Part shown: one piece after another, positions 1 through 64,000 of the stretch | Numbering within the stretch: the first letter of the stretch is position 1 | How the letters are laid out: every line of letters starts with the position of its first letter | From: Chloroflexota bacterium | GTDB lineage: Bacteria > Chloroflexota > Limnocylindria > Limnocylindrales > CSP1-4 | Direction: 5' to 3' | Length of the DNA stretch: 64,000 bases | Assembly: GCA_016191345.1 (NCBI GenBank) | Contig: JACPOU010000001.1 | Coordinates: 339 to 64,338, forward strand | Made by a program: the position numbers and the translations under genes | Notes under the pieces: model-generated | Databases searched by the model: none | Seen by the model: only the letters and a program-made list of their open reading frames with translations | What the model was told of the DNA's origin: nothing

Positions 1-1
1 C

Positions 2-54
2 AGGGACACACGAGGCTGGATCTGCGGCCGCGGACCCGTGGCGCCAGGCCCCGG
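2..54. repeat. Copy 1 of a ~52-nt imperfect direct repeat (may be truncated by the window edge)
   Basis: Compared by eye with 189..240. It shares an identical 26-nt core CACGAGGCTGGATCTGCGGCCGCGGA (9..34 vs 196..221) and an identical 14-mer GTGGCGCCAGGCCC (38..51 vs 224..237). Between them lies a 1-nt indel, and the flanks carry a few substitutions. Confidence 0.8.
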
Positions 55-188
55 CGAACCCCGCGACCTCAGCGCGTGTCTCCATGACACACAACCCGAA
101 CGAACGAGCGTGGCCCAGGCCCCGAAACCTGCGGTTTGTGCAGGAACTCGCCACGGGCTCGTGCTCATTCATGCGAATCCTGTGTCCT

Positions 189-240
189 AGGGAAGCACGA
201 GGCTGGATCTGCGGCCGCGGATCGTGGCGCCAGGCCCTGG
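189..240. repeat. Copy 2 of the ~52-nt direct repeat, 187 nt downstream of copy 1
   Basis: Same alignment as for 2..54. This copy runs directly into the tandem array that starts at 252. Confidence 0.8.
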
Positions 241-251
241 GCGCCACCGCC

Positions 252-549
252 GCTCCGAGGCGGCCCGCGCGCTCCGAGGCGGCCCACGTGCTCCGGGGCG
301 GCCCCGCGCTCCGGGGCGGCCCCGCGCTCCGGGGCGGCCACGCGCTCCGGGGCGGCCACGCGCTCCGGCGGCACCCCGCGCGCTCCTGGGCGGCCCAGGC
401 GCTCCGGCGGCACCCCGCGCGCTCCTGGGCGGCCCAGGCGCTCCGGGGCACCCCGCGCGCTCCAGGGCGGCGCAGGCGCTCCGAGGCGGCTCCCACGCGC
501 TCCGGGGCAGCCCACGCGCTCCGGGGCGGCCCACGCGCTCTGGGGCGCC
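252..549. repeat. Degenerate tandem repeat array: about 16 head-to-tail units of 18-21 nt, consensus GCTCCGGGGCGGCCCNCGC
   Basis: Units start at 252, 271, 290, 308, 326, 344, 362, 382, 401, 421, 440, 459, 478, 499, 518 and 537. Exact duplicates are 290-307=308-325 and 326-343=344-361, plus a 39-nt double unit 362-400=401-439. Mixed unit lengths (18/19/20/21) break every reading frame, so the array is most likely non-coding. Confidence 0.9.
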
Positions 550-603
550 ACCACCGCCCCGGCGGCAGCCGCCGTCGGGTAGCATTCCGGCTGCATCGAA
601 ACT

Positions 604-2271
604 ATGCAGGCTGGATATCGAGGAGGCCGCGTGGCGGAGCGCTACGACGCGGTGATCATCGGGGGCGGCCACAACGGGCTGATCTCCGCCGCGTACCTCG
701 CCCGGGCGGGCATGAAGACGCTCGTCCTGGAGCGCCGGCACGTCCTCGGCGGCGCGGCGGTGACCGAGGAGCTGTTCCCGGGGTTCCGCTTCTCGGTCTT
801 CAGCTACGTCGTCTCGCTTCTCCGGCCCGAGATCATCCGCGAGCTGGACCTGCCGGCCCACGGCCTCGACATCCTGCCCCTCGACGGGACGTTCACCCCG
901 CTCCGGCCCGGCGAGGGTCCCAGGAGCGGCGGCGGCGACTACCTGTGGCGGGTCAACGATCACGGCCGGACGATCCGGGAGCTCCGCCGCTGGTCGAAGC
1001 GCGACGCCGAGGCGTACGAGGAATACGGCCAGCTCATGGTTGACATGGCCCGCTTCATCAAGCCGATCCTCGGGATCGTGCCGCCGGACCCGGCGTCCAA
1101 CGACCCCCGCCCCCTCCTCCCGCTCGGCGGCCTGGCCCGCGCGTTCCAGCGCCTGGGCGAGCGCCAGCAGGCCGTCTTCGTCCAGCTCATGACGATGTCG
1201 GCGTCCGACTTCCTGGACCAGTGGTTCGAGACGGACCCGCTCAAGGCCACGATGGCCGCGTCGGGGATCATCGGCACGTACCAGGGCGTGAAGAGCCCGG
1301 GCACCGCGTACGTCCTCCTCCACCACTACATGGGCGAGATCGACGGCGCGTTCCGGGCCTGGGGCATCCCGAAGAACGGCACGGGCGGCATCTCGAACGC
1401 GATCGGCAGCGCGGCCCGCGCCGCCGGCGCGGAGATCCGCCTCGAGGCGCCCGTGGCGAGGATCCTCGTCCGCGACGGGCGGGCGACCGGCGTCGTCCTC
1501 GAATCCGGCGAGGAGATCCTCGCCGGCTCCGTGCTCTCCTCGGTGGACAGCCGCCGGACCTTCATCGACCTCCTGGAGCCCGGCACCCTCGATGCCGACT
1601 TCGAGGCCCAGGTCCGCCGCTTCAAGTTCCGTGGCTCGTCGGGCAAGGTGAACATGGCCCTCGACGGCCTGCCGTCCTTCACGGCCCTGCCGGGACCCGG
1701 GGAGCACCTTCGCGGCGCGATCTCGATCTCCCCCTCGATCGACGAGATGGAGCGCGCCTACGACGACGCGAAGTACGGCCACTGGAGCCGCCGGCCCTAC
1801 ATCGACATCATCATCCCGACCCTCGTCGACCCGGCGATGGCCCCGCCCGGCAAGCACGTCATGAGCTGCTTCGTCCAGTACGCGCCGTACCACCTCGACC
1901 CGTCGCTCGGGTCGTGGGACGACAACCGCGAGGCGTTCGGGGACGCGGTCGTGGACCGGATCTCGGAGTTCGCCCCGGACCTCAAGTCGAAGATCCTCTT
2001 CCGGAACGTCCAGACGCCGCTCGACATCGAGCGGACGACGGGCCTGACCGAGGGCAACATCTTCCAGGGCGAGCTGTCCCTCGAGCAGCTCTTCTTCAGC
2101 CGGCCGGTGCCGGGCTGGGCCCGCTTCCGGACCCCCGTCCGCGACCTCTGGCTGAGCGGCTCCTCGACCCATCCCGGCGGCGGGATCATGGGCGCGAACG
2201 GGCGGATCGCGGCGCTGGAACTCCTCCGCTCGCGCGGCGGCGGCCGCGGGGCCGGCCGGAGGATCGCCTGA
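604..2271 (+). CDS. NAD(P)/FAD-dependent oxidoreductase, phytoene-desaturase (CrtI)-like family
   Basis: 555-aa ORF with the N-terminal dinucleotide-binding motif YDAVIIGGGHNGL...LERRHVLGG. The C-terminal GSSTHPGGGIMG is typical of COG1233-type amine-oxidase-fold enzymes. Confidence 0.85.
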   Translation: MQAGYRGGRVAERYDAVIIGGGHNGLISAAYLARAGMKTLVLERRHVLGGAAVTEELFPGFRFSVFSYVVSLLRPEIIRELDLPAHGLDILPLDGTFTPLRPGEGPRSGGGDYLWRVNDHGRTIRELRRWSKRDAEAYEEYGQLMVDMARFIKPILGIVPPDPASNDPRPLLPLGGLARAFQRLGERQQAVFVQLMTMSASDFLDQWFETDPLKATMAASGIIGTYQGVKSPGTAYVLLHHYMGEIDGAFRAWGIPKNGTGGISNAIGSAARAAGAEIRLEAPVARILVRDGRATGVVLESGEEILAGSVLSSVDSRRTFIDLLEPGTLDADFEAQVRRFKFRGSSGKVNMALDGLPSFTALPGPGEHLRGAISISPSIDEMERAYDDAKYGHWSRRPYIDIIIPTLVDPAMAPPGKHVMSCFVQYAPYHLDPSLGSWDDNREAFGDAVVDRISEFAPDLKSKILFRNVQTPLDIERTTGLTEGNIFQGELSLEQLFFSRPVPGWARFRTPVRDLWLSGSSTHPGGGIMGANGRIAALELLRSRGGGRGAGRRIA

Positions 2272-3929
2272 TGGCCGGGGGTCGCACGGCCGGTGCCCTC
2301 GATGCCGGTGCCCTCGACGCCGGTGCACCGTGGGACGCCGTCATCGTCGGGGGCGGGCACAACTCCCTCGTGACCGCCGCGTACCTCGGCAAGGGCGGCC
2401 TCCGGACCCTCGTCCTGGAGCGGCGCGACGTGACGGGCGGCGCATCCGAGACGTCCGAGCTTGCGACGAACATCCGCGTTCCGACCCTCGCCCACACGGT
2501 CGGGCGGTTGCGGGCGTCGGTCCATCGAGACCTCGACCTCAAGGGCCACGGCCTCGCCCTCATGGCCCCCGACGTCCGCGTCTTCGCCCCGAGCCCGGAC
2601 GGCTCCGCCGTCACCCTCTGGGACGACACCGCGCGGACGGTGGAGGAGCTCCGGGCGCGCTCCGCCCCTGACGCCCGGGCGTACCCGGCGTTCGATCGGC
2701 TCGTCCGGTCCCTGGGCCGGTTCCTCGACGAGCTTGGACGGTCCACGCCGCCGGACATCAAGGCCCCCGGCATCGGCGATGCCCTGACCGGGCTGAAGCT
2801 CGGGCGCACCTTCCGCGGCCTCGGCCGCAGCGACTCCCGGACCATCCTCAGAGTCCTGCCGATGGCGGTCGCGGACTTCGTCGCGGAGGCCTTCGAGACG
2901 GATGCGCTCCGGGCGGCGCTCGCCTGGCGCGGTGTCCGCTACTGCGCCGTCGGGCCGTGGTCCGCCGGCACGACCGCGATCCTGCTCCAGGACGGGGCCG
3001 GCAACGATGGCGGCGCGGCCGGCGATTCCGTGTTCGCGCGGGGCGGGCCCGGGGCGCTGTCGGCGGCCCTCGAGGCGGCGGCCACCGCGGCGGGCGTGGA
3101 GATCCGCCGTGGTGCGGAGGTGACCTCGATCACGACGCGTGACGGGCGGGCGACCGGCGTCGTCCTCGCCTCGGGCGAGGAGATCCAGGCCCGCACGGTC
3201 GTCTCGGGGCTGGACCCGAAACGGACGCTCGTCGAGCTCCTCGATCCGGTGGCGATCGGTCCGAACCTCGGCTGGCGGGCCGGGAACATCCGGACACCGG
3301 GGGTCGTGGCCAAGGTCAATCTCGCCCTGAAGAAGCTGCCGGTCTTCCCGTCGGCCGGGGAGGACGCCGAGCGGCGACTGCGCGGCCGGATCGTGATCGC
3401 GCCCGGCATCGACGCGATGGAGCGGGCCTTCGACGATTCGAAGTACGGTCGGGTGAGCGCCACGCCGATCCTCGAGGCGACGATCCCGTCGCTCGTGGAT
3501 CCGCTGCTCGTGGACGGGGCGAAGCCCGGGACGCACGTCATGAGCGTCATCGCCCAGTACGCGCCGTTCGCGCTACGGGAGAGCGACTGGGCGAGCTCCG
3601 CGGAGACGTTCGGGGACTCGGTCGTCGCGACGCTGGAGGCCGTGGCGCCGGGCATCGGGTCGCTCATCACCCACCGCCAGGTCCTCACGCCGGTGGACCT
3701 CGAGAACCTCTACGGGCTCACCGGCGGGCACCCGCTCCACGCCGAGCCCGGCCTCGACCAGTTCTACCTGTGGCGGCCGCTCCTCGGGCACGCCCGCTAC
3801 CGCCTCGGCGGCATCGACGGGCTCTACCTCTGCGGCTCCGGCGCCCACCCGGGCGGCGGGATCACCGGCGGGCCCGGCCAGAATGCCGCCCGCCAGATCC
3901 TCGCGGATCGGAAGTCGCGCTGGCGCTAG
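2271..3929 (+). CDS. NAD(P)/FAD-dependent oxidoreductase, CrtI-like paralogue of the upstream gene
   Basis: Lies in frame inside ORF 1221..3929. The ATG at 2271 shares its A with the upstream TGA (2269-2271). Motifs WDAVIVGGGHNSL...LERRDVTGG and C-terminal GSGAHPGGGITG are present, with the same domain order as the neighbour. Confidence 0.8.
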   Translation: MAGGRTAGALDAGALDAGAPWDAVIVGGGHNSLVTAAYLGKGGLRTLVLERRDVTGGASETSELATNIRVPTLAHTVGRLRASVHRDLDLKGHGLALMAPDVRVFAPSPDGSAVTLWDDTARTVEELRARSAPDARAYPAFDRLVRSLGRFLDELGRSTPPDIKAPGIGDALTGLKLGRTFRGLGRSDSRTILRVLPMAVADFVAEAFETDALRAALAWRGVRYCAVGPWSAGTTAILLQDGAGNDGGAAGDSVFARGGPGALSAALEAAATAAGVEIRRGAEVTSITTRDGRATGVVLASGEEIQARTVVSGLDPKRTLVELLDPVAIGPNLGWRAGNIRTPGVVAKVNLALKKLPVFPSAGEDAERRLRGRIVIAPGIDAMERAFDDSKYGRVSATPILEATIPSLVDPLLVDGAKPGTHVMSVIAQYAPFALRESDWASSAETFGDSVVATLEAVAPGIGSLITHRQVLTPVDLENLYGLTGGHPLHAEPGLDQFYLWRPLLGHARYRLGGIDGLYLCGSGAHPGGGITGGPGQNAARQILADRKSRWR

Positions 3930-4062
3930 AGGGTCCCTGGCGGTGCGGACGTCATATTCCCGGAATCGGCCCGCTGGTCCTCGGCTTCTGCCGGTGATGC
4001 CCGTCGGCGTCATCCGAGCGGAACTCGCTCGCCGAAGGTCACGCCCGCCAGGCGCGCGCCCG

Positions 4063-5187
4063 ATGGGATCCCTCGTTGCCTGCATGGTCGCCGTCGCCGT
4101 CTCCCTGGCGGGGTGTGGTCCCAGCCCACAGCCGAGCGGCCTCCCTGATGAATCCGCACCGGCGTCGCCCGAGGCCACGGTCGCGGCGTTCGATCCGGGC
4201 TGGCGCCACGTCGAGCTCGGAGTTCCGCCCGACACGAACCTGACGAGCGCCTACGCCGGGCCGTCGGGCCTGGTCATCCTCGGCGGCCGCTTCGGGCCGG
4301 CCGGGTTCATCGGTGCGACGTGGACGTCGGCGGACGGCACGCTGTGGCGGATGCAGGCGACGCCCGGATTCATGGCCCCGTCAGCTGGCGCCGCGATCGG
4401 AAATGTCGAGGTCCTCCTCGGCGCGGGCGAGACGAATCGCTGCGCGCACCCCGCCGGCGAGACGACCTGGGCACGCCGGGACGGCGGGGACTGGTCGGCG
4501 GCCCCGTTCCAGCAGTCGCTCTTCTGCGCCGGCGGCGGCCCCGAGCTGGCCGCCGGTGACGGCTCGTTCGTGATCGCCGGCTCCGGGACGGGCGACCAGC
4601 CCTTCGCCTGGTGGTCGATCGATGGCTTGCTCTGGCGCGACATTCCCATCCCTGTCGACCCGTTCGTGATCGTGCGCGGCCTTGTCTGGGACGATGGGAT
4701 GTTCTGGATCATCGGCCGGGGCGAGGGTGGGATCGTGGCCCGGACCAGTCCCGACGGGCAGAAGTGGAGCGGCTGGTTGACGCTCATCGGCCGCCCCGGC
4801 ATTGATCCGTTGGCGGTGGCCCCGCTCGATGGCACGCCGATCCTGTTCACGAAGGACGCCGGGCGTGACGACGTCTGGCAGCTGACCGGCCCGGACACGG
4901 CAGTTGTCGTCCGTCCGTCGGGCCTCGAGGCGCTCAGGGGGAACGTCGCGCAGGCGGTCGCGGCGGCCGCTGGCAGGCTGTACGTGACACTCGACACGCC
5001 CCAAGGCTCACGTCTCGTGACATCGCTCGAAGGGATGTCCTGGTCGGAGGTGGCGCTCCCGCCGTTGCGGGGCCTCAGGATCACCGGGATCGCCGATGAT
5101 GGCAGCCACGTCCTCATCGTCGGGGCCATTGAAGCCGACGCGACGACGTGGGGGGCCTGGCTCGGAACGAGCCCGCCGGGGCCCTGA
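4063..5187 (+). CDS. Putative secreted lipoprotein with Asp-box (BNR-like) repeats, probably a beta-propeller
   Basis: An internal ATG at 4063 gives the signal peptide MGSLVACMVAVAVSLAGC with an LAGC lipobox. S/x-D-G-x-x-W motifs recur: SADGTLW, RRDGGDW, SIDGLLW, SPDGQKW, SLEGMSW. Confidence 0.6.
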   Translation: MGSLVACMVAVAVSLAGCGPSPQPSGLPDESAPASPEATVAAFDPGWRHVELGVPPDTNLTSAYAGPSGLVILGGRFGPAGFIGATWTSADGTLWRMQATPGFMAPSAGAAIGNVEVLLGAGETNRCAHPAGETTWARRDGGDWSAAPFQQSLFCAGGGPELAAGDGSFVIAGSGTGDQPFAWWSIDGLLWRDIPIPVDPFVIVRGLVWDDGMFWIIGRGEGGIVARTSPDGQKWSGWLTLIGRPGIDPLAVAPLDGTPILFTKDAGRDDVWQLTGPDTAVVVRPSGLEALRGNVAQAVAAAAGRLYVTLDTPQGSRLVTSLEGMSWSEVALPPLRGLRITGIADDGSHVLIVGAIEADATTWGAWLGTSPPGP

Positions 5188-5319
5188 GCCAGGACGAATC
5201 GCCAGCCGGAAGCCGTCGCATCTGGACTCGTCCGGGCCCTGACCGACATGGGCCGCGTCCTGACCGACTCCATCTGTCACCGGCGTTCGCCGGCGATGCG
5301 GCCCGGATGGTCAGTGCCG

Positions 5320-6540
5320 CTACTCGGCCTGCTCGGCCGGCGCTTCGACGTCGAGATCCGTCGTCGGGTCCGGTTCGCGCGGCACCCGCACGGATCGGCC
5401 CTCGCGGCGGCCGAGTCGCTGGGCGGCGCGTGCGGCGACGGCGCCGCCCTCGACGTTGCGCCCCAGCGAGTGCATGAAGAAGGCCGAGAGGACCGCGGCG
5501 ATCGGGATGCCGAAGATCGCGCCGCTGATGCCCGCGATCTTGCCGCCGACGAGCACGGAACCCAGGACGATGATCGGGTGGATCCGGAGCGCCTGGGCCA
5601 TGAGCCGCGGCTGGAGCACGTTCATGACCGCGAGCCAGCCGGCGGCCATCACGATCGCGGTGCCGCCGGTCGCCTCGGGCTTGGTGAGGATCGCGGCGAG
5701 GATCGGCGGCGCCCAGGCGAGGAACGGCCCGAAGAACGGGATCGCCATCAGGAGCCCCGCCGCCGCCGACGTCCCGGCGAGGTACTGGAGGCCGAAGAAC
5801 CCGCTGGCGATGACCGCGACGGCCGCGTAGACGATCCCGAGGATCGCCTGGCCCCGGAGGAACCCGCCGAACGACCGGGCGACGCTCGTCTCGAGGAGGC
5901 GGGCCTCTTCCTTGTACTGGGGCGGCACGAGCCGGAACGCCGAGGCGAGGAGCCGGTCGCGGTCGGCGACCATGTACAGGGACAGGATCACGATGAGGAG
6001 CAGGTTCGCGATGGCCCCGAGGCTCGCAACCGCGACCTGCTGGAGCGGCCCCGCGAGTTGCGTCGCGTAGCGATTGAGGTTGTCGAGGAACGCAGCCCCC
6101 TGGCTGGCGAGGTCGATGTCGACGAGGCCGAGTGAATCCAGGCGCTCCTGCCACGGTGCGAGGATCGTCGGGAGGTCGCCCCGCAGGGTCGGCACCGAGG
6201 CGATGAAGTCGGCGACCGAGGTGGCGAGCGCACCGGCGATCGCGACGACGAGGATGACGAGCCCGCCGAACAGCAGGATGTAGACGAGGAACACGGCGCC
6301 CGTCCGGGACAGGAACGGGATCGTCGCGACCCGGGCCACGAGCGGGGTGAGAATGAACGCCAGCAGCCACGACAGGAAGAAGACGAGGATCAGGTCGCCG
6401 AAGTCGTGGAGCAGGTTGGCCAGGTAGCCGAGGACCACGAACGTCAGCGCGACGGCGGAGAGGACGAGGACGAGGTCCAGCCAGCGGCGCTCCCGGGGCG
6501 TGAGCCCGAAGCTCACGGTCCGCCGCTCCGGCTCGGTCAC
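5320..6540 (-). CDS. AI-2E family transporter (PerM/UPF0118-type permease)
   Basis: 406-aa polytopic membrane ORF whose overall sequence resembles AI-2E/PerM permeases. The GTG start at 6540 overlaps the trpS stop (GTGA). Confidence 0.8.
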   Translation of the reverse strand: MTEPERRTVSFGLTPRERRWLDLVLVLSAVALTFVVLGYLANLLHDFGDLILVFFLSWLLAFILTPLVARVATIPFLSRTGAVFLVYILLFGGLVILVVAIAGALATSVADFIASVPTLRGDLPTILAPWQERLDSLGLVDIDLASQGAAFLDNLNRYATQLAGPLQQVAVASLGAIANLLLIVILSLYMVADRDRLLASAFRLVPPQYKEEARLLETSVARSFGGFLRGQAILGIVYAAVAVIASGFFGLQYLAGTSAAAGLLMAIPFFGPFLAWAPPILAAILTKPEATGGTAIVMAAGWLAVMNVLQPRLMAQALRIHPIIVLGSVLVGGKIAGISGAIFGIPIAAVLSAFFMHSLGRNVEGGAVAARAAQRLGRREGRSVRVPREPDPTTDLDVEAPAEQAE

Positions 6541-7580
6541 CGGAGGCCCATCTTCGCGCGGACCTCGTCCATCGTGGCCTGCGCCATCGGCCGGAGGCGG
6601 TCGGCTCCGGTCTCCAGGATCCCCTCGATCTCGGCCGGGTGGGCCATGAGCTCGAGGTAGCGCTCCCGGGCCGGCGCGTAGTGCCGGATGATCCGGTCCG
6701 CGAGGAGCTTCTTCGTGTCCACGCAGCCGGTCCGGGCCGTTCGCTCGCCGTCCTGGATCTCGAGGTAGTCGTCGCCGAAGAAGCGGTGGAGCTGGCAGAC
6801 GTTGCAGACCTCCGGCCGGCCGGGATCGGTCCGCCTGATCCGGAGCGTGTCCGTCACCATCGACATGACCTGGCGACGGATGAGGTCGGGCTCGGCGAGG
6901 ATGTCGATCGTGTTGCCGACCGACTTGCTCATCTTCCGGACGCCGTCCGTGCCGAGCACGACCGGCGCCTCGGTGAAGACCGCCTGGGCTTCCGGGAACG
7001 TGTCGCCGTAGCGCCGGTTGAAGGCGCGCGTGATCTCGCGCGACAGCTCCAGGTGGGCCGCCTGGTCCTTGCCGACGGGCACGTTCGTGGCCTTGTAGAT
7101 GACGATGTCCGCGGCCTGCAGCACCGGGTACGTCAGGAGCCCGTGGTTCACGTCGTCCGGCTGCTGGGCGACCTTCTCCTTGTACGTCGGCGTCCGCTCC
7201 AGCCAGCTGACCGGCGTGACGGTCATCAGCAGCCAGGCCAGCTCCGTGTGCTCCGGGCGATGGCTCTGGACGAAGAGGGTGCAGCGATCGGGATCGAGGC
7301 CCAGCGCCAGCAGCCCCGCCGCCATCTCCCGGGTCCGCGTCCGCAGCACGTCGCCGTCGTGGGTCGACGTCAGGGCGTGGTAGTCGACGATGCAGTAGAT
7401 CGCCTCGTACTCGTCCTGGAGGCGGACATAGTTGCGAATCGCGCCGAGGTCGTTGCCGAGGTGAACGATCCCCGAGGGCTGGATGCCGCTGAATGTCCGG
7501 GCCGGCGCACCGGAGGCGACGGTGGCCGGCGACGCGTTCGCCGCAGGCTCGCTGGTCGGGTTGGAGGTCGGGCTCGTCAT
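6537..7580 (-). CDS. trpS: Tryptophan--tRNA ligase
   Basis: Class I aaRS signatures are present: a HIGH-like GIVHLGN and KMSKS. The sequence resembles TrpS throughout. I chose the start at the internal ATG 7580 (MTSPTSNP) because a -10-like TACACT lies 7 nt upstream; the ORF could extend to 7634. Confidence 0.88.
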   Translation of the reverse strand: MTSPTSNPTSEPAANASPATVASGAPARTFSGIQPSGIVHLGNDLGAIRNYVRLQDEYEAIYCIVDYHALTSTHDGDVLRTRTREMAAGLLALGLDPDRCTLFVQSHRPEHTELAWLLMTVTPVSWLERTPTYKEKVAQQPDDVNHGLLTYPVLQAADIVIYKATNVPVGKDQAAHLELSREITRAFNRRYGDTFPEAQAVFTEAPVVLGTDGVRKMSKSVGNTIDILAEPDLIRRQVMSMVTDTLRIRRTDPGRPEVCNVCQLHRFFGDDYLEIQDGERTARTGCVDTKKLLADRIIRHYAPARERYLELMAHPAEIEGILETGADRLRPMAQATMDEVRAKMGLR

Positions 7581-7587
7581 CCGGCCG

Positions 7588-7593
7588 AGTGTA
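7588..7593 (-). promoter_or_regulatory. Putative -10 hexamer TACACT for a leaderless trpS transcript
   Basis: The minus strand reads GCTCGGCTACACTCGGCCGG-ATG, with 7 nt between the hexamer and ATG 7580. The 12-mer CTACACTCGGCC recurs at the predicted promoter at 61272..61301. Confidence 0.35.
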
Positions 7594-7687
7594 GCCGAGC
7601 GAATCCGCCCGGCGCGCCGGGGCGGCGGCGCCACGGGCCCCGTACCATCAGGGGCATGGCAGCGGCACGCGGCTCCGGGTCCGAAGG

Positions 7688-8884
7688 ATGAAGGCGCCGC
7701 TCCGCGTCGCCGTGCTCGGCGCCGGCACGGTGGGCGCCGAGGTGGTCCGGGCGATCCTCGAGCGGCCCGAATCGCTCCTGGCCGTGGACGGGGCGCCCAT
7801 CCGCCTGGCCGGGGTCGCGGTCCGGGACGTGGCCAGGGCCGTCGCGCGGGGCATCCCCGAGACCCTGCTCACGGACGCGCCGGCGCACCTCGTCGCCGAT
7901 CCGGAGACGGACGTCGTGGTGGAGTTGATGGGCGGCGACGAGCCGGCCCGGACGCTCATCGCCGCCGCGCTGGCCGCCGGCAAGGGCGTCGTGACCGCGA
8001 ACAAGCACGTCCTTGCCCACCACGGCGCGGTGCTCGAGGCGATCGCGCGCGGCACCGGCGCCGCCCTGCGCTTCGAGGCGGCCGTGGGCGGCGGGATCCC
8101 GGTTCTCGGGCCGCTTGCGCTCGACCTCGCCGCGAACCGGATCGAGGCCGTGCGCGGCATCGTCAACGGGACGACGAACCTGATCCTCAGCCGGATGGCC
8201 GGCGAGGGCCGGTCCTACGCGGACGTCCTCGCGGAGGCGCAGCGAGCCGGCTTCGCGGAAGCGGACCCGCGCGACGATGTCGAGGGCGACGACGCCGCGA
8301 ACAAGCTCGTCGTCCTTGCCCGGCTTGCCTTCGGGCGATGGCTCGACGTCCACGCGATCGGCCGGACACCCGGGCGATCGGCTCGCCGGGGGTCGGCCGC
8401 GGACGAAGCGGCCGGCCGGCCGGGGATCACGGGCGTGACCCTCGAGGACGTCGCGGCCGCGACGGCTCGCGGCTTCGTCCTCAAGCTCATCGCCGCCGCC
8501 GTCCGCCGGGGCGGCGACGGGATGATCGACGCCAGCGTCCTCCCGACGGCCGTCGCCGCGGACGCGGCGCTTGCCCGGACGAACGGGGTCCTCAACCGGA
8601 TCGAGATCGAGGCGTCACCGCTCGGCACGGTCGCATTCGCGGGCCCGGGTGCGGGTGGCGCGGCCACGGCCAGCGCGGTCCTCGGCGACCTCATCGCGAT
8701 CGCGCGGGGCGCCGGCAGCACCTGGGCCGGCCTCGCGCCGGCCGCTGATGGGCGGCCCATGGACCCGGCCGCTGGCGTCGCGGGCGCCGGCGTCGCGGGC
8801 GCTGGCGTCGCGGGCGCGAGCGTCGCCGGCTCGGTCGAGACCTTCGACGCGCCGTCCGGCACCGCCTACCCGGTGCTCCGATGA
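7688..8884 (+). CDS. hom: Homoserine dehydrogenase, apparently without a C-terminal ACT domain
   Basis: Has the N-terminal [13 protein letters not shown]-binding motif, then [18 protein letters not shown] and [17 protein letters not shown]. The protein ends in a low-complexity (AGVAG)n tail. Confidence 0.9.
8770..8829 (+). repeat. In-frame 15-nt tandem repeat (4 units) encoding [20 protein letters not shown] in the hom 3' end
   Basis: The units are GCTGGCGTCGCGGGC, GCCGGCGTCGCGGGC, GCTGGCGTCGCGGGC and GCGAGCGTCGCCGGC, read directly from the sequence. Confidence 0.85.
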
Positions 8885-9963
8885 ACGATCGCGCGACGAT
8901 GGTCCCGCGGCCGCGGCTGATGGACCGCTACCGGGAGTGGCTGCCGGTCACCGACGCCACGCCACGCCTCTCCCTCGGCGAAGGCGGCACCCCGCTCGTC
9001 CGGACCGAGCGGCTCGGGGCCCGCTATGGCCTCCGCAACCTCCATGTCAAGGTCGAGGGCATGAACCCCACCGGATCGTTCAAGGACCGGGGCATGGTCG
9101 TCGCCGTCGCCAAGGCGATCGAGGGTGGCGCCCGGTCGATCATCTGCGCCTCGACCGGGAACACGTCCGCCTCGGCGGCCGCGTACGGGGCCGCCGCGGG
9201 CCTCGAGGTCGTCGTCCTGCTGCCGAAGGGCGCCATCGCCGCCGGCAAGCTGCTCCAGGCGCTCGTGGCCGGGGCGCGGGTGGTCGCCGTTGATGGCAAC
9301 TTCGACGCGGCCCTGTCGGTGGTCCGGGCCCTCGCCGAGCGCGACGACCACCCGATCAGCCTCGTGAACTCGGTGAACCCGCACCGGCTGGCCGGCCAGA
9401 AGACCGCCGCCTTCGAGATCTGCGACGACCTCGGGAGGGCGCCGGACATCCTTGCCATCCCAGTCGGGAATGCGGGCAACATCAGCGCCTACGGGGCGGG
9501 CTTCACCGACTACGCGATGGCCGGGATCGTGGAGCGCCGGCCGCGGATGCTCGGCTTCCAGGCGGCCGGCGCCGCGCCGCTCGTCCTCGGCCGCCCGGTC
9601 GATCGCCCGGAGACGATCGCCACCGCGATCCGGATCGGCAACCCGGCATCGTGGACCCTGGCCACCGCGGCACGGGACGAGAGCGGCGGCCGGATCGAGG
9701 CCGTGACCGACGACGAGATCCTCGCCGCGTACCGTGACGTGGCGAGCGAGGAGGGCATCTTCTGCGAGCCGTCGTCGGCGGCCAGCCTTGCCGGCGTCGC
9801 GAAGCTCGCCCGGGCCGGCGAGCTGGACCCCGACGCCACGATCGTGGCCGTCCTGACCGGCAACGGGCTCAAGGACCCGCACACGGCCGAGGCCGCGGTC
9901 GGCGATCGCATCCTCGAGGCCGCATCGAGCGTGGACGGCGTGCGGGCGGCGCTCGGATGGTGA
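8881..9963 (+). CDS. thrC: Threonine synthase
   Basis: Contains the PLP-lysine region [11 protein letters not shown] and resembles ThrC overall. Its ATG overlaps the hom stop (ATGA). Confidence 0.9.
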
Positions 9964-9991
9964 GGACCTCCCGATCACGGAACGGCGGCGC

Positions 9992-10954
9992 ATGGTGACG
10001 AGCTGGCTCGCCGAGCTCGACGGGCGCCGCGTCGCGGTGGAGGTGCCGGCGACGACCGCGAACCTCGGCGCGGGCTATGACTGCCTCGGGATGGCCCTCG
10101 AGCTCACGAACCGGGTGGGCCTCGAAGTGCGGAGCTGGAGCCGCGGCGGGATCGAGCTGAGCGTCGAGGGCGAGGGTGTCGGCGAGCTCCCGGCCGACGG
10201 CCGGAATCGCTTCGTCCAGGGCGTCGAGGCGGCCATCCGCGAGGCCCGGGGCGAGATCCCGGCCGGCACGAGCTGGCGGATCGAGATGGTCAACCGGATC
10301 CCGCTCGCCCGGGGGCTCGGATCGAGCGCGGCCGCGACCGTCGGCGGGCTCCTCGCCGCGAACGCGCTCCTCGGCGACGTCCTCGCCCAGGCGGACCTGC
10401 TCCGGCTCGCGGCCGCGATCGAGGGGCACCCGGACAACGCGGCCCCGGCCCTGCTCGGCGGCTTCGTCGCGTCGGCCCCGATCGGGGAGGCCGTGGAGGC
10501 GATCCGCTTCGACGTGCCCCGTGGCATCCGGGCGGTGGTCTTCATCCCCGACCTCCGCCTCGCGACGAGCGAGATGCGGAAGGTCCTGCCGGCGAAGGTG
10601 CCGCGGGCGGACGCGGTCGCGAACCTGGGACGGGTGGCCCTCGGCGTGGCCGCGTTCGCGACGGGTCGCCGCGATGCCATCCGGTTCCTCACCGAGGACC
10701 GGCTCCACGAGCCCTACCGCGCGGCCGCCTACCCGCAGCTCCCGCGCCTCGTCTCAGACGCACGGACGGCCGGTGCCCTGGGGGCCGCCCTGAGCGGCGC
10801 GGGCTCGTCGATCATCGCCTTCACGGACACGCTCGCCGGCGTGGCCCGGATCGAGGCCGCCTTCCGGGCCGCCGCGGCGGACACGGATCTGCCCGGCCGG
10901 GTGGAGGTCGTGGCGCCGCGAAACGCGGGCGCGCGGGTCGTCCCGGACGTCTGA
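9992..10954 (+). CDS. thrB: Homoserine kinase
   Basis: GHMP-kinase motifs are present: NLGAGYDCLG and PLARGLGSSAAA. It sits downstream of hom-thrC. Confidence 0.9.
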   Translation: MVTSWLAELDGRRVAVEVPATTANLGAGYDCLGMALELTNRVGLEVRSWSRGGIELSVEGEGVGELPADGRNRFVQGVEAAIREARGEIPAGTSWRIEMVNRIPLARGLGSSAAATVGGLLAANALLGDVLAQADLLRLAAAIEGHPDNAAPALLGGFVASAPIGEAVEAIRFDVPRGIRAVVFIPDLRLATSEMRKVLPAKVPRADAVANLGRVALGVAAFATGRRDAIRFLTEDRLHEPYRAAAYPQLPRLVSDARTAGALGAALSGAGSSIIAFTDTLAGVARIEAAFRAAAADTDLPGRVEVVAPRNAGARVVPDV

Positions 10955-10994
10955 GCCCCCTCCCCTTCGAGGGGCACTGGCGATGAGGCAATTC

Positions 10995-11022
10995 TTGACG
11001 ACATGAGTGGACGTAGCATACT
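10995..11022 (+). promoter_or_regulatory. Putative sigma-70-type promoter: -35 TTGACG, 16-nt spacer, -10 CATACT
   Basis: Found in a locally A/T-richer stretch (CAATTCTTGACGACATGAGTGGACGTAGCATACTG), about 25 nt upstream of ATG 11047. Confidence 0.35.
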
Positions 11023-11046
11023 GCTGCTCATGTTGTTCCCGTCGCG

Positions 11047-12489
11047 ATGAGTCGGCCCTACGTCTTCCCGAGCATCGATGCGTTCCGCGACCGCGCCGAG
11101 GAGCTTGCCGCGATCGGCGCCTGGTTCGACGACGAGCACGAGTGGCGCGCCCTGACCCTCTTTGGACGTCGTCGCGCCGGCAAGTCGTGGCTATTTCGCG
11201 CGTTCGCCCATGGCCGCGGGGCCGACGTGTTCGTGGCCAGCACCCGGGCACTTGGCGATCAGCTTGCGGGCTTCTCGGAGCTTCTCGAGCGGGATGGGGA
11301 GCGACCGGCCCTGCCCGACCTCGAGTCATTCCTTCGTCTGCTCTACCGGCGTGCGCGCGGACAACGCCGCCTGGCGGTCATCGACGAGTTGCCCTACCTG
11401 TGGACCGCCGAGAAGGACCTTCCCTCGATCCTGCTCAAGGTGATGGAGGAGGAAGCGGCTTCATCGAAGTTGAAGCTCATCGTTGCCGGCAGTCACGTCG
11501 GGATGATGGAGCGCCTGCTCGCGGAGAAGGAGCCGCTCCGCGACCGACTTCGGCCACTGCGGGTTCGCTCTCTCGATTTCTGGCGGGCGCGAGAAATCCT
11601 TGGGCCAGGGACGCCACAGGAGCTGCTGACCGCCTTCGCGATTGCAGGCGGGCTGCCGCGGTACCTCGCCGAGGTCGCCGGAGCCACCGACGCGGTGGGC
11701 CGGCTTGCGTCGGCCTGCCTCGACCCCCACGGGCCCCTCTTCGATGAGCCGCGAGCAATCCTCGCGCAGGAGCTGGAGGTGCCCCACACCTACTTTTCGA
11801 TTCTCTCCGCCCTCGCGTCGGGTCCGCAGCCCTGGTCTGATCTTGTTTCCCGCTCCGGCGTGGAGTCGACCCGGCTGGCGCGCTATCTCCAGACCCTCGA
11901 AAACCTGGGTCTCGTCACGGCCCGCATGCCAATCACCGACATCGTCGTCGGCCGCAATCGGCTCTACGAGCTTGAAGACGGGTTCCTGCGGTTCTGGTTT
12001 CGCTTCGTGTTTCCATTTCAGGCCGATCTCGAGGCAGGCCTCTCCCCGGCAACGGTGCTCGCCACCGAGGTCATGCCGGATCTGGCTGACCATCTCGCAC
12101 CGGCGATCGAGGAGATCGCCCGAGGTTGGGTCCGGCGGCGAGGGTTCGCCGGGGCAACGAGGGTCGGATCCTGGTGGGGTCCGTCGCTCGATGAGTTCCG
12201 TCCGCCGGTCGGCGAACGAACGCGCGAGGAGATCGACATCGTCGGCATCGCTCGAGGACGCGTGACGATGATCGGCGAGGTCCGCTGGCGCGAGAAGCCG
12301 ATGGACGTCGGCATCCTCGGCGAGCTCGATCGCTTCAAGCTTCCGGCGCTTCGTCGGGCGACCAAGGTGGCCATCCAGCCGAAGGTGCTGCTCGTGAGCC
12401 GGTCTGGGTTCACGGACGGCCTCCGCGATGCCGCTGCCCGGGCGGAGCACATCAGCCTGCTCGAGCTCGAGGACCTGGTTTCCGGCTGA
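11047..12489 (+). CDS. ATP-binding protein: AAA-type (archaeal-ATPase-like) NTPase, a wHTH and a C-terminal DUF234-like (PD-(D/E)xK-like) domain
   Basis: Walker A is GRRRAGKS and Walker B is LAVIDELP. A wHTH-like segment reads YFSILSALASGPQPWSDLV...LENLGLV. The C-terminal EEIDIVGIA...MIGEVRW resembles the DUF234 nuclease-fold motif. Confidence 0.8.
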   Translation: MSRPYVFPSIDAFRDRAEELAAIGAWFDDEHEWRALTLFGRRRAGKSWLFRAFAHGRGADVFVASTRALGDQLAGFSELLERDGERPALPDLESFLRLLYRRARGQRRLAVIDELPYLWTAEKDLPSILLKVMEEEAASSKLKLIVAGSHVGMMERLLAEKEPLRDRLRPLRVRSLDFWRAREILGPGTPQELLTAFAIAGGLPRYLAEVAGATDAVGRLASACLDPHGPLFDEPRAILAQELEVPHTYFSILSALASGPQPWSDLVSRSGVESTRLARYLQTLENLGLVTARMPITDIVVGRNRLYELEDGFLRFWFRFVFPFQADLEAGLSPATVLATEVMPDLADHLAPAIEEIARGWVRRRGFAGATRVGSWWGPSLDEFRPPVGERTREEIDIVGIARGRVTMIGEVRWREKPMDVGILGELDRFKLPALRRATKVAIQPKVLLVSRSGFTDGLRDAAARAEHISLLELEDLVSG

Positions 12490-12527
12490 GCCGCGCCGCC
12501 CGTTGACGCGGGGGCCACACTGACGCG

Positions 12528-12719
12528 GTGAACGTCGCGAACGATCTCGGCCGCGCCGTGGGTGATGGCATCACCGGACTCGTCGCCGGATCGTTCCGTG
12601 CGCTCGGCGCGGCGGTCCAGGCGGTCATCAACACGTTCCAGACGGTCCTGCCCGGGATCTGGCTCCCGATCGCGGGGATCCTGCTGGTCGTCTTCGTGCT
12701 CTGGCTTTTCAAGAAGTAG
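12528..12719 (+). CDS. Small hypothetical membrane protein (63 aa)
   Basis: GTG start 38 nt after the ATPase stop. The C-terminal hydrophobic helix WLPIAGILLVVFVLWLF is followed by KK. No family was recognised. Confidence 0.45.
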   Translation: MNVANDLGRAVGDGITGLVAGSFRALGAAVQAVINTFQTVLPGIWLPIAGILLVVFVLWLFKK

Positions 12720-12722
12720 GTC

Positions 12723-12745
12723 GCGCCGCCCAGCGCCGGCGGCGC
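12723..12745. terminator. GC-rich hairpin between convergent genes (possible bidirectional terminator)
   Basis: GCGCCGCC (12723-12730), a 7-nt loop, then GGCGGCGC (12738-12745). There is no U-tract. Confidence 0.3.
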
Positions 12746-12780
12746 CCGACGCACGGCGCCCCCGGCACGAGCCCGCCCCC

Positions 12781-13569
12781 TCAGGCCCCGGCGCCGCGGA
12801 CGGACTGCTCCCGGATGAATGCGAGCGTCTCCGTCCAGGCCGCCGCGGACGCGTCCGCGAACTGGTCCGCCTTCTTGTCGAAGAACGAGTGCGGCGCCCC
12901 CGGATAGGTGATCGATCGGTGCTCCACGCCGGCCGCATCGAGCGCGCGGTCGAACTCGTCGACGACCGAGCTCGAGATCCCCTGGTCCGCCCCGCCCCAG
13001 ATCTCGAGGAGCGGGCAGCCGATCATCGGCGCGAGGTCCGCCGGGGCCGGGGTCCCGTTCCGCGACGGACCGGTCGGCCAGCCGTAGAACCCGATGGCCC
13101 CGGCGAGGCCGAGCGTGAGCGTCGCCGAGAGGAACGCCAGCCGGCCGCCCATGCAGAACCCGGTCGTGAACAGGCTCGTCGGGGCGCGGTCCGCGCCGTC
13201 CGTGGCGCGCAGCGCGGCGATCCCGGCCCGGATGTCGCCCGCCAGCGCTTCCCAGGTCGTCTGGGGGACGTGGGGCGCGTAGTCGAAGCCGTCGCCCCGG
13301 TCGCCGCGGCCCGCCGTCCGCGCGAAGTAGTCGATCGCGATCGCGTCGATGCCGTTCTCGGCATAGCGGAGCGCGAGCTCCTCGTAGTAGGCGTGGAGCC
13401 CGCGAATGTCGGGCAGGATCAGGATTCCGGCGCCGGTGGGCTTCGCGGGCGTGGCCCGGAAGGCGTCGAAGTCGGTGCCGTCCTCCGACGTGAGCGTGAT
13501 CCGCCCGGCATCGAGGGCGCCGCCGGCGATCGGGGCGATCGGCGGCCGGCTGTCGGTGTCGAAGCACAT
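12781..13569 (-). CDS. Dienelactone hydrolase family protein
   Basis: 262-aa alpha/beta hydrolase. The nucleophile region GFCMGG and the overall sequence resemble DLH-family proteins. Confidence 0.85.
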   Translation of the reverse strand: MCFDTDSRPPIAPIAGGALDAGRITLTSEDGTDFDAFRATPAKPTGAGILILPDIRGLHAYYEELALRYAENGIDAIAIDYFARTAGRGDRGDGFDYAPHVPQTTWEALAGDIRAGIAALRATDGADRAPTSLFTTGFCMGGRLAFLSATLTLGLAGAIGFYGWPTGPSRNGTPAPADLAPMIGCPLLEIWGGADQGISSSVVDEFDRALDAAGVEHRSITYPGAPHSFFDKKADQFADASAAAWTETLAFIREQSVRGAGA

Positions 13570-13645
13570 GGTCGGTCTCCTCAGCGCGATCGAGTCATTG
13601 TGCCCTCACCGGGCCCGCATCGCCGGAACGGGGGAAGGGGTCGGG

Positions 13646-13651
13646 TAGAAT
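13646..13651 (+). promoter_or_regulatory. Putative -10 hexamer TAGAAT giving a leaderless or near-leaderless aspartokinase mRNA
   Basis: GGGTAGAATGCGCGCCCG-ATG, with 9 nt between the hexamer and ATG 13661 and no SD in between. Confidence 0.4.
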
Positions 13652-13660
13652 GCGCGCCCG

Positions 13661-14941
13661 ATGGAACGCCCCCTCGTCGTCCAGAAGTTCGGCGGCTCGT
13701 CCGTGGCGAACGCGGACCGGATCCGGCGCGTCGCGCGGCGGATCGCGCGGGAGCGCGCGGCCGGCTCCGACCTCGTGGTCGTCGTGTCGGCGATGGGCGA
13801 CACCACGGACGAGCTCCTCTCGCTGGCCCACGGCATCACCGACGAGCCCGACGCCCGCGAGCTGGACATGCTCCTCGCGACCGGCGAGCACCAGAGCGCC
13901 ACGCTCGTCTCGATGGCCCTCCACGCCCTCCACGTCGACGCGATCTCCCTGACCGGCCCCCAGGCCGGAATCACGACCGACGGCCGGTTCGGGCGCGCCC
14001 GGATCGCGAACGTGGAGCCGCGCCGCATCCGCGCGGAGCTGGAACGCGGCAACGTCGTCATCGTGGCCGGATTCCAGGGGCAGAGTGCCAGCGCGGGCGC
14101 GGAGCTGAGCGAGATCACGACCCTGGGCCGGGGCGGCTCCGACACCACCGCCGTCGCCCTCGCGGCCGCCCTCAAGGCGGACCGCTGCCAGGTCTTCACC
14201 GACGTGAAAGGCATCTACACCGCCGACCCGCGGCTCGTCCCGACCGCTCGCCAGCTGCCCGTCATCGGCTACGAGGAGATGCTGGAGCTGGCCCACCAGG
14301 GCGCCCAGGTCATGCAGGTCCGGGCGGTGGAGCTCGGCTGGGTCAACGACGTCGTCATCGAGGTCCTCAGCTCGTTCGAGGACGCACCCGGCACGCTCAT
14401 CAGGGAGGATCCGCTCGTGGAGCAGCGCAACAAGGTGCGGGGCCTCGCCCACGACCGGAACGTGGCCAAGGTGACGCTCGTCGCCGTGCCGGACCGGCCG
14501 GGCGTCGCCCGGACCGTCTTCGACCCCCTGGCCGAGGCCGGCATCAACGTCGACATGATCGTCCAGAACGTCGGCCACGGCGGGACCACGGACATGTCCT
14601 TCACCGTCCCGCGGGCGGAGCTCGGCCGGGCGAAGAAGGTCCTCGACCCGGTCGTCCGCGAGCTCGGTGCCCGCGAGGTGACCACCGACGCGTCCGTGGC
14701 CAAGGTCTCGATCGTCGGGGCCGGGCTGCACAATGCGCCGGGCTACGCGGCCCGGATGTTCGGGACGCTCGCCGATGCGGGGGTGAACATCGAGATGATC
14801 TCGACGTCGGAGGTCCGGATCACCTGCATGATCGCCGAGGACGAGCTCGCGACGGCCCTCGCCGCGCTCCATGGCGCCTTCGAGCTGGCCCGCCCCGACG
14901 CGGTCGACGCCGCCGCGGCCGGCGGCCTCGCGGCCGGTTGA
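13661..14941 (+). CDS. lysC: Aspartate kinase (class with two C-terminal ACT domains)
   Basis: Begins VVQKFGGSSV and contains VVVVSAMGDTTDEL. The C-terminal ACT pair includes VAKVTLVAVPDRPG and VAKVSIVGAGL. Confidence 0.92.
   Translation: MERPLVVQKFGGSSVANADRIRRVARRIARERAAGSDLVVVVSAMGDTTDELLSLAHGITDEPDARELDMLLATGEHQSATLVSMALHALHVDAISLTGPQAGITTDGRFGRARIANVEPRRIRAELERGNVVIVAGFQGQSASAGAELSEITTLGRGGSDTTAVALAAALKADRCQVFTDVKGIYTADPRLVPTARQLPVIGYEEMLELAHQGAQVMQVRAVELGWVNDVVIEVLSSFEDAPGTLIREDPLVEQRNKVRGLAHDRNVAKVTLVAVPDRPGVARTVFDPLAEAGINVDMIVQNVGHGGTTDMSFTVPRAELGRAKKVLDPVVRELGAREVTTDASVAKVSIVGAGLHNAPGYAARMFGTLADAGVNIEMISTSEVRITCMIAEDELATALAALHGAFELARPDAVDAAAAGGLAAG
14417..14941 (+). CDS. Possible nested in-frame aspartokinase beta subunit (ACT-domain polypeptide)
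   Basis: GGGAGGA (14403-14409) lies 7-8 nt upstream of an in-frame GTG at 14417, just before the ACT domains. This mirrors the known lysC alpha/beta arrangement in Corynebacterium and Bacillus. Confidence 0.4.
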   Translation: MEQRNKVRGLAHDRNVAKVTLVAVPDRPGVARTVFDPLAEAGINVDMIVQNVGHGGTTDMSFTVPRAELGRAKKVLDPVVRELGAREVTTDASVAKVSIVGAGLHNAPGYAARMFGTLADAGVNIEMISTSEVRITCMIAEDELATALAALHGAFELARPDAVDAAAAGGLAAG

Positions 14942-14955
14942 GGCAGGCCAACCGC

Positions 14956-15846
14956 ATGCCGGCCGGCACCCTGCCCTTCGTCTCGCGCCTCGCCCGCTTC
15001 GAGCGGGTCGGGTCGACGAACGACGTCGTCCGCGGCTGGCTCGCCGACGGCCTCGACGAGGTCTGCGTGGCGGTCGCCGACGAGCAGACGGCGGGCCGCG
15101 GCCGCGAGGGCCGGACCTGGACGGCGCGACCGGGCGCGGCGCTCCTCCTGTCCGCCGGCTTCCGGCCCGCCTGGATTGCGCCGGACCGGGCCTGGCGGGT
15201 GGCCGGGATCGTGGCCCTCGCGATGGCCGATGCCGCCGAGGATGCGGCGGGCCTGGGCGGCGGCACGATCCGGCTGAAGTGGCCGAACGACCTCGTGATC
15301 GTGACCGCGGGTCCCGGCGCCTCGCTCCGGGCGGATGACCCGGACGCGGCCGGGGCGCTCGCCCGCCTCGCCGCCCCGCTGGAGATCCGGAAGCTCGCCG
15401 GGATCCTCGGCGAGACCGAGGGCCTCGGCACGGACGACCCGCGGGTCGTGGTCGGGATCGGGATCAACGCCGACTGGGACGCGCGCGACTTCCCGGCAGC
15501 GCTGGCCGGGTCGATGACCTCGCTCCGGGACGCATCCGGCGGCCGGCCCATCGATCGCGACGCCCTCCTCGACGGGTTCCTCGCCCGCCTCGAGACGCGG
15601 CTCGCCGCGCTCCGGGAGGGGCGCTTCGACGTCGCCGAGTGGACGGCCCGCCAGGTGACCACCGGCCACCTCGTCCGGCTCCACGGCCACGGCGGGGACG
15701 AGTCGCTCGTCCGCGCGATCGGGGTCGACGGGGCGTCCGGGGCCCTCGTCGTGGAGCCGCTCGACGGCGATGGGCGCGCGCGCGAACGCGCCGTCATGGC
15801 CGGCGAGGTCGTCCACGTCCGGCTCGCCTCCGCGGGCGTGGTGTAA
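14956..15846 (+). CDS. birA: Biotin--[acetyl-CoA-carboxylase] ligase (no obvious N-terminal HTH repressor domain)
   Basis: This is the last 297 aa of ORF 12562..15846, starting at ATG 14956. It carries the BirA signature GRGREGRTW and KWPNDL. Confidence 0.85.
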   Translation: MPAGTLPFVSRLARFERVGSTNDVVRGWLADGLDEVCVAVADEQTAGRGREGRTWTARPGAALLLSAGFRPAWIAPDRAWRVAGIVALAMADAAEDAAGLGGGTIRLKWPNDLVIVTAGPGASLRADDPDAAGALARLAAPLEIRKLAGILGETEGLGTDDPRVVVGIGINADWDARDFPAALAGSMTSLRDASGGRPIDRDALLDGFLARLETRLAALREGRFDVAEWTARQVTTGHLVRLHGHGGDESLVRAIGVDGASGALVVEPLDGDGRARERAVMAGEVVHVRLASAGVV

Positions 15847-15850
15847 CGCG

Positions 15851-16498
15851 GTGGCCCGGCCGGTGTTGAGGAGAGCAGGCGCGGCGACGGACGCCGTGCC
15901 CCGACTGGCGCACCTGGATCGCGACCGGCCGCTCGTGGCGGCCGCCCAGCGAGATCCCGGCACATTCGACGCCCTCTATCGGCGGTACCTGGCCCCGGTG
16001 TACAGCTACGCCTACTACGAGCTCGGCAACCACCACGCCGCGGAGGACGCGACGGAGCGGACGTTCCTGGCCGCGCTCGCCAACCTCCACCGCTTCGACG
16101 AGCGCGCACGCCCCGAGGACGGGGAGGGCGCGTCGACGTTCAAGGTGTGGCTGTTCCGGATCGCCCGGAACGTGATCGCCAACGACCGCCGGACCGCGCG
16201 CCGCCATCCCGCGGCGGTCCTCGACGACGCGACCGCGGCGATCGTCGCCGACCCGCTGGACGTGGAGCGCGATGCCGTCCGCCGCGAGGAGGCCGCGGAC
16301 GCGTGGCGGGCCGTCGGGCGGCTGCCGGGCGACCGGCGGCGGGCGCTCGTCCTTCGCTTCGTCGACGAGATGAGCACCGCGGAGATCGCCGGCGTCCTCG
16401 GTCGATCCGAGGGGGCCGTCCGGGTCCTCATCCACCGCGCCCTGCGGAGCGTCGCCCGGGAGCTTGACCCGCGCTCCCCGAACGCGCCGCGCCGATGA
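15851..16498 (+). CDS. ECF-type RNA polymerase sigma factor
   Basis: Sigma-70 region 2 reads FDALYRRYLAPVYSYAYY...AEDATERTF and region 4 reads EMSTAEIAGVLGRSEGAVRVLIHRA. The start is uncertain: in-frame GTGs at 15851 and 15863, while ATG 15770 would overlap birA. Confidence 0.8.
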   Translation: MARPVLRRAGAATDAVPRLAHLDRDRPLVAAAQRDPGTFDALYRRYLAPVYSYAYYELGNHHAAEDATERTFLAALANLHRFDERARPEDGEGASTFKVWLFRIARNVIANDRRTARRHPAAVLDDATAAIVADPLDVERDAVRREEAADAWRAVGRLPGDRRRALVLRFVDEMSTAEIAGVLGRSEGAVRVLIHRALRSVARELDPRSPNAPRR

Positions 16499-17100
16499 CG
16501 CTCCCCGGCCGGGACGTCGCCGAGGTCGAGGCGCTCGTCACCGACCGCTACCTCGATTCGCTCCTCGCCGCGGCGGACCTGCCGTGGATCGGGCTGGTGC
16601 CGGACGGGAGCGGGGCCGCCAGCGAGCGCGGCGGCTTCGGCGGGCCGCGGCGCGACCGCGGGGCGTCGAGAGATCCGCGGAGCCGCCTCGATGCCGGGGT
16701 GCGCCTCGCCTCGAGCCGCCTGACCCTCGACCTGCCGCGCTTCCATCCCTCGTTCCGCTTCGAGGAGCGGCTCGCCGTCCGGCTCGCCGAGGCGGCTGCC
16801 GCCATGCGCCTCCCCGCCGCCGCCGGCGCCGAGGGCTCCGTGGCCGTCGTGCCGATCCACCAGTCGCGGGCTGCCGCGCCGGCAGTCCTGGACCCGTACG
16901 CCTTCGACCCCCTCGCCGACCCGGAGCCGGAGCCCGAGGCCGCCACGTCCCGGCCGCTGCTCATCGGCGGCGCGGTGGCGGCGTCCGCGATCAGCCTGGC
17001 CGGGGCCGCCTGGGTCGCCTGGCGCCGCTCCCGGACTGCATCCTCGCCGATGGCCCGGGCCGTGCGCGCCGCGCACGCGCTCCGCGAGCGGCCGGCGTAG
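16495..17100 (+). CDS. Hypothetical tail-anchored membrane protein; possible cognate anti-sigma factor
   Basis: Its ATG overlaps the sigma-factor stop (ATGA). A single C-terminal TM helix reads LLIGGAVAASAISLAGAAWVAW. No zf-HC2 motif is seen, so the anti-sigma call rests on position only. Confidence 0.45.
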   Translation: MTLPGRDVAEVEALVTDRYLDSLLAAADLPWIGLVPDGSGAASERGGFGGPRRDRGASRDPRSRLDAGVRLASSRLTLDLPRFHPSFRFEERLAVRLAEAAAAMRLPAAAGAEGSVAVVPIHQSRAAAPAVLDPYAFDPLADPEPEPEAATSRPLLIGGAVAASAISLAGAAWVAWRRSRTASSPMARAVRAAHALRERPA

Positions 17101-17111
17101 GGGAGCCGACG

Positions 17112-18170
17112 ATGCCGATCAAGCTGCCCTCGTTCCGGCCCCGCAAGGACGCTCACCCGCCGGACCTCTGGACGAAGTGCCCGACCTGCTCGGAGATGCT
17201 GTTCAACAAGCAGCTCGACAAGGCGGACCGGGTCTGCCCGAACTGCGGCCACCACTTCCGCCTGTCGGCCGGGGCTCGCCTGGACCTCCTCCTGGACCAC
17301 GGCACGTTCGCGGAGCTGGACGCCGGCCTCCAGAGCCTGGACCCGCTCGGGTTCGTGGACCAGAAGCCGTACCCGGACCGGGTTGCCGCCGCGCAGCTCG
17401 CGACGGGGCTCCGTGACGCCGCCGTCCGGGGCACCGGGCTGATCGAGGGTCACCGCGTCTCGATCTGCGCCATGGACTTCGCGTTCATGGGCGGCTCCAT
17501 GGGGGCCGTCGTCGGCGAGAAGGTCACCCGTGCCGCGGAGCAGGCCCTCGAGGAGCGGATCCCGCTCATCGTCGTTTCGGCGTCCGGCGGGGCGCGGATG
17601 CAGGAGGGGACCCTCGCCCTCATGCAGCTCGCGAAGACCTGCGCCGCCCTCGACCGGCTCCGGGTCGCCGGCGTGCCCTACATCTCGATCATGAGCGACC
17701 CGACCACCGGCGGCGTGTTCGCCTCCTATGCCGTCCTCGGCGACGTGAACCTTGCCGAGCCGAATGCGCTCATCGGGTTCGCCGGCGCCCGCGTGACCGC
17801 GGGCACGATCGCCCAGGAGCTGCCGCCCGGCTTCCAGCGCGCGGAGTTCCTCTTCGAGCACGGGTTCGTCGACCGCGTGGTCACGCGCCGGGACCTCCGC
17901 CACGAGGTCGCCCTGCTCCTCCGCTACCTGGTCCCGTTGGAGGGCGCCGGCGGCGGCAACGGCAACGGGGCGATGAGCGAGAGCCGCCCGTCGTTCGACC
18001 CCATCGGCTTCCTGTCGTCGCTCGCCGAGAAGGTGGTCCCGGACCTGGGCCCCGGGGACGGGTTGGACGCACCGGAATCGCCACGGACCTCGCGCCCCGC
18101 GCGCACGGCGCGCACCGCCGGCGACGCCCCGGCAGCCCGCAGAACCGGACGGAGGACGGCCGATGGTTGA
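17112..18170 (+). CDS. accD: Acetyl-CoA carboxylase carboxyltransferase subunit beta
   Basis: The internal ATG at 17112 gives MPIKL. The N-terminal Zn-ribbon CPTCSEML...CPNCGHH is present and the carboxyltransferase core resembles AccD. A C-terminal low-complexity tail follows. Confidence 0.9.
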   Translation: MPIKLPSFRPRKDAHPPDLWTKCPTCSEMLFNKQLDKADRVCPNCGHHFRLSAGARLDLLLDHGTFAELDAGLQSLDPLGFVDQKPYPDRVAAAQLATGLRDAAVRGTGLIEGHRVSICAMDFAFMGGSMGAVVGEKVTRAAEQALEERIPLIVVSASGGARMQEGTLALMQLAKTCAALDRLRVAGVPYISIMSDPTTGGVFASYAVLGDVNLAEPNALIGFAGARVTAGTIAQELPPGFQRAEFLFEHGFVDRVVTRRDLRHEVALLLRYLVPLEGAGGGNGNGAMSESRPSFDPIGFLSSLAEKVVPDLGPGDGLDAPESPRTSRPARTARTAGDAPAARRTGRRTADG

Positions 18171-19164
18171 CCGCCTGCTCGGCCGGGGCCGCGAGGCTGC
18201 GCCTGCGGAGCCCGTGGATGCGAAGAGCGCTGTCTGGAACCGCGTCCAGCTGGCCCGCAATATCCGGCGGCCGCGAACCCTGGACATCCTCGGCGAGATC
18301 GCCGATGAGGTCGTGGAGCTGCACGGCGACCGGGCGTTCGGCGACGACGCGGCGATGGTCGCCGGATTCGCCCGGATCGAGGGCCGGCGGATCGCCTTCG
18401 TGGGCCAGCAGAAGGGCGCCGACACGGACGAGAACATCCGGCGCAACTTCGGGATGCCCCATCCCGAGGGCTATCGCAAGGCGATGCGGGTCATGGAGCT
18501 CGCGGAGCGGTTCGGGCTGCCGATCGTCAGCTTCGTGGACGTCCCGGGCGCCCACCCCGGCCCCGAATCCGAGGAGCGCGGCATCGCCGATTCGATCGCC
18601 CGCTCCATCGCCCTCATGACCCGCCTGCGGACGCCGATCGTGGCGATCATCACGGGCGAAGGCGGCTCCGGCGGCGCGCTCGCGATCGCGGTCGGCGACG
18701 TCGTCGTCGCTCTCGAGAACGCGGTCTACTCCGTCATCAGCCCGGAGGGCTGCGCCTCGATCCTCTGGCGGACCGGCGACGAGGCCCCGACCGCGGCCCT
18801 CGCGATGCGGATGTCCGCGGACGACCAGCTCGCCCTCGGCGTCATCGACATCGTGGTCCCCGAGCCGGGGGAGGGGGCCCACGCGGATCCCGCCGAGACG
18901 GCGCGCCGGCTGCGGGCCGTGATCCTCGCCGAGGTGGACCGCCTCGCCCGGATCGACCGCGACGAGCTCGTCGAGGCGCGCTACCGGCGCTACCGGGCGC
19001 TGGGCGCCTACACTGAGGTCGCCGCGCCGGCGGTCGTTCCGCCGCCCAACCGGGGGCTGGGCGATCGGCTGCGCGACCTGCTCGATCCGACCCGCTGGTC
19101 GGTCGGGGTCCCGAGCGCCTGGCCGTCGCGCCGCGACGAGCCACCCGCCCGAGAGGAGGTCTGA
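18163..19164 (+). CDS. accA: Acetyl-CoA carboxylase carboxyltransferase subunit alpha
   Basis: Contains RPRTLDIL, GQQKG, NFGMPHPEGYRKA and ITGEGGSGGALA. It overlaps accD by 8 nt. Confidence 0.9.
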   Translation: MVDRLLGRGREAAPAEPVDAKSAVWNRVQLARNIRRPRTLDILGEIADEVVELHGDRAFGDDAAMVAGFARIEGRRIAFVGQQKGADTDENIRRNFGMPHPEGYRKAMRVMELAERFGLPIVSFVDVPGAHPGPESEERGIADSIARSIALMTRLRTPIVAIITGEGGSGGALAIAVGDVVVALENAVYSVISPEGCASILWRTGDEAPTAALAMRMSADDQLALGVIDIVVPEPGEGAHADPAETARRLRAVILAEVDRLARIDRDELVEARYRRYRALGAYTEVAAPAVVPPPNRGLGDRLRDLLDPTRWSVGVPSAWPSRRDEPPAREEV

Positions 19165-19167
19165 CGG

Positions 19168-19824
19168 GTGCCCGACGAGCGCACGACCCGCGACGACGAG
19201 GCCCGCTCCGCCGACCACGCCGGCATCGAGCGGCTGGCCGACGTCCTGGTTCCCGCCCTCGTCGCGAAGCTCGGCACCCTGAACGTCGGCGAGCTCGAGG
19301 TCCGCGAGGGCGAGTGGCGCATCCGTCTCCGCCGTCCCGCGGGCATGGGGCCCACCTACGGTCGCCGGGCCACGGACCGGCCGTCACGCTCCCATCCGGG
19401 CCACGAGCAGCACGGCCATGCGCCGGGCGCCCTGGAGGCGCATCGCGCGACAGCCGGACGTCCGGCGACCCTTGCCGCCGCCAGTGCCAACGGCGCGACC
19501 GCCGCCATGAACGGCGCCGCCGGTCCCGTCCTCGCCGCGGTCGGGCCCGGTCGCAGCGGAGCGGACGGCGCCGGCACGCCCGATCGGGCCCAGATCGCGA
19601 CCTCGCCCGCGGTCGGCGTCTTCCAGCCCGGCCCGAAGGCGGTCGGCGGGACGCGGGTCCGGGCCGGCGATCGCCTGGGCGTCGTGGACATGCTCGGCGT
19701 GCCCCAGGAGGTCGTCGCGCCCGCGGACGCGATCGTGGTCGGCGTCATCGTGGACGCCGGCACGGCCGTGGAGTACGGCCAGGAGCTGATCCACCTCGAG
19801 CCCGCTCCGGCGGAGGCTCGCTGA
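19168..19824 (+). CDS. BCCP-like biotinyl/lipoyl-domain protein lacking the biotin-accepting lysine
   Basis: The N-terminal segment (LNVGELEVREGEWRIRLRRP) and the C-terminal hairpin domain are BCCP-like. At the position of E-A-M-K-M it reads V-D-M-L-G (GDRLGVVDMLGVPQEVVAP), and no lysine occurs anywhere in the hairpin. The GTG start is 3 nt after the accA stop, and its TGA shares one base with the accC ATG. Confidence 0.75.
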   Translation: MPDERTTRDDEARSADHAGIERLADVLVPALVAKLGTLNVGELEVREGEWRIRLRRPAGMGPTYGRRATDRPSRSHPGHEQHGHAPGALEAHRATAGRPATLAAASANGATAAMNGAAGPVLAAVGPGRSGADGAGTPDRAQIATSPAVGVFQPGPKAVGGTRVRAGDRLGVVDMLGVPQEVVAPADAIVVGVIVDAGTAVEYGQELIHLEPAPAEAR

Positions 19825-21194
19825 TGTTCCGCAAGATCCTCATCGCCAACCGCGGCGAGATCGCCCTGCGGATCCTCCGCGCCTGCCGGACCCTCGGCGT
19901 CGAGGCCGTCGTCGCCTACAGCGAGGCGGATCGCGACAGCCTCCCCGTCCAGCTCGCCGAAGAGGCGATCTGCATCGGCCCGGCCGACGCGCGGCGCTCG
20001 TACCTCTCGGCCCCGGCGGTCATCTCCGCGGCGATCGTGACCGGCTCTGATGCCATCCACCCCGGCTACGGCTTCCTGTCCGAGGACGAGACCTTCGCCG
20101 AGGTGGTCCGGGCCCACGACCTGACGTTCATCGGCCCGCCGCCCGAGGTCCTCGACCGGTTCGCCTCGAAGGAGGGGACCCGCCGCCTCCTCGGCGACTA
20201 CGGACTCCCGACGATCCCGGGGTCGCGGGGCATGCTCCGCGACGACGAGCACGCCCTCGAGGAGGCCGAGCGGATCGGCTACCCGGTCCTCATCAAGCCC
20301 TCGGCCGGCGGCGGCGGCAAGGGGATGCGGATGGTCCGCACCCCGCGCGAGCTCGAATCGGCCATCAAGGTCTGCCGCTCCGAGGCGAAGTCGGCGTTCG
20401 GCGACGACTCCCTGTACCTCGAGAAGTGGCTGGAGGACAACCGCCACGTGGAGGTCCAGGTCGCGGTCGATCGCTACGGCCACGGCGTGCATCTCGGCGA
20501 GCGCGACTGCTCCGTCCAGCGTCGCCACCAGAAGATCCTCGAGGAGGCCCCGACCCCGGCGCTCTCGCCGGCCGCCCGTGCCGAACTCTGCGAGCTGGCC
20601 GTCCGGGCCGTCGTCGAGGCCGGCTACGAGAACGTGGGCACCCTCGAGTTCCTCGTCGACGCGAAGGGCGACTTCTACTTCATCGAGATCAACTGCCGGA
20701 TCCAGGTGGAGCACCCCGTGACGGAGATGCTGACCGGCATCGACCTCGTCGCGACCCAGATCCGGATCGCGGCGGGGGAGCCGCTCGGCTTCAGCCAGGC
20801 CGACGTCCGGCCGCGCGGCCATGCCATCGAGTTCCGGATCAACGCCGAGGACCCCGAGCACGAGTTCCGGCCCGGGGCCGGGGTCGTGGAGGGCTACCAC
20901 GCCCCGGGCGGGCCGGGCATCCGGATGGACTCGCACCTCTACCCCGGCTACGAGGTCCCGCCGTTCTACGACTCCCTGCTCGGCAAGCTCGTGGCCTGGG
21001 GGCCGGACCGCGAGACGGCGATCGCCCGGGGCCGGGCGGCCCTCGACGAGCTCGTCGTCGACGGCATCGTCACGAACGTCGAGATCCACAAGGCCCTCCT
21101 CGCGAACGAGATGTTCCTCGAGGGCCGGATGACGACGAACCTCCTCGACCGGGTCGGCAGCGCGGCGTTCCTCGCCGCCGCGGCCCGGACCTGA
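19824..21194 (+). CDS. accC: Acetyl-CoA carboxylase biotin carboxylase subunit
   Basis: Starts MFRKILIANRGEIALRI. The ATP-grasp core includes GYPVLIKPSAGGGGKGMR and EINCRIQVEHPVTE. Confidence 0.93.
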   Translation: MFRKILIANRGEIALRILRACRTLGVEAVVAYSEADRDSLPVQLAEEAICIGPADARRSYLSAPAVISAAIVTGSDAIHPGYGFLSEDETFAEVVRAHDLTFIGPPPEVLDRFASKEGTRRLLGDYGLPTIPGSRGMLRDDEHALEEAERIGYPVLIKPSAGGGGKGMRMVRTPRELESAIKVCRSEAKSAFGDDSLYLEKWLEDNRHVEVQVAVDRYGHGVHLGERDCSVQRRHQKILEEAPTPALSPAARAELCELAVRAVVEAGYENVGTLEFLVDAKGDFYFIEINCRIQVEHPVTEMLTGIDLVATQIRIAAGEPLGFSQADVRPRGHAIEFRINAEDPEHEFRPGAGVVEGYHAPGGPGIRMDSHLYPGYEVPPFYDSLLGKLVAWGPDRETAIARGRAALDELVVDGIVTNVEIHKALLANEMFLEGRMTTNLLDRVGSAAFLAAAART

Positions 21195-21231
21195 CCATCA
21201 CGCCCAGCCCCACCCGAACCGGAGCCTGCCC

Positions 21232-21687
21232 GTGACCGAGACGATCCACACGACCCGCGAGATCGAGGCGCTCATCCCGCATCGATGGCCGATCCTCATG
21301 GTCGACCGGATCATCGAATACGACGCCGAGGCGAAGCGGATCGTCGGGATCAAGGGCATCACCGCGACGGAGTGGTGGGCCCAGGGCCACTTCCCGGGCC
21401 TGCCGGTCCTGCCGGGCGTCCTCCAGGTGGAGGCGCTCGCCCAGACGATGGCCGTCTACGTCGCGAAGCAGCCGGGCTTCGGCGAGCGGATCGGCCTGTT
21501 CGCGGGCATCGACGACTGCCGCTTCAAGCGGGTCGTCGTCCCGGGCGACACGCTCCGCCTCGAGATCACGATGGAGAAGCTGGGCAGCCGCTTCGGCAAG
21601 GCGAAGGGCGTGGCGAGCGTCGACGGGCAGGTCGCGTGTGAAGCAACGCTGTCCTTCATCATCCCGCCGGAAGGCGTCCTCCGATGA
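21232..21687 (+). CDS. fabZ: 3-hydroxyacyl-[ACP] dehydratase
   Basis: Hot-dog fold signature: HRWPILMVDRI...GHFPGLPVLPGVLQVEALAQ. Confidence 0.9.
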   Translation: MTETIHTTREIEALIPHRWPILMVDRIIEYDAEAKRIVGIKGITATEWWAQGHFPGLPVLPGVLQVEALAQTMAVYVAKQPGFGERIGLFAGIDDCRFKRVVVPGDTLRLEITMEKLGSRFGKAKGVASVDGQVACEATLSFIIPPEGVLR

Positions 21688-22430
21688 CCGCCAAGATCGC
21701 GGTGCTCAGCGACATCCATGGCAACGTCATCGCCCTCGAGGCGGTCCGCAAGGCGATCGGCAGGGAGAAGCCGGATGCGGTGCTGATCGCGGGCGACCTC
21801 GCCATGAACGGCCACGATCCCGCCGGCACGATCGACCTGCTGCGGCGCATGGAGGGCGACGGCGCGATCGTGGTCCAGGGCAACACCGACGTCGCGGTCG
21901 CGGACTTCGACTACGCGGCGGCCTTCCCGTGGCTGACGGACGGTGTCCCGGACGCGATGCAGGATGCCGCGGAGTGGGCCCACGACGCGCTCGAGAACGA
22001 GCGGCTGGACTGGCTGCGCCGCCTGCCCGCCGAGCGGCGGATCCGGCTCGAGGACACGCTCGTGCTCGTGACCCATGCCTCGCCGGGTTCGCAGACCGCG
22101 GGCTTCGATCGCGACCTCGATGCGTCCGTCACCCTCGACCGGCTGTCGGGCACGGATGCCCGGCTCATCTGCTGCGGCCATACCCACATTCCCGAGGTCC
22201 GCGACTTCGGCTGGAAGCAGATCGTCAACGCCGGCAGTGCCGGCTACGTCTTCGACGGCGACCCCACCGCTTCGTGGGCCCTCGTCACGCTCGACGGCGA
22301 GTCGGTGACCGCGGAGATCCGCCGGACCGAGTTCGACGCGCTGGCCGCCGCGAACGCGATCTCGGCCCGCGGCCTCCCCGGCGACGTCTACCGCGCCGCG
22401 ACGGTGCGCACGGGGAAGCTCGTCCGTTGA
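21684..22430 (+). CDS. Metallophosphoesterase family protein (YfcE-like calcineurin-fold phosphodiesterase)
   Basis: Motifs are AVLSDIHGN, GDLAMNG, GNTD and CCGHTHIP. Its ATG overlaps the fabZ stop (ATGA), and its TGA overlaps the fabF TTG (TTGA). Confidence 0.8.
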   Translation: MTAKIAVLSDIHGNVIALEAVRKAIGREKPDAVLIAGDLAMNGHDPAGTIDLLRRMEGDGAIVVQGNTDVAVADFDYAAAFPWLTDGVPDAMQDAAEWAHDALENERLDWLRRLPAERRIRLEDTLVLVTHASPGSQTAGFDRDLDASVTLDRLSGTDARLICCGHTHIPEVRDFGWKQIVNAGSAGYVFDGDPTASWALVTLDGESVTAEIRRTEFDALAAANAISARGLPGDVYRAATVRTGKLVR

Positions 22431-23680
22431 CCGCGCCGCGCGTCGTCGTCACCGGGATGGGCGCGCTGTCGGCGCTCGGCAACGACGTCGCCTCCACGTG
22501 GGCGGGGCTGGTCGCCGGCCGGTCCGGGATCCGGACGATCGAGGCGTTCGACCCCGCCCGGATCGATTCCCGGATGGCCGGCGAGGTGCGCGACTTCGAT
22601 GCCAGCGGCGTCCTCGACCGCAAGGACATGCGCCGGACCGACCGCTACATCCAGTTCGGGCTGGTCGCCGCGCGCGAGGCGCTCGACGAGGCCGGGTTCC
22701 CGGGGCGGATGGACGGCGAGCTCGCGGAGCGGACCGGGGTCATCGTGGGCTCGGGCCTCGGCGGCGTGTCCACGCTCTTCGAGAACGTCCTGCTCATGGC
22801 CGAGCGCGGCCCGGGCCGGATCAGCCCGTTCTTCATCCCGATGGGCATCGCCAACGTCGCCGCGGGCCAGATCGCGATCCAGTTCGGGCCGCTCGGGCCG
22901 AACTGGGCGACGGTCTCCGCGTGCGCCACGGGCGCCCATGCGATCGGCGAGGCGTGGGAGACGATCCGCCGCGGCGACGCGGACGTGATGCTCGCCGGTG
23001 GCGTCGAGGCCGGCATCCACGAGGCGGTCGTCGGCGGCTTCGCCTCGATGAAGGCCCTCTCCACCCGGAACGACGATCCGGCGGCAGCCTCGCGCCCGTT
23101 CGACGAGGGCCGCGACGGCTTCGTCATCGGCGAGGGCGCCGGCGTCCTCGTCCTCGAGTCGCTCGAGCACGCCACGGACCGCGGCGCGGAGCCGCTCGGG
23201 GAGCTGGTCGGCTACGGCGCCACCGCCGACGCCTCGCACATCACCCTGCCGGCGCCCGGTGGGATCGGCGCGGTCCGGGCGGCGCGGCGGGCGCTCGAGA
23301 AGGCCGGGCTGCGGCCGGAGGACGTCGACCACGTGAACGCCCACGCCACGTCCACGCCCGAGGGCGATCGGGCCGAGCTGCAGGCGATCCACACGATCTT
23401 CGGGGACCACGCGCCGGCCGTCGCCGTCACCGCCAACAAGTCGATGCTCGGGCACACCCTCGGGGCGGCCGGGGCCCTCGAGGCCATCGCGGTGATCCAG
23501 GCGCTCCGGACCGGGACGGTGCCGCCCACGATCAACCTGGAGCGGCCCGATCCGGCGGGCGACGGCCTGGACCTGACCCCGGGGCTGGCCACGCGGCGCG
23601 AGATGCGCATCGGGCTCAGCAACTCGTTCGGGTTCGGCGGCCAGAACGCCGCCCTGATCCTCCGGCGGTGGGACGGATGA
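22427..23680 (+). CDS. fabF: Beta-ketoacyl-[ACP] synthase II
   Basis: Contains RVVVTGMGALSALG, the active-site region ATVSACATGAHAIG, plus NAHATSTPEGD and SNSFGFGGQNAAL. The TTG start at 22427 is inferred because no ATG or GTG lies upstream of the conserved N-terminus. Confidence 0.9.
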   Translation: MTAPRVVVTGMGALSALGNDVASTWAGLVAGRSGIRTIEAFDPARIDSRMAGEVRDFDASGVLDRKDMRRTDRYIQFGLVAAREALDEAGFPGRMDGELAERTGVIVGSGLGGVSTLFENVLLMAERGPGRISPFFIPMGIANVAAGQIAIQFGPLGPNWATVSACATGAHAIGEAWETIRRGDADVMLAGGVEAGIHEAVVGGFASMKALSTRNDDPAAASRPFDEGRDGFVIGEGAGVLVLESLEHATDRGAEPLGELVGYGATADASHITLPAPGGIGAVRAARRALEKAGLRPEDVDHVNAHATSTPEGDRAELQAIHTIFGDHAPAVAVTANKSMLGHTLGAAGALEAIAVIQALRTGTVPPTINLERPDPAGDGLDLTPGLATRREMRIGLSNSFGFGGQNAALILRRWDG

Positions 23681-24288
23681 GCGACGGCGAGCCCGAGATG
23701 GACCCGGATCCCGCCATGGACCCGAGTGCGCCGGAGCCGGGGGCTCTCGCGCCCGAGGCCGGGGCACTCGCGCCCGGCGACCCTTCGGAGGAGCCTGCCC
23801 CGCCCCTGACCGATCCGGGCGACATCGCCCTCCTGGCGCTGATCGACCGGCTCGCCGGCCTCCTCGACCGGTCCGAGCTCTCCGAGCTCGAGGTCCAGGT
23901 CGGCGGGACCGGGATCGTCCTGCGAAAGCCTGTCGCGATCGCGCCCGTCGTCCCCGCGTCCACGGCGGCCGTGGCCCCGGCAGCAGGGCAGGGGAGCGCC
24001 GGCGCGCCCGGCGCTGAGGCGTCGGCGGAGGCGCCGGCCGCGCCATCGAAGCCGTCCGTGAAGGCGCCGCTGACGGGGATCTGGTACGGCTCCCCGTCGC
24101 CGGGCTCGGCGCCGTACGTCACGGTCGGCGGCGAGGTCGCCGCCGGGCAGGTCATCGGGCTCATCGAGGCGATGAAGCTCTTCAACGAGATCAAGAGCGA
24201 CCTGTCCGGCCGCGTCGTCCGGATCCACGCGGAGCCAGGGAAGCTCGTCAAGGCCAGGCAGCCGCTCATCGAGGTCGAACCGCTGTGA
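23677..24288 (+). CDS. accB: Acetyl-CoA carboxylase biotin carboxyl carrier protein (canonical, with biotinyl lysine)
   Basis: The C-terminal domain carries the canonical motif GLIEAMKLFNEIKSD. A Pro/Ala-rich linker is present. Its ATG overlaps the fabF stop. Confidence 0.85.
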   Translation: MSDGEPEMDPDPAMDPSAPEPGALAPEAGALAPGDPSEEPAPPLTDPGDIALLALIDRLAGLLDRSELSELEVQVGGTGIVLRKPVAIAPVVPASTAAVAPAAGQGSAGAPGAEASAEAPAAPSKPSVKAPLTGIWYGSPSPGSAPYVTVGGEVAAGQVIGLIEAMKLFNEIKSDLSGRVVRIHAEPGKLVKARQPLIEVEPL

Positions 24289-25502
24289 CCAACCCGGGCA
24301 CCGCGCCGCGCGCGCACATCACCGGCTGGGGGCGCTACGTCCCGTCGCAGGTCCTCACCAATGCCGACCTCGAGCGGATGGTGGACACGAACGACGAATG
24401 GATCGTGTCGCGGACCGGGATCCGCGAGCGACGCGTGGCCGCCGCCGACGAGACGACGGCCTCGATGGCCGCCGTCGCGAGCCTCCGGGCGATCCGGACC
24501 GCCGGCATCGACCCGGACGAGATCGACCTCATCCTCCTCGCGACCCTGACGCCCGACTACTGGATGCCCTCGACGGCGGCGCTCGTCAAGGAGGCGATCG
24601 GCAACACGCGGGCCGCGGCGATGGACGTGGCCGCCGCCTGCTCCGGGTTCGTCTATGCCTTCTCGACGGCCCAGGCGTACATCGCGTCGGGGCTCGCGAA
24701 GCACGTCCTCGTGATCGGCGCGGAGCTGCTCACCCGCTTCCTCGACTACACCGACCGGAGCACCTGCATCCTCTTCGGCGACGGCGCCGGGGCGGTCGTC
24801 GTGTCCGCCTCGAACGAACCCGGCGGAACCCTGGGCGTGGAGTTGACCACCGAGCCCCAGGGCGCCTACATGATCTGGCTTCCCGCCGGCGGGGCCAAGA
24901 GCCCGCCCTCGAGCGAGACGATCGCCCGAGGCGAGCACTACATCCGGATGGAAGGCCGGGAGACGTACCGCTTCGCCACCCGCACGCTCGCCTCGACCGC
25001 GCTGGCCTCGGTGCGGAAGGCCGGCCTGGAACCGTCCGACGTCTCGCTGTTCATCCCGCACCAGGCGAACATCCGGATCATCGAGGCCGTCGCCAAGGGC
25101 CTCGACCTGCCGATGGAGCGGATGTTCGTGAACCTGGACCGCTACGGGAACACGTCCGCCGCGTCCGTGCCCATCGCCCTCGCCGAGGCGGTCAACGAGG
25201 GCCGCGTGCAGGTCGGCGACAACATCTGCATCGTCGCCTTCGGCGCGGGCTTCACGTCGGGCGCGGCCACGATCGAGTGGACCGCGGACCCGGCCCGCGG
25301 CGTGGCCGGCGACGTGGCCGTCGGGCCGGCCGATGTCCACGTCCGGCTGCCGGTCGACTGGGACTCGGTGGACCCGATCCCGCCGGCCCTCGCCGAGCTC
25401 ATGGCGCGGCCGGGCCTCGTCAACCCGCCACTGGACGATGTGGTCCCGGGGGAGCCGCCGGCCGAACCCGCGGTCCCGGCGGCCTCGACCTCCGGACGCT
25501 GA
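24285..25502 (+). CDS. fabH: Beta-ketoacyl-[ACP] synthase III with a ~75-aa C-terminal extension
   Basis: Contains ITGWGRYVP, NDEWIVSRTGIRERR, the active-site AAACSGFVYA, plus HQANIRI and GNTSAASVP. Extra residues follow the usual C-terminus (...AGFTSGAATIEW). The GTG start overlaps the accB stop. Confidence 0.88.
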   Translation: MTNPGTAPRAHITGWGRYVPSQVLTNADLERMVDTNDEWIVSRTGIRERRVAAADETTASMAAVASLRAIRTAGIDPDEIDLILLATLTPDYWMPSTAALVKEAIGNTRAAAMDVAAACSGFVYAFSTAQAYIASGLAKHVLVIGAELLTRFLDYTDRSTCILFGDGAGAVVVSASNEPGGTLGVELTTEPQGAYMIWLPAGGAKSPPSSETIARGEHYIRMEGRETYRFATRTLASTALASVRKAGLEPSDVSLFIPHQANIRIIEAVAKGLDLPMERMFVNLDRYGNTSAASVPIALAEAVNEGRVQVGDNICIVAFGAGFTSGAATIEWTADPARGVAGDVAVGPADVHVRLPVDWDSVDPIPPALAELMARPGLVNPPLDDVVPGEPPAEPAVPAASTSGR

Positions 25503-25515
25503 GCGGAGGGCAGGC

Positions 25516-27858
25516 GTGGTCGAGCCGGGGGGCTCGAGCGGCGCGGCCGCTGAACCGGGGGACCGCCTCGACTTCCTGATGGGCGCCGTCCTCGTCATCG
25601 CCTGCGTCCTCGTCATCCAGGCGCTCGGCACCTACGCGTTCTCGGTGAGCGCGCGCGTCCGGATCGCGGGCACTGTCGTGACCCTCGGCATGCTGCTCCT
25701 CTGGGGAGCGGTCATGATCCTGCGGCCAACCTATCGGCCCCGAACGGTGCTGGCGGGCCCGATCGTCGCCGCGACGCTGGCCTTCGGAGCCGCGGTGCTC
25801 GCGTCGCAGCGGCCCCGGTTGAGTCTCGAACCCGCGCTCATCGGTGTCGCCGCCGCCCTCACGCTCCTGATGCTGACCGCCCTGCTCAGGATCACGACGA
25901 TCCGGCGCCTGGTCGGCAGCATGGTGATGCTGATCCCGGTGGTGATCTCGGTCGTGTACGTCGCGGCGGTCTTCGCGGAGTGGGTCCGGTGGTGGACCCT
26001 GGTCGGCCGGCTCACGGCCCCGCCCCTGCGCCCGTCGTTCGTGGACCTGAGCCTTGGCTCCCCGAACCTCGTCGCGACGTACCTGATCCTCTTCGCCCCG
26101 CTGGGCGCGGCCAGCGCGGCCCGTCGATTCGGGACGCGCGCGGCGGTCGCCTCCCTGCTGCTGGCCGGCCTCGCTCTGTTCCTGACCGGGAGTCGCAGCG
26201 GCTACCTGGCCGCAGCGGTCGTCGCGCTGCTCGCCGTCATCGTCACCTTCGCGAGCCTGGGGCCTGCCACCCGGGAGTACATGTCACGAACCGGCCGGCG
26301 CGGCATCGGCCTCGCCGCGGCCGCCGGCCTCGTCGTCGCCGTCCTGGGCTTCGTCGCGGCACCGGGCCTGCTGGCGCGGCTGTCGTTTGCCGGGGCCGAC
26401 TACCGGTCGTGGTTCTGGCGGAGCGCGTTCGAGCTGTTCCAGGGGTCCCCGCTCGTGGGCACCGGGCCCGGGACGTGGGCGCAGCTCAAGCTGGCAACCG
26501 TCCTGCCCACCGAAATCAACGCCGTCGTTCCACATGCCCACAGCCTGGTCTTCCAGACCCTTGCGGAGGTCGGCCTCCTGGGCGCTGCCGGGTTGGTCGT
26601 GCTCGCCGCGGCGGTCGCATTGAGGGCCCGCGCGGTCCATCGGGCCGGTGATCAGTGGGTCCGGCTGGAGGTCGTCGCGGCGTCCTCCGGCCTCGTCGGG
26701 CTGCTTGTACAGCAGGGGACGGACTACCTCATGAACCTGCCAGCCGTCACCCTCTCGGCCGCCCTCCTGATCGCCTGGATCGACGGCTCCGTCGCGAGGC
26801 CCCCACGGCCGGAGGGCCGGATCGCGAGGAGGAGTGCCTGGCTGGCCGTTCCGGCCACGCTCGTGCTCGGCGCCGTCATGGCGGCGGCCGCTCCCACCAT
26901 GCTCCGGATCGGCGATGCGATGCTCCAGGCCAATGGCGCGAGCGAAGCCGCGGCCTCGGGGAACTGGAGCGCGGCCCTCGACGGCTACGACCGGGCCGTC
27001 GCCGGTGATCCCGACTTCACGCTGTATCAGATCCAGCGGGGCAACGCGCTCGCGCACCTGGGCCGGGTCGAGGAGGCGCGCGCGGCCTACGCGAGCGTCA
27101 TCGATACCGACCTGCTCCCGGGCAACGTCATCGCCCTCGCGACGCTCGAGATGGAGACCGGGAACTTCTCGCGCTCGGCGGACCTCGCCCGGCTTGCCCT
27201 TCGTCGTGGTCAGCGCGACCCGCTGATCACGTTGAATGCCGGCAGGATCCTTGAAGCGGCGGGCGACATCCAAGCGGCGACGACCGCCTATGCCGCCGCG
27301 ATCCGCGGCGACTTCGCCCTGGCGGCCTCCGCGTACTGGCGCGCACCCGAGCGCGTCGTGCCCCTGAATCGGGTGGTTGCCGAGGCGAGGGCGGAGAGGC
27401 TGGCCGCCGGCGACCTGGCGAGCGCCGCGATCATCTCCGCGTTCGCCGGCCGGATCGAGGAGGCACGCGCGGACGTTGCCACGCTTGTCGATCCGGACAG
27501 CCGGCGGTTCATCGGAGCGCTGATCGAAGGTCTGGCCGGGGACCGCGCCGCGGCCATCGCCGAGCTCACCCGCCGTGTCAAGGCGGATCCGAGCGACTTC
27601 CAGGCGCTCGTCTGGCTCGTGCAGGTGCTCGTCGTCAATGGCGACCCGGACGCGGGTCGCTACGCGGATCAGGCAAGGATCCTGCGCCGCGATGAGGCGA
27701 ACGGCGCGATGCGCGTCATGTCCGTCGTCCCTGCGACGGACGCGGAGCGCAGCCAGGAACCCGGCAGCGGCTATCCCTTCGCCGTGTACGCACGCCTTGG
27801 TCCGCCGGACCCCTGGCCGCCCCAGGTTCTCGTCATCGGCTCCGCCGGACCGTCGTAG
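25516..27858 (+). CDS. Polytopic membrane protein with an O-antigen-ligase/Wzy_C-like core and a C-terminal TPR-like repeat region
   Basis: About 10-12 predicted TM helices are followed by helical Ala-rich repeats of TPR type (AALDGYDRAVAGDPDF..., RAAYASVIDTD...). The start is uncertain: GTG 25516, or the ATG near 25579. Confidence 0.7.
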   Translation: MVEPGGSSGAAAEPGDRLDFLMGAVLVIACVLVIQALGTYAFSVSARVRIAGTVVTLGMLLLWGAVMILRPTYRPRTVLAGPIVAATLAFGAAVLASQRPRLSLEPALIGVAAALTLLMLTALLRITTIRRLVGSMVMLIPVVISVVYVAAVFAEWVRWWTLVGRLTAPPLRPSFVDLSLGSPNLVATYLILFAPLGAASAARRFGTRAAVASLLLAGLALFLTGSRSGYLAAAVVALLAVIVTFASLGPATREYMSRTGRRGIGLAAAAGLVVAVLGFVAAPGLLARLSFAGADYRSWFWRSAFELFQGSPLVGTGPGTWAQLKLATVLPTEINAVVPHAHSLVFQTLAEVGLLGAAGLVVLAAAVALRARAVHRAGDQWVRLEVVAASSGLVGLLVQQGTDYLMNLPAVTLSAALLIAWIDGSVARPPRPEGRIARRSAWLAVPATLVLGAVMAAAAPTMLRIGDAMLQANGASEAAASGNWSAALDGYDRAVAGDPDFTLYQIQRGNALAHLGRVEEARAAYASVIDTDLLPGNVIALATLEMETGNFSRSADLARLALRRGQRDPLITLNAGRILEAAGDIQAATTAYAAAIRGDFALAASAYWRAPERVVPLNRVVAEARAERLAAGDLASAAIISAFAGRIEEARADVATLVDPDSRRFIGALIEGLAGDRAAAIAELTRRVKADPSDFQALVWLVQVLVVNGDPDAGRYADQARILRRDEANGAMRVMSVVPATDAERSQEPGSGYPFAVYARLGPPDPWPPQVLVIGSAGPS

Positions 27859-27890
27859 CATTCGGCCGGGATCGTCACCGTAGGAGAGAC

Positions 27891-28640
27891 ATGATCGACC
27901 TCACGGGCAGGAGCGCCGTCGTCACGGGCGGTTCACGGGGCATCGGGCGCGCGATCGCCCTGCGGCTCGCGGGCCAGGGCGCCGACGTCACCTTCAGCTA
28001 CCGCGGCAACGCCGCCGCCGCCGAGGAGACCGCCGGCGCGATCCGGGCGCTCGGTCGCCAGGCGCTCGCCGTGCAGGCGGACCACAGCCAGCCGGAGGCG
28101 GGCGACATCGTCGTCAAGGCCGCGCTCGAGGCCTTCGGCAAGGTGGACATCCTCGTCAACAACGCCGGCATCACCCGCGACGACCTCATCATGCGGATGA
28201 GCCTCGAGGCCTGGCAGTCGGTGATCGACACGAACCTGTCCGGCGCCTTCCACGCGATCAAGGCCGTCACCCGGCCAATGCTCAAGGCCAAGGGCGGCCG
28301 GATCATCAACATCACCTCGGTCTCCGGCCAGGCCGGCCAGACGGGCCAGGCGAACTACTCGGCCGCGAAGGCCGGCCTGATCGGCCTGACGAAGGCCACC
28401 GCCCGCGAGCTCGCGTCGCGCGGGATCACCTGCAACGCGGTCGCGCCCGGGTTCGTGCTCACGGAGCTGACCCAGGACCTGGCCCAGAACCTCCAGGACG
28501 AGATCACGGCCCGGACTCCGCTCGGGCGGTTCGGCACGGCGGAAGAGATCGCCAGCGCGGTGGCCTTCCTGGCCAGCGACGAGGCGGGGTACATCACCGG
28601 CCAGGTGCTCGCCGTGGACGGTGGGCTCGTGATGATGTGA
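27891..28640 (+). CDS. fabG: 3-oxoacyl-[ACP] reductase
   Basis: Classical SDR motifs are present: TGGSRGIG, NNAG, and YSAAK with the upstream Ser. Resembles FabG over its full length. Confidence 0.9.
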   Translation: MIDLTGRSAVVTGGSRGIGRAIALRLAGQGADVTFSYRGNAAAAEETAGAIRALGRQALAVQADHSQPEAGDIVVKAALEAFGKVDILVNNAGITRDDLIMRMSLEAWQSVIDTNLSGAFHAIKAVTRPMLKAKGGRIINITSVSGQAGQTGQANYSAAKAGLIGLTKATARELASRGITCNAVAPGFVLTELTQDLAQNLQDEITARTPLGRFGTAEEIASAVAFLASDEAGYITGQVLAVDGGLVMM

Positions 28641-28692
28641 TGGTCCCGGGCGACCACGGTTCGAACGCGTACTCGCGGGGGACTGTTGCCTG

Positions 28693-29829
28693 ATGCGTAT
28701 TGCCCTGATGGGGACGCGCGGCATTCCCGCCAACTACGGTGGCTTCGAAACGTTCTACGAGAACCTCGGGCCGGGGCTCGCTGATCGCGGCCACAGCGTC
28801 TCGGTTTACATCCGCGGGCACGCCGTCGGGGAATTCGTCGGCAGCACCTATCGAGGCGTTCGGCTTGTCAGCCTGCCGGCTATCAGGACCAAGCACCTGG
28901 AGACGATTTCGCACACGCTCCTGAGCGTGCTCCATGGGCTCACTCGTCGTTATGACGTCGTGTACATCTGCGGGGTCGGCAACACACCCCTCGCGCCCAT
29001 CCCGCGCCTCGGTCGCGCTCGGGTCGTGCTGAACGTCGACAGTTCGGATTGGAAGCGGAAGAAATGGGGCCGGTGGGCCGCGGCCTACCTCCGAGGTGCG
29101 GAGAGGTTCGCCGCGCGGGCTGCCGACGTGATCGTCGCGGACAGCGAAGTCATCAGGGATCGCTACGCCCATGAGTACGGGGCGGTGGCCCGGTACTTCC
29201 CCTACGGCGCGAACATCATTCAGTCGGCGGGTACGGATGTCCTGGAGCAGTTTGGCCTCCGGCCCAGGAAGTACGTCCTGTGGGTGGGTCGGCTTGAGCC
29301 CGAGGCCCGCGTAGAGGAGTTGATCCAGTCATTCTCATCCCTCGGAGAGACGGGTCTCAAACTCGTCATCGTCGGAGACGCTCCATACAGCCAGGCCTAC
29401 CGCCGCTCGCTGATCGACCTTGGAGCGCCCGACGTCGTGTTCGCGGGCTACCAGTTCCGTGAGGCGTATCGGGAGCTCAGCTTCCACGCCTTCGCCTACG
29501 TGCAGACGTCCCCGACGTCGGGGACCAGTCCGGCGCTCCTGGACCAGATGGCCGCCGCAGGCCTCGCGATCGTGCGCGGCACTGCGACCAACCTCGAGGT
29601 GATCGGAGAAGCCGGCCTGGCGTACGATCCCGACGACGGCGTCAGCGGGCTGGCGGCGGTTCTGCGCATGGTCATCGAGGATGAGGCTCTCGTCGCCCGT
29701 CTTCGAGCAGCAGCCCGCGAGCGAATCGCGAGCCGCTACTCTTGGCAGAAGATCATCATTGACTACGAGAAGTTGTTCCTGAACCTCATCGAGGAGCATG
29801 GAGCCAGCCGGCGGCCTTCGGTCGAATAG
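28693..29829 (+). CDS. Glycosyltransferase (GT4-type with a DUF1972-like N-terminus, rhamnosyltransferase-like)
   Basis: The N-terminal MGTRGIPANYGGFETF is characteristic of DUF1972. The C-terminus is a GT1/GT4 domain. Confidence 0.8.
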   Translation: MRIALMGTRGIPANYGGFETFYENLGPGLADRGHSVSVYIRGHAVGEFVGSTYRGVRLVSLPAIRTKHLETISHTLLSVLHGLTRRYDVVYICGVGNTPLAPIPRLGRARVVLNVDSSDWKRKKWGRWAAAYLRGAERFAARAADVIVADSEVIRDRYAHEYGAVARYFPYGANIIQSAGTDVLEQFGLRPRKYVLWVGRLEPEARVEELIQSFSSLGETGLKLVIVGDAPYSQAYRRSLIDLGAPDVVFAGYQFREAYRELSFHAFAYVQTSPTSGTSPALLDQMAAAGLAIVRGTATNLEVIGEAGLAYDPDDGVSGLAAVLRMVIEDEALVARLRAAARERIASRYSWQKIIIDYEKLFLNLIEEHGASRRPSVE

Positions 29830-29835
29830 GGGAAA

Positions 29836-30741
29836 GTGATGCGAGTCTTGATCACGGGCGCTGCCGGCATGCTCGGGAGTTCGGTCTACCCGGCGTTTGT
29901 CGCGGCGGGGCACGAGGTCATCGCGTCGGACCTGGAACCGCGAACGGTCAACGGGATGCCAATGGAGCGTCTCGATGTGAGGCGCTTTGCGGACGTCAAT
30001 GCCGCGGTCAATGGGTCGAGGCCAGACTTGATCCTGCACCTAGCCGCCGAGACCGACCTGGAGGTCTGCGAGGCCGATCCGGACCACGCATTCTTGACAA
30101 ACACCATTGGTACCCAGAACGTCGCGCTTGCCGCTCAGGCCCTTGGCCTCCCCATGGTCTACATCAGCACGGCCGGCGTGTTCGATGGCGAGAAGGAGTC
30201 AGGGCCATACACGGAATTCGATGAGGCCCGCCCAATCAACTTCTACGGGAAGTCCAAGTTCGAGGGCGAGCTGATTGCCCTTCAGCTCGTCGAGAAGCAC
30301 TATGTGATCAGGGCAGGGTGGATGGTCGGTGGAATCGAGCGCGACCACAAGTTCGTGGCCAAGGTGATCGCCCAGCTTCAGGCGGGCGCCACCACGATCC
30401 GCGCGGTGACGGACAAGTGGGGTACGCCAACGTACACGGAGGACTTCGCCAGCAACCTGCTTGCATTGGTGGAAACGCCCTTCTACGGTCGGTATCACAT
30501 GGCGTGTCTCGGTGAAGGGACCAGGTACGACGTTGCGGTGGCGATCGTCGAGTTCTTCGGGGCCGATGGAGTGGCCGTCCTGCCGGTGACGTCGGAGGCG
30601 TTCGCAGACGACTACCCCGCGCCTCGACCCCGATCGGAGATGATGCGCAACTACATGCTCGATCTGCGGGGCATGAATCGAATGCGACCCTGGCGGGACG
30701 CACTCGGCGAGTACTTGGCGGTCGCCGGGTTTCGTGTCTAG
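29836..30741 (+). CDS. RmlD-like SDR (dTDP-4-dehydrorhamnose-reductase family) sugar-nucleotide reductase
   Basis: Contains VLITGAAGMLGS and a YGKSK catalytic pair, and its ~300-aa length is typical for RmlD-fold reductases. Start is GTG 29836 or ATG 29839. Confidence 0.7.
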   Translation: MMRVLITGAAGMLGSSVYPAFVAAGHEVIASDLEPRTVNGMPMERLDVRRFADVNAAVNGSRPDLILHLAAETDLEVCEADPDHAFLTNTIGTQNVALAAQALGLPMVYISTAGVFDGEKESGPYTEFDEARPINFYGKSKFEGELIALQLVEKHYVIRAGWMVGGIERDHKFVAKVIAQLQAGATTIRAVTDKWGTPTYTEDFASNLLALVETPFYGRYHMACLGEGTRYDVAVAIVEFFGADGVAVLPVTSEAFADDYPAPRPRSEMMRNYMLDLRGMNRMRPWRDALGEYLAVAGFRV

Positions 30742-32137
30742 TCCGAGCGTCGGCCTCGCCAACCAGGCCGAAGGGCCAAGCGCACGGCCCAGTCAGGTCA
30801 CGTTGACCTCCAATTGGTTGGCGACCGTCACCGGGTTCCTGGCGATTGGGCTGATCCTCTATCTGCCTATCGAACCCAGCATTCTCGCCATCCTTCCACC
30901 GAGCTGGTACTGGGGTTTCCGGCTCGCCCCGGATGCATTGATCGCCACCGTGGCGGCCACCGTCATCCTCACGGAGCTTCGCTCGCTGTCGCTCCAGGGA
31001 CGGTTCCTTCTCTTGATCGCCGCGGTCAGCGGGATCGTGGTCGCGATGGATGCCAGCAGGGGATTTGCCCCCGCCGACACGGTCAATGCACTTCGTGTCG
31101 TGCTTCGCTACCCGATCCTGGGCCTCGCAATATGGCGCTACGCCGACCGCTTGCCGTGGCTCCGAAGCCGCTTGCTGCTTGCCCTGCTCGTCGCGGGCGC
31201 GGTGGAATTGGCGTCGGGGGTCGTCGAGGTGAGCGTTCGCCTCCTGACACCGTCCCTGCTCGGCTTTGATCGGCTGTGGCTCATTGACGGAACCACGGGA
31301 CGGTACGATCGATTCGGCTTCTCCATGGCGGCTCTCGTCGTTGTCGTGATTCTGCGATCACGAGATCGATTCGACCGGCGGCTCCTCCTCGTGATCGTCG
31401 GCGCCTTCGCGTTGCTCGCACTGACTACTTCACGCCAGGCCATGCTCGCCCTCGCCGTCGCGGCGTTGGCGTTGGCCGTCGGGAGGTTCTCGTGGCGCCG
31501 TCGCCTGTCCCTCGTGGCGATCAGCGCCACGTTGCTGCTCATGACGGTCCTTGTGCCGTCTGCCATCCCCACTGCGCAGACGCCCTCAACCCCTCCGTCG
31601 GACTCGGGGTTGCCCCGTAAGTACGGAGAGGACGGGGTTCCGCCTGGCACGGTGATCATCACGACATACAAAGGCGCCACTGAATTCTCGATTGACCCGA
31701 ATCGAAACTTCCGTCTCTTCCTCAACGCTGTCCTGATGCCTTGGGCGGCGTACAAGGAGCCCGTTCTCGGGTTCGGCCCGCAACAGCACGTCAATCCACT
31801 TGCGGATTCACGCCTCAGGACGTTCGTGACCTCAGCTGGAATGGATTGGAAGTACGCCACGAACTTCATCGGCGACTCCAACTATGCGAGCCTGGTGATC
31901 CAGTTCGGCCTCCTCATTCCCGCGGCGCTGGTGCTCGGTCTCCTCTACCTGATCTGGAGTGCGTTTCGGACGGCCCGGCGACCGGGCTGGCGACCTCTAC
32001 AACTCCTGGGGTTCTCACTCGGGGTCGCCTTCATGGTCGCGGCGGTCTTCGGGCCCATCTTCGAGCAGCGGCTGTCATCGAGTGTCCTGTGGATCTCGCT
32101 GTTTGGCGCCTTCGCAGACCGCAATTCGGATCCGTGA
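30734..32137 (+). CDS. Polytopic membrane protein, O-antigen polymerase/ligase (Wzy)-like
   Basis: 467 aa with more than 10 hydrophobic helices and one large extracytoplasmic loop, located among glycosyltransferases. No stronger motif was recognised. Confidence 0.55.
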   Translation: MSSPSVGLANQAEGPSARPSQVTLTSNWLATVTGFLAIGLILYLPIEPSILAILPPSWYWGFRLAPDALIATVAATVILTELRSLSLQGRFLLLIAAVSGIVVAMDASRGFAPADTVNALRVVLRYPILGLAIWRYADRLPWLRSRLLLALLVAGAVELASGVVEVSVRLLTPSLLGFDRLWLIDGTTGRYDRFGFSMAALVVVVILRSRDRFDRRLLLVIVGAFALLALTTSRQAMLALAVAALALAVGRFSWRRRLSLVAISATLLLMTVLVPSAIPTAQTPSTPPSDSGLPRKYGEDGVPPGTVIITTYKGATEFSIDPNRNFRLFLNAVLMPWAAYKEPVLGFGPQQHVNPLADSRLRTFVTSAGMDWKYATNFIGDSNYASLVIQFGLLIPAALVLGLLYLIWSAFRTARRPGWRPLQLLGFSLGVAFMVAAVFGPIFEQRLSSSVLWISLFGAFADRNSDP

Positions 32138-33429
32138 TGCGAATCGCCATGGTCGCCAACTGGTGGTACCGGCGTGGCGGACTGGGCGGAGTAATGCTCG
32201 ATGAGGCGGCCTGGCTGACGAGGCGCGGCCACGAGATCCTCCCGTTCGCCGCGGCCCACGAGGCGAATCTCGAAACGGGGACCGCGCACCTGTTTCCTCG
32301 CTTCGTGGAGACGTCGGATCTCGGCCAGGATCTCATGCCGATCGATCGTCTCCGGGCGGCAAGAGCGATCATCCACAATCCCGAAGCGGCCAAGCGCTTC
32401 GGCGAGTTCGTTCGGCAAGCCAGACCGGATCTCGTGCACGTCCATGGCACGCTCCGCCAGCTCTCTCCGTCGATACTCGGCGTCGCACGCGCCGCCGGCC
32501 TGCCGATCGTGATGACGATTCATGACTATGGCCTCGTCTGCCCTCAGGGGCTGCTGCTCAAAGGCGGGCGAGCGGCTTGCATCAGCCCCAATTGCGTCCG
32601 GGGGAATCCCGTCTTTGCGATCCGATATCGATGCATCAAGGGATCAGTGGCAGCTTCCGCCCTTGGCGCAGTCGAGCAGCTCGTGCATCGGTCGCTGGGC
32701 TGGTATCGGGATCGGGTGGACCTCTTCATCGCGCCGAGTCGGTTCTTGCTCAATGTCGTCGGAGGCTCAGGCGCCATCCGGCGCGAACAGCTCAGGCACC
32801 TTCCGAATGGGCTGGCGATCGGTCCGACGCCAAGCCGGGTGCCCGATCGCGGGGGCCACGTGCTGTTCGTCGGCAGGCTCGTCGCAGAGAAGGGCGTCAA
32901 TGTCCTCCTCGAGGCCGCCCGTCGCCTGCCCGCTGTCCCGGTCGTCATCGCCGGCGATGGCCCGGTCCGTGAAGCGCTCACCCGGGCGGCTCCCAGCAAC
33001 GTTACGTTCACAGGACACCAGGACCAGATGGGGCTCGAGGATTTGCGCCGACGGGCGGTCGCCGTCGTATCCCCGTCCGTCTGGTACGAGAACGCCCCAC
33101 TCTCAGTCCTGGAGGCCATGCACGACGGTCGACCAGTCGTGGCGACGGACATCGGTGGCCAGCCGGAACTTCTCGAGCAGGGTGGTGGGACGCTCGTTCC
33201 CACGGGAGACGCCGAAGGTCTCGCCCAGGCGATCGCGGACCTGTGGTCAGACCGCACCCTCGCAGGGCGCCGGGGAACGGACGGTCACGAGGCCTTCATG
33301 CGGCGCTTCACCGCGGATCGGCACGTGGCGGGCCTCGAGGCGATCTATGGCGAGGCGCTGGCCGCCAGGGTTCTCGGAAGGCCCCCTGGCGGATCGCCTG
33401 GCCCGGGGGCTCCCAGGGCGACGGCCTGA
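32137..33429 (+). CDS. Glycosyltransferase family 4 (GT-B)
   Basis: The internal ATG at 32137 shares one base with the upstream TGA. The C-terminal GT1 motif reads FVGRLVAEKG...PSVWYENAPLSVLEAMHDGRPVVATDIGG. Confidence 0.8.
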   Translation: MRIAMVANWWYRRGGLGGVMLDEAAWLTRRGHEILPFAAAHEANLETGTAHLFPRFVETSDLGQDLMPIDRLRAARAIIHNPEAAKRFGEFVRQARPDLVHVHGTLRQLSPSILGVARAAGLPIVMTIHDYGLVCPQGLLLKGGRAACISPNCVRGNPVFAIRYRCIKGSVAASALGAVEQLVHRSLGWYRDRVDLFIAPSRFLLNVVGGSGAIRREQLRHLPNGLAIGPTPSRVPDRGGHVLFVGRLVAEKGVNVLLEAARRLPAVPVVIAGDGPVREALTRAAPSNVTFTGHQDQMGLEDLRRRAVAVVSPSVWYENAPLSVLEAMHDGRPVVATDIGGQPELLEQGGGTLVPTGDAEGLAQAIADLWSDRTLAGRRGTDGHEAFMRRFTADRHVAGLEAIYGEALAARVLGRPPGGSPGPGAPRATA

Positions 33430-33443
33430 CCCGCAGACGAGCC

Positions 33444-34586
33444 TCAGCTTCGGCCGCCTGCATCCCTGGATGCCCCAGCGGCTACCTGGAGGAGAAGTTC
33501 CGCATACCTGGGCGCCACCGCTGCGATGTCAAAATCTCGAGCGCGCTGCATTCCCGCCTCCACCAGGCCACTCCTGAGGGCCTGATCGTCGATCAGCCGG
33601 AACATCCCGGCAGCCAGATCCTCGATCGAACCCGGGCGCGCCAGCAGTCCGAAGACTCCATTGCGGAGGATCTCGGCAGGACCATGCGCGCAATCGGTCG
33701 ACAGGACCGCCGTACCCGATGCCATCGCCTCGACGATCGCCATCCCGAAGCCCTCCCACGTGGATGACAGGACGAAACAGGCTGATCGCGAAATGTAGGC
33801 GAAGGGATTCTCCCGGAAGCCCGGCAGCTCGATGGCCTCGCCAATCCCGAGGGCTTGAGCCAACGCGGCCAGTTCCTCGGCTTGCCCTCCCTCACCGAGG
33901 ATGAGCAGCCGGGCCATCGGCCGTTCCTTGACCACGAGCGAAAACGCGCGGATCAAGGATGCGAAGTCCTTCTCGGGGCTCAACCGCCCCATCGCCGAGA
34001 TCACCTGATGTTGTCCGTCAAACCAGGGATGGTCGATGCCCGCCTCTGCCAACCGCTCGACCTGATCGACGTCGATCGGGTTATGGATCGTCCGCATCTT
34101 CTCGCTGGGGTCAACGATGGGACGCAGCTCATCCGCGATCCCATCGCTGACGGCGACAATCGCGTCCGCCGAGCGGTAGACCCAGGGCATCACGGTCCGC
34201 ATGAGGCGCCCGTTTCGGACGCTGTCAAGCTCGCGATCCTGGTTGCTGTGCACCGAAACCACGATCGGGAGCCTGGGTGCCGCGACCTTCCGCGCCACGG
34301 TGGCGAGGATGTTGAGATGCGGCAGAGCGGAGTACAGGACGTCCGGTCGCTCGTGCCGGAGGAAGCGCACCAGCGGAACGAGCGTTTGGCGAGACCTCGT
34401 CAGCCCCAGGCTCACGACCCGAACTCCCGGGCCAGTCGGGTAGACTTTCGGGCCGCCTCGCTCCAGAAGCAGCACTGGATCGAAGACGGACTGGTCCAGG
34501 GCCGCAGCGATCGTGGCAGTGGCTCGCTCCGCACCGCCCCCGGAGAGGGTGGGTATGAAGAATGCGACCCTTAGCCTCTTCACCAT
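33444..34586 (-). CDS. Glycosyltransferase family 4 (GT-B)
   Basis: The internal ATG at 34586 gives MVKRLRVAFFIPTLSGGGAER. The C-terminal motif is GRLSPEKD...SSTWEGFGMAIVEAMASGTAVLSTD. Confidence 0.8.
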   Translation of the reverse strand: MVKRLRVAFFIPTLSGGGAERATATIAAALDQSVFDPVLLLERGGPKVYPTGPGVRVVSLGLTRSRQTLVPLVRFLRHERPDVLYSALPHLNILATVARKVAAPRLPIVVSVHSNQDRELDSVRNGRLMRTVMPWVYRSADAIVAVSDGIADELRPIVDPSEKMRTIHNPIDVDQVERLAEAGIDHPWFDGQHQVISAMGRLSPEKDFASLIRAFSLVVKERPMARLLILGEGGQAEELAALAQALGIGEAIELPGFRENPFAYISRSACFVLSSTWEGFGMAIVEAMASGTAVLSTDCAHGPAEILRNGVFGLLARPGSIEDLAAGMFRLIDDQALRSGLVEAGMQRARDFDIAAVAPRYAELLLQVAAGASRDAGGRS

Positions 34587-34753
34587 GTCGGGCTCCCCGA
34601 TGAGGGACCGCTGCGCATCGCCGACCTCCGCCCATGCTACGGATCCGGTCGGGAGTCCCCGGTCGCATAGGATAGGGGCCGTCGATCCGGGAGCGTCAAT
34701 CGGTGCGAATTTGGACGTCCCGCGGCATGGGCCTCCGCACCCCAGGTGATGAC

Positions 34754-35008
34754 ATGACGCCGAATGCGCTGACCGAGGCCTCGGATCCCGAATCCGAATT
34801 CGACTTCTCCACTCCGGAAGCCGAACGGGCCGTTCGGGAGGCGCTGGCGCTCGTTCTCGAGATCCGCGACCTCGAGACCAGCCCACTCGCTCGAAGGGTG
34901 CGGCTCTATGAGCGAACCCTCGGCCTTGCCGTGATCCCCTCGCTGCTCCGACGGGCCATCGTCGGGGCGAGAAGGAGAGGCATGTTCCGGCGCCCGGCGG
35001 CCCGATGA
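34754..35008 (+). CDS. Hypothetical small protein (84 aa), uncertain
   Basis: An ATG is preceded by AGGTGA, and third-position G/C is high across the ORF. Its stop overlaps the next gene's ATG (ATGA at 35005-35008). No family was recognised. Confidence 0.3.
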   Translation: MTPNALTEASDPESEFDFSTPEAERAVREALALVLEIRDLETSPLARRVRLYERTLGLAVIPSLLRRAIVGARRRGMFRRPAAR

Positions 35009-36243
35009 AGGTTCTCCACGTCTCGGACGCCGACCTCCCGGCACGTCGCTTCAATGGCTATGACCTCATCGCCGATCTTGCGACGAGGGGCGTCCAGGGC
35101 AGGCAAGCGGTCCTGAGGAAGTCGAGCCGGAATCCCGATGTCGTGTCACTGTTCGCCGGCCGAGGCGACGAAGACCTTCAGTTCAGGATCCAGGAGATCG
35201 AGCGTCGGCATTCGATCAACAACCTGCTGTTTCCCTGGGGACGCCGTCTCGCCGAGACGGCTGAGTTCAAGGCCGCGGATGTCGTCCACTACCACCTCAT
35301 CCACAACCAGGTCATCTCGCTCTACGACTTGAAGTGGCTCTTCGGATTGAAGCCATCGGTCTGGACATTCCATGACCCCTGGCCGCTCACGGGTCACTGC
35401 GTGCACCCGATGGGTTGCGAGGGCTGGCTGAACGGGTGCGACCCTTGCCCCTTCCTCGATCGGCTGTTCCCGCTCCTTCACGATCACGCGGACCAGATGT
35501 GGCGCGCCAAGAAGCGGCTGTTCTCCGAGGTCGATGTCGACGTCGTCGTGGCTTCGGAGTGGATGCGCGACATGGTTCGGCGCAGCCCGGTCACCTCGCA
35601 CCTCGAGAATGTCCATCTCATCCCCTTCGGGATCGACACGCGCCTCTTCCCGCCGGATGACGCACAGGCGAGCAGCCGCCGGCGCCTCGGGATTCCGGGC
35701 GACGACTTCGTGGTGATGTTCCGAGCCAGCACCTGGGACGTGAAGGGGCTGTCGTACATCGTGGACGCGCTCGCAGCGAGCAAGCCGACGCGACCCACGA
35801 CGTTGCTCACCGTCGGCGAACGCAATCTCGTCGAAGGGCTGCGGCGCGACTATCGGGTCGTGGAGCTCGGATGGGTCGACGACAGGGCCCTCTACCCCCA
35901 GGCATTCTCCGCGTGCGACGTCTTCCTGATGCCCTCATTGGCCGAGGCGTTCGGCCTCATGGCCGTGGAGGCCATGGCCGCAGGGAGACCCGTCGTGTGC
36001 TTCGAGGGCACCGCGCTCCCAGCCGTGACCCACGCACCGGACTGCGGGATCGCGGTCGCGGCTCGCGATCACGTCGCCCTCCGGGCCGCTCTCGATCGAC
36101 TCGCCGGCGATCCGTCCGAGGGTGCCCGGCGTGGCAGATTGGGAGCGGAAATCGCAGCCGAGGAATACGGCTACGAAAAGCACCTCGACGCGATGGCGGA
36201 ACTCTATGGAGCCGTCCTGGAGCGGCAATCGAGACAGGCTTGA
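35005..36243 (+). CDS. Glycosyltransferase family 4 (GT-B)
   Basis: The C-terminal motif is PSLAEAFGLMAVEAMAAGRPVVCFEG. The N-terminal domain has the Cys-rich segment HDPWPLTGHCVHP...C..GC..CP. Confidence 0.8.
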   Translation: MKVLHVSDADLPARRFNGYDLIADLATRGVQGRQAVLRKSSRNPDVVSLFAGRGDEDLQFRIQEIERRHSINNLLFPWGRRLAETAEFKAADVVHYHLIHNQVISLYDLKWLFGLKPSVWTFHDPWPLTGHCVHPMGCEGWLNGCDPCPFLDRLFPLLHDHADQMWRAKKRLFSEVDVDVVVASEWMRDMVRRSPVTSHLENVHLIPFGIDTRLFPPDDAQASSRRRLGIPGDDFVVMFRASTWDVKGLSYIVDALAASKPTRPTTLLTVGERNLVEGLRRDYRVVELGWVDDRALYPQAFSACDVFLMPSLAEAFGLMAVEAMAAGRPVVCFEGTALPAVTHAPDCGIAVAARDHVALRAALDRLAGDPSEGARRGRLGAEIAAEEYGYEKHLDAMAELYGAVLERQSRQA

Positions 36244-36264
36244 AACTGGGACGAGGGACGCCGG

Positions 36265-37212
36265 TCAGGCCTCCACGTCCTCGCTGGGCGCCCTCCCGAC
36301 TCGATGCGACAGGGCGGCGAGAGTGACTTTCGCAGTCCGCGCAAGGCGCTTCGCCCGCCGATGTCCCAGCACGCGGACGACAGATTGGCGGATCGTGCGG
36401 CGGATCTTCGCCGATGGTCGACGAAGCTCATCGATCTTGAGCTCCAGCTCGCGAATGCGATGGGTGACCGCGTCACCCTCCGCTGCTGACAGCTCGAAGT
36501 CACGTCTCAGGTCGGAGACGAGGCGAATGTCCGAGCGGTAGGCGGTCTCCAATCTTGCGGACTTCTGGGACCCAGTTCTCCGGAAGAGGGACAGTGGTTT
36601 CGGCAGGTAGCGATGACGTGCTCCCATCGCCATTGCCCGAAGCCAGAAGTCGTAGTCCTCTCCGAACGTACCAGCGCGGTAGCCTCCGACCGAGGCGAAG
36701 AGATCGCGACGATACGCGGCGCCAACGCTGTAGAAGCAGCAGCGAATCACCTCGCTCAGTTGGAGCGAGCGCACGTCCGCTCCCTCCCAGGGCCCGTCGC
36801 ACAACTCCTGGTAGTCGCCTGGCCACCAGAAGTAGCCGCTCGTCGAGTAGATGTCGTACCCGGGCTCGCGCTCGATGAATGCGGACACCTCGGACAGGTG
36901 CTCCGGCAGGAGGATGTCGTCCGCCGAGCAGATGACCACGTACAGGCCCGCAGCTGCGCCGACACCGGTGTTGTAGGCACCGGCCGTTCCGGCGTTGTCC
37001 TGGTGGATCGCGTGGATCCGCGGATCGCGTTGAGCATAGCTCGTGGCGATTCGGAGCGTCTCGTCCTTGGAGCCGTCGTCGACGACGATGCATTCCCAAT
37101 CGGCGAACGTCTGGGCCAGCACCGCATCAAGCGTCTCGCCGAGCGTCGATGCCGCCTGGTACGCCGGCACGACGATGGAGAAGCGCGGTGGGGATGTCGT
37201 CGCGGTCTCCAC
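36265..37212 (-). CDS. Glycosyltransferase family 2 (GT-A)
   Basis: Contains FSIVVPAYQAASTLGETLDAVLAQTF...CIVVDDGSKD. I chose the GTG start at 37212, 2 nt after the upstream stop; an alternative ATG at 37266 would overlap the upstream gene. Confidence 0.8.
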   Translation of the reverse strand: METATTSPPRFSIVVPAYQAASTLGETLDAVLAQTFADWECIVVDDGSKDETLRIATSYAQRDPRIHAIHQDNAGTAGAYNTGVGAAAGLYVVICSADDILLPEHLSEVSAFIEREPGYDIYSTSGYFWWPGDYQELCDGPWEGADVRSLQLSEVIRCCFYSVGAAYRRDLFASVGGYRAGTFGEDYDFWLRAMAMGARHRYLPKPLSLFRRTGSQKSARLETAYRSDIRLVSDLRRDFELSAAEGDAVTHRIRELELKIDELRRPSAKIRRTIRQSVVRVLGHRRAKRLARTAKVTLAALSHRVGRAPSEDVEA

Positions 37213-37214
37213 GA

Positions 37215-38087
37215 TCAGGCGGACCGCTCCCACTCGCCCGCGAGCGTCTTGAGCATGGCTCCCCATGACGGTGGGGTCCAGCCGGTGCGGGCCCGGAAGC
37301 GGGAGCTGTCGAGCGACCGGTCGATGACCGGCTCGTCGACCGGCGTGAGGTTCACCGGCCAGCCCAGGAACCCGGCGAGATCCGCGAGGAGCGTGTGCTT
37401 GTCGATGGGCGAGGCGGCGACGTGCCAGAGCCCGGACAGCGTCGCGTCGGGGAGGACGACATCCCGGACGACCTCCGTGAGGGCCCGCGTCGTCAGCCCA
37501 CTGAAGACGGCCCTCGCGTACCCCTTGAGCGGCTCCGAACGATGCGCCGCGAACCAGGCGACGAGCCCGGTCGGCTCGCCCAGCTGCCAGCCGATGATCG
37601 ACGTCCGGAGCGTCGCGACGTGCGCCAGATCGGCGACCTCGCCCAAGAGCTTGGAGCGTCCGTACAGGTCGAAAGCGTCGGGGACGTCGCTCTCGACGTA
37701 GCCCCCGCGGGAACCGCTGAAGACGCAATCCGTGCTCACGTGGACCATCCGTGCCCCGGCGGCGGCACAGGCCTCGGCCAGCACATGGGGCCACAGGCTG
37801 TTGACGGCAATGGACGGCACGGCCGCCTTCGCCGCCTTCAGCTGCTTGACAATGCCGGCGGCGTTGATGACCAGGTCCGGCTTCACCTGGCCGACGAGCG
37901 CCTCCGCCGTCTCGCGGCGGGTCGCATCGAGCCCCCCGAGGAGGCGCTTCGGTGGGATGCCGAGGTCCGGCAGGTCCTGCGGAGCGCGGCACGCACCCCA
38001 GACTTCGAAGTCGGGGGCGAGCACGCGGACCGCTTCGTGGCCGAGCATCCCGCTGGCGCCCACGACGAGGATCCGGGGCGAGCTCAT
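37215..38087 (-). CDS. RmlD-like SDR reductase, candidate C-4 reductase of the 2-acetamido-2,6-dideoxy-L-hexose pathway
   Basis: The internal ATG at 38087 overlaps the upstream stop (ATGA). It carries ILVVGASGMLG and a YGRSK pair and is ~290 aa. Confidence 0.7.
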   Translation of the reverse strand: MSSPRILVVGASGMLGHEAVRVLAPDFEVWGACRAPQDLPDLGIPPKRLLGGLDATRRETAEALVGQVKPDLVINAAGIVKQLKAAKAAVPSIAVNSLWPHVLAEACAAAGARMVHVSTDCVFSGSRGGYVESDVPDAFDLYGRSKLLGEVADLAHVATLRTSIIGWQLGEPTGLVAWFAAHRSEPLKGYARAVFSGLTTRALTEVVRDVVLPDATLSGLWHVAASPIDKHTLLADLAGFLGWPVNLTPVDEPVIDRSLDSSRFRARTGWTPPSWGAMLKTLAGEWERSA

Positions 38088-39160
38088 GCGATCCCGAGGA
38101 CGATCTTCGCCACGATGTCCGAGACGTTGTCGGCGAGGTACTCGGCCGGCGGCAGCCACGTGCCGGCGGATCGAACCGCGAGGTCGATGGCCGGGAGGAT
38201 GCGATCCGCCTGCACGCCGGCGAGGATGTTGCTGCCGCATTCCACGGTCTCCGGCCGCTCGGTGACGTCCCGCATCGTCACGGTCGGCACCCCGAAGATG
38301 CAGCACTCCTCCTGGACCGTCCCGCTGTCCGAGAGCACGCAGAACGCCTCTTTCTCGAGGCGCACGAAGTCGAACAGGCCCAGCGGCGGCACGAACCTGA
38401 CCTTGCCGGCCTCGATGCCGTACTCCTGCATCCTGTCGGCGGTGCGCGGGTGGAGGGAGGCAACGACCGGCAGGGCGTACTTCTCGATCACCAGGTTGAG
38501 GGCGCTCACCAGCGAGGCGAGCCGACTCGGATCGTCCACGGTCTCGGCCCGATGGGCGGTCACCAGGAAGTACTTCCCTGGCTGGACGCCCAGGTCGGCG
38601 AATGGGTCGGCCGCGTCGATCTGCGCAGCATGGTGGTCCAGCACTTCCTTGATCGGGTTGCCCGTCACGTAGATCCGCTGTCGCTCGATCCCCTCGCGGA
38701 CGAGGTTGGCCGCGCTGCGATGGGTGTACGGCATGAGCACGCTGCTGGAGTGATCGATGACGCGCCGGTTCACCTCTTCGGGAACGCGGTCGTCATAGCA
38801 GCGATTCCCTGCCTCCATGTGGGCGACGCGGATGCCCATCCGCTTCGCGACGAAGGCGGCCAGGCCCGTGTTCGTGTCGCCGAGGACGAGGACGGTGTCG
38901 GGCTGCTCGGCGCGGAACACTTCTTCCGCCTTCGCGAGGATCTGGCCGATCTGTTCGCCGAAGCCCGTCGCCCGGATGCCCATGGCCCGGTCCGGCTTGC
39001 GGACGCCCATGTCCCGAAAGAACATCCCGCTGAGGCGATCGTCGAAGTTCTGGCCCGTGTCCACGAGGACGTGGTCACAGGACTCGTCCAGGCGGGCGAT
39101 GACACGGGACAGGCGGATGATCTCAGGCCTGGTCCCCAGGAGCGTGACGACCTTGGTCAC
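38084..39160 (-). CDS. UDP-N-acetylglucosamine 2-epimerase family (non-hydrolysing; FnlC/CapG/WbvD-like)
   Basis: Contains LLGTRPEIIRLS, VLVLGDTNT and HMEAGNRCYD. The GTG start at 39160 lies 4 nt after the upstream stop. Confidence 0.85.
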   Translation of the reverse strand: MTKVVTLLGTRPEIIRLSRVIARLDESCDHVLVDTGQNFDDRLSGMFFRDMGVRKPDRAMGIRATGFGEQIGQILAKAEEVFRAEQPDTVLVLGDTNTGLAAFVAKRMGIRVAHMEAGNRCYDDRVPEEVNRRVIDHSSSVLMPYTHRSAANLVREGIERQRIYVTGNPIKEVLDHHAAQIDAADPFADLGVQPGKYFLVTAHRAETVDDPSRLASLVSALNLVIEKYALPVVASLHPRTADRMQEYGIEAGKVRFVPPLGLFDFVRLEKEAFCVLSDSGTVQEECCIFGVPTVTMRDVTERPETVECGSNILAGVQADRILPAIDLAVRSAGTWLPPAEYLADNVSDIVAKIVLGIA

Positions 39161-39164
39161 GGCC

Positions 39165-40217
39165 CTATCCCAGGTGCTGGTAGGCGGTGGCTTCGGGCAC
39201 CTTCCGGCGGAGGAAGTCGCCGAGCTCATCGATGTCCATCAGGTTACCCGCGGAGCTGTACTCGCCCACGAGGGCGGGCTCGGGCACCGGCGCCGCGAGC
39301 TCGGGCAGCATCGCCCGGACGGCGAAGTAGCCATCGGCACCGTGGACCGTCCGGGTCGCCTCCTCCTCCGAGAGCAGGATCTCGTGGATCTTCTCGCCTG
39401 GGCGAATCCCCGTGATGACCGTCTCGATCGGACGATCCCCAATCAGGAATGCGGCGAGGTCGGTCATCTTGGCGCTGCGGCAGCGGGGAATGTACGTCTC
39501 GCCGGCCCCAGCCGAACGGACCGCCGCGAAGATCGTGTCCACGGCATCCTCGAGTGTCAGGAGGAAGCGCGTCATGTCCGCCGTCGTGATCGTGACCGGC
39601 CCGCCGGCCGCGATCTGGTCAAGGAAGAGAGGGACCACCGAGCCGCGGGAGGCCAGGACGTTGCCGTAGCGAGCACAGATGAACCGGGTCGCCGGATGGT
39701 GGAGGTTCCCGTCGATGTAGACGCGCTCCTGGATTGCCTTCGTCATGCCCATGACGTTGACCGGCTTGCAGGCCTTGTCGGTCGAGATGCCGACCACGGT
39801 CTCGATCGGAAGGTCGAGCTCGGAGATGGCGCGAACGAGGTTGACCGCTCCCTCGATGTTCGTCTGGCACGCTTCCCACGGGAAGTACTCGCAGCTGGGG
39901 ACCTGCTTGAGCGCAGCGGCGCCAAAGACGATGTCCGCGTCGCGGGCCGCCCGGGCGAGACTCGAGTAGTCGCGGACGTCTCCGATCACGAACTTGAGGC
40001 GCTGGCGCGAGTTCTCGAAGATCACCTCGTCGGTGGCGGAGGTCCGCTGCATGAAGTCCAGGCGCATGTAGTGCTGCTTGGCTTCGTCACGCGAGAAGAC
40101 GGTGACGCTCTCGGGCGTGCCCTCAGCCCCAGACAGGAGCCGACGCGCGAGCACCTGCCCCAGCGAACCAGTGCCGCCGGTGATGAGGACTCGTCTTCCG
40201 TGGAAGGTCAATGTCAT
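39165..40217 (-). CDS. UDP-GlcNAc 4,6-dehydratase/5-epimerase, FnlA/CapE/WbvB-like (polysaccharide biosynthesis protein CapD family)
   Basis: Contains VLITGGTGSLG, FVIGDVRDY and AAALKQVPSCEYFP. It has the CapE-type MGxxK (NVMGMTKA) in place of YxxxK. Confidence 0.8.
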   Translation of the reverse strand: MTLTFHGRRVLITGGTGSLGQVLARRLLSGAEGTPESVTVFSRDEAKQHYMRLDFMQRTSATDEVIFENSRQRLKFVIGDVRDYSSLARAARDADIVFGAAALKQVPSCEYFPWEACQTNIEGAVNLVRAISELDLPIETVVGISTDKACKPVNVMGMTKAIQERVYIDGNLHHPATRFICARYGNVLASRGSVVPLFLDQIAAGGPVTITTADMTRFLLTLEDAVDTIFAAVRSAGAGETYIPRCRSAKMTDLAAFLIGDRPIETVITGIRPGEKIHEILLSEEEATRTVHGADGYFAVRAMLPELAAPVPEPALVGEYSSAGNLMDIDELGDFLRRKVPEATAYQHLG

Positions 40218-40396
40218 TCGCCGACAACCCCAGTCCCGCCTGTCATGCACGCAGCCATCGATGCGATCCCGATTCTAGATGTACTGCCCGAACACGGTTG
40301 CTCACATCCCGCACACTACACGGCAAACGTGTCCGGCCAGTCACTCTGTCCTTGGGCAACGGCTACGCGACACGCCGCGCGGGGGAACCAGGCAAC

Positions 40397-41368
40397 GTGA
40401 CCAACGCGATCAAGAAGCTCGGAAAGGCCGTCCTCTCGGCCATCGCTTCCAGCCCGCCGCAGGTGGCGCTGGTCACCTGGATGGCGCGGTCCGGAGCTGG
40501 GACGGACGCCAGTCTGAAGAAGGGGTCACTCCCCCTACCGGTCCACTACTACTCCCCGGTTCCCGACATCGAGGACCTGGTGCGACGGGACGTGTGGGCC
40601 CGTCGGAGCGAGCTGCCCGGCGTCGACTTCCAACCCGATGAGCAGGTCCGCTACCTGCTGGAGCTCGGACGCCGGTTCGGAGAGGAGTGCGACTGGCCGC
40701 CGGAACCGACCACTGATCCGACCGAATTCCACACCGAGAACATGTCGTTCAGTTTTGGTTGCGCCGCCGCTGCCCACTGCGTGATTCGGGCCAGCAAGCC
40801 ACGACGGCTCATCGAGATCGGCTCCGGGATGTCGTCGATGATCCTTTCCGCTGCCTTGGCGCAGAACGAGCGTGATGGCGCGAGTCCCGCGGAATACACG
40901 GTCATCGACCCGTACCCGTCGCAGCGTCTTGGCGATCTGACGGGCACCAAGCCCAAGGTACTCGCGAGTCGTGTCGAACTCGTCGACGTCGAGATGTTCC
41001 AGCAGCTGGATCGCGACGACATCCTCTTCATCGACTCGGGTCATGTCGTCCGCATCGGCGGCGACGTGAACTTCCTGCTCCTGGACATCCTGCCGCGACT
41101 AAGGCCCGGGGTGGTCGTTCACTTCCACGATATCGGCCTCCCCTACGAATACCCAAGAGTCTATGCAACCAACCCGTCCTTCCGCGTGTTCTGGACCGAG
41201 GCGTATCTCCTTCAGGCATTCCTTGCCTTCAATCAAGCGTATGAAATACGACTTGGAATGGCCTACCTGACCCAAGAGCATGGCGATGTGATCCGTGCGG
41301 CGTTCCCTTGGTATGACCCCGCTCGTCACAGGGCTTCGAGCGGCAGCTTTTGGATTGCCCGTCGTTGA
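40397..41368 (+). CDS. Class I SAM-dependent methyltransferase
   Basis: Motif I reads LIEIGSGMSS, followed by VIDPYP and FIDSGH. The GTG start at 40397 is inferred; the ORF is open from 40211. Confidence 0.65.
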   Translation: MTNAIKKLGKAVLSAIASSPPQVALVTWMARSGAGTDASLKKGSLPLPVHYYSPVPDIEDLVRRDVWARRSELPGVDFQPDEQVRYLLELGRRFGEECDWPPEPTTDPTEFHTENMSFSFGCAAAAHCVIRASKPRRLIEIGSGMSSMILSAALAQNERDGASPAEYTVIDPYPSQRLGDLTGTKPKVLASRVELVDVEMFQQLDRDDILFIDSGHVVRIGGDVNFLLLDILPRLRPGVVVHFHDIGLPYEYPRVYATNPSFRVFWTEAYLLQAFLAFNQAYEIRLGMAYLTQEHGDVIRAAFPWYDPARHRASSGSFWIARR

Positions 41369-41520
41369 CCCCTTGACTTGACGTCGTGGACTTCGACCGA
41401 ACGTTTCGGAATACGGCTCGAACGGGGCCTCTAATCGGGAGTCTTTGAGCCAGGCGTCGAAGTACTCGGCACCCACGGTTGGGCGCGCCTCAGGTATGAG
41501 GGCGCGTCCCTGTCGCGACG

Positions 41521-42708
41521 TCATGTCATTGACCCGGCTCTCTCGAGGAGGGTTGCGGACATCTCTGTCACGAAGTGTCCCTGGGTGAATCGCTCGGCAT
41601 CGCCCGATCCGATGAACCTGGTTGCAGCAACGCGGTATCGCTCTGCAGCGTCCGGCGCAATCGAGCGGATGAATGCCTCCAGAGCGTGCCCATCGCGGAA
41701 GTCTCGAGCGTCAATGAATGCGTCTGAGGGGACAAGACTGGTGATGTCGGGTGCGCCGAGGTAGATCGGGATGCAGCCCGCCTGAAAGCAATCGAAGATC
41801 TTCTCCGTGACGTACCCTGGGAAGGCGGTGTTCTCGAAGCAGAGTGCGAATTTGTAGTTCGCGAGAACAGAGATCTTGGCCAGGGCCGGGAGTTCTCCTC
41901 GGTACGACCGCGCGACCGCTTCCGTTTCGGGACGGGACAGCGTCGAGCTGTCAGCCCATCCCCGTCCGTACAGGTCGAAGTCCGGTGAATGAGAGAAGTG
42001 TCGGATGGCGTCCAAGCGATCCTTATAGAGCTCGCTGGCCAACCAACGCTCGCTGCGGCGCAGGCGCGAAAGCCGACCTGCGGCAATGAGGTTCCGTGCC
42101 GTCTGACGTGGGTGACGGGGTCTGACCATACGAGACGGGGGGACGAAGATGCGCTTGTTGCTGTTGATCAGCACCAGGAAGCCGCGCTCCGACCACGGTC
42201 GCTCTGTGGTCGGAGTCCAGAAGTGGGTCTCCGGATACGGCCATGAGATCTCGTGGAACGTCGCATGGCCGACGGCCATGTCTCGCATGCCGGCCCACAG
42301 GAACACATGGGAGAAGCGTTCGGCGACTTCGCGAAGCCGCTTGTAGAAGTCGATAGCGACGATTGGTGACTCCAACGACATGCACGCGACGGGAATCACC
42401 GATTCGAGTGAGAGCAGCTCATCCGTGAAGCGCGTCAGTTCGTTGGAGAGACAGATGGCTGGGCGATTCCTCTCGCTGCCGGCGAGGAATAGGTCGGCGG
42501 TGACCGTTTCGAGACCTTCCTTGCGAAGTACGGCTCCAAGTGCCGCGAAAGCCTCGGCGCCTGGATACTGACGCGCGTGCTCGGCGTCAAACACGCGATT
42601 GGCAAGGAAGGGAGGAATGTCGACGTCAAAGACAAACGTTGGCCGATTCACTCGTTCGGGTCCCGCGTTTGCGCCGAGGACGCGATTAGAGGGGCTGATC
42701 GCCTGCAC
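41521..42708 (-). CDS. Glycosyltransferase family 10-like (alpha-1,3/4-fucosyltransferase-like)
   Basis: The C-terminal YKFALCFENTAFPGYVTEKIFDCFQAGCIPIYLG matches the GT10 FEN...YVTEK signature. I chose GTG 42708, which is preceded by AAGGAGGG; ATG 42756 is also possible. Confidence 0.75.
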   Translation of the reverse strand: MQAISPSNRVLGANAGPERVNRPTFVFDVDIPPFLANRVFDAEHARQYPGAEAFAALGAVLRKEGLETVTADLFLAGSERNRPAICLSNELTRFTDELLSLESVIPVACMSLESPIVAIDFYKRLREVAERFSHVFLWAGMRDMAVGHATFHEISWPYPETHFWTPTTERPWSERGFLVLINSNKRIFVPPSRMVRPRHPRQTARNLIAAGRLSRLRRSERWLASELYKDRLDAIRHFSHSPDFDLYGRGWADSSTLSRPETEAVARSYRGELPALAKISVLANYKFALCFENTAFPGYVTEKIFDCFQAGCIPIYLGAPDITSLVPSDAFIDARDFRDGHALEAFIRSIAPDAAERYRVAATRFIGSGDAERFTQGHFVTEMSATLLERAGSMT

Positions 42709-43735
42709 GGTCCCTCCTTCGCGACAAGAGCCATCGCTTAACGGCCCGCGCGGCATCGATCGTCGCGGGGACTACCCGCTGCCCGTCCGCCCGCGTCATC
42801 GTTGCGAGATCTTGAGCCGTCACGTCGCCGCGACGCAGGACTCCGCTTCGGATGCACCTCCGTATGAACGTCGCCGTGCCGACACGGTCATCAGGCGCGA
42901 GGCGGGAGTAGCCGTAGTGAATGAGGAAGTAGACCGAGTGCCGATAGAAGAGCTCCTGGTCGCCCGGAGCCCAATTCGTGGGGAAGGCGTCTCGGTACGA
43001 CCGCATGAGCTCGATCAGGTTACTCGCGGATAGTTTCCCTCGATTCGTGTCCTGTCCGGGATGGTGCCGGTACAACACCAGTGGGGCTCGAATGAGGGCG
43101 GTCTTGCCGTGCCGTGCCACGTCAAGGAGGAATGGGCGATCCCAGATGATTCCAAACCGCGACTCGTCGAGTCCGACCATGTTCAAGACTGACGAGCGAT
43201 ACATCGTTGAGCCGAAACAAAGGCCCCCACCCTCCAGGAGAGAACGAGCCAGATCCGCCCTGTCGTGGTAGATCTCCGTTATGGGCGTGACGCCTTCCCA
43301 TGCATGTCGCGGCGGTGGCACGCCATCATCGAACGCGGCGAGCTCCGTCGAAACGAATTGGAGTGTCGGATCGCTCTCGAGTAGGTCGTACTGCCACTCA
43401 AGCATGTTCGGATGCATCAAGTCGTCGTCGTGGAAGACGACGACAAACTCCGAATCGGAATAGGAGCGCATCGCCTTTTCAATGTTCCCCGCCGGCCCCA
43501 GATTGGTGTCGTTGCGGATGTACGTGATGCGCATGTCTCGAAAGCGATCGAGCACGTCCAAGTAGTCAGCAGCGCTCGCATTATCTAGGACGACGAGGCG
43601 AAATCCATGCAGCGTCTGTGCCGCCACGGAGGCTAGGCATTCGCCTAGGTAGTCAGGTCGGTCGAACGTGGTGATCACGAGAGTCAGGCGACTGCTTGGC
43701 TCCAATGCCAACGACGTTCCCGCCTTTCCGATCAT
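42686..43735 (-). CDS. Glycosyltransferase family 2 (GT-A)
   Basis: Contains LTLVITTFDRPDYLGECLASVAAQT...VVLDNAS and a DDD region (VVFHDDDLM). Confidence 0.8.
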   Translation of the reverse strand: MIGKAGTSLALEPSSRLTLVITTFDRPDYLGECLASVAAQTLHGFRLVVLDNASAADYLDVLDRFRDMRITYIRNDTNLGPAGNIEKAMRSYSDSEFVVVFHDDDLMHPNMLEWQYDLLESDPTLQFVSTELAAFDDGVPPPRHAWEGVTPITEIYHDRADLARSLLEGGGLCFGSTMYRSSVLNMVGLDESRFGIIWDRPFLLDVARHGKTALIRAPLVLYRHHPGQDTNRGKLSASNLIELMRSYRDAFPTNWAPGDQELFYRHSVYFLIHYGYSRLAPDDRVGTATFIRRCIRSGVLRRGDVTAQDLATMTRADGQRVVPATIDAARAVKRWLLSRRRDRAGDQPL

Positions 43736-43759
43736 GACCAGCCCCGTCCCGCCCAGCCA

Positions 43760-43785
43760 GGCAACCTCCTGCCCTGGAGGTTGCC
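43760..43785. promoter_or_regulatory. Perfect 10-bp inverted repeat GGCAACCTCC-N6-GGAGGTTGCC in a divergent intergenic region
   Basis: Read directly from the sequence. It lies 25 nt upstream of the GT2 start (43735) and about 245 nt upstream of the ThDP-enzyme start. Its function as an operator or a 5'-UTR hairpin is unknown. Confidence 0.4.
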
Positions 43786-44028
43786 TCAGAGTACAGGTTG
43801 TGGTCGTCGGTGGGCTCGAAACCGAGAGCCCGCGTCAAGGATCGCCTCCTGCTGGATGGTCGGCGAGCGTCCGATCACCATCCGGGGGCTGAACTCGCGC
43901 GTCGATGAGGCGAATCGGCGCTCACCGGAGCGACGTCCGCCCTATCCCTATAGAGTGGACGAGCACAGGGCCGACCCGAACTCGCTCATGTTTCGGCCGT
44001 GGCAGGGTTCGCAGAGGGAACAAGGTCG

Positions 44029-45753
44029 ATGCCCAAGGGTGCTGACGCAATCGCCCGCTTTCTCGACGACCAGGGCGTCGATTGTGTCTACGAACTTGTC
44101 GGCGGGATGATCGTCCACCTTCTGGACTCGATCCACCTGGCCGGGACGACGCGGATCGTCAGCATGCATCACGAGCAGGGTGCCGCGTTCGCCGCCGAAG
44201 GCCACGCCCGAATGTCCGGGGTCCCTGGGGTCGCGATGGCCACCAGCGGGCCTGGTGCGACGAACCTGCTCACGGGGATCGCGAGCTGCTTTTTCGACTC
44301 GACCCCGGCGGTCTTCATCACCGGACAGGTCAACCGTCACGAAATGAAGGGCGACCGCGCGATCCGCCAGATGGGCTTCCAGGAGACCGACATCGTGGCG
44401 GTGGCGGCTCCAGTCACAAAGGCCGCTTGGCGGGTCGAGACGCCGGAGCAGCTTGTCCCGATGCTCCAACGATCCTTCGAGCTGGCTCTCAGCGGCCGCC
44501 CGGGCCCCGTCCTGCTCGATGTGCCGATGGACATTCAGCGAGCAGATGTGCCATTCGCCCAGGACAGGCAGCGCGTGAAGCCGGTGCCCGGGCCCGGCGT
44601 GGACCGGTCGCAGCTGGACGAACTCGTCGAGGCCATTCGGAGCGCTGAGCGGCCACTTGTTCTGGTAGGCGGCGGGATCCGATCCTCTCGCTCGACGAAC
44701 CAGATCCGCGATCTCCTGAGCGCCTTGGGCGCTCCGGTCGTGAACTCCCTCATGGGGGTCGACGTTCTGCCCTTCGCAAACGACCTTCGAGTCGGCATGA
44801 TCGGAGCCTATGGCAATCGATGGGCGAACCTTGCGATCGGCCGAGCGGACTTCCTGCTCGTCCTTGGAAGCCGCTTGGACATTCGGCAGACGGGATCCGA
44901 GACGGAGGCCTTCAAGGGGGATCGAGTGATCTTCCAGGTCGACTGTGAGCCTGGTGAGATGAACAACCGGGTCACGGGCTGCACCACGATCTTGGCCGAC
45001 CTCAGGGACTTTGCCGAAGCGGCTCTCCCTGTCGCGGTCGCATGCGATCTGCCCGATCGAACCGTGTGGATCGATGAGATTCAGGCACTTCGGAGAGCGT
45101 GGCCCGACACCGAGGAACTGTCGGCCTCCCCTGGGATCAATCCGAACACCCTGATGCACCAGCTCTCGTCGGTGTCGGGGAGCGCAACGGCCTTCGTCAC
45201 CGATGTCGGCCAGCATCAGATGTGGGCCGCCCAGTCGCTCGAGTTGGGCCACGACCAGCGTTTCCTCACGTCCGGTGGGCTCGGCTCTATGGGATTTGGA
45301 CTCCCGGCCGCGATCGGCGCGGCCCTCGCCGCCAAGGGCGGCCCGATCGTGCTCGTTGCCGGCGATGGAGGATTCCAGACCAATATCCAGGAACTTGAGA
45401 CCGTCGCCCGGAACCAGCTTCCGGTCAAGATTCTGCTGGTGAACAACCGCTCACACGGAATGGTGCGGCAGTTCCAGCAGACCTACTTCGACAGTCGCTA
45501 TCAGTCGACGGTGTGGGGCTACAGCGCGCCCGACTTCGTCGCTGTCGCTTCCGCATATCGGATCCCCGCCAGGGCCATCGAAGCCGAGCACGACGTGTAC
45601 GAGGCCTTGGAGTGGCTTCTGTCGACGCCTGGTCCGGCGCTGCTGGACGTGACGATCTCCATGGACGCCAATGCCTACCCGAAGATCGCCTTCGGGCGAC
45701 CCATCACGGAGATGGAGCCGTTCGCCACGCCCATCGGAATGGAATCCACGTAA
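44029..45753 (+). CDS. Thiamine-diphosphate-dependent enzyme, acetolactate-synthase-large-subunit-like (YerE-like candidate)
   Basis: Three-domain ALS-type architecture: an N-terminal Pyr domain (HEQGAAFAAEGHARMSG...TSGPGATNL), a central domain, and a C-terminal PP domain with GLGSMGFGLPAAIGA...GDGGFQ...N. Confidence 0.85.
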   Translation: MPKGADAIARFLDDQGVDCVYELVGGMIVHLLDSIHLAGTTRIVSMHHEQGAAFAAEGHARMSGVPGVAMATSGPGATNLLTGIASCFFDSTPAVFITGQVNRHEMKGDRAIRQMGFQETDIVAVAAPVTKAAWRVETPEQLVPMLQRSFELALSGRPGPVLLDVPMDIQRADVPFAQDRQRVKPVPGPGVDRSQLDELVEAIRSAERPLVLVGGGIRSSRSTNQIRDLLSALGAPVVNSLMGVDVLPFANDLRVGMIGAYGNRWANLAIGRADFLLVLGSRLDIRQTGSETEAFKGDRVIFQVDCEPGEMNNRVTGCTTILADLRDFAEAALPVAVACDLPDRTVWIDEIQALRRAWPDTEELSASPGINPNTLMHQLSSVSGSATAFVTDVGQHQMWAAQSLELGHDQRFLTSGGLGSMGFGLPAAIGAALAAKGGPIVLVAGDGGFQTNIQELETVARNQLPVKILLVNNRSHGMVRQFQQTYFDSRYQSTVWGYSAPDFVAVASAYRIPARAIEAEHDVYEALEWLLSTPGPALLDVTISMDANAYPKIAFGRPITEMEPFATPIGMEST

Positions 45754-45802
45754 GCGACGATCGAGAAGACAAATATGCTGACCGGGGCGGCGAGCCGACG
45801 GC

Positions 45803-46888
45803 TTACTGGTCTCGACTGAGCGGCTGCCGTTGGATGAGGCCCCGAGCGTAGAGCGACTGGCACGTGCGGGCAAGTGCTTCACGGAGCCCGACGCGGGGGG
45901 CGTAGACCTCGTACATGCGGCCCAGATCTGGTACGTAATTGCGGGCCGGATCGCCATGCGCGCTTCGCTCGACCTCGAGCCCGCCAAAGATGCTCGCCAG
46001 GAGGTCTGCGACCTCGTCGATGCTCGCGGTGCCCTCGCGACATCCCACGTTGAAGACGTCGTAGGGAGTTTCAGACAGGAGCAGGTTGATAAGGAAGACG
46101 GCGAGATCCGTCGCGTAGCAGTAGCTACGTCGCGCTCCTCCACCGGTAGTCCTCAGTCGCCCGTTCCCGTCCGCCTGCCGAATGAGGTCGGGCACGGCGA
46201 AGCTGCTCCCGAGATCCTGATACGGACCGACCAAGGAGAAGACGCGGGCGATCCGATAGTCCAAACCGCTCAACCGGACCAGGAGTTCCGATGACCGCTT
46301 CGCCTCGCCGTAGGCAGAGCGCGGCGTGGAGATGTCGGGCGCGCCCTGATAGGTCTCGGGCAGGGCGGCCAGGTCCGCTGGCTGGTCGCCGTAGACAGCT
46401 CCGCTGCTGATGAACAGGACGCGACCCGGATCCGACGCCCTCGCGATGTCCACGACCGATGCAGTCATGCCAACCGACTCACGATAGGCGCGTCCCGGGT
46501 CCATTGAGATCCGTGCCGGGTCGGTGGGAGCTGCGCCATGGATCACATAGTCCCAGTGGCGACCCTGGAGGCTGCTCGTCAGCACCTCGGACCCCGCCAC
46601 CACGACGATCTCGTGCGCGTCCACTTGACGCCGGTATCGCGACATCAGCAAGTCGGGTTGGCGAGACGGGATCGTCAGGATGCATGGAGCCATACCGCTG
46701 AGTTCGTTGAAACGGATCACGCTTTCGACCAGGTAGCGTCCGACGAAACCGCTGCCCCCGGTCAGCAGCAGCTGCGACCCGGAGAGCTTGCGCATCAAGT
46801 CGCCGCACGTCGCAACGATACTGTCGAGGTCCTCGAGGATGACTTCATCTGGACGATCTCGTCGGTCCGTCGGAGCCCGACCATTCAT
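45803..46888 (-). CDS. Extended-SDR NAD-dependent epimerase/dehydratase/reductase
   Basis: Contains [10 protein letters not shown] and the catalytic YGEAK. Its ATG overlaps the rfbH stop (ATGA). Confidence 0.75.
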
Positions 46889-48270
46889 GCCCTGGGTCTC
46901 GGCCCTCGCCTCGCGGGGGCGATCCTGGCCCCGACGTCAAGGACGTTGACCTCCCTCCGCCGCGTGGCCTCTCGCATCTCGCTGGCGACGTAGTCGAGCA
47001 TCGGGGCGTCCAGTCCAGGAAAGACACCCACCCAGAAGGTGTTGTTCATGATGACGTCCGCGACACGCAGGTCTCCCACGACGCGAGAGGGGACCGAGGC
47101 GTACGCCGGCTGCCGGGTGAGGTTCCCCCCGAAGAGGAGCCTCGTCTTGATGCCGCGCGACTCGAGCCAGGCGATCACACCGGCGCGGCTGATTCCCACT
47201 CCTTCTCGCACCGTGATCGGGAATCCGAACCAGCTTGGATCGCTGCCCGGAGTCGCCTCGGGGAGGATGAGCTCATCTTCGAGAGGCTCGAGGGCAGCGC
47301 GCAGATAGCTGAAGTTCGTCCGCCGTCGCGCGACGAAATCGTCGAGCTTCTTGAGTTGAGCGATTCCGACCGCAGCCTGCATGTCCGTGAGCTTGAGGTT
47401 GTAGCCGATTCGACTGTACGAGTACTTGTGGTCGTAGCCATGTGGCAGCGTGCCGAGCTGCCAGTCGAAGCGCTTCCCGCAGGTATCGTCGTCACCGGGC
47501 TCGCACCAGCAGTCCCGCCCCCAGTCGCGGAAGGACTCGATGATCTTCTTGAGCGGAGGGCTGCCCGTCAGGACCGCCCCGCCCTCGCCCATGGTCATAT
47601 GGTGGGCCGGATAGAAGCTCACGGTAGACACGTCGCCGAACGTTCCCACCTTCCGGCCACGCCACGTCGATCCCACCGCGTCGCAGGTGTCCTCGACGAG
47701 CCACAGCCCGTGCTTCTCCGCGATCGCCTTGACTCGATCCAGATCGAAGGGATTGCCCAGGGTGTGAGCGAGCATGATCGCCCGCGTTCGCGGTCCCACC
47801 GCGGCCTCGATCGCGTCCGGGTCGGCGTTATACGTGGGTATGACGGAGTCGACGAAGACCGGAACGAGCCGGTTCTGGATGATCGGGTTTACGGTGGTGG
47901 GAAACCCCGCGGCGGCGGTGATCACCTCGTCCCCGGGCTTGAGCGCGCGAGCTCCAAGTTCCCCGTCGGTCAAGGTCGTCAAGGCGAGCAGGTTGGCGCT
48001 GGACCCACTGTTGACCAGGATCGCGTGACGGACGCCGATCCACCGGGCAAACTCTCGCTCGAACTGTGCCGCAAACCGCCCGGTGGTGAGCCAGAAATCG
48101 AGCGAAGCGTCGACGAGATGCTGCATCTCGTCCTCGTCGAATACCTTGCCTGAGACCGGCACGGGGGTTTCGCCGGGCCGGAAGCCCGTCCCGGCAAACG
48201 CAGCGGAGTGGTATTCGGCCACGAGGCGCAGGATCTGCGCCCGAAGCTCCGTCGCGGTCTCGCTAGCCAT
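46885..48270 (-). CDS. rfbH: CDP-6-deoxy-L-threo-D-glycero-4-hexulose-3-dehydrase (E1; RfbH/DdhC-like)
   Basis: DegT/DnrJ-fold protein with [13 protein letters not shown], where His replaces the Schiff-base Lys. It also has the E1-specific [17 protein letters not shown] (C-x-C-x7-C) Fe-S motif. Confidence 0.85.
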
Positions 48271-48288
48271 CGGCGAGGCGATCCCGCG

Positions 48289-49269
48289 TCACCCGAGCAC
48301 CGCTCGATACCAGGCAGCCGTGCGGTCAAGGCCCTGAGGGAGCGTCAGGCGCGGCATCCAACCAAGCCGGCGCCTCGCCTTCGACGAGTCAAGCCACTGA
48401 GCGGGGATTTCATTCGGAGCGTCGGACTGGATGATTGGCGCAAGATCAGCTCGGCCCATTGCCCTGCCGATCTCCTCCACGATCTGGAGTACCGCGATCG
48501 GCCGGTCGTTTCCGAAGTTGAATGCCTCGCCGCCTTCGCGCCCGGCGACGAGCGCCGCGCCGAGCGCGAGATATGCCTCGACCGCATCGTCCACGTGCAG
48601 GTAGTCGCGCTGCAGTGTGCCGTCGCTGCGGATGACCGGTGGCTCGCCGAGGATCAGCGACCGGATCGTCCCTGGAACGATCCGGTCCCAGTTGAGATCG
48701 CCACCTCCGTAGATGTTTGCGCAGCGGGCGATGGCGATCGGAAGGCCATAGCTGTTCGCGTAGGCCGAGGCCATCAGGTCAGCCATGCTCTTCGAGGCGT
48801 CGTAGATGTTGCGGCCGGCGAGTGGGTGCTCTTCGGTGTAGGGGAGTACGGCACTTTCACCGTAGGCCTTGTCACTTGAGGCGACCACTGTGGACTGGAT
48901 GGGCCGCGCACATCGGCGAACGGCCTCGAGGAGGTTGTACGTGCCGCGAACATTCGCTTCAAGGGTCGCCCATGGCTGGCGCTGGGCGTGGCGGACCTGC
49001 GTCTGGGCACCCAGATGGAAGATGACATCCACCTCGTATTGCGCCAGGATCCGTTCAAGCAGGACGACGTCCTCGAGCGCTCCATGAACCCGGGTGATTC
49101 GCCGGTCGTCGCCGCTCCGGACGAGCTCGGAGCGCGGATCCTCGTCGCGAATCAGGGCGACAACGTGGGCCCCTTGGGCGAGAAGGCTGCGGACAAGCCA
49201 GGATCCAACGATTCCGCTCGCCCCGGTGACGAACGTGGTCCGGCCATCGAAGGCACGGAGGTCAGTCAT
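48289..49269 (-). CDS. rfbG: CDP-glucose 4,6-dehydratase-like extended SDR
   Basis: Contains VTGASGIVGSWL and YDASK. The assignment relies partly on its position between rfbF (8-nt overlap) and rfbH. Confidence 0.7.
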   Translation of the reverse strand: MTDLRAFDGRTTFVTGASGIVGSWLVRSLLAQGAHVVALIRDEDPRSELVRSGDDRRITRVHGALEDVVLLERILAQYEVDVIFHLGAQTQVRHAQRQPWATLEANVRGTYNLLEAVRRCARPIQSTVVASSDKAYGESAVLPYTEEHPLAGRNIYDASKSMADLMASAYANSYGLPIAIARCANIYGGGDLNWDRIVPGTIRSLILGEPPVIRSDGTLQRDYLHVDDAVEAYLALGAALVAGREGGEAFNFGNDRPIAVLQIVEEIGRAMGRADLAPIIQSDAPNEIPAQWLDSSKARRRLGWMPRLTLPQGLDRTAAWYRAVLG

Positions 49270-50068
49270 CCCACATCTTCCACGGTGCGATCCCTTCGTC
49301 CCAAAGCCGCATCAGGTTGGTCCTGTCACGCTCCGTGTCCATCGGCTCCCAGAATCCGTGGTGGCGGTACGCCATCAGCTGCCCATCGCGCGCCAGGCGC
49401 TCCAAGGGCTCGCGCTCCAGGACCGTGCTGTCGTCGCTAAGGTACCTGAGCACCTCGTGCTCGAACACCATGAAGCCACCGTTGATCCATCCGCCTTCTG
49501 CCTGGGGTTTCTCGGCGAATTCGACCACTCGATCTCCTTCGATGCCCAGCGCCCCGAACCGGGAAGGTGGTCGAACCGCCGTTACGGTCGCCAGGCGACC
49601 GTGCGCTTCATGGAACGCCATGACGCGGTCGATCGGCACGTCGGCGACGCCGTCGCCGTATGTGACCATGAAGCGCCCTGGCAAGTAGCGCTCAAGCCGT
49701 CGGATTCGGCCGCCAGTCATCGTGTCGGGCCCCGTGTCGACGACCGTGACGCGCCATGACTCCGGCGGGCTGTCGTGCCTGAGAAGCGTCCCGGAGCGGG
49801 TCTCGACGGTGAAGTCGGCGTGGCGGTCGGCGTAGGACAGGAAGTACGCCTTGATCATGTCTCCGAGGTACCCGACGGGCAACACGAAGCGCTGGAATCC
49901 GAAGTGGTCGTAGAGCTTCATGATGTGCCAGAGGAGGGGCCGTCCACCGACTTCAACCATCGGCTTCGGGCGAAACGCAGTCTCCTCGCGGAGCCGAGTG
50001 CCGAGCCCGCCGGCGAGGATCACAACCGGGATCGTGCCATCGGGGTCGGTCACCGTGCGCGCGTCCAT
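49262..50068 (-). CDS. rfbF: Glucose-1-phosphate cytidylyltransferase
   Basis: VVILAGGLGTRLREETAFRPKPMVEVGGRPLLWHIMKLY resembles RfbF/DdhA throughout. Confidence 0.88.
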   Translation of the reverse strand: MDARTVTDPDGTIPVVILAGGLGTRLREETAFRPKPMVEVGGRPLLWHIMKLYDHFGFQRFVLPVGYLGDMIKAYFLSYADRHADFTVETRSGTLLRHDSPPESWRVTVVDTGPDTMTGGRIRRLERYLPGRFMVTYGDGVADVPIDRVMAFHEAHGRLATVTAVRPPSRFGALGIEGDRVVEFAEKPQAEGGWINGGFMVFEHEVLRYLSDDSTVLEREPLERLARDGQLMAYRHHGFWEPMDTERDRTNLMRLWDEGIAPWKMWDD

Positions 50069-50158
50069 CCGCTCCTGAGGGCGTCTCCGGTGGCCCCCGA
50101 ACGCCTCTCAACCCGCCCATCGAGCCCCGTGTCAAGGTTTCCCATCTGCAGGCGTCTC

Positions 50159-51415
50159 CTACGTATTGCTCCACCGAAGTATCGGTGCGACCGCGCCCGG
50201 GCGTCCGCCCAGGAGTGGTGATCCCCCTGGATCGCGGTCCACTTCGAAGGACACGACGCTGTCGCCGTTCACGATCCAGCGCACGTTGTGGATGCTGATT
50301 CGTGGCATGACCAGGTAGCGGCCGTCATTCAGGAGCCAGGGCGGGAGGGTGCAATCGATGGAGTTCCTGCCCCTCTTTAGGTCCGGCCACGCCTCCCGGC
50401 TCGCATCCGTCTGGTAGGAGCGGAGGACGACGCCCCCATCGCTGCTGACCAGATCAAATCCGATGCACAGTGCTGGATCGACTTCCGCCAGGTCGAATTC
50501 GAACCGTAAGCGGAGCGGGGCCTTCGTGGTGACGTGAATCGCAGGCTCGCCGTCTTCTCCCAGAACCGCAACGCGGACGAGGCGTACCCCGGCATCGCCG
50601 GGTCCCTCCCCGGGCTCCCATGTCGCAATCGCCACCGTATCCGCCTGCTGGCTCACGTAGTCGGCAACGACGGCTGCCGCATCTCCAGCGTTGACGACCC
50701 GACCAGCATCGATCTCGACTGCTGTTCGGCAGAGGCTCCGAATCGCTTGCATGTTGTGGCTCACGAGCAGGACGGTGCGTCCTCCGCCCGCGACCTCTTC
50801 CATCTTGCCCAGGCACTTCTTCTGGAACTCAGCGTCACCAACGGACAGGACTTCGTCCACGATGAGGACTTCCGGATTGAGGTGCGCCGCCACCGCAAAG
50901 GCCAGGCGAACGTACATTCCACTCGAGTAGTGCTTGACCGGCGTGTCCAGGAACCGGCCTACGCCGGAGAACTCGACGATTTCATCGAAACTACGTTTGA
51001 TCTCAATTCGCGTCATGCCGAGAATGGCGCCGTTCAACTGGATGTTCTCCCGGCCCGTGAGCTCGGCATGGAAGCCGGTGCCGACCTCGAGCAGGCTCGC
51101 GACCCGACCGTGTATCTCGACGTGGCCCTCTGTGGGTTCCGTGATGTGGGAGAGCACCTTCAGAAGCGTGGACTTCCCGGCTCCGTTCCGGCCGATGATG
51201 CCGAGGACCTCACCCTGATTGACCTCGAGATCCACGTCCCTGAGGGCCCAAAGCTCCTCGGAGGCATCAGTCGCTGCGCCGGGGTGGCGCAATCGTTCGA
51301 GTGGCCGGCGTGCCGCCTTGGCGATGGTGTCGCGGAGCGTGCGGTATTGCTCACGCTGGGCACCAATGTGGTACTTCTTGCCGAGGCCGACCGTCCGCAG
51401 GGCAACATCGCTCAT
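50159..51415 (-). CDS. wzt: Polysaccharide ABC-transporter ATP-binding protein (Wzt/TagH-like) with a C-terminal glycan-binding-type extension
   Basis: Walker A is GRNGAGKST, the signature region is YSSGM, and Walker B is LIVDEVLSVGD. About 165 extra C-terminal residues are rich in beta-strand pattern. Confidence 0.88.
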   Translation of the reverse strand: MSDVALRTVGLGKKYHIGAQREQYRTLRDTIAKAARRPLERLRHPGAATDASEELWALRDVDLEVNQGEVLGIIGRNGAGKSTLLKVLSHITEPTEGHVEIHGRVASLLEVGTGFHAELTGRENIQLNGAILGMTRIEIKRSFDEIVEFSGVGRFLDTPVKHYSSGMYVRLAFAVAAHLNPEVLIVDEVLSVGDAEFQKKCLGKMEEVAGGGRTVLLVSHNMQAIRSLCRTAVEIDAGRVVNAGDAAAVVADYVSQQADTVAIATWEPGEGPGDAGVRLVRVAVLGEDGEPAIHVTTKAPLRLRFEFDLAEVDPALCIGFDLVSSDGGVVLRSYQTDASREAWPDLKRGRNSIDCTLPPWLLNDGRYLVMPRISIHNVRWIVNGDSVVSFEVDRDPGGSPLLGGRPGAVAPILRWSNT

Positions 51416-51418
51416 CTG

Positions 51419-54227
<2,809 letters not shown>

Positions 54228-54297
54228 CGGATGCTGGTCCTGTGGTGCGGCATGCGGGGAAGGATAGGCCAGCCCCGATCAGCGCGCGGCTCTGCGC

Positions 54298-55707
54298 TCA
54301 GCGGCCACTCCTCCCGATCATTGCCGGGATGGTCCGGGCCATGATCTTCATGTCCAGCCAGAACGACCACCGGTCGATGTACTCAAGATCCGCCGCGACC
54401 CAGCGGTCGAAGTCCTGCTCGTCGCGAGCCCTCACCTGCCACAGCCCAGTGATGCCGGGCTTCATCGACAGTCGCCGCCGGTGCCAGACGTCATAGCCGG
54501 CGACCTCGGACGGAAGTGGTGGCCGGGGCCCGACGAGGCTCATCGAGCCGGCGAGCACGTTCCAGAGCTGCGGCAACTCGTCGAGGGACGTGCGACGGAG
54601 CCAGCGTCCGACGTGGGTGATCCGCGGGTCATTCGTGATCTTGAAGGCATGGCCGCGGATCTCGTTCTGGTGGAGCAGGTCGTCCAGCTGCTCCTCCGCG
54701 CCGTCCACCATGGTCCGGAACTTGACGACCTCGAAGGTCCGACCGTGAAGTCCCACCCGTGTCTGGCGGAACATGATCGGTCCGCGCGAGTCACGACGGA
54801 TGAGGATGGCGATCACGAGGGCGAACGGCGCCGCGACGATGAGCCCGAGCGTCGCCCCGACGACGTCGATGGCTCGCTTGGCGATCATCCCGACGACGCG
54901 GTCCGGGCCCGACACGATCGAGTAGATCGGGACACCGGCGAATTCCTCGACGCGCCCGGTGGCGAGCGTGTGCTCCAGGTGGTACATCGGGATCCGGACG
55001 ATCTTGCCCTCCTCCTCGCACAGGCGGGCGATGTCGTCGATTCGGGACCACTGGCTGACCGGGAGGCAGATGGCCACCTCGTCGACGACCTGGCTGTGCA
55101 GGACGTGCTCGATGTTTCCGAGGGTCCCGAGGATCGGCCGGGAGGCAACCGAGGGTTCAGGCCCGCCGGGGTCGAGATGCCCGATCGCACGCAGTCCGAG
55201 CGCGTGATGCGAATCGACGAGATCCGCGAAGGCCTCGGCCCAGGCGTTGACGCCGACGATCAGGAGGAAGCGGGTGTTCCGGCCGCGCTCGCGAAGGCGC
55301 CAGAGGACCCAGCGCAGGAGGAGCCGCGTTGCCTGGGCGGTCACCGCCAGGGCCGGGAAGACCAGGAGCAGGACCTGCCGGCTGACGTCGGGGAGCTTGA
55401 GGAGGAACAGGAGGCTGAGCAGTCCGGCGGCGAAGATGAGCGCGGCTCGGACCACGTCCACCAGCTCGCTCGTAGCCCGAAGCCGCGCCCTGGGCCGGTA
55501 GAGGCCCTGGCTCCACAGGGCGACGGGCCACGCGGTCGCGTAGACGACCAGGGCAAGGACGGGATTCGGAAGGCCCAGGAAGAGCGGGTCGAACGGCTGC
55601 AGGGTGCCGTAGCGGATCACCCCGGCGATCGCGAGAATGGCGATGGCCGACGTCCCATCGATCACGGCGAGGAGCAGCCGGAGCGCGGTGGCGTAGCGTC
55701 TGATCAC
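54298..55707 (-). CDS. Polyprenyl-phosphate glycosylphosphotransferase (WbaP/WcaJ-type bacterial sugar transferase), priming enzyme
   Basis: N-terminal TM helices, a central domain, and a C-terminal catalytic domain with RRDSRGPIMFRQTRVG...FEVVKFRTM...DELPQLWNVL...SLVGPRP. Confidence 0.88.
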   Translation of the reverse strand: MIRRYATALRLLLAVIDGTSAIAILAIAGVIRYGTLQPFDPLFLGLPNPVLALVVYATAWPVALWSQGLYRPRARLRATSELVDVVRAALIFAAGLLSLLFLLKLPDVSRQVLLLVFPALAVTAQATRLLLRWVLWRLRERGRNTRFLLIVGVNAWAEAFADLVDSHHALGLRAIGHLDPGGPEPSVASRPILGTLGNIEHVLHSQVVDEVAICLPVSQWSRIDDIARLCEEEGKIVRIPMYHLEHTLATGRVEEFAGVPIYSIVSGPDRVVGMIAKRAIDVVGATLGLIVAAPFALVIAILIRRDSRGPIMFRQTRVGLHGRTFEVVKFRTMVDGAEEQLDDLLHQNEIRGHAFKITNDPRITHVGRWLRRTSLDELPQLWNVLAGSMSLVGPRPPLPSEVAGYDVWHRRRLSMKPGITGLWQVRARDEQDFDRWVAADLEYIDRWSFWLDMKIMARTIPAMIGRSGR

Positions 55708-55817
55708 GGTGCGCCGCTATCCCTCAGCCTCACGAGTCGCCGCCTGGTGCGCCCTCCAGCTGGGGTCATTCTACCGTTGACGCAACCCGGAGCGAGGACC
55801 GGGGCCGCGGGCCCTTG

Positions 55818-55826
55818 TGCTAGACT
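55818..55826 (+). promoter_or_regulatory. Putative extended -10 element TGCTAGACT upstream of the LCP gene
   Basis: It shows the TGn-TAnnnT pattern, 9 nt upstream of the annotated TTG start at 55836. This suggests a leaderless or very short-leader transcript. Confidence 0.3.
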
Positions 55827-55835
55827 CGCGCCGCC

Positions 55836-57224
55836 TTGACGACCTCGACCACGCTCGAGGCCACGCGTCGCCCAGCGGTGGCCGCCTTCCTCTCGTTTCT
55901 CTTCCCCGGCCTCGGCCAGCTTGCCGCCGGTCGCCGGCGCGCGGCCGCGGTCTTTGCCGTCCCGACGCTCCTCATCCTGCTCTACATCGCCGCCCGGCTC
56001 GTCGGCCGCCTGGACGTGGCCGCGATCACGATGCTGGACCCGGCGTTCGCGGCGTTCGTGTTCTTCGCGGTCGTCGCACTGGCCGGGTGGCGGGCCATCG
56101 CCGTGGTGGACGCCTGGCGGCAATCGCCGGTGCCCCCAGCGCCGCCGGCGCCGCCACCGGCCCGCCGGGCCCAGGGCGTCCTCGCCGGGCTGCTCATCGC
56201 GATCCTCCTGAGCCACGGGCTCGTCGGGTACTACGCCTGGGCGTTCTACGACGCCGGCTCCACGATCTTCGGCGTCGGCCCGGATCCCACGGCATCGCCG
56301 ATGGTCCCGACGCCGTCACCGGACCCGCAGGCGACCCCGGGCGAGCCGACCGCGACCCCCGTCGCGACACCGCCGCCCAGCGACCGGATCTCCATCCTGC
56401 TCACCGGCGTGGATTCGTCGCCGAACCGGACCACCGCCAACACGGACACGATGCTCGTGATCAGCGCGAGCCCGTCGAAGGGGACCGTCGCGATGATCAG
56501 CGTCCCGCGCGACATCGCCCAGTTCCCGTTCTATCTTGGGGGCACGTACAACGACAAGTTGAATTCGTTGCAGGCGGCGGCCCGGAACAACCCGAAGAAG
56601 TACCCGGATGGGCCGCTGACCCTCGCAAAGCAGCTCGAATTCCTGCTGGGAATCCCCATCCAGTACACGGCCTCGGTCAACCTCGCCGGCTTCGAGCGGA
56701 TGATCGACCTCGTGGGTGGCGTCGACGTCCAGGTGGAGCGCTCCATCACCGACCCGACCTACGACTGGTTCGACGGGACGTACGGGTTCTTCCTGAAAGC
56801 CGGCAAGCGCCACCTCGACGGCCGGACGGCCCTCGCCTATGTCCGCAGCCGCATGGGCGCCGGGGACAATGACTTCACCCGGGCGGCCCGCCAGCAGCAG
56901 CTCCTGGTCGCGGTCAAGGGCAAGCTCACCGACCCGGGCGTCCTCGCCAAGCTGCCCGAGCTGCTCAAGGTCGCGAGCCGGACGGTCACCACGAACGTCC
57001 CACCCGAGAAGGCGCGCGAGTACCTCCAGCTCGCGGGGACCATCGACGAGTCGAACATCAGCCGCTTCGTCCTGGGGCCGCCCTACGCGGTCCACCCGCC
57101 GACGAACACGACCGGCGGCATCTACATCCTCCGCCTGGACCTCGCCAAGGTCGCGGCCCTCTCGGTGGAGCTCTTCGGCAGCGACAGCCGGTACTTTGGT
57201 CCTGTGGCCTCGCCCTCGCCCTAG
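55836..57224 (+). CDS. LCP (LytR-CpsA-Psr) family glycopolymer-peptidoglycan ligase
   Basis: An N-terminal TM region is followed by ILLTGVDS...NTDTMLVIS..., VSVPRD and YVRSR...DFTRAARQQQLL. The TTG start is uncertain. Confidence 0.85.
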   Translation: MTTSTTLEATRRPAVAAFLSFLFPGLGQLAAGRRRAAAVFAVPTLLILLYIAARLVGRLDVAAITMLDPAFAAFVFFAVVALAGWRAIAVVDAWRQSPVPPAPPAPPPARRAQGVLAGLLIAILLSHGLVGYYAWAFYDAGSTIFGVGPDPTASPMVPTPSPDPQATPGEPTATPVATPPPSDRISILLTGVDSSPNRTTANTDTMLVISASPSKGTVAMISVPRDIAQFPFYLGGTYNDKLNSLQAAARNNPKKYPDGPLTLAKQLEFLLGIPIQYTASVNLAGFERMIDLVGGVDVQVERSITDPTYDWFDGTYGFFLKAGKRHLDGRTALAYVRSRMGAGDNDFTRAARQQQLLVAVKGKLTDPGVLAKLPELLKVASRTVTTNVPPEKAREYLQLAGTIDESNISRFVLGPPYAVHPPTNTTGGIYILRLDLAKVAALSVELFGSDSRYFGPVASPSP

Positions 57225-58357
57225 TGGTGACAATGGGCACCATGGACAAGGCCCGCGCGCTCAGCCTGATCGCCCTCCTCGTCGCCGGCTGCGCGTCCGC
57301 GCCGAGCATCCAGCCGACACCGGTCGATTCGCCGAGCGTGCCACCGGCGACCGGGACACCCGGGCTGTCAACGCCCGGGTCGTCGCCGAGCGCGACCGTC
57401 GAACCCACGCCGACCGCCGAACCGGGGGCGACGGCGTACGCGGCGCTCGATGGGCTGCTGGTCGACGCGTCGGCCGCCAACCGGCTGCCGCTCGCGGTGA
57501 TGATCGACGACAACGTGCTGGCCCGGCCGCAGTCCGGCTTCAACGCCGCGTCCATCGTCTACCAGGCGCCCGCCGACGGCGGCGAGGACCGCTACATGCT
57601 GGTCTTCCAGGAACGGGACGCGGCGGACGTCGGCCCGGTCCGCAGCGGACGACCGTATTTCGTCTACTGGGCAGCGGAATACCGCGCTGGCTTCGCCCAC
57701 TACGGCGGTGACGAGAAGACGCGCCTCAAGGTGATCCCGTCCGTTGCGGGAAAGCTGATGTACGACCTGGACGCCCTGGCCGGCAGCAGCCGCGCCTTCC
57801 ACCGGATCAGCAGCCGCGACGCCCCGCACAACGCCTACACCTCCACCGCCGACCTCTACGCCACGTCGGCCCGCCGCGGTGCGCCCGACGCGATGGTCGC
57901 CGGCCTCGCGACGCGCCCGTTCAAGGACGACGCACCCCTCGCCGACCGGCCCGCCAAGGGCTCCATCACCGTCCCGTACAACCGCGGCGCGACCGGCTAC
58001 ACCTACGACCCGGCGACGAACAGCTACCTGCGCTCGGTCGCCGGCAAGGCCCAGAACGACGCGGCCGACGGCAAGCGCGTCGTGGCCCGGAACGTCGTGG
58101 TGCTCTTCATGGCGCTCTCCATCGACCCGGAATCGGAGGCGGGCTACAACCGCCCGGTGCTCGCCCAGATCGGCAAGGGAACGGCTTGGGTCTTCCGCGA
58201 CGGGACCGTCGTCAAGGGCACCTGGCGCAAGGACGACAAGGGCGCGCTGACGCGATTCTTCGACGCCTCCGGGGCGGAGGTCAGCCTCAATCGCGGGTCG
58301 ATCTTCATCCAGGTGGTCCCCACGGGCACGAAGGTGACGTTCAGCGCTCCGGGCTGA
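57224..58357 (+). CDS. DUF3048 domain-containing lipoprotein
   Basis: The signal peptide has the lipobox LLVAGC. PLAVMIDDNVLARPQSGFNAASIVYQAPADGG is typical of DUF3048. The true start is probably ATG 57233 or 57242, within the ORF that opens at GTG 57224. Confidence 0.75.
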   Translation: MVTMGTMDKARALSLIALLVAGCASAPSIQPTPVDSPSVPPATGTPGLSTPGSSPSATVEPTPTAEPGATAYAALDGLLVDASAANRLPLAVMIDDNVLARPQSGFNAASIVYQAPADGGEDRYMLVFQERDAADVGPVRSGRPYFVYWAAEYRAGFAHYGGDEKTRLKVIPSVAGKLMYDLDALAGSSRAFHRISSRDAPHNAYTSTADLYATSARRGAPDAMVAGLATRPFKDDAPLADRPAKGSITVPYNRGATGYTYDPATNSYLRSVAGKAQNDAADGKRVVARNVVVLFMALSIDPESEAGYNRPVLAQIGKGTAWVFRDGTVVKGTWRKDDKGALTRFFDASGAEVSLNRGSIFIQVVPTGTKVTFSAPG

Positions 58358-58366
58358 TCCGTCGGC

Positions 58367-59779
58367 CTAGCCGACCTTGACGCCCACCATCCCGAGCAGG
58401 CTGACCCCGAGCAGCACCGCGTCGAGCACGATCACGAGGCCCACGGCGCCCCAGGCCAGCACGTTCGCGACGCGTCCGTTGCGGTGCCGGCCCATGATCC
58501 GGCCGTCGTTGACGAGCAGGACCATGAAGACGAGCACGATCGGCAGCAGCAGGCCCTGGAGGTTCTGCGAGGCGACGATGAGCGGCAGCAGGTCGAGCCC
58601 CGGGATGAGCACGACGAGCGCGCCGAGGCCCAGCACGAACGTGTAGATCCCGAAGAATGCCCGGGCGTCCTCGAAGCGCTTGTCCACGCCCGATTCCCAT
58701 CCGAACGCCTCGCAGATCACGAACGCCGTCGAGATCGGCATGATCGTCGCCGCGAGCACGGACGCCCCGAACAGCCCCACGGCGAAGAGCGCGGTGGAGA
58801 GCTGGCCGGCGACCGGCCCGAGGGCCCGCGCCGCGTCCTCCGCGGTCTCGATCCGCCCGCCCACGGCGTGGATCGTCGTGGCCGTCGCGACGACGACGAA
58901 GACGGCGATGACGTTCGTCCAGATCGCCCCGCCGACGGCATCCGCCTGCTCGAGCCTGAGCTCCTCCTCGCCGATGCCCTTCTCGGCGACCGCGCTCTGG
59001 AGGTAGAACTGCATGTACGGGGTGATCGTCGTGCCGACGACGGCGACCATGAGCAGCACGACGGATGGGCTCACGTCGAGGCGCGGCGTGACGAGCGCCC
59101 GGCCGACCGCACCCCAGTCCGGGCCGGCGAGGAACGCCGACGCGATGTAGGCCAGGAACACGACGATGACTGACAGGAAGACCCGCTCGACGGTCCGGTA
59201 GCTCGCGTAGAGGACCAGCGCCCAGATCGAGACGCCGACGACCGGCACGGTCAGCCAGCGCGGAATGCCGAAGATCTCGAGGGCCGCCGCCGCGCCGGAG
59301 AACTCGGCGACGGTGTTGGCCAGGTTCGCGATGAGCAGGACGACCATCGCGAAGGCCGTCCAGCGGACCCCGAACCGGTCGCGGATGAGGTCGGACAGGC
59401 CCTGGCCCGTGACGACGCCCAGCCGGGCGGCCATCTCCTGGACGATCGCGAGGATGACGATCGTGACCGGGAAGAGCCACAGCAGTCCCAGGCCGGTCCG
59501 CGCCCCGAGGACGCTGTACGTCGCGATGCCGCCGGCATCGTTGCCGGCGATGCCGGCGATGAGCCCCGGGCCCATGACGGCGAGGAAGGCGAGGAGGCCG
59601 CGCCGGCCCCGGAAGCGGCCGCGGAGCCGCAGCCAGTCCCCGGACTCCACCCGGTCTCGCAGTCGCCCCAGGATCCCGATCTGGGGTACGGGCAGGGGCG
59701 TCCGCCGCCGCCTGGCCTTGGCGACGGCGTCGCGGGCCCCGGATTCGGCGCGGCGGGCGAGCGGCGGCAGCTGCGGCAC
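58367..59779 (-). CDS. NRAMP/SLC11-family transporter with non-canonical metal-site residues
   Basis: A 470-aa polytopic protein alignable to MntH. The TM1 motif is N-D81-A-G-G84 instead of D-P-G-N. The TM6 motif is G-T250-T-I-T253-P-Y255 instead of G-A-x-x-M-P-H. Confidence 0.85.
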   Translation of the reverse strand: MPQLPPLARRAESGARDAVAKARRRRTPLPVPQIGILGRLRDRVESGDWLRLRGRFRGRRGLLAFLAVMGPGLIAGIAGNDAGGIATYSVLGARTGLGLLWLFPVTIVILAIVQEMAARLGVVTGQGLSDLIRDRFGVRWTAFAMVVLLIANLANTVAEFSGAAAALEIFGIPRWLTVPVVGVSIWALVLYASYRTVERVFLSVIVVFLAYIASAFLAGPDWGAVGRALVTPRLDVSPSVVLLMVAVVGTTITPYMQFYLQSAVAEKGIGEEELRLEQADAVGGAIWTNVIAVFVVVATATTIHAVGGRIETAEDAARALGPVAGQLSTALFAVGLFGASVLAATIMPISTAFVICEAFGWESGVDKRFEDARAFFGIYTFVLGLGALVVLIPGLDLLPLIVASQNLQGLLLPIVLVFMVLLVNDGRIMGRHRNGRVANVLAWGAVGLVIVLDAVLLGVSLLGMVGVKVG

Positions 59780-59794
59780 GATCGGGCTCCGGCC

Positions 59795-61054
59795 CTACGT
59801 CCGGCCGGCGAGGCGCGGCAGGCGCTTCCGCCAGGCGTCGGGGAGGATGGCGTCCATGGCGTCGTCCACGGTCACGATGCCCACGAGGTGGCGGCTCGCA
59901 TCGACGACCGGCACGGCCAGCAGGTTGTAGTGGGCGACGACTTCGGCGACCTCGTCCTCGTCGGCGAGGACGCCCACGGTCACGGGCTCCGGGATCATGA
60001 CCGCGGAGATCGGCGCGTCCGGCCGCGAGACGATGAGGTCGCGAAGCGAAAGTACCCCGGCCAGGCGGTCCTCGTCGTCGGTCACGTAGACGTAGTAGAT
60101 CGTCTCCGCGTCCGGCTCCAGCTCACGCAGCCGGTCGATCGCCTGGGCGCAGGTGAGGGACGCCGGGAGGGCGACGAACTCGGTCGTCATCATCCCGCCG
60201 GCCGTGTCCTCGGGGTAGGCGAGGAGCTCCCCGAGCTCCTCGGCCTCGTCTCGCTCCATGAGGGCGAGGATCTCCTCGCGGGTTTCGTCGGACAGGTCGG
60301 CCACGAGGTCCGCGGCGTCGTCCGGCGACATCTCCTCGAGGATGTCCGCCGCGCGCGCGGGATCGAGGTCCTCGAGGACCTCCACCTGGGTCTCGGGCTC
60401 CATCTCCTCGAAGACGTCGGCCGCGGCCTCGTCGTCCAGCGAGGCGAGGACGCCGGCCCGGTCGCGCGGCGCCAGCTGGTCGATGATCGTCGCGAGGTCC
60501 GCCGGGTGGAGCTCGGCGAGGCCGGCGTGCGGGACCCGCAGCTTGATCGAGGCGATGGACGTCTCGACGGGGTCCACGTCCTCCCAGTCGATGTAGCGCT
60601 CCGGGACGGCGACCTTGAGATTCCGGGCCAGCGTCCGGAACCTGCGCTCGATCCCGAGGCGGCGGAGGAGCCCGGCCGCGCCCACGTCAACCGCGACGAG
60701 GTGGAGCCGGCCCTCGATCTCGTCGAGCCGGAGGTCGTTGACCCGGACGACCTTGCGGCCGTCGATGTCGACGATCTGCTTGTCCATCAGGTCCGCCTTG
60801 AGGCGGATCTCGTTCGGACGCTGGGCGAACTTTCCGATGTCGATCGTGCGGGTCGCGAGGCGGACGCCGGACATGTCGAACTGGGCGACCGAGGACCAGG
60901 GCAGGAAGATGCCGCGCCGGTCCGTCTCGACGACGAGCCCGGTCACGGGCGGGTAGCGGTCGCCGACGGCGACGATCAGGTCGGCGACCTTGCCGATCGC
61001 CTCGCCGTTGCCGTCGAGCACGGGCCGGCCGATCGCCTGGCTCAGGTAGAGCAT
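59795..61054 (-). CDS. Soluble PRC-barrel (x2) + MgtE N-terminal domain + CBS-pair protein (MgtE cytosolic module without the membrane domain)
   Basis: PRC-like segments are AIGRPVLDGNGEAIGKVADLIV and LMDKQIVDIDGRKVVRVNDLRL. An acidic MgtE_N-type helical repeat follows (HPADLATII...EVLEDL...ADILEEM...AADLVADL), then two CBS motifs. The protein ends where the MgtE TM helices would begin. Confidence 0.85.
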   Translation of the reverse strand: MLYLSQAIGRPVLDGNGEAIGKVADLIVAVGDRYPPVTGLVVETDRRGIFLPWSSVAQFDMSGVRLATRTIDIGKFAQRPNEIRLKADLMDKQIVDIDGRKVVRVNDLRLDEIEGRLHLVAVDVGAAGLLRRLGIERRFRTLARNLKVAVPERYIDWEDVDPVETSIASIKLRVPHAGLAELHPADLATIIDQLAPRDRAGVLASLDDEAAADVFEEMEPETQVEVLEDLDPARAADILEEMSPDDAADLVADLSDETREEILALMERDEAEELGELLAYPEDTAGGMMTTEFVALPASLTCAQAIDRLRELEPDAETIYYVYVTDDEDRLAGVLSLRDLIVSRPDAPISAVMIPEPVTVGVLADEDEVAEVVAHYNLLAVPVVDASRHLVGIVTVDDAMDAILPDAWRKRLPRLAGRT

Positions 61055-61271
61055 CTGCCACCTCGCGTGCGGCCGTGCCGCCGCCGGGGTGGTGGGCGGG
61101 CCCCGGAGGGCCCGGCATCACGCTCGGATGGCGGAACGGACCGTCGAGTCGGGCGCGCGCCGCGCGCCCTCGGGACTGGGTCCGGTCTCCACGACGGGAG
61201 CGATCCTCCGAAGCGAACTGAACGGCTCCCGGGCGCGGTCGGCTGGGCTGCTGCGGACGGGGACCGGGCCG

Positions 61272-61301
61272 AGTGTAGATGGCGCCCCGCGGGTCGGTCA
61301 A
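61272..61301 (-). promoter_or_regulatory. Putative promoter (-35 TTGACC, 18-nt spacer, -10 TACACT) for the MgtE_N/CBS-NRAMP operon
   Basis: The minus strand reads TTGACCGACCCGCGGGGCGCCATCTACACTCGGCC. It would give a ~210-nt leader before ATG 61054. It shares the 12-mer CTACACTCGGCC with the trpS upstream region. Confidence 0.35.
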
Positions 61302-61336
61302 CGCGAGCCGGCGAGCCTGGCGGTGGTGCACGGACC

Positions 61337-61372
61337 GGTACTTCCGGCGCCCCCCGGGTGGTACTTCCGGCG
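61337..61372. repeat. Two exact copies of GGTACTTCCGGCG, 23 nt apart centre to centre
   Basis: The copies are at 61337-61349 and 61360-61372, read directly from the sequence. They lie about 40-70 nt upstream of the proposed GGDEF-gene start and are a candidate transcription-factor site. Confidence 0.6.
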
Positions 61373-61409
61373 GCTGCCTCCGCGGCCCCTGCGCTGCGAC
61401 CCTCTCTTC

Positions 61410-63485
61410 GTGCGCGTGCAACTGCAGCTCGATCCGGCGCCCGGGGCGGGGGACCGCTACCGCGCGCTCCTCGAGATGGCCGAACGGATGTCGACCTCGG
61501 TCGACCAGGGCGACCTCAACGCCGTGGTCGTCGATGCCGCGCGCCGCCTCATGGACGCGGATCTCGTGCTCCTGCGGGTCCTCCGGGGGGAGGTCCTCGA
61601 GCTCGTCGGCTACGCCGGCATCGATGCCGGGACGGTCGCCGCGCTGCCGCCGCTCACGACGTCCGAGCCCTGGCTCCAGGAGGCGCTCCGCGCCGGCCGG
61701 GCGTGGGCCCTCGACGACGTGGAGGCCCCCGGCGCATTGCCGCACGCCGCCCGCTTCACCGCCGGCCTGCCGATCCGGGGTGACCTCTTCGTCCCGCTCG
61801 TCCACGGCAACCGCCTCATCGGGTCGCTGACGGCGGCCACGAACGAGCCCCGGGCGTGGACGGCCGAGGACGCGGAGCTGATGACCGCACTCGGGATCCA
61901 CGTCGCGGTGGCGCTCCGGAACGCGGAGCTCTTCGACCACCTGGGCGCGCGGGCCGCGCAGATGGCCGTCGTCCAGGCCGCCTCGGCCCGGATGAACCGG
62001 GCGAAGAGCGTCGACTCGGTCGGCCGCGCGATCGTCGAGGAGGTCGGCCGGATCGTCGCCTACCACAACGCCCGGGTCTACCTCGTCGAGAACGGCGAGG
62101 ACCTCGTCCCGATCGCCTTCGAGGGGACCGTCGGTGCGTACGAGATCGTGGACTGGAACGTCCTCCGGGCGAAGGTCGGGGAGGGGTTCACGGGCTGGGT
62201 CGCCGCCCACGGCACGCCACTCCTGATCCCCGATGCGAACGCCGATCCGCGCGGCGTCCAGATCGCGGGCACGGACGAGGTCCCCGAATCGATGCTCGTC
62301 GTCCCGATGCGCCACGACACGATCGTGGGCGTCATCACCCTCTCGAAGCTTGGCCTCCGGCAGTTCGACGAAGACGACCTCCAGGTCCTGATGATCCTCG
62401 CCGACCAGGCCGCCACGGCCCTCGAATCGGCTCGCCTCCTGAGCCGGACGGAATCGATGGCGGAGGAGCTCCGGCGACTGCTCGAGATGAGCCAGGAGCT
62501 CGCCCAGACGCTCGACCCGAAGCAGGTCGGCGCGGTCATCGCCAGGCACCTGACGGTCGCCCTCGGCGTGGATGCCTGCGCGATCAGCTCCTTCGACCCG
62601 GACGGTGACCGGATCCTGTCCCTCGGGGAGTACCCGGAGGTCGGCTTCGTCCAGAAGCATCCCGAGTACGCCCTGTCGGACTATCCCGAGACCCGGCGGG
62701 TCCTGGCGACCCAGGCGACCGTCGTCGTCGACGTCGAGGACGAGACGGCCGACGCCGGGGAGCGTGCCCTCCTGCGCGAGACGGGCCACCGCCTGCTGGC
62801 GATGATCCCGCTCATCGCCAAAGGCCAGCCGGTCGGGCTCGTCGAGCTGCTCTCGGTCGAGAACCGCCCGCTCGACGACAGCCGCCTGGCCCTCGCCCGG
62901 ACGATGGCCAACGAGGCCGCGATGGCGCTCGAGAACGCGCGCCTCTACGAGGCCGCCCGGTCCCTCGCCGACCGCGACCCGCTGACCGGCTTCTTCAACC
63001 ACCGCTTCCTCTACGAGCGGCTCGGCGAGGAGATCGTCCGCTCGCGTCGCAGCCGGCGCCCGCTGAGCCTGCTGATGCTCGACCTCGACGACTTCAAGCT
63101 CGTGAACGACACCTTCGGCCACCAGTTCGGCGACCGCTGCCTCGTCCACCTTGCCGAGATCGTCCGGTCGACGCTCCGCCAGTCGGACGTGCCGGCCCGC
63201 TACGGCGGCGACGAGTTCGCGGTCATCCTGCCGGACGCCGACCTCGCGGCCGCGGAGGCCGTGGCTGCCCGGATCATCGAGGAGCTCGCGAGCCATCCGC
63301 TCGTGGCCGATGGCCGCGGCCCCGTGCCGGTCAGCGTGTCCATCGGCGTGGCGACGGTCGGTGATGCCGTGCGGACCCCGACGGAGCTCGTCGGGGCGGC
63401 CGATGCCCGGATGTACGAGGCGAAGACCGGGGGGGCCCAGGCAACCGCCGTCGACCGGATCGCCGTCGCCCTCGCCGCCGGCTAG
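61410..63485 (+). CDS. Multi-GAF-domain diguanylate cyclase (GGDEF)
   Basis: Three to four GAF-like modules (...TLSKLGLRQFDEDDLQVL...) precede a C-terminal GGDEF domain with DPLTGFFNHR, LLMLDLDDFKLVND and RYGGDEFAV. The GTG start at 61410 is inferred; the ORF is open from 61089. Confidence 0.85.
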   Translation: MRVQLQLDPAPGAGDRYRALLEMAERMSTSVDQGDLNAVVVDAARRLMDADLVLLRVLRGEVLELVGYAGIDAGTVAALPPLTTSEPWLQEALRAGRAWALDDVEAPGALPHAARFTAGLPIRGDLFVPLVHGNRLIGSLTAATNEPRAWTAEDAELMTALGIHVAVALRNAELFDHLGARAAQMAVVQAASARMNRAKSVDSVGRAIVEEVGRIVAYHNARVYLVENGEDLVPIAFEGTVGAYEIVDWNVLRAKVGEGFTGWVAAHGTPLLIPDANADPRGVQIAGTDEVPESMLVVPMRHDTIVGVITLSKLGLRQFDEDDLQVLMILADQAATALESARLLSRTESMAEELRRLLEMSQELAQTLDPKQVGAVIARHLTVALGVDACAISSFDPDGDRILSLGEYPEVGFVQKHPEYALSDYPETRRVLATQATVVVDVEDETADAGERALLRETGHRLLAMIPLIAKGQPVGLVELLSVENRPLDDSRLALARTMANEAAMALENARLYEAARSLADRDPLTGFFNHRFLYERLGEEIVRSRRSRRPLSLLMLDLDDFKLVNDTFGHQFGDRCLVHLAEIVRSTLRQSDVPARYGGDEFAVILPDADLAAAEAVAARIIEELASHPLVADGRGPVPVSVSIGVATVGDAVRTPTELVGAADARMYEAKTGGAQATAVDRIAVALAAG

Positions 63486-63570
63486 TACGAAGGTACTGCC
63501 CCGGACCCCGTACGCCCGTACCACCCCGCGGCTGGACGTCCGGGCAGCTCCGGGCTCATCCTTGGGCGAC

Positions 63571-64000
63571 GTGAATACCGGGTCGCGACGCTCGCTCCGC
63601 CAGTCGGTGGAGGACCGTCCCATCCGGCGGACATGGTGGCTCCTGTCCGGCGCGTTCGTCCTGCTCGCCGCCATCACGGGCACGCGCGCCCTGACCTCCG
63701 GGGAGCCGCTCGACTGGGTGCCCGTTCTCGCGGTCGGCTTCGCGGCCCTTGCGGCCATCGCCCACCGCAACGCGGTCGCCAACCTCGAGGCCCGGGGGCG
63801 CGGCGAGGCGGAGAACTTCGCCCGCATCCTCCAGGGCCTCGCCCGATCCGTGTCCGTGGACGCGATCGTCGGCGCGATCGTCGACGACCTGGCGGAGGGG
63901 ACGGGCGCGGACCACGTCGTCGTGGTTCGGCGGCGCCCCGAGGGCCACGCGCTCGAGGCGACCCTCGTCACTCGCCGGCCGGGCGTCCCGAACTCGACGA
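63571..64000 (+). CDS. Partial CDS (3' end outside the window): membrane-anchored protein beginning a GAF-like domain
   Basis: My manual translation from GTG 63571 gives VNTGSRRSL...TWWLLSGAFVLLAAITG...WVPVLAVGFAALAAIA...ILQGLARSVSVDAIVGAIVDDLAEGTGADHVVVV with no stop to the window end. This shows two TM helices and then the GAF-like start. TTG 63562 is an alternative start. Confidence 0.5.
   Translation, partial: MNTGSRRSLRQSVEDRPIRRTWWLLSGAFVLLAAITGTRALTSGEPLDWVPVLAVGFAALAAIAHRNAVANLEARGRGEAENFARILQGLARSVSVDAIVGAIVDDLAEGTGADHVVVVRRRPEGHALEATLVTRRPGVPNST

Follow-up and report, generated by a model that had tools for sequence, protein, structure and literature searches.

A lysine-less paralogue of the biotin carboxyl carrier protein encoded in the acc operon of Limnocylindria: a candidate non-catalytic ACC subunit

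Plant BADC proteins resemble the biotin carboxyl carrier protein (BCCP) but are without its AMKL motif, and they bind both biotin carboxylase (BC) and BCCP, according to three reports (PMC11926652, PMC12706156, PMC13585458). Two of these describe the Chlamydomonas BADC as stoichiometric with the CT subunits (PMC11926652, PMC13585458), and all three set out two rival models of what BADCs do, one in which they poison the complex and one in which they act as an assembly "glue" (PMC11926652, PMC12706156, PMC13585458). A 2025 paper terms BADC "unique to the plant htACCase" (PMC11926652). A sequence-only reading of the DNA described here had suggested that a bacterial counterpart was uncharacterized, and no description of a bacterial lysine-less BCCP was found in the full-text literature searched.

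The protein from which such look-alikes depart, canonical AccB (TIGR00531; E. coli, 1bdo/4hr7), consists of an N-terminal alpha/beta/beta module, a Pro/Ala-rich linker, and a C-terminal biotinyl barrel, and its gene lies directly upstream of accC. The N-terminal module is the means by which BCCP oligomerizes and holds on to BC. Choi-Rhee and Cronan reportedly found in 2003 that the BC-BCCP complex needs the BCCP N terminus, and Abdel-Hamid and Cronan are said to have observed in 2007 that unbiotinylated BCCP is bound by BC. In E. coli, an alpha/beta/beta motif made up of the first ~30 BCCP residues is proposed to oligomerize in the core of ACC tubes, the BCCP level is ~2-fold that of the other ACC subunits, and the N terminus and zinc domain of AccD contact both BC and BCCP (PMC11160672). 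The gene described here, bccpX (its product and relatives are called X below), shares the two-module architecture and the position upstream of accC with canonical accB but differs from it by the replacement of Lys122 with Gly, of EAMKM with D(M/V)LGV, and by a thumb that is six residues shorter.

The window, that is, the whole 64,000-nucleotide (64-kb) stretch that was analyzed, carries genes whose nearest relatives are in metagenome-assembled genomes (MAGs) named Candidatus Limnocylindrales, Limnocylindria, or Chloroflexota. G+C content around the bccpX locus is 0.71 to 0.75. The neighboring acc and fab genes all lie on the forward strand with tiny gaps or overlaps between them (Table 1): the end of accD and the start of accA overlap by 8 nt, and canonical accB overlaps both fabF (ATGA) and fabH (GTGA). 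Between 13 and 27 kb, a promoter scan returned 0 promoters and a terminator scan returned one terminator-like site, which lies inside fabF and is at chance level; RNA searches gave no Rfam families and no tRNAs.

Table 1. Genes and sequence features at the bccpX locus (positions in the window)
Feature	Positions	Strand	Remarks
Aspartate kinase		+	First gene of the listed run, before birA
birA	14956-15846	+	BPL_LplA_LipB catalytic domain from residue 16; conserved head of cluster
ECF sigma factor	15770-16498	+	
Small ORF	16495-17100	+	
accD, carboxyltransferase beta	17112-18170	+	Zn_ribbon_ACC and Carboxyl_trans matches
accA, carboxyltransferase alpha	18163-19164	+	PF03255, 372 bits
bccpX, Lys-less BCCP paralogue, 218 aa	19168-19824	+	GTG start, TGA stop; sub-threshold TIGR00531/PF00364
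N-terminal helix and beta-hairpin module of bccpX, residues 17-59	19216-19344	+	Homologous to BCCP alpha/beta/beta module
Subfamily-specific linker motif YGRRATDRPSRSHPGHEQHGH, residues 64-84	19357-19419	+	Predicted disordered, pLDDT ~51
C-terminal biotinyl-domain fold, residues 142-212	19591-19803	+	Thumb six residues shorter
Gly177 codon GGC, biotinyl-Lys position	19696-19698	+	Hairpin GVVDMLGVPQEV, 19678-19713
GGAGG Shine-Dalgarno of accC and TGATG stop/start overlap	19812-19826	+	Inside last bccpX codons (..AEAR)
accC, biotin carboxylase (BC)	19824-21194	+	Biotin_carb_N, CPSase_L_D2, Biotin_carb_C
fabZ	21232-21687	+	
Metallophosphoesterase	21684-22430	+	
fabF	22427-23680	+	
Canonical accB (BCCP)	23677-24288	+	GLIEAMKLFNEIKSD; IEAMKLFNEI, full thumb
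fabH	24285-25502	+	

The glycine that the sequence-only reading had put in place of the biotin-accepting lysine was recovered by three independent alignments. Gly177 aligned to E. coli Lys122 in a MAFFT alignment with E. coli BCCP, and it fell on the biotinyl-lysine again when the family profile was searched against PDB chain 4hr7_B with hmmsearch and when hhalign was run against the Limnocylindria accB family. In these terms, VDMLGVPQEV of bccpX stands opposite VEAMKMMNQI in E. coli and IEAMKLFNEI in the window's own accB. Two family models that describe BCCPs matched bccpX below their thresholds: TIGR00531 covered model positions 33 to 155 of 156 at 36.3 bits (cutoff, 115.2), and PF00364 scored 17.4 bits (gathering score, 22.1). 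The protein has two lysines in total, K34 and K157. The latter, already singled out as the sole lysine of the domain and as lying outside the hairpin, is situated within the shortened thumb region and is K, R, T, or E among relatives.

The live carrier is encoded 4 kb from bccpX, where a canonical BCCP had been recognized: this protein contains GLIEAMKLFNEIKSD, and its TIGR00531 score is 105 bits. The motif [EVSA][AVS]MK[LMVIT] has a single occurrence across all frames of the 64-kb window, and that occurrence is in canonical accB. Among related loci, 48 accB ORFs were recovered, of which 47 contain IEAMKLFNEI and 1 did not match. The coordinates and motif strings of the sequence-only reading were all correct.

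The glycine is a property of the family. It occupies the lysine position in 441 of 441 relatives with a complete, readable C-domain, all independent sequences from NCBI, JGI, ENA, and Logan assemblies, with the pattern D/E/N-x-[LI]-G. A first homologue search returned 3,680 proteins at E ≤ 1e-3, with Gly in 120 of 120 among the matches listed. When 1.84 billion cluster representatives were searched with a profile, 146 clusters (50% identity) were returned at <1e-30 and 453 at <1e-10, with Gly in every member with a readable hairpin among the matches listed; searches seeded from two divergent subfamilies again found Gly at the lysine position. It is scarcely credible that X is still a carrier, acting through another residue or cofactor, or that the glycine is an assembly or sequencing artifact. 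The retained carrier fold is the one observation in favor of this reading, against which stand the variability of K157, the glycine in all 441 relatives, and the three changes that separate GGC from a lysine codon. Since the step from GGC to AAA or AAG takes three substitutions, a single base-calling error is excluded, and since the same glycine recurs in every one of those relatives, so is a local artifact. No column is conserved as lysine in the alignment of 316 full-length members (the best, in ALIA[K/R]L, is 53% K and 45% R), and an alternative acceptor lysine is therefore ruled out. Sequencing error and pseudogene status were also rejected, given the three-change codon, the invariant glycine, a dN/dS ratio of ~0.3, and the intact fold. 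Judged by these alignments, X is without the capacity for biotinylation at the canonical site.

Both BCCP modules attributed to the protein from its sequence were found in it. An AlphaFold2 model of bccpX (single chain, 64-sequence alignment) has an N-terminal helix at residues 5 to 37 and strands at 42 to 47 and 50 to 55 (pLDDT, 80 to 87), a disordered region at residues ~57 to 140 (pLDDT, 43 to 54), and a C-terminal barrel at residues 141 to 212 (pLDDT, ~97). The flattened beta-barrel of the biotinyl domain is present in this predicted structure: in the PDB, Foldseek ranked 1bdo, the biotinyl domain of E. coli BCCP, first (TMt, 0.84; root mean square deviation, 1.4 Å; 78 columns), and the next matches were to Pyrococcus BCCP, to the BCCP chains in 4hr7 (the BC-BCCP complex of E. 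coli), and to Arabidopsis BCCP1 (9a87). Over 43 aa, the N-terminal module shares 35% identity with the N terminus of the window's own accB product, and it also aligns to the E. coli BCCP N terminus; L23, P29, A30, L31, G41, E42, W50, R53, L54, and R56 are invariant in the alignment designated A1.

Between the modules, the linker carries a motif, YGRRATDRPSRSHPGHEQHGH, in which R66, R67, and D70 are invariant and R74, P77, G78, and H79 are at least 90% conserved. This motif is missing from distant subfamilies, where the basic patch alone is kept. In the C-domain, the segment between GxF and GD has six residues fewer than in E. coli BCCP and in the window's own accB product, and the ACC-type thumb is thus truncated. 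The thumb reportedly matters for the function of the biotinylated carrier (Cronan 2001), and its loss would for that reason fit a protein that is not a carrier. X and the accB product of the same genome are ~26% identical in the C-domain, so they either split long ago or changed fast afterward. In X, the hairpin tip, D-[VMLC]-L-G-[VI], is strictly conserved, and together with the C-terminal barrel it is the best-conserved part of the protein; its conservation despite the loss of the lysine fits a retained contact.

Within the X family, identity falls to about 40 to 50%, and 36 residues are invariant among 64 X sequences. In 47 genomes, dN/dS (NG86) was 0.35 for the N-terminal module of X, 0.30 for the linker motif, and 0.30 for the C-domain, compared with 0.25 and 0.20 for accB in the same genomes, values that are imprecise because of codon bias at 72% G+C and dS near saturation. 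These ratios show that X is under purifying selection only slightly weaker than that on the true carrier.

Named X records belong almost entirely to Limnocylindria or to unclassified Chloroflexota among the matches listed, from which the range is drawn (about 300 further clusters, at E values of 1e-30 to 1e-10, lie beyond these matches). The few records under other phyla sit on contigs that are short or from SMAG and have the same synteny, and they are read as misbinning; for the matches listed, a spread beyond Limnocylindria was rejected on the same grounds. The survey of the paralogue's distribution that the sequence-only reading had proposed thus describes a class-wide protein, and a relative is encoded in 330 genomes of a scan that took a single genome from each GTDB species. 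The family appears, from these records, to be confined to Limnocylindria. The organisms that carry X are uncultured MAGs.

The position of bccpX in the accB slot and its translational coupling to accC, both proposed from the window, recur in related loci. The GTG start of bccpX is 3 nt past the accA stop and 8 nt past a GAGGAGG Shine-Dalgarno sequence, while its TGA stop at 19822-19824 has one base in common (TGATG) with the accC ATG, which begins at 19824. The GGAGG of accC sits within the last bccpX codons, which accounts for the conserved C-terminal ..AEAR. In related loci, the X stop and the accC start overlap by 1 nt (46/75), are separated by 1 to 3 nt (23/75), or overlap by 4 nt (1/75), with a spacing of ≥8 nt in only 5/75; thus, in 70 of the 75 loci the stop lies ≤4 nt from the accC start, with the Shine-Dalgarno sequence inside X. 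It could be argued from this arrangement that bccpX is a relic, an old accB that lost its lysine once a second accB had taken its place and was kept only as a ribosome-delivery ORF, because translation of accC relies on coupling to it. The conserved stop/start overlap, the embedded Shine-Dalgarno sequence, and the sub-threshold scores to BCCP models would all agree with such a history. It is nevertheless very unlikely, considering that dN/dS is ~0.3 in both domains, that 36 residues are invariant among 64 sequences, and that a fold predicted at pLDDT 97 and an invariant hairpin tip persist across class-level divergence.

The surroundings of X are as stable as its coupling to accC. Among the best 80 of the 330 genomes, which were inspected, the order birA-sigma-accD-accA-X-accC-fabZ-phosphoesterase-fabF-accB-fabH is found wherever the contig reaches. 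A distant subfamily (L081/L082) has the full gene order, clean, and the distant locus L083 keeps sigma-accD-accA-X-accC, its downstream genes being fragmented on a contig that is apparently frameshifted.

Co-variation of X with the products of these neighbors was assessed by an exploratory partial Mantel test (mirror-tree) on 32 genomes and short proteins, with the shared species signal removed. X distances co-varied with those of accB (r = 0.36; P = 0.0002), accD (r = 0.27; P = 0.006), and accC (r = 0.20; P = 0.02), of which only the co-variation with accB survives Bonferroni correction. No co-variation with fabZ, fabF, fabH, birA, or the phosphoesterase was found in the same test on the 32 genomes.

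These results bear on the suggestion that X acts outside the working enzyme, either by autoregulating acc transcription or translation or, as a mimic of apo-BCCP, by titrating BirA or PII. The conserved cluster is headed by birA and an ECF sigma factor, and the N terminus of E. coli AccB has been implicated in accBC autoregulation (James and Cronan 2004, as cited in PMC11160672). Yet the best-conserved parts of X, the C-terminal barrel and the hairpin tip, would be superfluous to a regulator that works purely through its N terminus, and X co-varies with ACC subunits and not with birA. In the birA product itself, the catalytic domain begins at residue 16, which leaves no space for an N-terminal DNA-binding domain, so there is no BirA repressor switch for X to titrate. 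A regulator of expression is therefore improbable, although less so than a relic.

At roughly even odds (about 0.5), we consider X to be a non-catalytic ACC subunit that joins the BC-BCCP subcomplex and divides structural from catalytic BCCP labor. X is placed there because it is non-biotinylatable, both of its modules are under selection, it is made together with BC, and a real BCCP is always present. We infer from architecture, synteny, and the exploratory co-evolution signal that X may bind AccC/BCCP and affect ACC. X would descend from BCCP, with both contact modules kept, and would be translated in step with biotin carboxylase from the accD-accA-bccpX-accC message. Its N-terminal alpha/beta/beta module would take it into the BC-BCCP subcomplex, where it would probably form hetero-oligomers with the true BCCP, the one whose gene lies between fabF and fabH, and its C-terminal barrel would dock on a BCCP-binding surface of BC/AccD while delivering no biotin. 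The net effect would be a complex that is built with a fixed number of live biotin carriers.

Several points count against a structural subunit. Constraint on X is somewhat weaker than on accB, the model leaves the His/Arg-rich linker motif of the window's subfamily unexplained, and a 1:1 partner of BC in BCCP sites could be equally compatible with inhibition. In the original BADC model, the look-alike rivals holo-BCCP for BC, poisons the complex, and lowers ACC flux; applied to X, this reading fits the same structural facts as a structural subunit does, and its binding could be tuned by pH, a metabolite, or PII, with the His-rich linker motif as a possible sensor. The side chains of HPGHEQHGH titrate near neutral pH, the motif has a dN/dS of 0.30, and the earliest accounts of BADCs made them negative regulators that bind BC in a pH- and ion-dependent manner (PMC12706156, PMC13585458). 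However, 1:1 co-translation from one mRNA would leave such an inhibitor little regulatory range unless its binding were conditional, and the His-rich motif is missing in the more distant subfamilies, where all else is kept. The inhibitor model is itself disputed in plants, where badc2 badc3 mutants are embryo-lethal and "glue" evidence has been presented, according to two papers (PMC11926652, PMC12706156). An inhibitor of this kind is thus unlikely, though it deserves more weight than the other alternatives. Since X is co-translated with BC and YGRRATDRPSRSHPGHEQHGH is confined to the window's subfamily, we lean toward a constitutive structural subunit; fixed co-translation with BC favors it somewhat more than a switchable inhibitor.

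Compared with published descriptions of BADCs, X is like them in every feature compared. The Arabidopsis BADC1 to BADC3 and Chlamydomonas Cre01.g037850 are, like X, BCCP-derived proteins with a biotinyl-domain fold and a long disordered region, in which the lysine of AMKL/AMKM is missing and beside which a genuine BCCP is present in the same heteromeric ACC. BADCs bind BC/BCCP and are roughly stoichiometric with the other subunits (PMC11926652, PMC13585458, PMC12706156). Unlike BADCs, X is bacterial, is encoded in an acc operon at the accB slot with translational coupling to accC, and has a shortened thumb and, in one subfamily, a His/Arg-rich linker motif. On this likeness, plant BADC may be taken as the closest analogue of X. 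Because the X family appears restricted to Limnocylindria, its loss of the lysine probably occurred independently of that in BADCs; the two are probably of independent origin, and X is probably not an orthologue. The actinobacterial epsilon subunit AccE/PccE, as cited in PMC11926652, resembles the role proposed for X in being a small non-catalytic "glue" that aids holoenzyme assembly and is encoded beside carboxylase genes. It differs in having an unrelated fold that is not BCCP-derived and in belonging to carboxylases with fused BC and BCCP, not to the four-subunit E. coli type.

X is a real and robust bacterial form of a protein type already known, and an apparently undescribed one, for which the mechanism outlined above seems plausible from sequence. 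We suggest tentatively, as somewhat less probable than the role in the subcomplex itself, that BCCP subunits without biotin are recurrent in heteromeric ACC and that Limnocylindria independently built an obligatory biotin-free BCCP into the BC-BCCP core alongside a live carrier. If so, the long-standing puzzle of why BCCP outnumbers BC in ACC of the E. coli type would be explained by a structural role that is genetically separable from biotin carriage, and the four-plus-one-subunit bacterial system would offer a means of reconstituting the disputed BADC mechanism, inhibitor or assembly factor. Non-catalytic BCCP look-alikes are now viewed as a plant peculiarity, and a bacterial, operon-encoded version would make the idea more general; X would provide a natural system in which the scaffold and carrier functions of BCCP are separated. 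The X proteins would lend themselves to co-expression in E. coli, with a view to reconstitution and cryo-electron microscopy, and a proposal that is directly testable by heterologous reconstitution should interest specialists in ACC and biotin enzymes.

X should not be annotated as the carrier, because its lysine position, thumb, and family score all fail the definition of a BCCP. Annotation pipelines name X genes "biotin carboxyl carrier protein" or "biotin/lipoyl-containing protein." Such a label is functionally wrong, and metabolic reconstructions could count X as the BCCP. Limnocylindria are an abundant class in soil and freshwater.

The genuine accB gene overlaps both of its neighbors, fabF (ATGA) and fabH (GTGA), a translational overlap through which expression of the live carrier would follow that of the condensing enzymes and not that of biotin carboxylase (BC) and carboxyltransferase (CT). 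A metallophosphoesterase gene is embedded in the same fatty-acid synthesis cluster, with a 4-nt overlap at each side, and holds the same position in all related loci. Directly 5′ of accD, the order of birA, an ECF sigma factor gene, and a small overlapping ORF is kept in essentially all Limnocylindria loci. This conserved arrangement hints that ACC/FAS expression is linked to the sigma factor. The small ORF is possibly an anti-sigma factor gene; no Pfam match was found for its relatives. The birA gene leaves too little N-terminal space for a DNA-binding domain.

The linker of the Lys-less BCCP paralogue bccpX carries a conserved motif that is under purifying selection (dN/dS of 0.30), is predicted to be disordered despite its conservation, and was found in the window's bccpX subfamily only. 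This motif may respond to metal or pH, or it may serve as a peptide that binds a partner.

Features in and around the acc and fatty-acid synthesis cluster and the surface-polysaccharide cluster
Feature	Window position	Detail
birA, ECF sigma factor, small overlapping ORF	14956-17100	directly 5′ of accD
bccpX linker motif	19357-19419	YGRRATDRPSRSHPGHEQHGH
Metallophosphoesterase	21684-22430	between fabZ and fabF
Genuine accB	23677-24288	between fabF and fabH
Wzy_C/O-antigen-ligase-like protein	25579-27858	one of two; with TPR
Surface-polysaccharide cluster	28000-56000	G+C 0.62-0.68

A syntenic locus of the Limnocylindria type was also present in public MAG records, namely, L021, L036, L044, L048, L055, L064, L067, L071, P0324, and P0432. 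These records are labeled Polarisedimenticolia, Patescibacteria, Dormibacterota, Verrucomicrobiia, Deferrimicrobiaceae, Methylomirabilota, Eisenbacteria, and Sulfotelmatobacter and probably represent mis-binned contigs in their assemblies.

Neither tRNA genes nor Rfam families at the gathering threshold were found across the whole window (1-64000; 64 kb). A block of lower G+C content than the rest of the window (0.71 to 0.75) corresponds to a surface-polysaccharide cluster. Its contents include GT4 glycosyltransferases, RmlD, a DegT aminotransferase, a Wzt-type ABC ATPase, a Bac_transf sugar transferase, a GT10 fucosyltransferase-like protein, and two Wzy_C/O-antigen-ligase-like proteins.

Follow-up and report, generated by a model that had tools for sequence, protein, structure and literature searches.

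The locus is a two-gene nrmT operon on the minus strand of a Chloroflexota bacterium (Candidatus Limnocylindrales) and was analysed within a stretch of 64,000 nucleotides, referred to here as the window. A promoter-like sequence and a leader with a predicted upstream open reading frame (uORF) were followed by an open reading frame for a soluble protein of 419 aa, called here the accessory protein, and then by one for a permease of 470 aa (Table 1). An earlier note on this DNA had claimed both reading frames, 15 nt apart, and had read them as one operon. Both were present on the minus strand, and the single operon was borne out by the short spacing and by conservation of the pairing across phyla.

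Table 1. Positions of the features of the nrmT operon and its leader within the window
Feature	Position	Strand	Remarks
Promoter-like TTGACC-N18-TACACT of the operon	61272..61301	minus	Consensus scan; boxes conserved
GGAGGA, Shine-Dalgarno-like box of the leader uORF	61204..61209	minus	Followed by CTCC, a potential pairing partner
Leader uORF, 24 codons	61118..61192	minus	GTG start, METGPSPEGARRAPDSTVRSAIRA, TGA stop; conserved frame and stop
CCGGACC, 5' arm of uORF-internal helix	61179..61185	minus	uORF codons 3-5; RNAalifold, centroid fold
GGTCCG, 3' arm of uORF-internal helix	61137..61142	minus	Nucleotide-level conservation
CCACC, possible anti-Shine-Dalgarno element	61088..61092	minus	Complementary to GGTGG of the main ribosome-binding site
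GAGGTGG, Shine-Dalgarno site of the accessory gene	61058..61064	minus	
Accessory gene, PRC-PRC-MgtE_N-CBS-CBS soluble protein, 419 aa	59795..61054	minus	ATG start
PRC barrel 1, residues 1-66	60857..61054	minus	Pfam PRC at residues 2-56; beta strands in AF2 model
PRC barrel 2 with helical insert, residues 82-162	60569..60811	minus	YlmC/YmxH-type match, AF2 model
MgtE_N helical domain, residues 182-283	60206..60511	minus	Carries D213, D245, D249
CBS pair, residues 288-404	59843..60193	minus	Carries N377, D398, D401
Basic C-terminal tail WRKRLPRLAGRT, residues 408-419	59798..59833	minus	In place of the acidic MgtE plug helix
15-nt spacer	59780..59794	minus	GGAG ribosome-binding site for the permease
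NRMT-type permease (SLC11/NRAMP fold), 470 aa	58367..59779	minus	GTG start, preceded by GGAG

Conservation and precedent of the gene pair

A survey of gene neighbourhoods, as the earlier note had suggested, found the MgtE_N/CBS-NRAMP pairing to be conserved, with the accessory gene adjoining the NRMT gene in 74/78 evaluable genome loci from many phyla. The accessory gene lay directly upstream on the same strand in 71 of the 78 and was adjacent downstream in 3 more. Predicted intergenic spacing was mostly short, ranging from 4-nt overlaps up to a few tens of nt, and the two genes are translationally linked, being 15 nt apart here and often overlapping elsewhere. The same gene pair recurred in dozens of unrelated genomes and the pairing is therefore far beyond chance. 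Both across bacterial phyla and among DPANN archaea the partnership was nearly obligate; the accessory gene was wholly missing beside some Clostridium NRMT genes. Among the top 150 representatives there was no natural protein (roughly 850 aa) in which the accessory protein and the NRMT were fused. A candidate in-frame fusion in one locus (L034) was rejected as stop codons separate the two genes.

The gene pair itself has been described before. Shin et al. 2014 (PLoS Genet, PMC4072509) reported that most NrmT genes adjoin a gene for MgtE's N-terminal cytoplasmic domain (Fig. S5) and proposed cytoplasmic feedback regulation or a chaperone role for this MgtE fragment. Their nrmT operons hold the same pair in the same order as the operon studied here, with the gene for the MgtE cytoplasmic domain directly upstream, and the feedback hypothesis is likewise the same (PMC4072509). 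The earlier note had thought the combination undescribed, and this was not upheld since both the pairing and the feedback idea were already in that paper (PMC4072509). The operon of NrmT and MgtE fragment has thus been known since 2014 and the locus adds no new system. Our literature search found no later work on the accessory protein beyond Shin et al. 2014. The fresher points are the PRC barrels of the accessory protein, its kinship with PRC-MgtE channels, the set of MgtE Mg2+ sites that it keeps or lacks, and a leader that is shared with CorA genes.

The NRMT-type permease

The permease matched the Nramp family of Pfam with an E value of 2.4e-91. Its TM1 motif was G79-N-D81-A-G-G84-I and its TM6 motif G249-T250-T-I-T253-P-Y255-M, so that the altered metal site claimed earlier (D81-A-G-G84 / T250-T-I-T253-P-Y255) was exactly as given. 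The canonical DPGN of TM1 and A-x-x-M-P-H of TM6 were both missing, with DAGG and TTITPY there instead. In TM1 (D-x-G-G) the Asp was kept and the Asn replaced by Gly; the resulting NDAGG was identical to that of EleNRMT, and DAGG was found in 74/81 relatives. In TM6 the Ala was replaced by Thr, with T250 at the position of EleNRMT T224, and the former soft-metal Met position was occupied by T253 (Ala in EleNRMT). The TTITPY variant (T253/Y255) was common to 26/81 sequences, including Clostridium loci with an M-box-controlled operon. The sole position of the SLC11 proton pathway that was mapped, the TM6 His, was Y255 in the permease. Q405, which corresponds to Q379 in helix 10 of EleNRMT, was invariant in the permease alignment.

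The best solved relative of the permease was EleNRMT of Eggerthella lenta (7qia; Ramanadane et al. 2022, eLife), with an E value of 1.6e-115, 390 bits and 48% identity over the whole membrane domain, as compared to an E value of about 1e-28 for the MntH DraNramp and about 103 bits against MntH. Matches to NRAT and human NRAMP1 had E values of 4e-11 and 2e-11. The two proteins share NDAGG, the T224-type Thr and the Q379-type Gln, and the TM6 His is absent in both. They differ in TM6, which reads TTIAPW in EleNRMT and TTITPY in the permease (Thr for Ala at the former Met position), and the permease, unlike EleNRMT, has an Arg-rich N-terminal extension of about 60 residues. These scores and the replacement of Asn, Met and His confirmed the earlier view of an NRMT-like, non-canonical NRAMP. 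By sequence the permease is a member of the NRMT clade, the Mg2+-transporting NRAMP relatives.

Database entries name the two products 'Mn2+/Fe2+ NRAMP family transporter' and 'CBS domain-containing protein', names that would fit an ordinary proton-coupled MntH with an unrelated CBS protein adjacent by chance. The MntH subfamily model gave the permease only 134 bits against a cut-off of 430; this, the substitution of all three metal-site residues, the much higher score against EleNRMT than against MntH and the adjacency of the accessory gene in nearly all loci refute such a reading, to which we attach next to no probability. EleNRMT carries Mg2+ and Mn2+, not Ca2+, and does so without H+ coupling (PMC8806188); its T224 is required for Mg2+ transport and weighs far more for Mg2+ than for Mn2+. 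By analogy with EleNRMT and CabNRMT, the NRMT of this operon would carry hydrated Mg2+, and also Mn2+, and would probably lack proton coupling. EleNRMT was studied alone, with no partner discussed (Ramanadane et al. 2022, eLife).

The soluble MgtE-like accessory protein

Pfam placed MgtE_N (E 4e-29), two CBS stretches (E 6e-15) and PRC (E 1e-11) in the accessory protein, with two PRC stretches detected at E<=0.01 and one at E<=0.001. Sequence support was weaker for PRC barrel 2, a YlmC/YmxH-type match at residues 88-123 with an E value of 0.0013, and a second beta module was visible at residues 82-162 in the AlphaFold model. The NCBIfam mgtE model TIGR00400 was matched only at its positions 26-252 of 450 (212.6 against a cut-off of 232.75), indicating that the membrane part is absent, and the accessory protein gave no match to the MgtE membrane domain PF01769. 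Residues 177-407 matched the cytosolic domain of Thermus thermophilus MgtE with an E value of 7e-46. The AF2 model, which rests on 52 diverse sequences, had a pLDDT of 86.8 and superimposed on Mg2+-bound MgtE (2yvy) with a TM-score of 0.86 (target-normalised) and an rmsd of 2.0 A; 32 near-identical sequences gave a pLDDT of 65 with PRC2 unresolved. The N and CBS domains have the same relative arrangement as in T. thermophilus MgtE (2yvy/2zy9). The accessory protein differs from MgtE in that the plug helix and membrane domain are missing and two N-terminal PRC barrels are added, and its partner pore, if any, would be an unrelated LeuT-fold carrier from a separate gene. The earlier description of an MgtE sensor module preceded by PRC barrels and devoid of TM helices therefore stood, the cytosolic MgtE module being complete. 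A domain census of 54 diverse family members found MgtE_N in 54/54, CBS in 54/54 and PRC in 50/54 (Pfam); the Eggerthella lenta and C. acetobutylicum genomes lie outside the fetched loci used for the PRC survey. Basic tails like WRKRLPRLAGRT occurred in many lineages, not all.

The cytoplasmic part of full-length PRC-PRC-MgtE_N-CBS-MgtE(TM) proteins (about 600 aa; P0266, P0276, P0292, P0339) resembled the accessory protein end to end, and these proteins, unlike the accessory protein, have their own 5-helix MgtE pore. Residues 1-417 of the accessory protein were 47% identical to the cytoplasmic part of one such channel of 593 aa. The accessory protein is the complete cytoplasmic portion of an MgtE channel with added PRC barrels, produced on its own in soluble form. 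Since the PRC-PRC module is also joined in cis to an MgtE pore, it is not an NRMT-specific adaptor. We found no description of the full-length PRC-MgtE subfamily in the literature, no paper in a search for PRC-barrel together with MgtE that held both terms, and no mention of the PRC barrels of the accessory protein in the literature searched, including Shin et al. 2014 (PMC4072509). The protein is made up of four domains, two of which are conserved PRC barrels carried by nearly all members, and as a module it is also fused to true MgtE pores in other proteins.

The cytoplasmic Mg2+ ligands of MgtE are E258 (Mg2), D259 (Mg3), D91/D247 (Mg4), D226/D250 (Mg5), D95 (Mg6) and E59 (Mg7) (Maruyama et al. 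2018). The positions of E59, D91 and D95 corresponded to D213, D245 and D249 in the MgtE_N domain of the accessory protein, and those of D247 and D250 to D398 and D401 in its CBS pair, with N377 at the position of D226. The Mg4 (D245/D398), Mg6 (D249) and Mg7 (D213) positions were thus kept and the Mg5 site was half kept (N377, D401). Among 65 family members, most had acidic residues at the ligand positions of Mg4, Mg6 and Mg7. The plug-helix sites Mg2 and Mg3, the link from sensing to pore in MgtE, were absent, and the accessory protein must therefore use a different coupling route.

The most likely function of the accessory protein is that of a Mg2+-sensing subunit. At high cytoplasmic Mg2+, ions bound at the retained Mg4/Mg6/Mg7-type sites would link the CBS pair to the acidic N domain and hold the module compact, and in this form it would dock to the NRMT from the cytoplasmic side and slow import. 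At low Mg2+ the module would relax and the NRMT would be freed. On balance we favour, with moderate confidence, an nrmT operon that comprises an NRMT importer and a Mg2+-sensing soluble subunit with feedback on import. When Shin et al. 2014 (PMC4072509) expressed the fragment and the NrmT of Acidobacterium capsulatum together in B. subtilis, Mg2+ rescue showed no improvement, and that NrmT fully rescued a Mn2+ uptake defect and a Mg2+ defect weakly (PMC4072509). Gating and strict Mg2+ selectivity are therefore put forward as proposals only.

The most invariant residues of the family were located in PRC barrel 2 (D91, Q93, D96, R104, N106, D107, G125, R131, R132) rather than at the Mg2+ sites of MgtE. 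Their position is suggestive of a conserved role in binding and would suit an accessory protein that is no gate and instead a Mg2+/ATP sensor for another target, a metal buffer or chaperone at the NRMT exit, or an assembly or stability factor. CBS pairs often bind adenine nucleotides, as do many of the Foldseek matches, and Shin et al. (PMC4072509) offered the chaperone alternative besides reporting the null co-expression effect. NRMTs also work alone in cells and liposomes, CabNRMT and EleNRMT doing so without the MgtE-like fragment (PMC4072509, PMC8806188). However, the near-obligate adjacency and translational linkage with the NRMT in many phyla argue for a direct partnership, and PRC-MgtE channels have the same module covalently on an ion pore, where the MgtE cytoplasmic domain is known to gate. 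We therefore consider a role other than gating unlikely, while giving it some weight. The function of the accessory protein has been addressed by one negative co-expression experiment in a decade, and the survey sharpens the question; the near-obligate pairing, the domain make-up and the fusion to MgtE pores together offer well-defined constructs and predictions to structural and transport work.

The leader and its predicted uORF

A promoter consensus scan found 1 site as compared to 0.1 expected in shuffles, and related loci of Limnocylindrales type had the same -35 and -10 boxes at the corresponding alignment position. All 13 closely related loci retained the GGAGGA box, as did the 87 distinct metagenome leaders. 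An in-frame uORF stop within 20-36 codons was found in 87/87 distinct leaders, as compared to 9/87 in each other frame, and TGA, TAG and TAA were all used. With 11 different spacer lengths represented, 73/74 leaders had the GGTCC anchor in the reading frame of the GTG. The predicted leader peptide, from a uORF of 21-36 codons, follows the pattern METGPS...VRPA, which was conserved in this Chloroflexota lineage. The invariant GGACC is complementary to the invariant downstream GGTCC and the pair was predicted by both RNAalifold and the centroid fold; compensatory changes are unavailable for it because both arms are invariant. GGTCC was conserved as nucleotides, the Val codon being GTC in 79/82 leaders, and the codon before this Val always ended in G while its amino acid varied. 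CCACC was conserved in about 90% of leaders and may pair with GGTGG of the main ribosome-binding site. The leader also preceded CorA Mg2+ transporter genes in two contigs.

No M-box (RF00380) or other Rfam family was detected in the window at the gathering threshold, nor at E<=10 in 60900..61700. The data hardly favoured a riboswitch in the leader: applied to 13 leaders, RNAalifold predicted no helix other than GGACC/GGTCC, and this one showed no compensatory changes. The single-sequence fold of the leader was no more stable than shuffles (z -0.74). A predicted uORF explains the leader data better than a riboswitch.

An M-box (ykoK), a Mg2+ riboswitch, was present before the accessory-NRMT operon in Bacillota relatives, and these riboswitches independently back the Mg2+ link of the operon that the earlier note had drawn. 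The Chloroflexota locus differs from such M-box nrmT operons in having a conserved leader uORF and no M-box. The missing M-box would fit an NRMT that physiologically serves Mn2+, or both metals equally, with an accessory protein that answers Mn2+ and not Mg2+. The A. capsulatum NrmT, likewise without an M-box, behaved mainly as a Mn2+ importer (PMC4072509), and EleNRMT carries Mn2+ besides Mg2+ (PMC8806188). This Mn2+ reading is rather improbable in our judgement: T250, equivalent to the T224 of EleNRMT that is far more important for Mg2+ than for Mn2+, is retained, the TTITPY variant is found in M-box-controlled Clostridium operons, the operon's own leader also stands before CorA genes, and the acidic MgtE-type sites are kept.

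The conserved promoter and leader uORF probably tune expression of the operon to Mg2+ supply, as the M-box does in Bacillota. Two linked claims can be advanced tentatively, with somewhat less than even confidence: that the METGPS...VRPA leader (roughly 210 nt, 61055..61265, minus strand) may be an undescribed Chloroflexota Mg2+-responsive attenuator, and that PRC-PRC-MgtE_N-CBS may be a portable Mg2+-gating module that acts either on an MgtE pore in cis or on an NRAMP-fold carrier in trans. If true, the leader would govern both the accessory-NRMT operon and CorA, which are Mg2+ importers unrelated to each other, and would be the functional counterpart of mgtL/corL and stand in for the M-box; the module would be the first case of a single cytoplasmic sensor controlling two permeation domains of unrelated structure.

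Control of Mg2+ transport by uORFs has so far been studied in enterobacteria, and a leader common to NRMT operons and CorA genes suggests that it may also operate in a distant, uncultured soil phylum. The mgtL/corL leaders of enterobacterial mgtA and corA (PMC11552253) differ from the leader described here in phylum and show no evident sequence similarity to it by inspection. In both, Mg2+ transporter genes have a structured 5' leader with a short Pro-containing uORF, a predicted one in Chloroflexota, and one leader type serves two transporter families (PMC11552253). Of the alternative RNA structures or Rho-dependent termination by which mgtL/corL-type attenuators would switch with Mg2+, the Chloroflexota leader offered complementary conserved segments, in which no covariation was seen. 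The leader uORF stands where the M-box riboswitch sits in the Bacillota operons.

Operon layout and identity of the permease

The earlier note had suggested that the two genes encode an MgtE-derived soluble sensor and an NRAMP-fold permease regulated by it, probably for Mg2+, and both genes were confirmed on the minus strand at the coordinates listed in the table. One flank carries genes for a GDP-mannose dehydratase, a sugar transferase, an LCP protein and a DUF3048 protein and the other a divergent GAF-GGDEF cyclase. As these flanking genes are unrelated, the unit was taken to be a two-gene operon, and no intrinsic terminator-like site was found inside it.

Coordinates of the operon, its leader and flanking features (window positions)
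Feature	Position	Strand	Remarks
Promoter, sigma-70-like	61301..61272	-	TTGACC-N18-TACACT; ~220 nt upstream of accessory ATG; conserved in related loci
Promoter and leader region	61055..61301	-	
GGAGGA box	61209..61204	-	start of leader
uORF	GTG at 61192, stop 61120..61118	-	encodes METGPSPEGARRAPDSTVRSAIRA
Accessory ORF	59795..61054	-	419 aa; ATG six bases past GAGGTGG
Intergenic spacer	59780..59794	-	15 nt, GGAG within
Permease ORF	58367..59779	-	470 aa; GTG start
GAF-GAF-GAF-GGDEF diguanylate cyclase	61089..63485	+	divergent; annotated GTG start
LCP protein	55836..57224		polysaccharide/envelope gene beyond low-G+C stretch
Sugar transferase	54298..55707		polysaccharide/envelope gene just past low-G+C stretch
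GDP-mannose 4,6-dehydratase	53211..54227		polysaccharide/envelope gene at right-hand end of low-G+C stretch
Low-G+C stretch	28001..54000		G+C 0.62-0.68 vs 0.71-0.75 elsewhere in window

The permease matched Pfam Nramp (E 2.4e-91). Among all PDB sequences the best match by far was EleNRMT (7qia; E 1.6e-115, 390 bits, 48% identity), the Mg2+/Mn2+ transporter of Eggerthella lenta, compared to about 1e-28 for Deinococcus MntH, 4e-11 for the plant Al3+ transporter NRAT and 2e-11 for human NRAMP1. The motifs N80-D81-A-G-G84 and T250-T-I-T253-P-Y255-M were present as previously described, with Y255 at the TM6 His position. TM1 (GNDAGGI) is identical in EleNRMT and the window permease, and EleNRMT T224 and Q379 align with window T250 and Q405. 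Every sequence-based test of membership applied placed the permease among the NRAMP-related Mg2+ transporters (NRMTs), bearing out what the earlier note had said of this group, and we are highly confident of the identities of both the permease and the accessory protein.

In EleNRMT, T224 supplies an extra ligand, and Mg2+ transport depends on it far more than Mn2+ transport does (Ramanadane et al., PMC8806188); the protein transports Mg2+ and Mn2+ but not Ca2+, without proton coupling (PMC8806188). Two main types of TM6 motif were seen among 81 NRMT relatives, TTIAPW (39/81, EleNRMT type) and TTITPY (26/81, window type), the latter taking in Clostridium loci with the operon under the M-box Mg2+ riboswitch (RF00380). 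The A. capsulatum NrmT rescued a Mn2+ uptake defect (Shin et al., PMC4072509), and it is possible that Mn2+ is the main substrate of the window NRMT. Both the retained Thr (T250) and the presence of its TM6 subtype under the M-box argue against Mn2+ and for Mg2+.

The accessory protein and its pairing with the NRMT

With an NRMT alignment as query, one genome of each GTDB species was scanned; of 600 candidate stretches, 587 proved to be relatives, and 80 loci were kept. These came from Chloroflexota, Bacillota, Nitrospirota, Myxococcota, Syntrophales and other Desulfobacterota, Acidobacteriota, Bacteroidota, Ignavibacteria, Zixibacteria, Margulisbacteria, Patescibacteria and DPANN archaea. After removal of two loci that were truncated at the NRMT gene, 78 were evaluable. 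This neighborhood survey demonstrated that the pairing is conserved, with the accessory gene immediately before the NRMT gene in the same orientation in 71/78 loci (65 complete, 6 cut by a contig end) and adjoining it on the downstream side in 3/78. The accessory gene was not found within 6 kb in 4/78 loci (three Clostridium, one Desulfomonilaceae). Predicted spacing from accessory stop to NRMT start was short in most loci, the genes overlapping by 4 nt at one extreme and standing a few tens of nucleotides apart at the other. Of the mostly Clostridium loci lacking the accessory gene (L024, L061, L053, L054), two Clostridium loci have an M-box directly before the NRMT gene, at L024:5653-5818 and L061:5955-6118, which suggests that RNA-level control may stand in for the protein partner.

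Pfam detected MgtE_N (residues 182-283, E 4e-29), two CBS stretches and PRC in the accessory protein. The NCBI mgtE equivalog matched below its cut-off and only over model positions 26-252 of 450, indicating that the MgtE membrane half is missing; together these matches support the proposed architecture of MgtE cytosolic domains plus PRC without a membrane part. Sequence support for PRC barrel 2 was weaker: Pfam reported another stretch only when E<=0.01 was allowed, and residues 88-123 gave a YlmC/YmxH-type match. From 52 diverse sequences, AlphaFold produced a confident model (mean pLDDT 86.8) with two beta modules (residues 1-66 and 82-162), then a disordered linker (163-175) and, after it, the helical N domain and CBS pair. 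PRC was found in 50/54 diverse accessory members, making PRC-PRC an integral part of the family, alongside MgtE_N (54/54) and CBS (54/54).

Residues 177-407 matched the T. thermophilus MgtE cytosolic domain (E 7e-46), and superposition of the model on Mg2+-bound MgtE (2yvy) gave an rmsd of 2.0 A and a target-normalised TM-score of 0.86. Mg2+ sites were assigned following Maruyama et al. 2018, with the numbering checked via their Ile labels. Mg4 (MgtE D91/D247) corresponds to accessory D245/D398, Mg6 (D95) to D249 and Mg7 (E59) to D213, while Mg5 is half kept (D226 to N377, D250 to D401). The N-domain ligands were highly conserved across 65 NRMT-linked homologues (E/D 62/65, D 48/65, D 62/65). 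The plug-helix sites Mg2 and Mg3 (MgtE E258, D259) are absent, and the C-terminus is a short basic tail, WRKRLPRLAGRT. Invariance across the family is strongest at residues in or just after PRC barrel 2 (D91, Q93, D96, R104, N106, D107, G125, R131, R132). The stretch around them, residues 91-132 (DKQIVD..G.KV.RVNDL ... VDVG.RGLLRRLG; barrel 2 and the next helix), lies outside the Mg2+-binding MgtE part.

The PRC-PRC region alone was searched against 1.84 billion representative proteins, giving 2349 matches. The best 150 comprised 48 soluble accessory-type proteins of 400-479 aa, 14 proteins of 580-660 aa, 33 of <=210 aa (stand-alone PRC-PRC proteins or fragments) and 55 with lengths in between, of which many are likely to be gene fragments. 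A Pfam MgtE membrane domain was matched in 4/6 scanned 580-660-aa proteins, and several membrane helices were predicted past the CBS pair in 13/14, with a single segment in one. Residues 1-417 of the window accessory protein share 47% identity with the cytoplasmic part of a 593-aa PRC-MgtE channel, and this end-to-end likeness identifies the protein as the whole cytoplasmic module of a PRC-extended MgtE subfamily without the pore. MgtE channels of ~600 aa with N-terminal PRC-PRC were P0266, P0276, P0287, P0292, P0315, P0332, P0334, P0337, P0339, P0340, P0347, P0349 and P0376; P0347 and P0349 have hydrophobic C-terminal domains unrecognised by the Pfam MgtE model, and P0382, a 643-aa variant, lacks predicted membrane segments.

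The earlier note was aware of no description of the combination; however, Shin et al. 2014 (PMC4072509) found a gene for an MgtE-like fragment, the N-terminal cytoplasmic domain, beside most NrmT genes and illustrated this in Fig. S5, making the window operon a further case, in another phylum, of a known operon type. In C. acetobutylicum the fragment is split in two and the proteins gave Mg2+ rescue without need for it (Shin et al., PMC4072509). Those authors speculated that the fragment might exert feedback control on transport from the cytoplasm or influence metal chaperone activity (PMC4072509). An NRMT partner protein was not discussed in the later NRMT and Slc11 literature searched, PRC barrels together with MgtE were not mentioned in the searchable literature, and no paper describing PRC-extended MgtE was found in the literature searched. 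What is added to the published picture is modest: the PRC domains and the relation to full-length PRC-MgtE channels. The main interest lies in the unreported PRC module, its cis/trans relation to these channels and a leader uORF common to CorA.

The regulatory reading of the earlier note is reasonable and agrees with the published feedback hypothesis. The accessory protein would sense cytoplasmic Mg2+ like the MgtE cytoplasmic domain, compact when Mg2+-bound and relaxed when Mg2+-free, and would restrain the NRMT in one of these two states. Loss of the plug helix along with its Mg2+ sites means that coupling must follow another route than in MgtE; contact with the NRMT might, speculatively, be made through the invariant PRC2 surface and the basic tail. 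The accessory protein may instead be a chaperone or a buffer or have another signalling role. Rescue by the A. capsulatum NrmT was no better when its fragment was co-expressed (Shin et al., PMC4072509), NRMTs are autonomous in vitro, and no natural accessory-NRMT fusions were found among the best 150 of the 2349 matches; these points leave room for such roles. We put the chances of gating by the accessory protein at roughly even.

Leader and uORF upstream of the operon

An invariant GTGGAGACCGGACCCAG block 11 nt past the GGAGGA box is common to the window and the 12 genome loci closest to it, and an in-frame ORF of 21-32 codons was present in 13/13 of these. Metagenome contigs scanned by pattern gave 120 matches, 93 with an accessory gene start within about 200 nt downstream; the remaining matches were mostly due to chance and had aberrant ORFs. 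The promoter and ~210 nt with a 21-36-codon uORF (ME[TNS]GP[SR]...V[RLH]P[AV]...stop) were seen in the window, L001-L012 and L081-L200.

Frame 0 reached a stop within 20-36 codons in 87/87 distinct genuine leaders, compared to 9/87 per other frame, and all three stop codons were used among the pattern matches. A GGTCC anchor was in the GTG frame in 73/74 leaders having it (binomial p about 7e-34), with 10 of 11 different spacer lengths in frame. Stop position and anchor frame are coding signatures. The GGTCC Val codon was GTC in 79/82 leaders and flanking codons keep only the bases completing GGTCC; judged from this pattern, the block is also constrained as RNA. GGTCC is complementary to GGACC of codons 4-5, so an internal helix is predicted in the uORF; both arms are invariant and showed no covariation, and the overall fold energy of the leader was unremarkable (z -0.74). 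The uORF is followed by a variable hairpin, a conserved CCACC and a GGCGGG...CCCGCC hairpin. As a candidate anti-SD, CCACC could base-pair with GGTGG of the main ribosome-binding site.

No Rfam match to the leader was found. An M-box occupies the equivalent position before the accessory-NRMT operon in six Bacillota loci, placing the operon there under Mg2+-riboswitch control. In two contigs (L108:9772-11201 (+), L163:147-1572 (-)) the leader, at full length and with a 36-codon uORF, is followed by a CorA gene and not by the operon (Pfam CorA, E 1e-57 and 1e-59). This connects the leader with Mg2+ homeostasis by a line of evidence separate from the NRMT and further argues against Mn2+ as the main substrate. 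Enterobacterial mgtA and corA leaders contain short uORFs, mgtL and corL, whose translation sets Rho-dependent termination according to Mg2+ (PMC11552253). Judged from context, a leader of this kind seems to have been invented independently in Chloroflexota.

Genes flanking the operon

The annotated start of the diguanylate cyclase would overlap the operon leader and promoter; its first GAF domain starts near residue 146, so the true start is probably further downstream. Three long ORFs, 58341..59480 (-), 59888..61783 (+) and 60687..63971 (-) (379, 631 and 1094 aa), were rejected as genes. They are Arg/Pro/Gly-rich and lie across real genes, either out of frame or on the opposite strand, marking them as artefacts of the 72% G+C. 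The low-G+C stretch could be a horizontally acquired glycan cluster.
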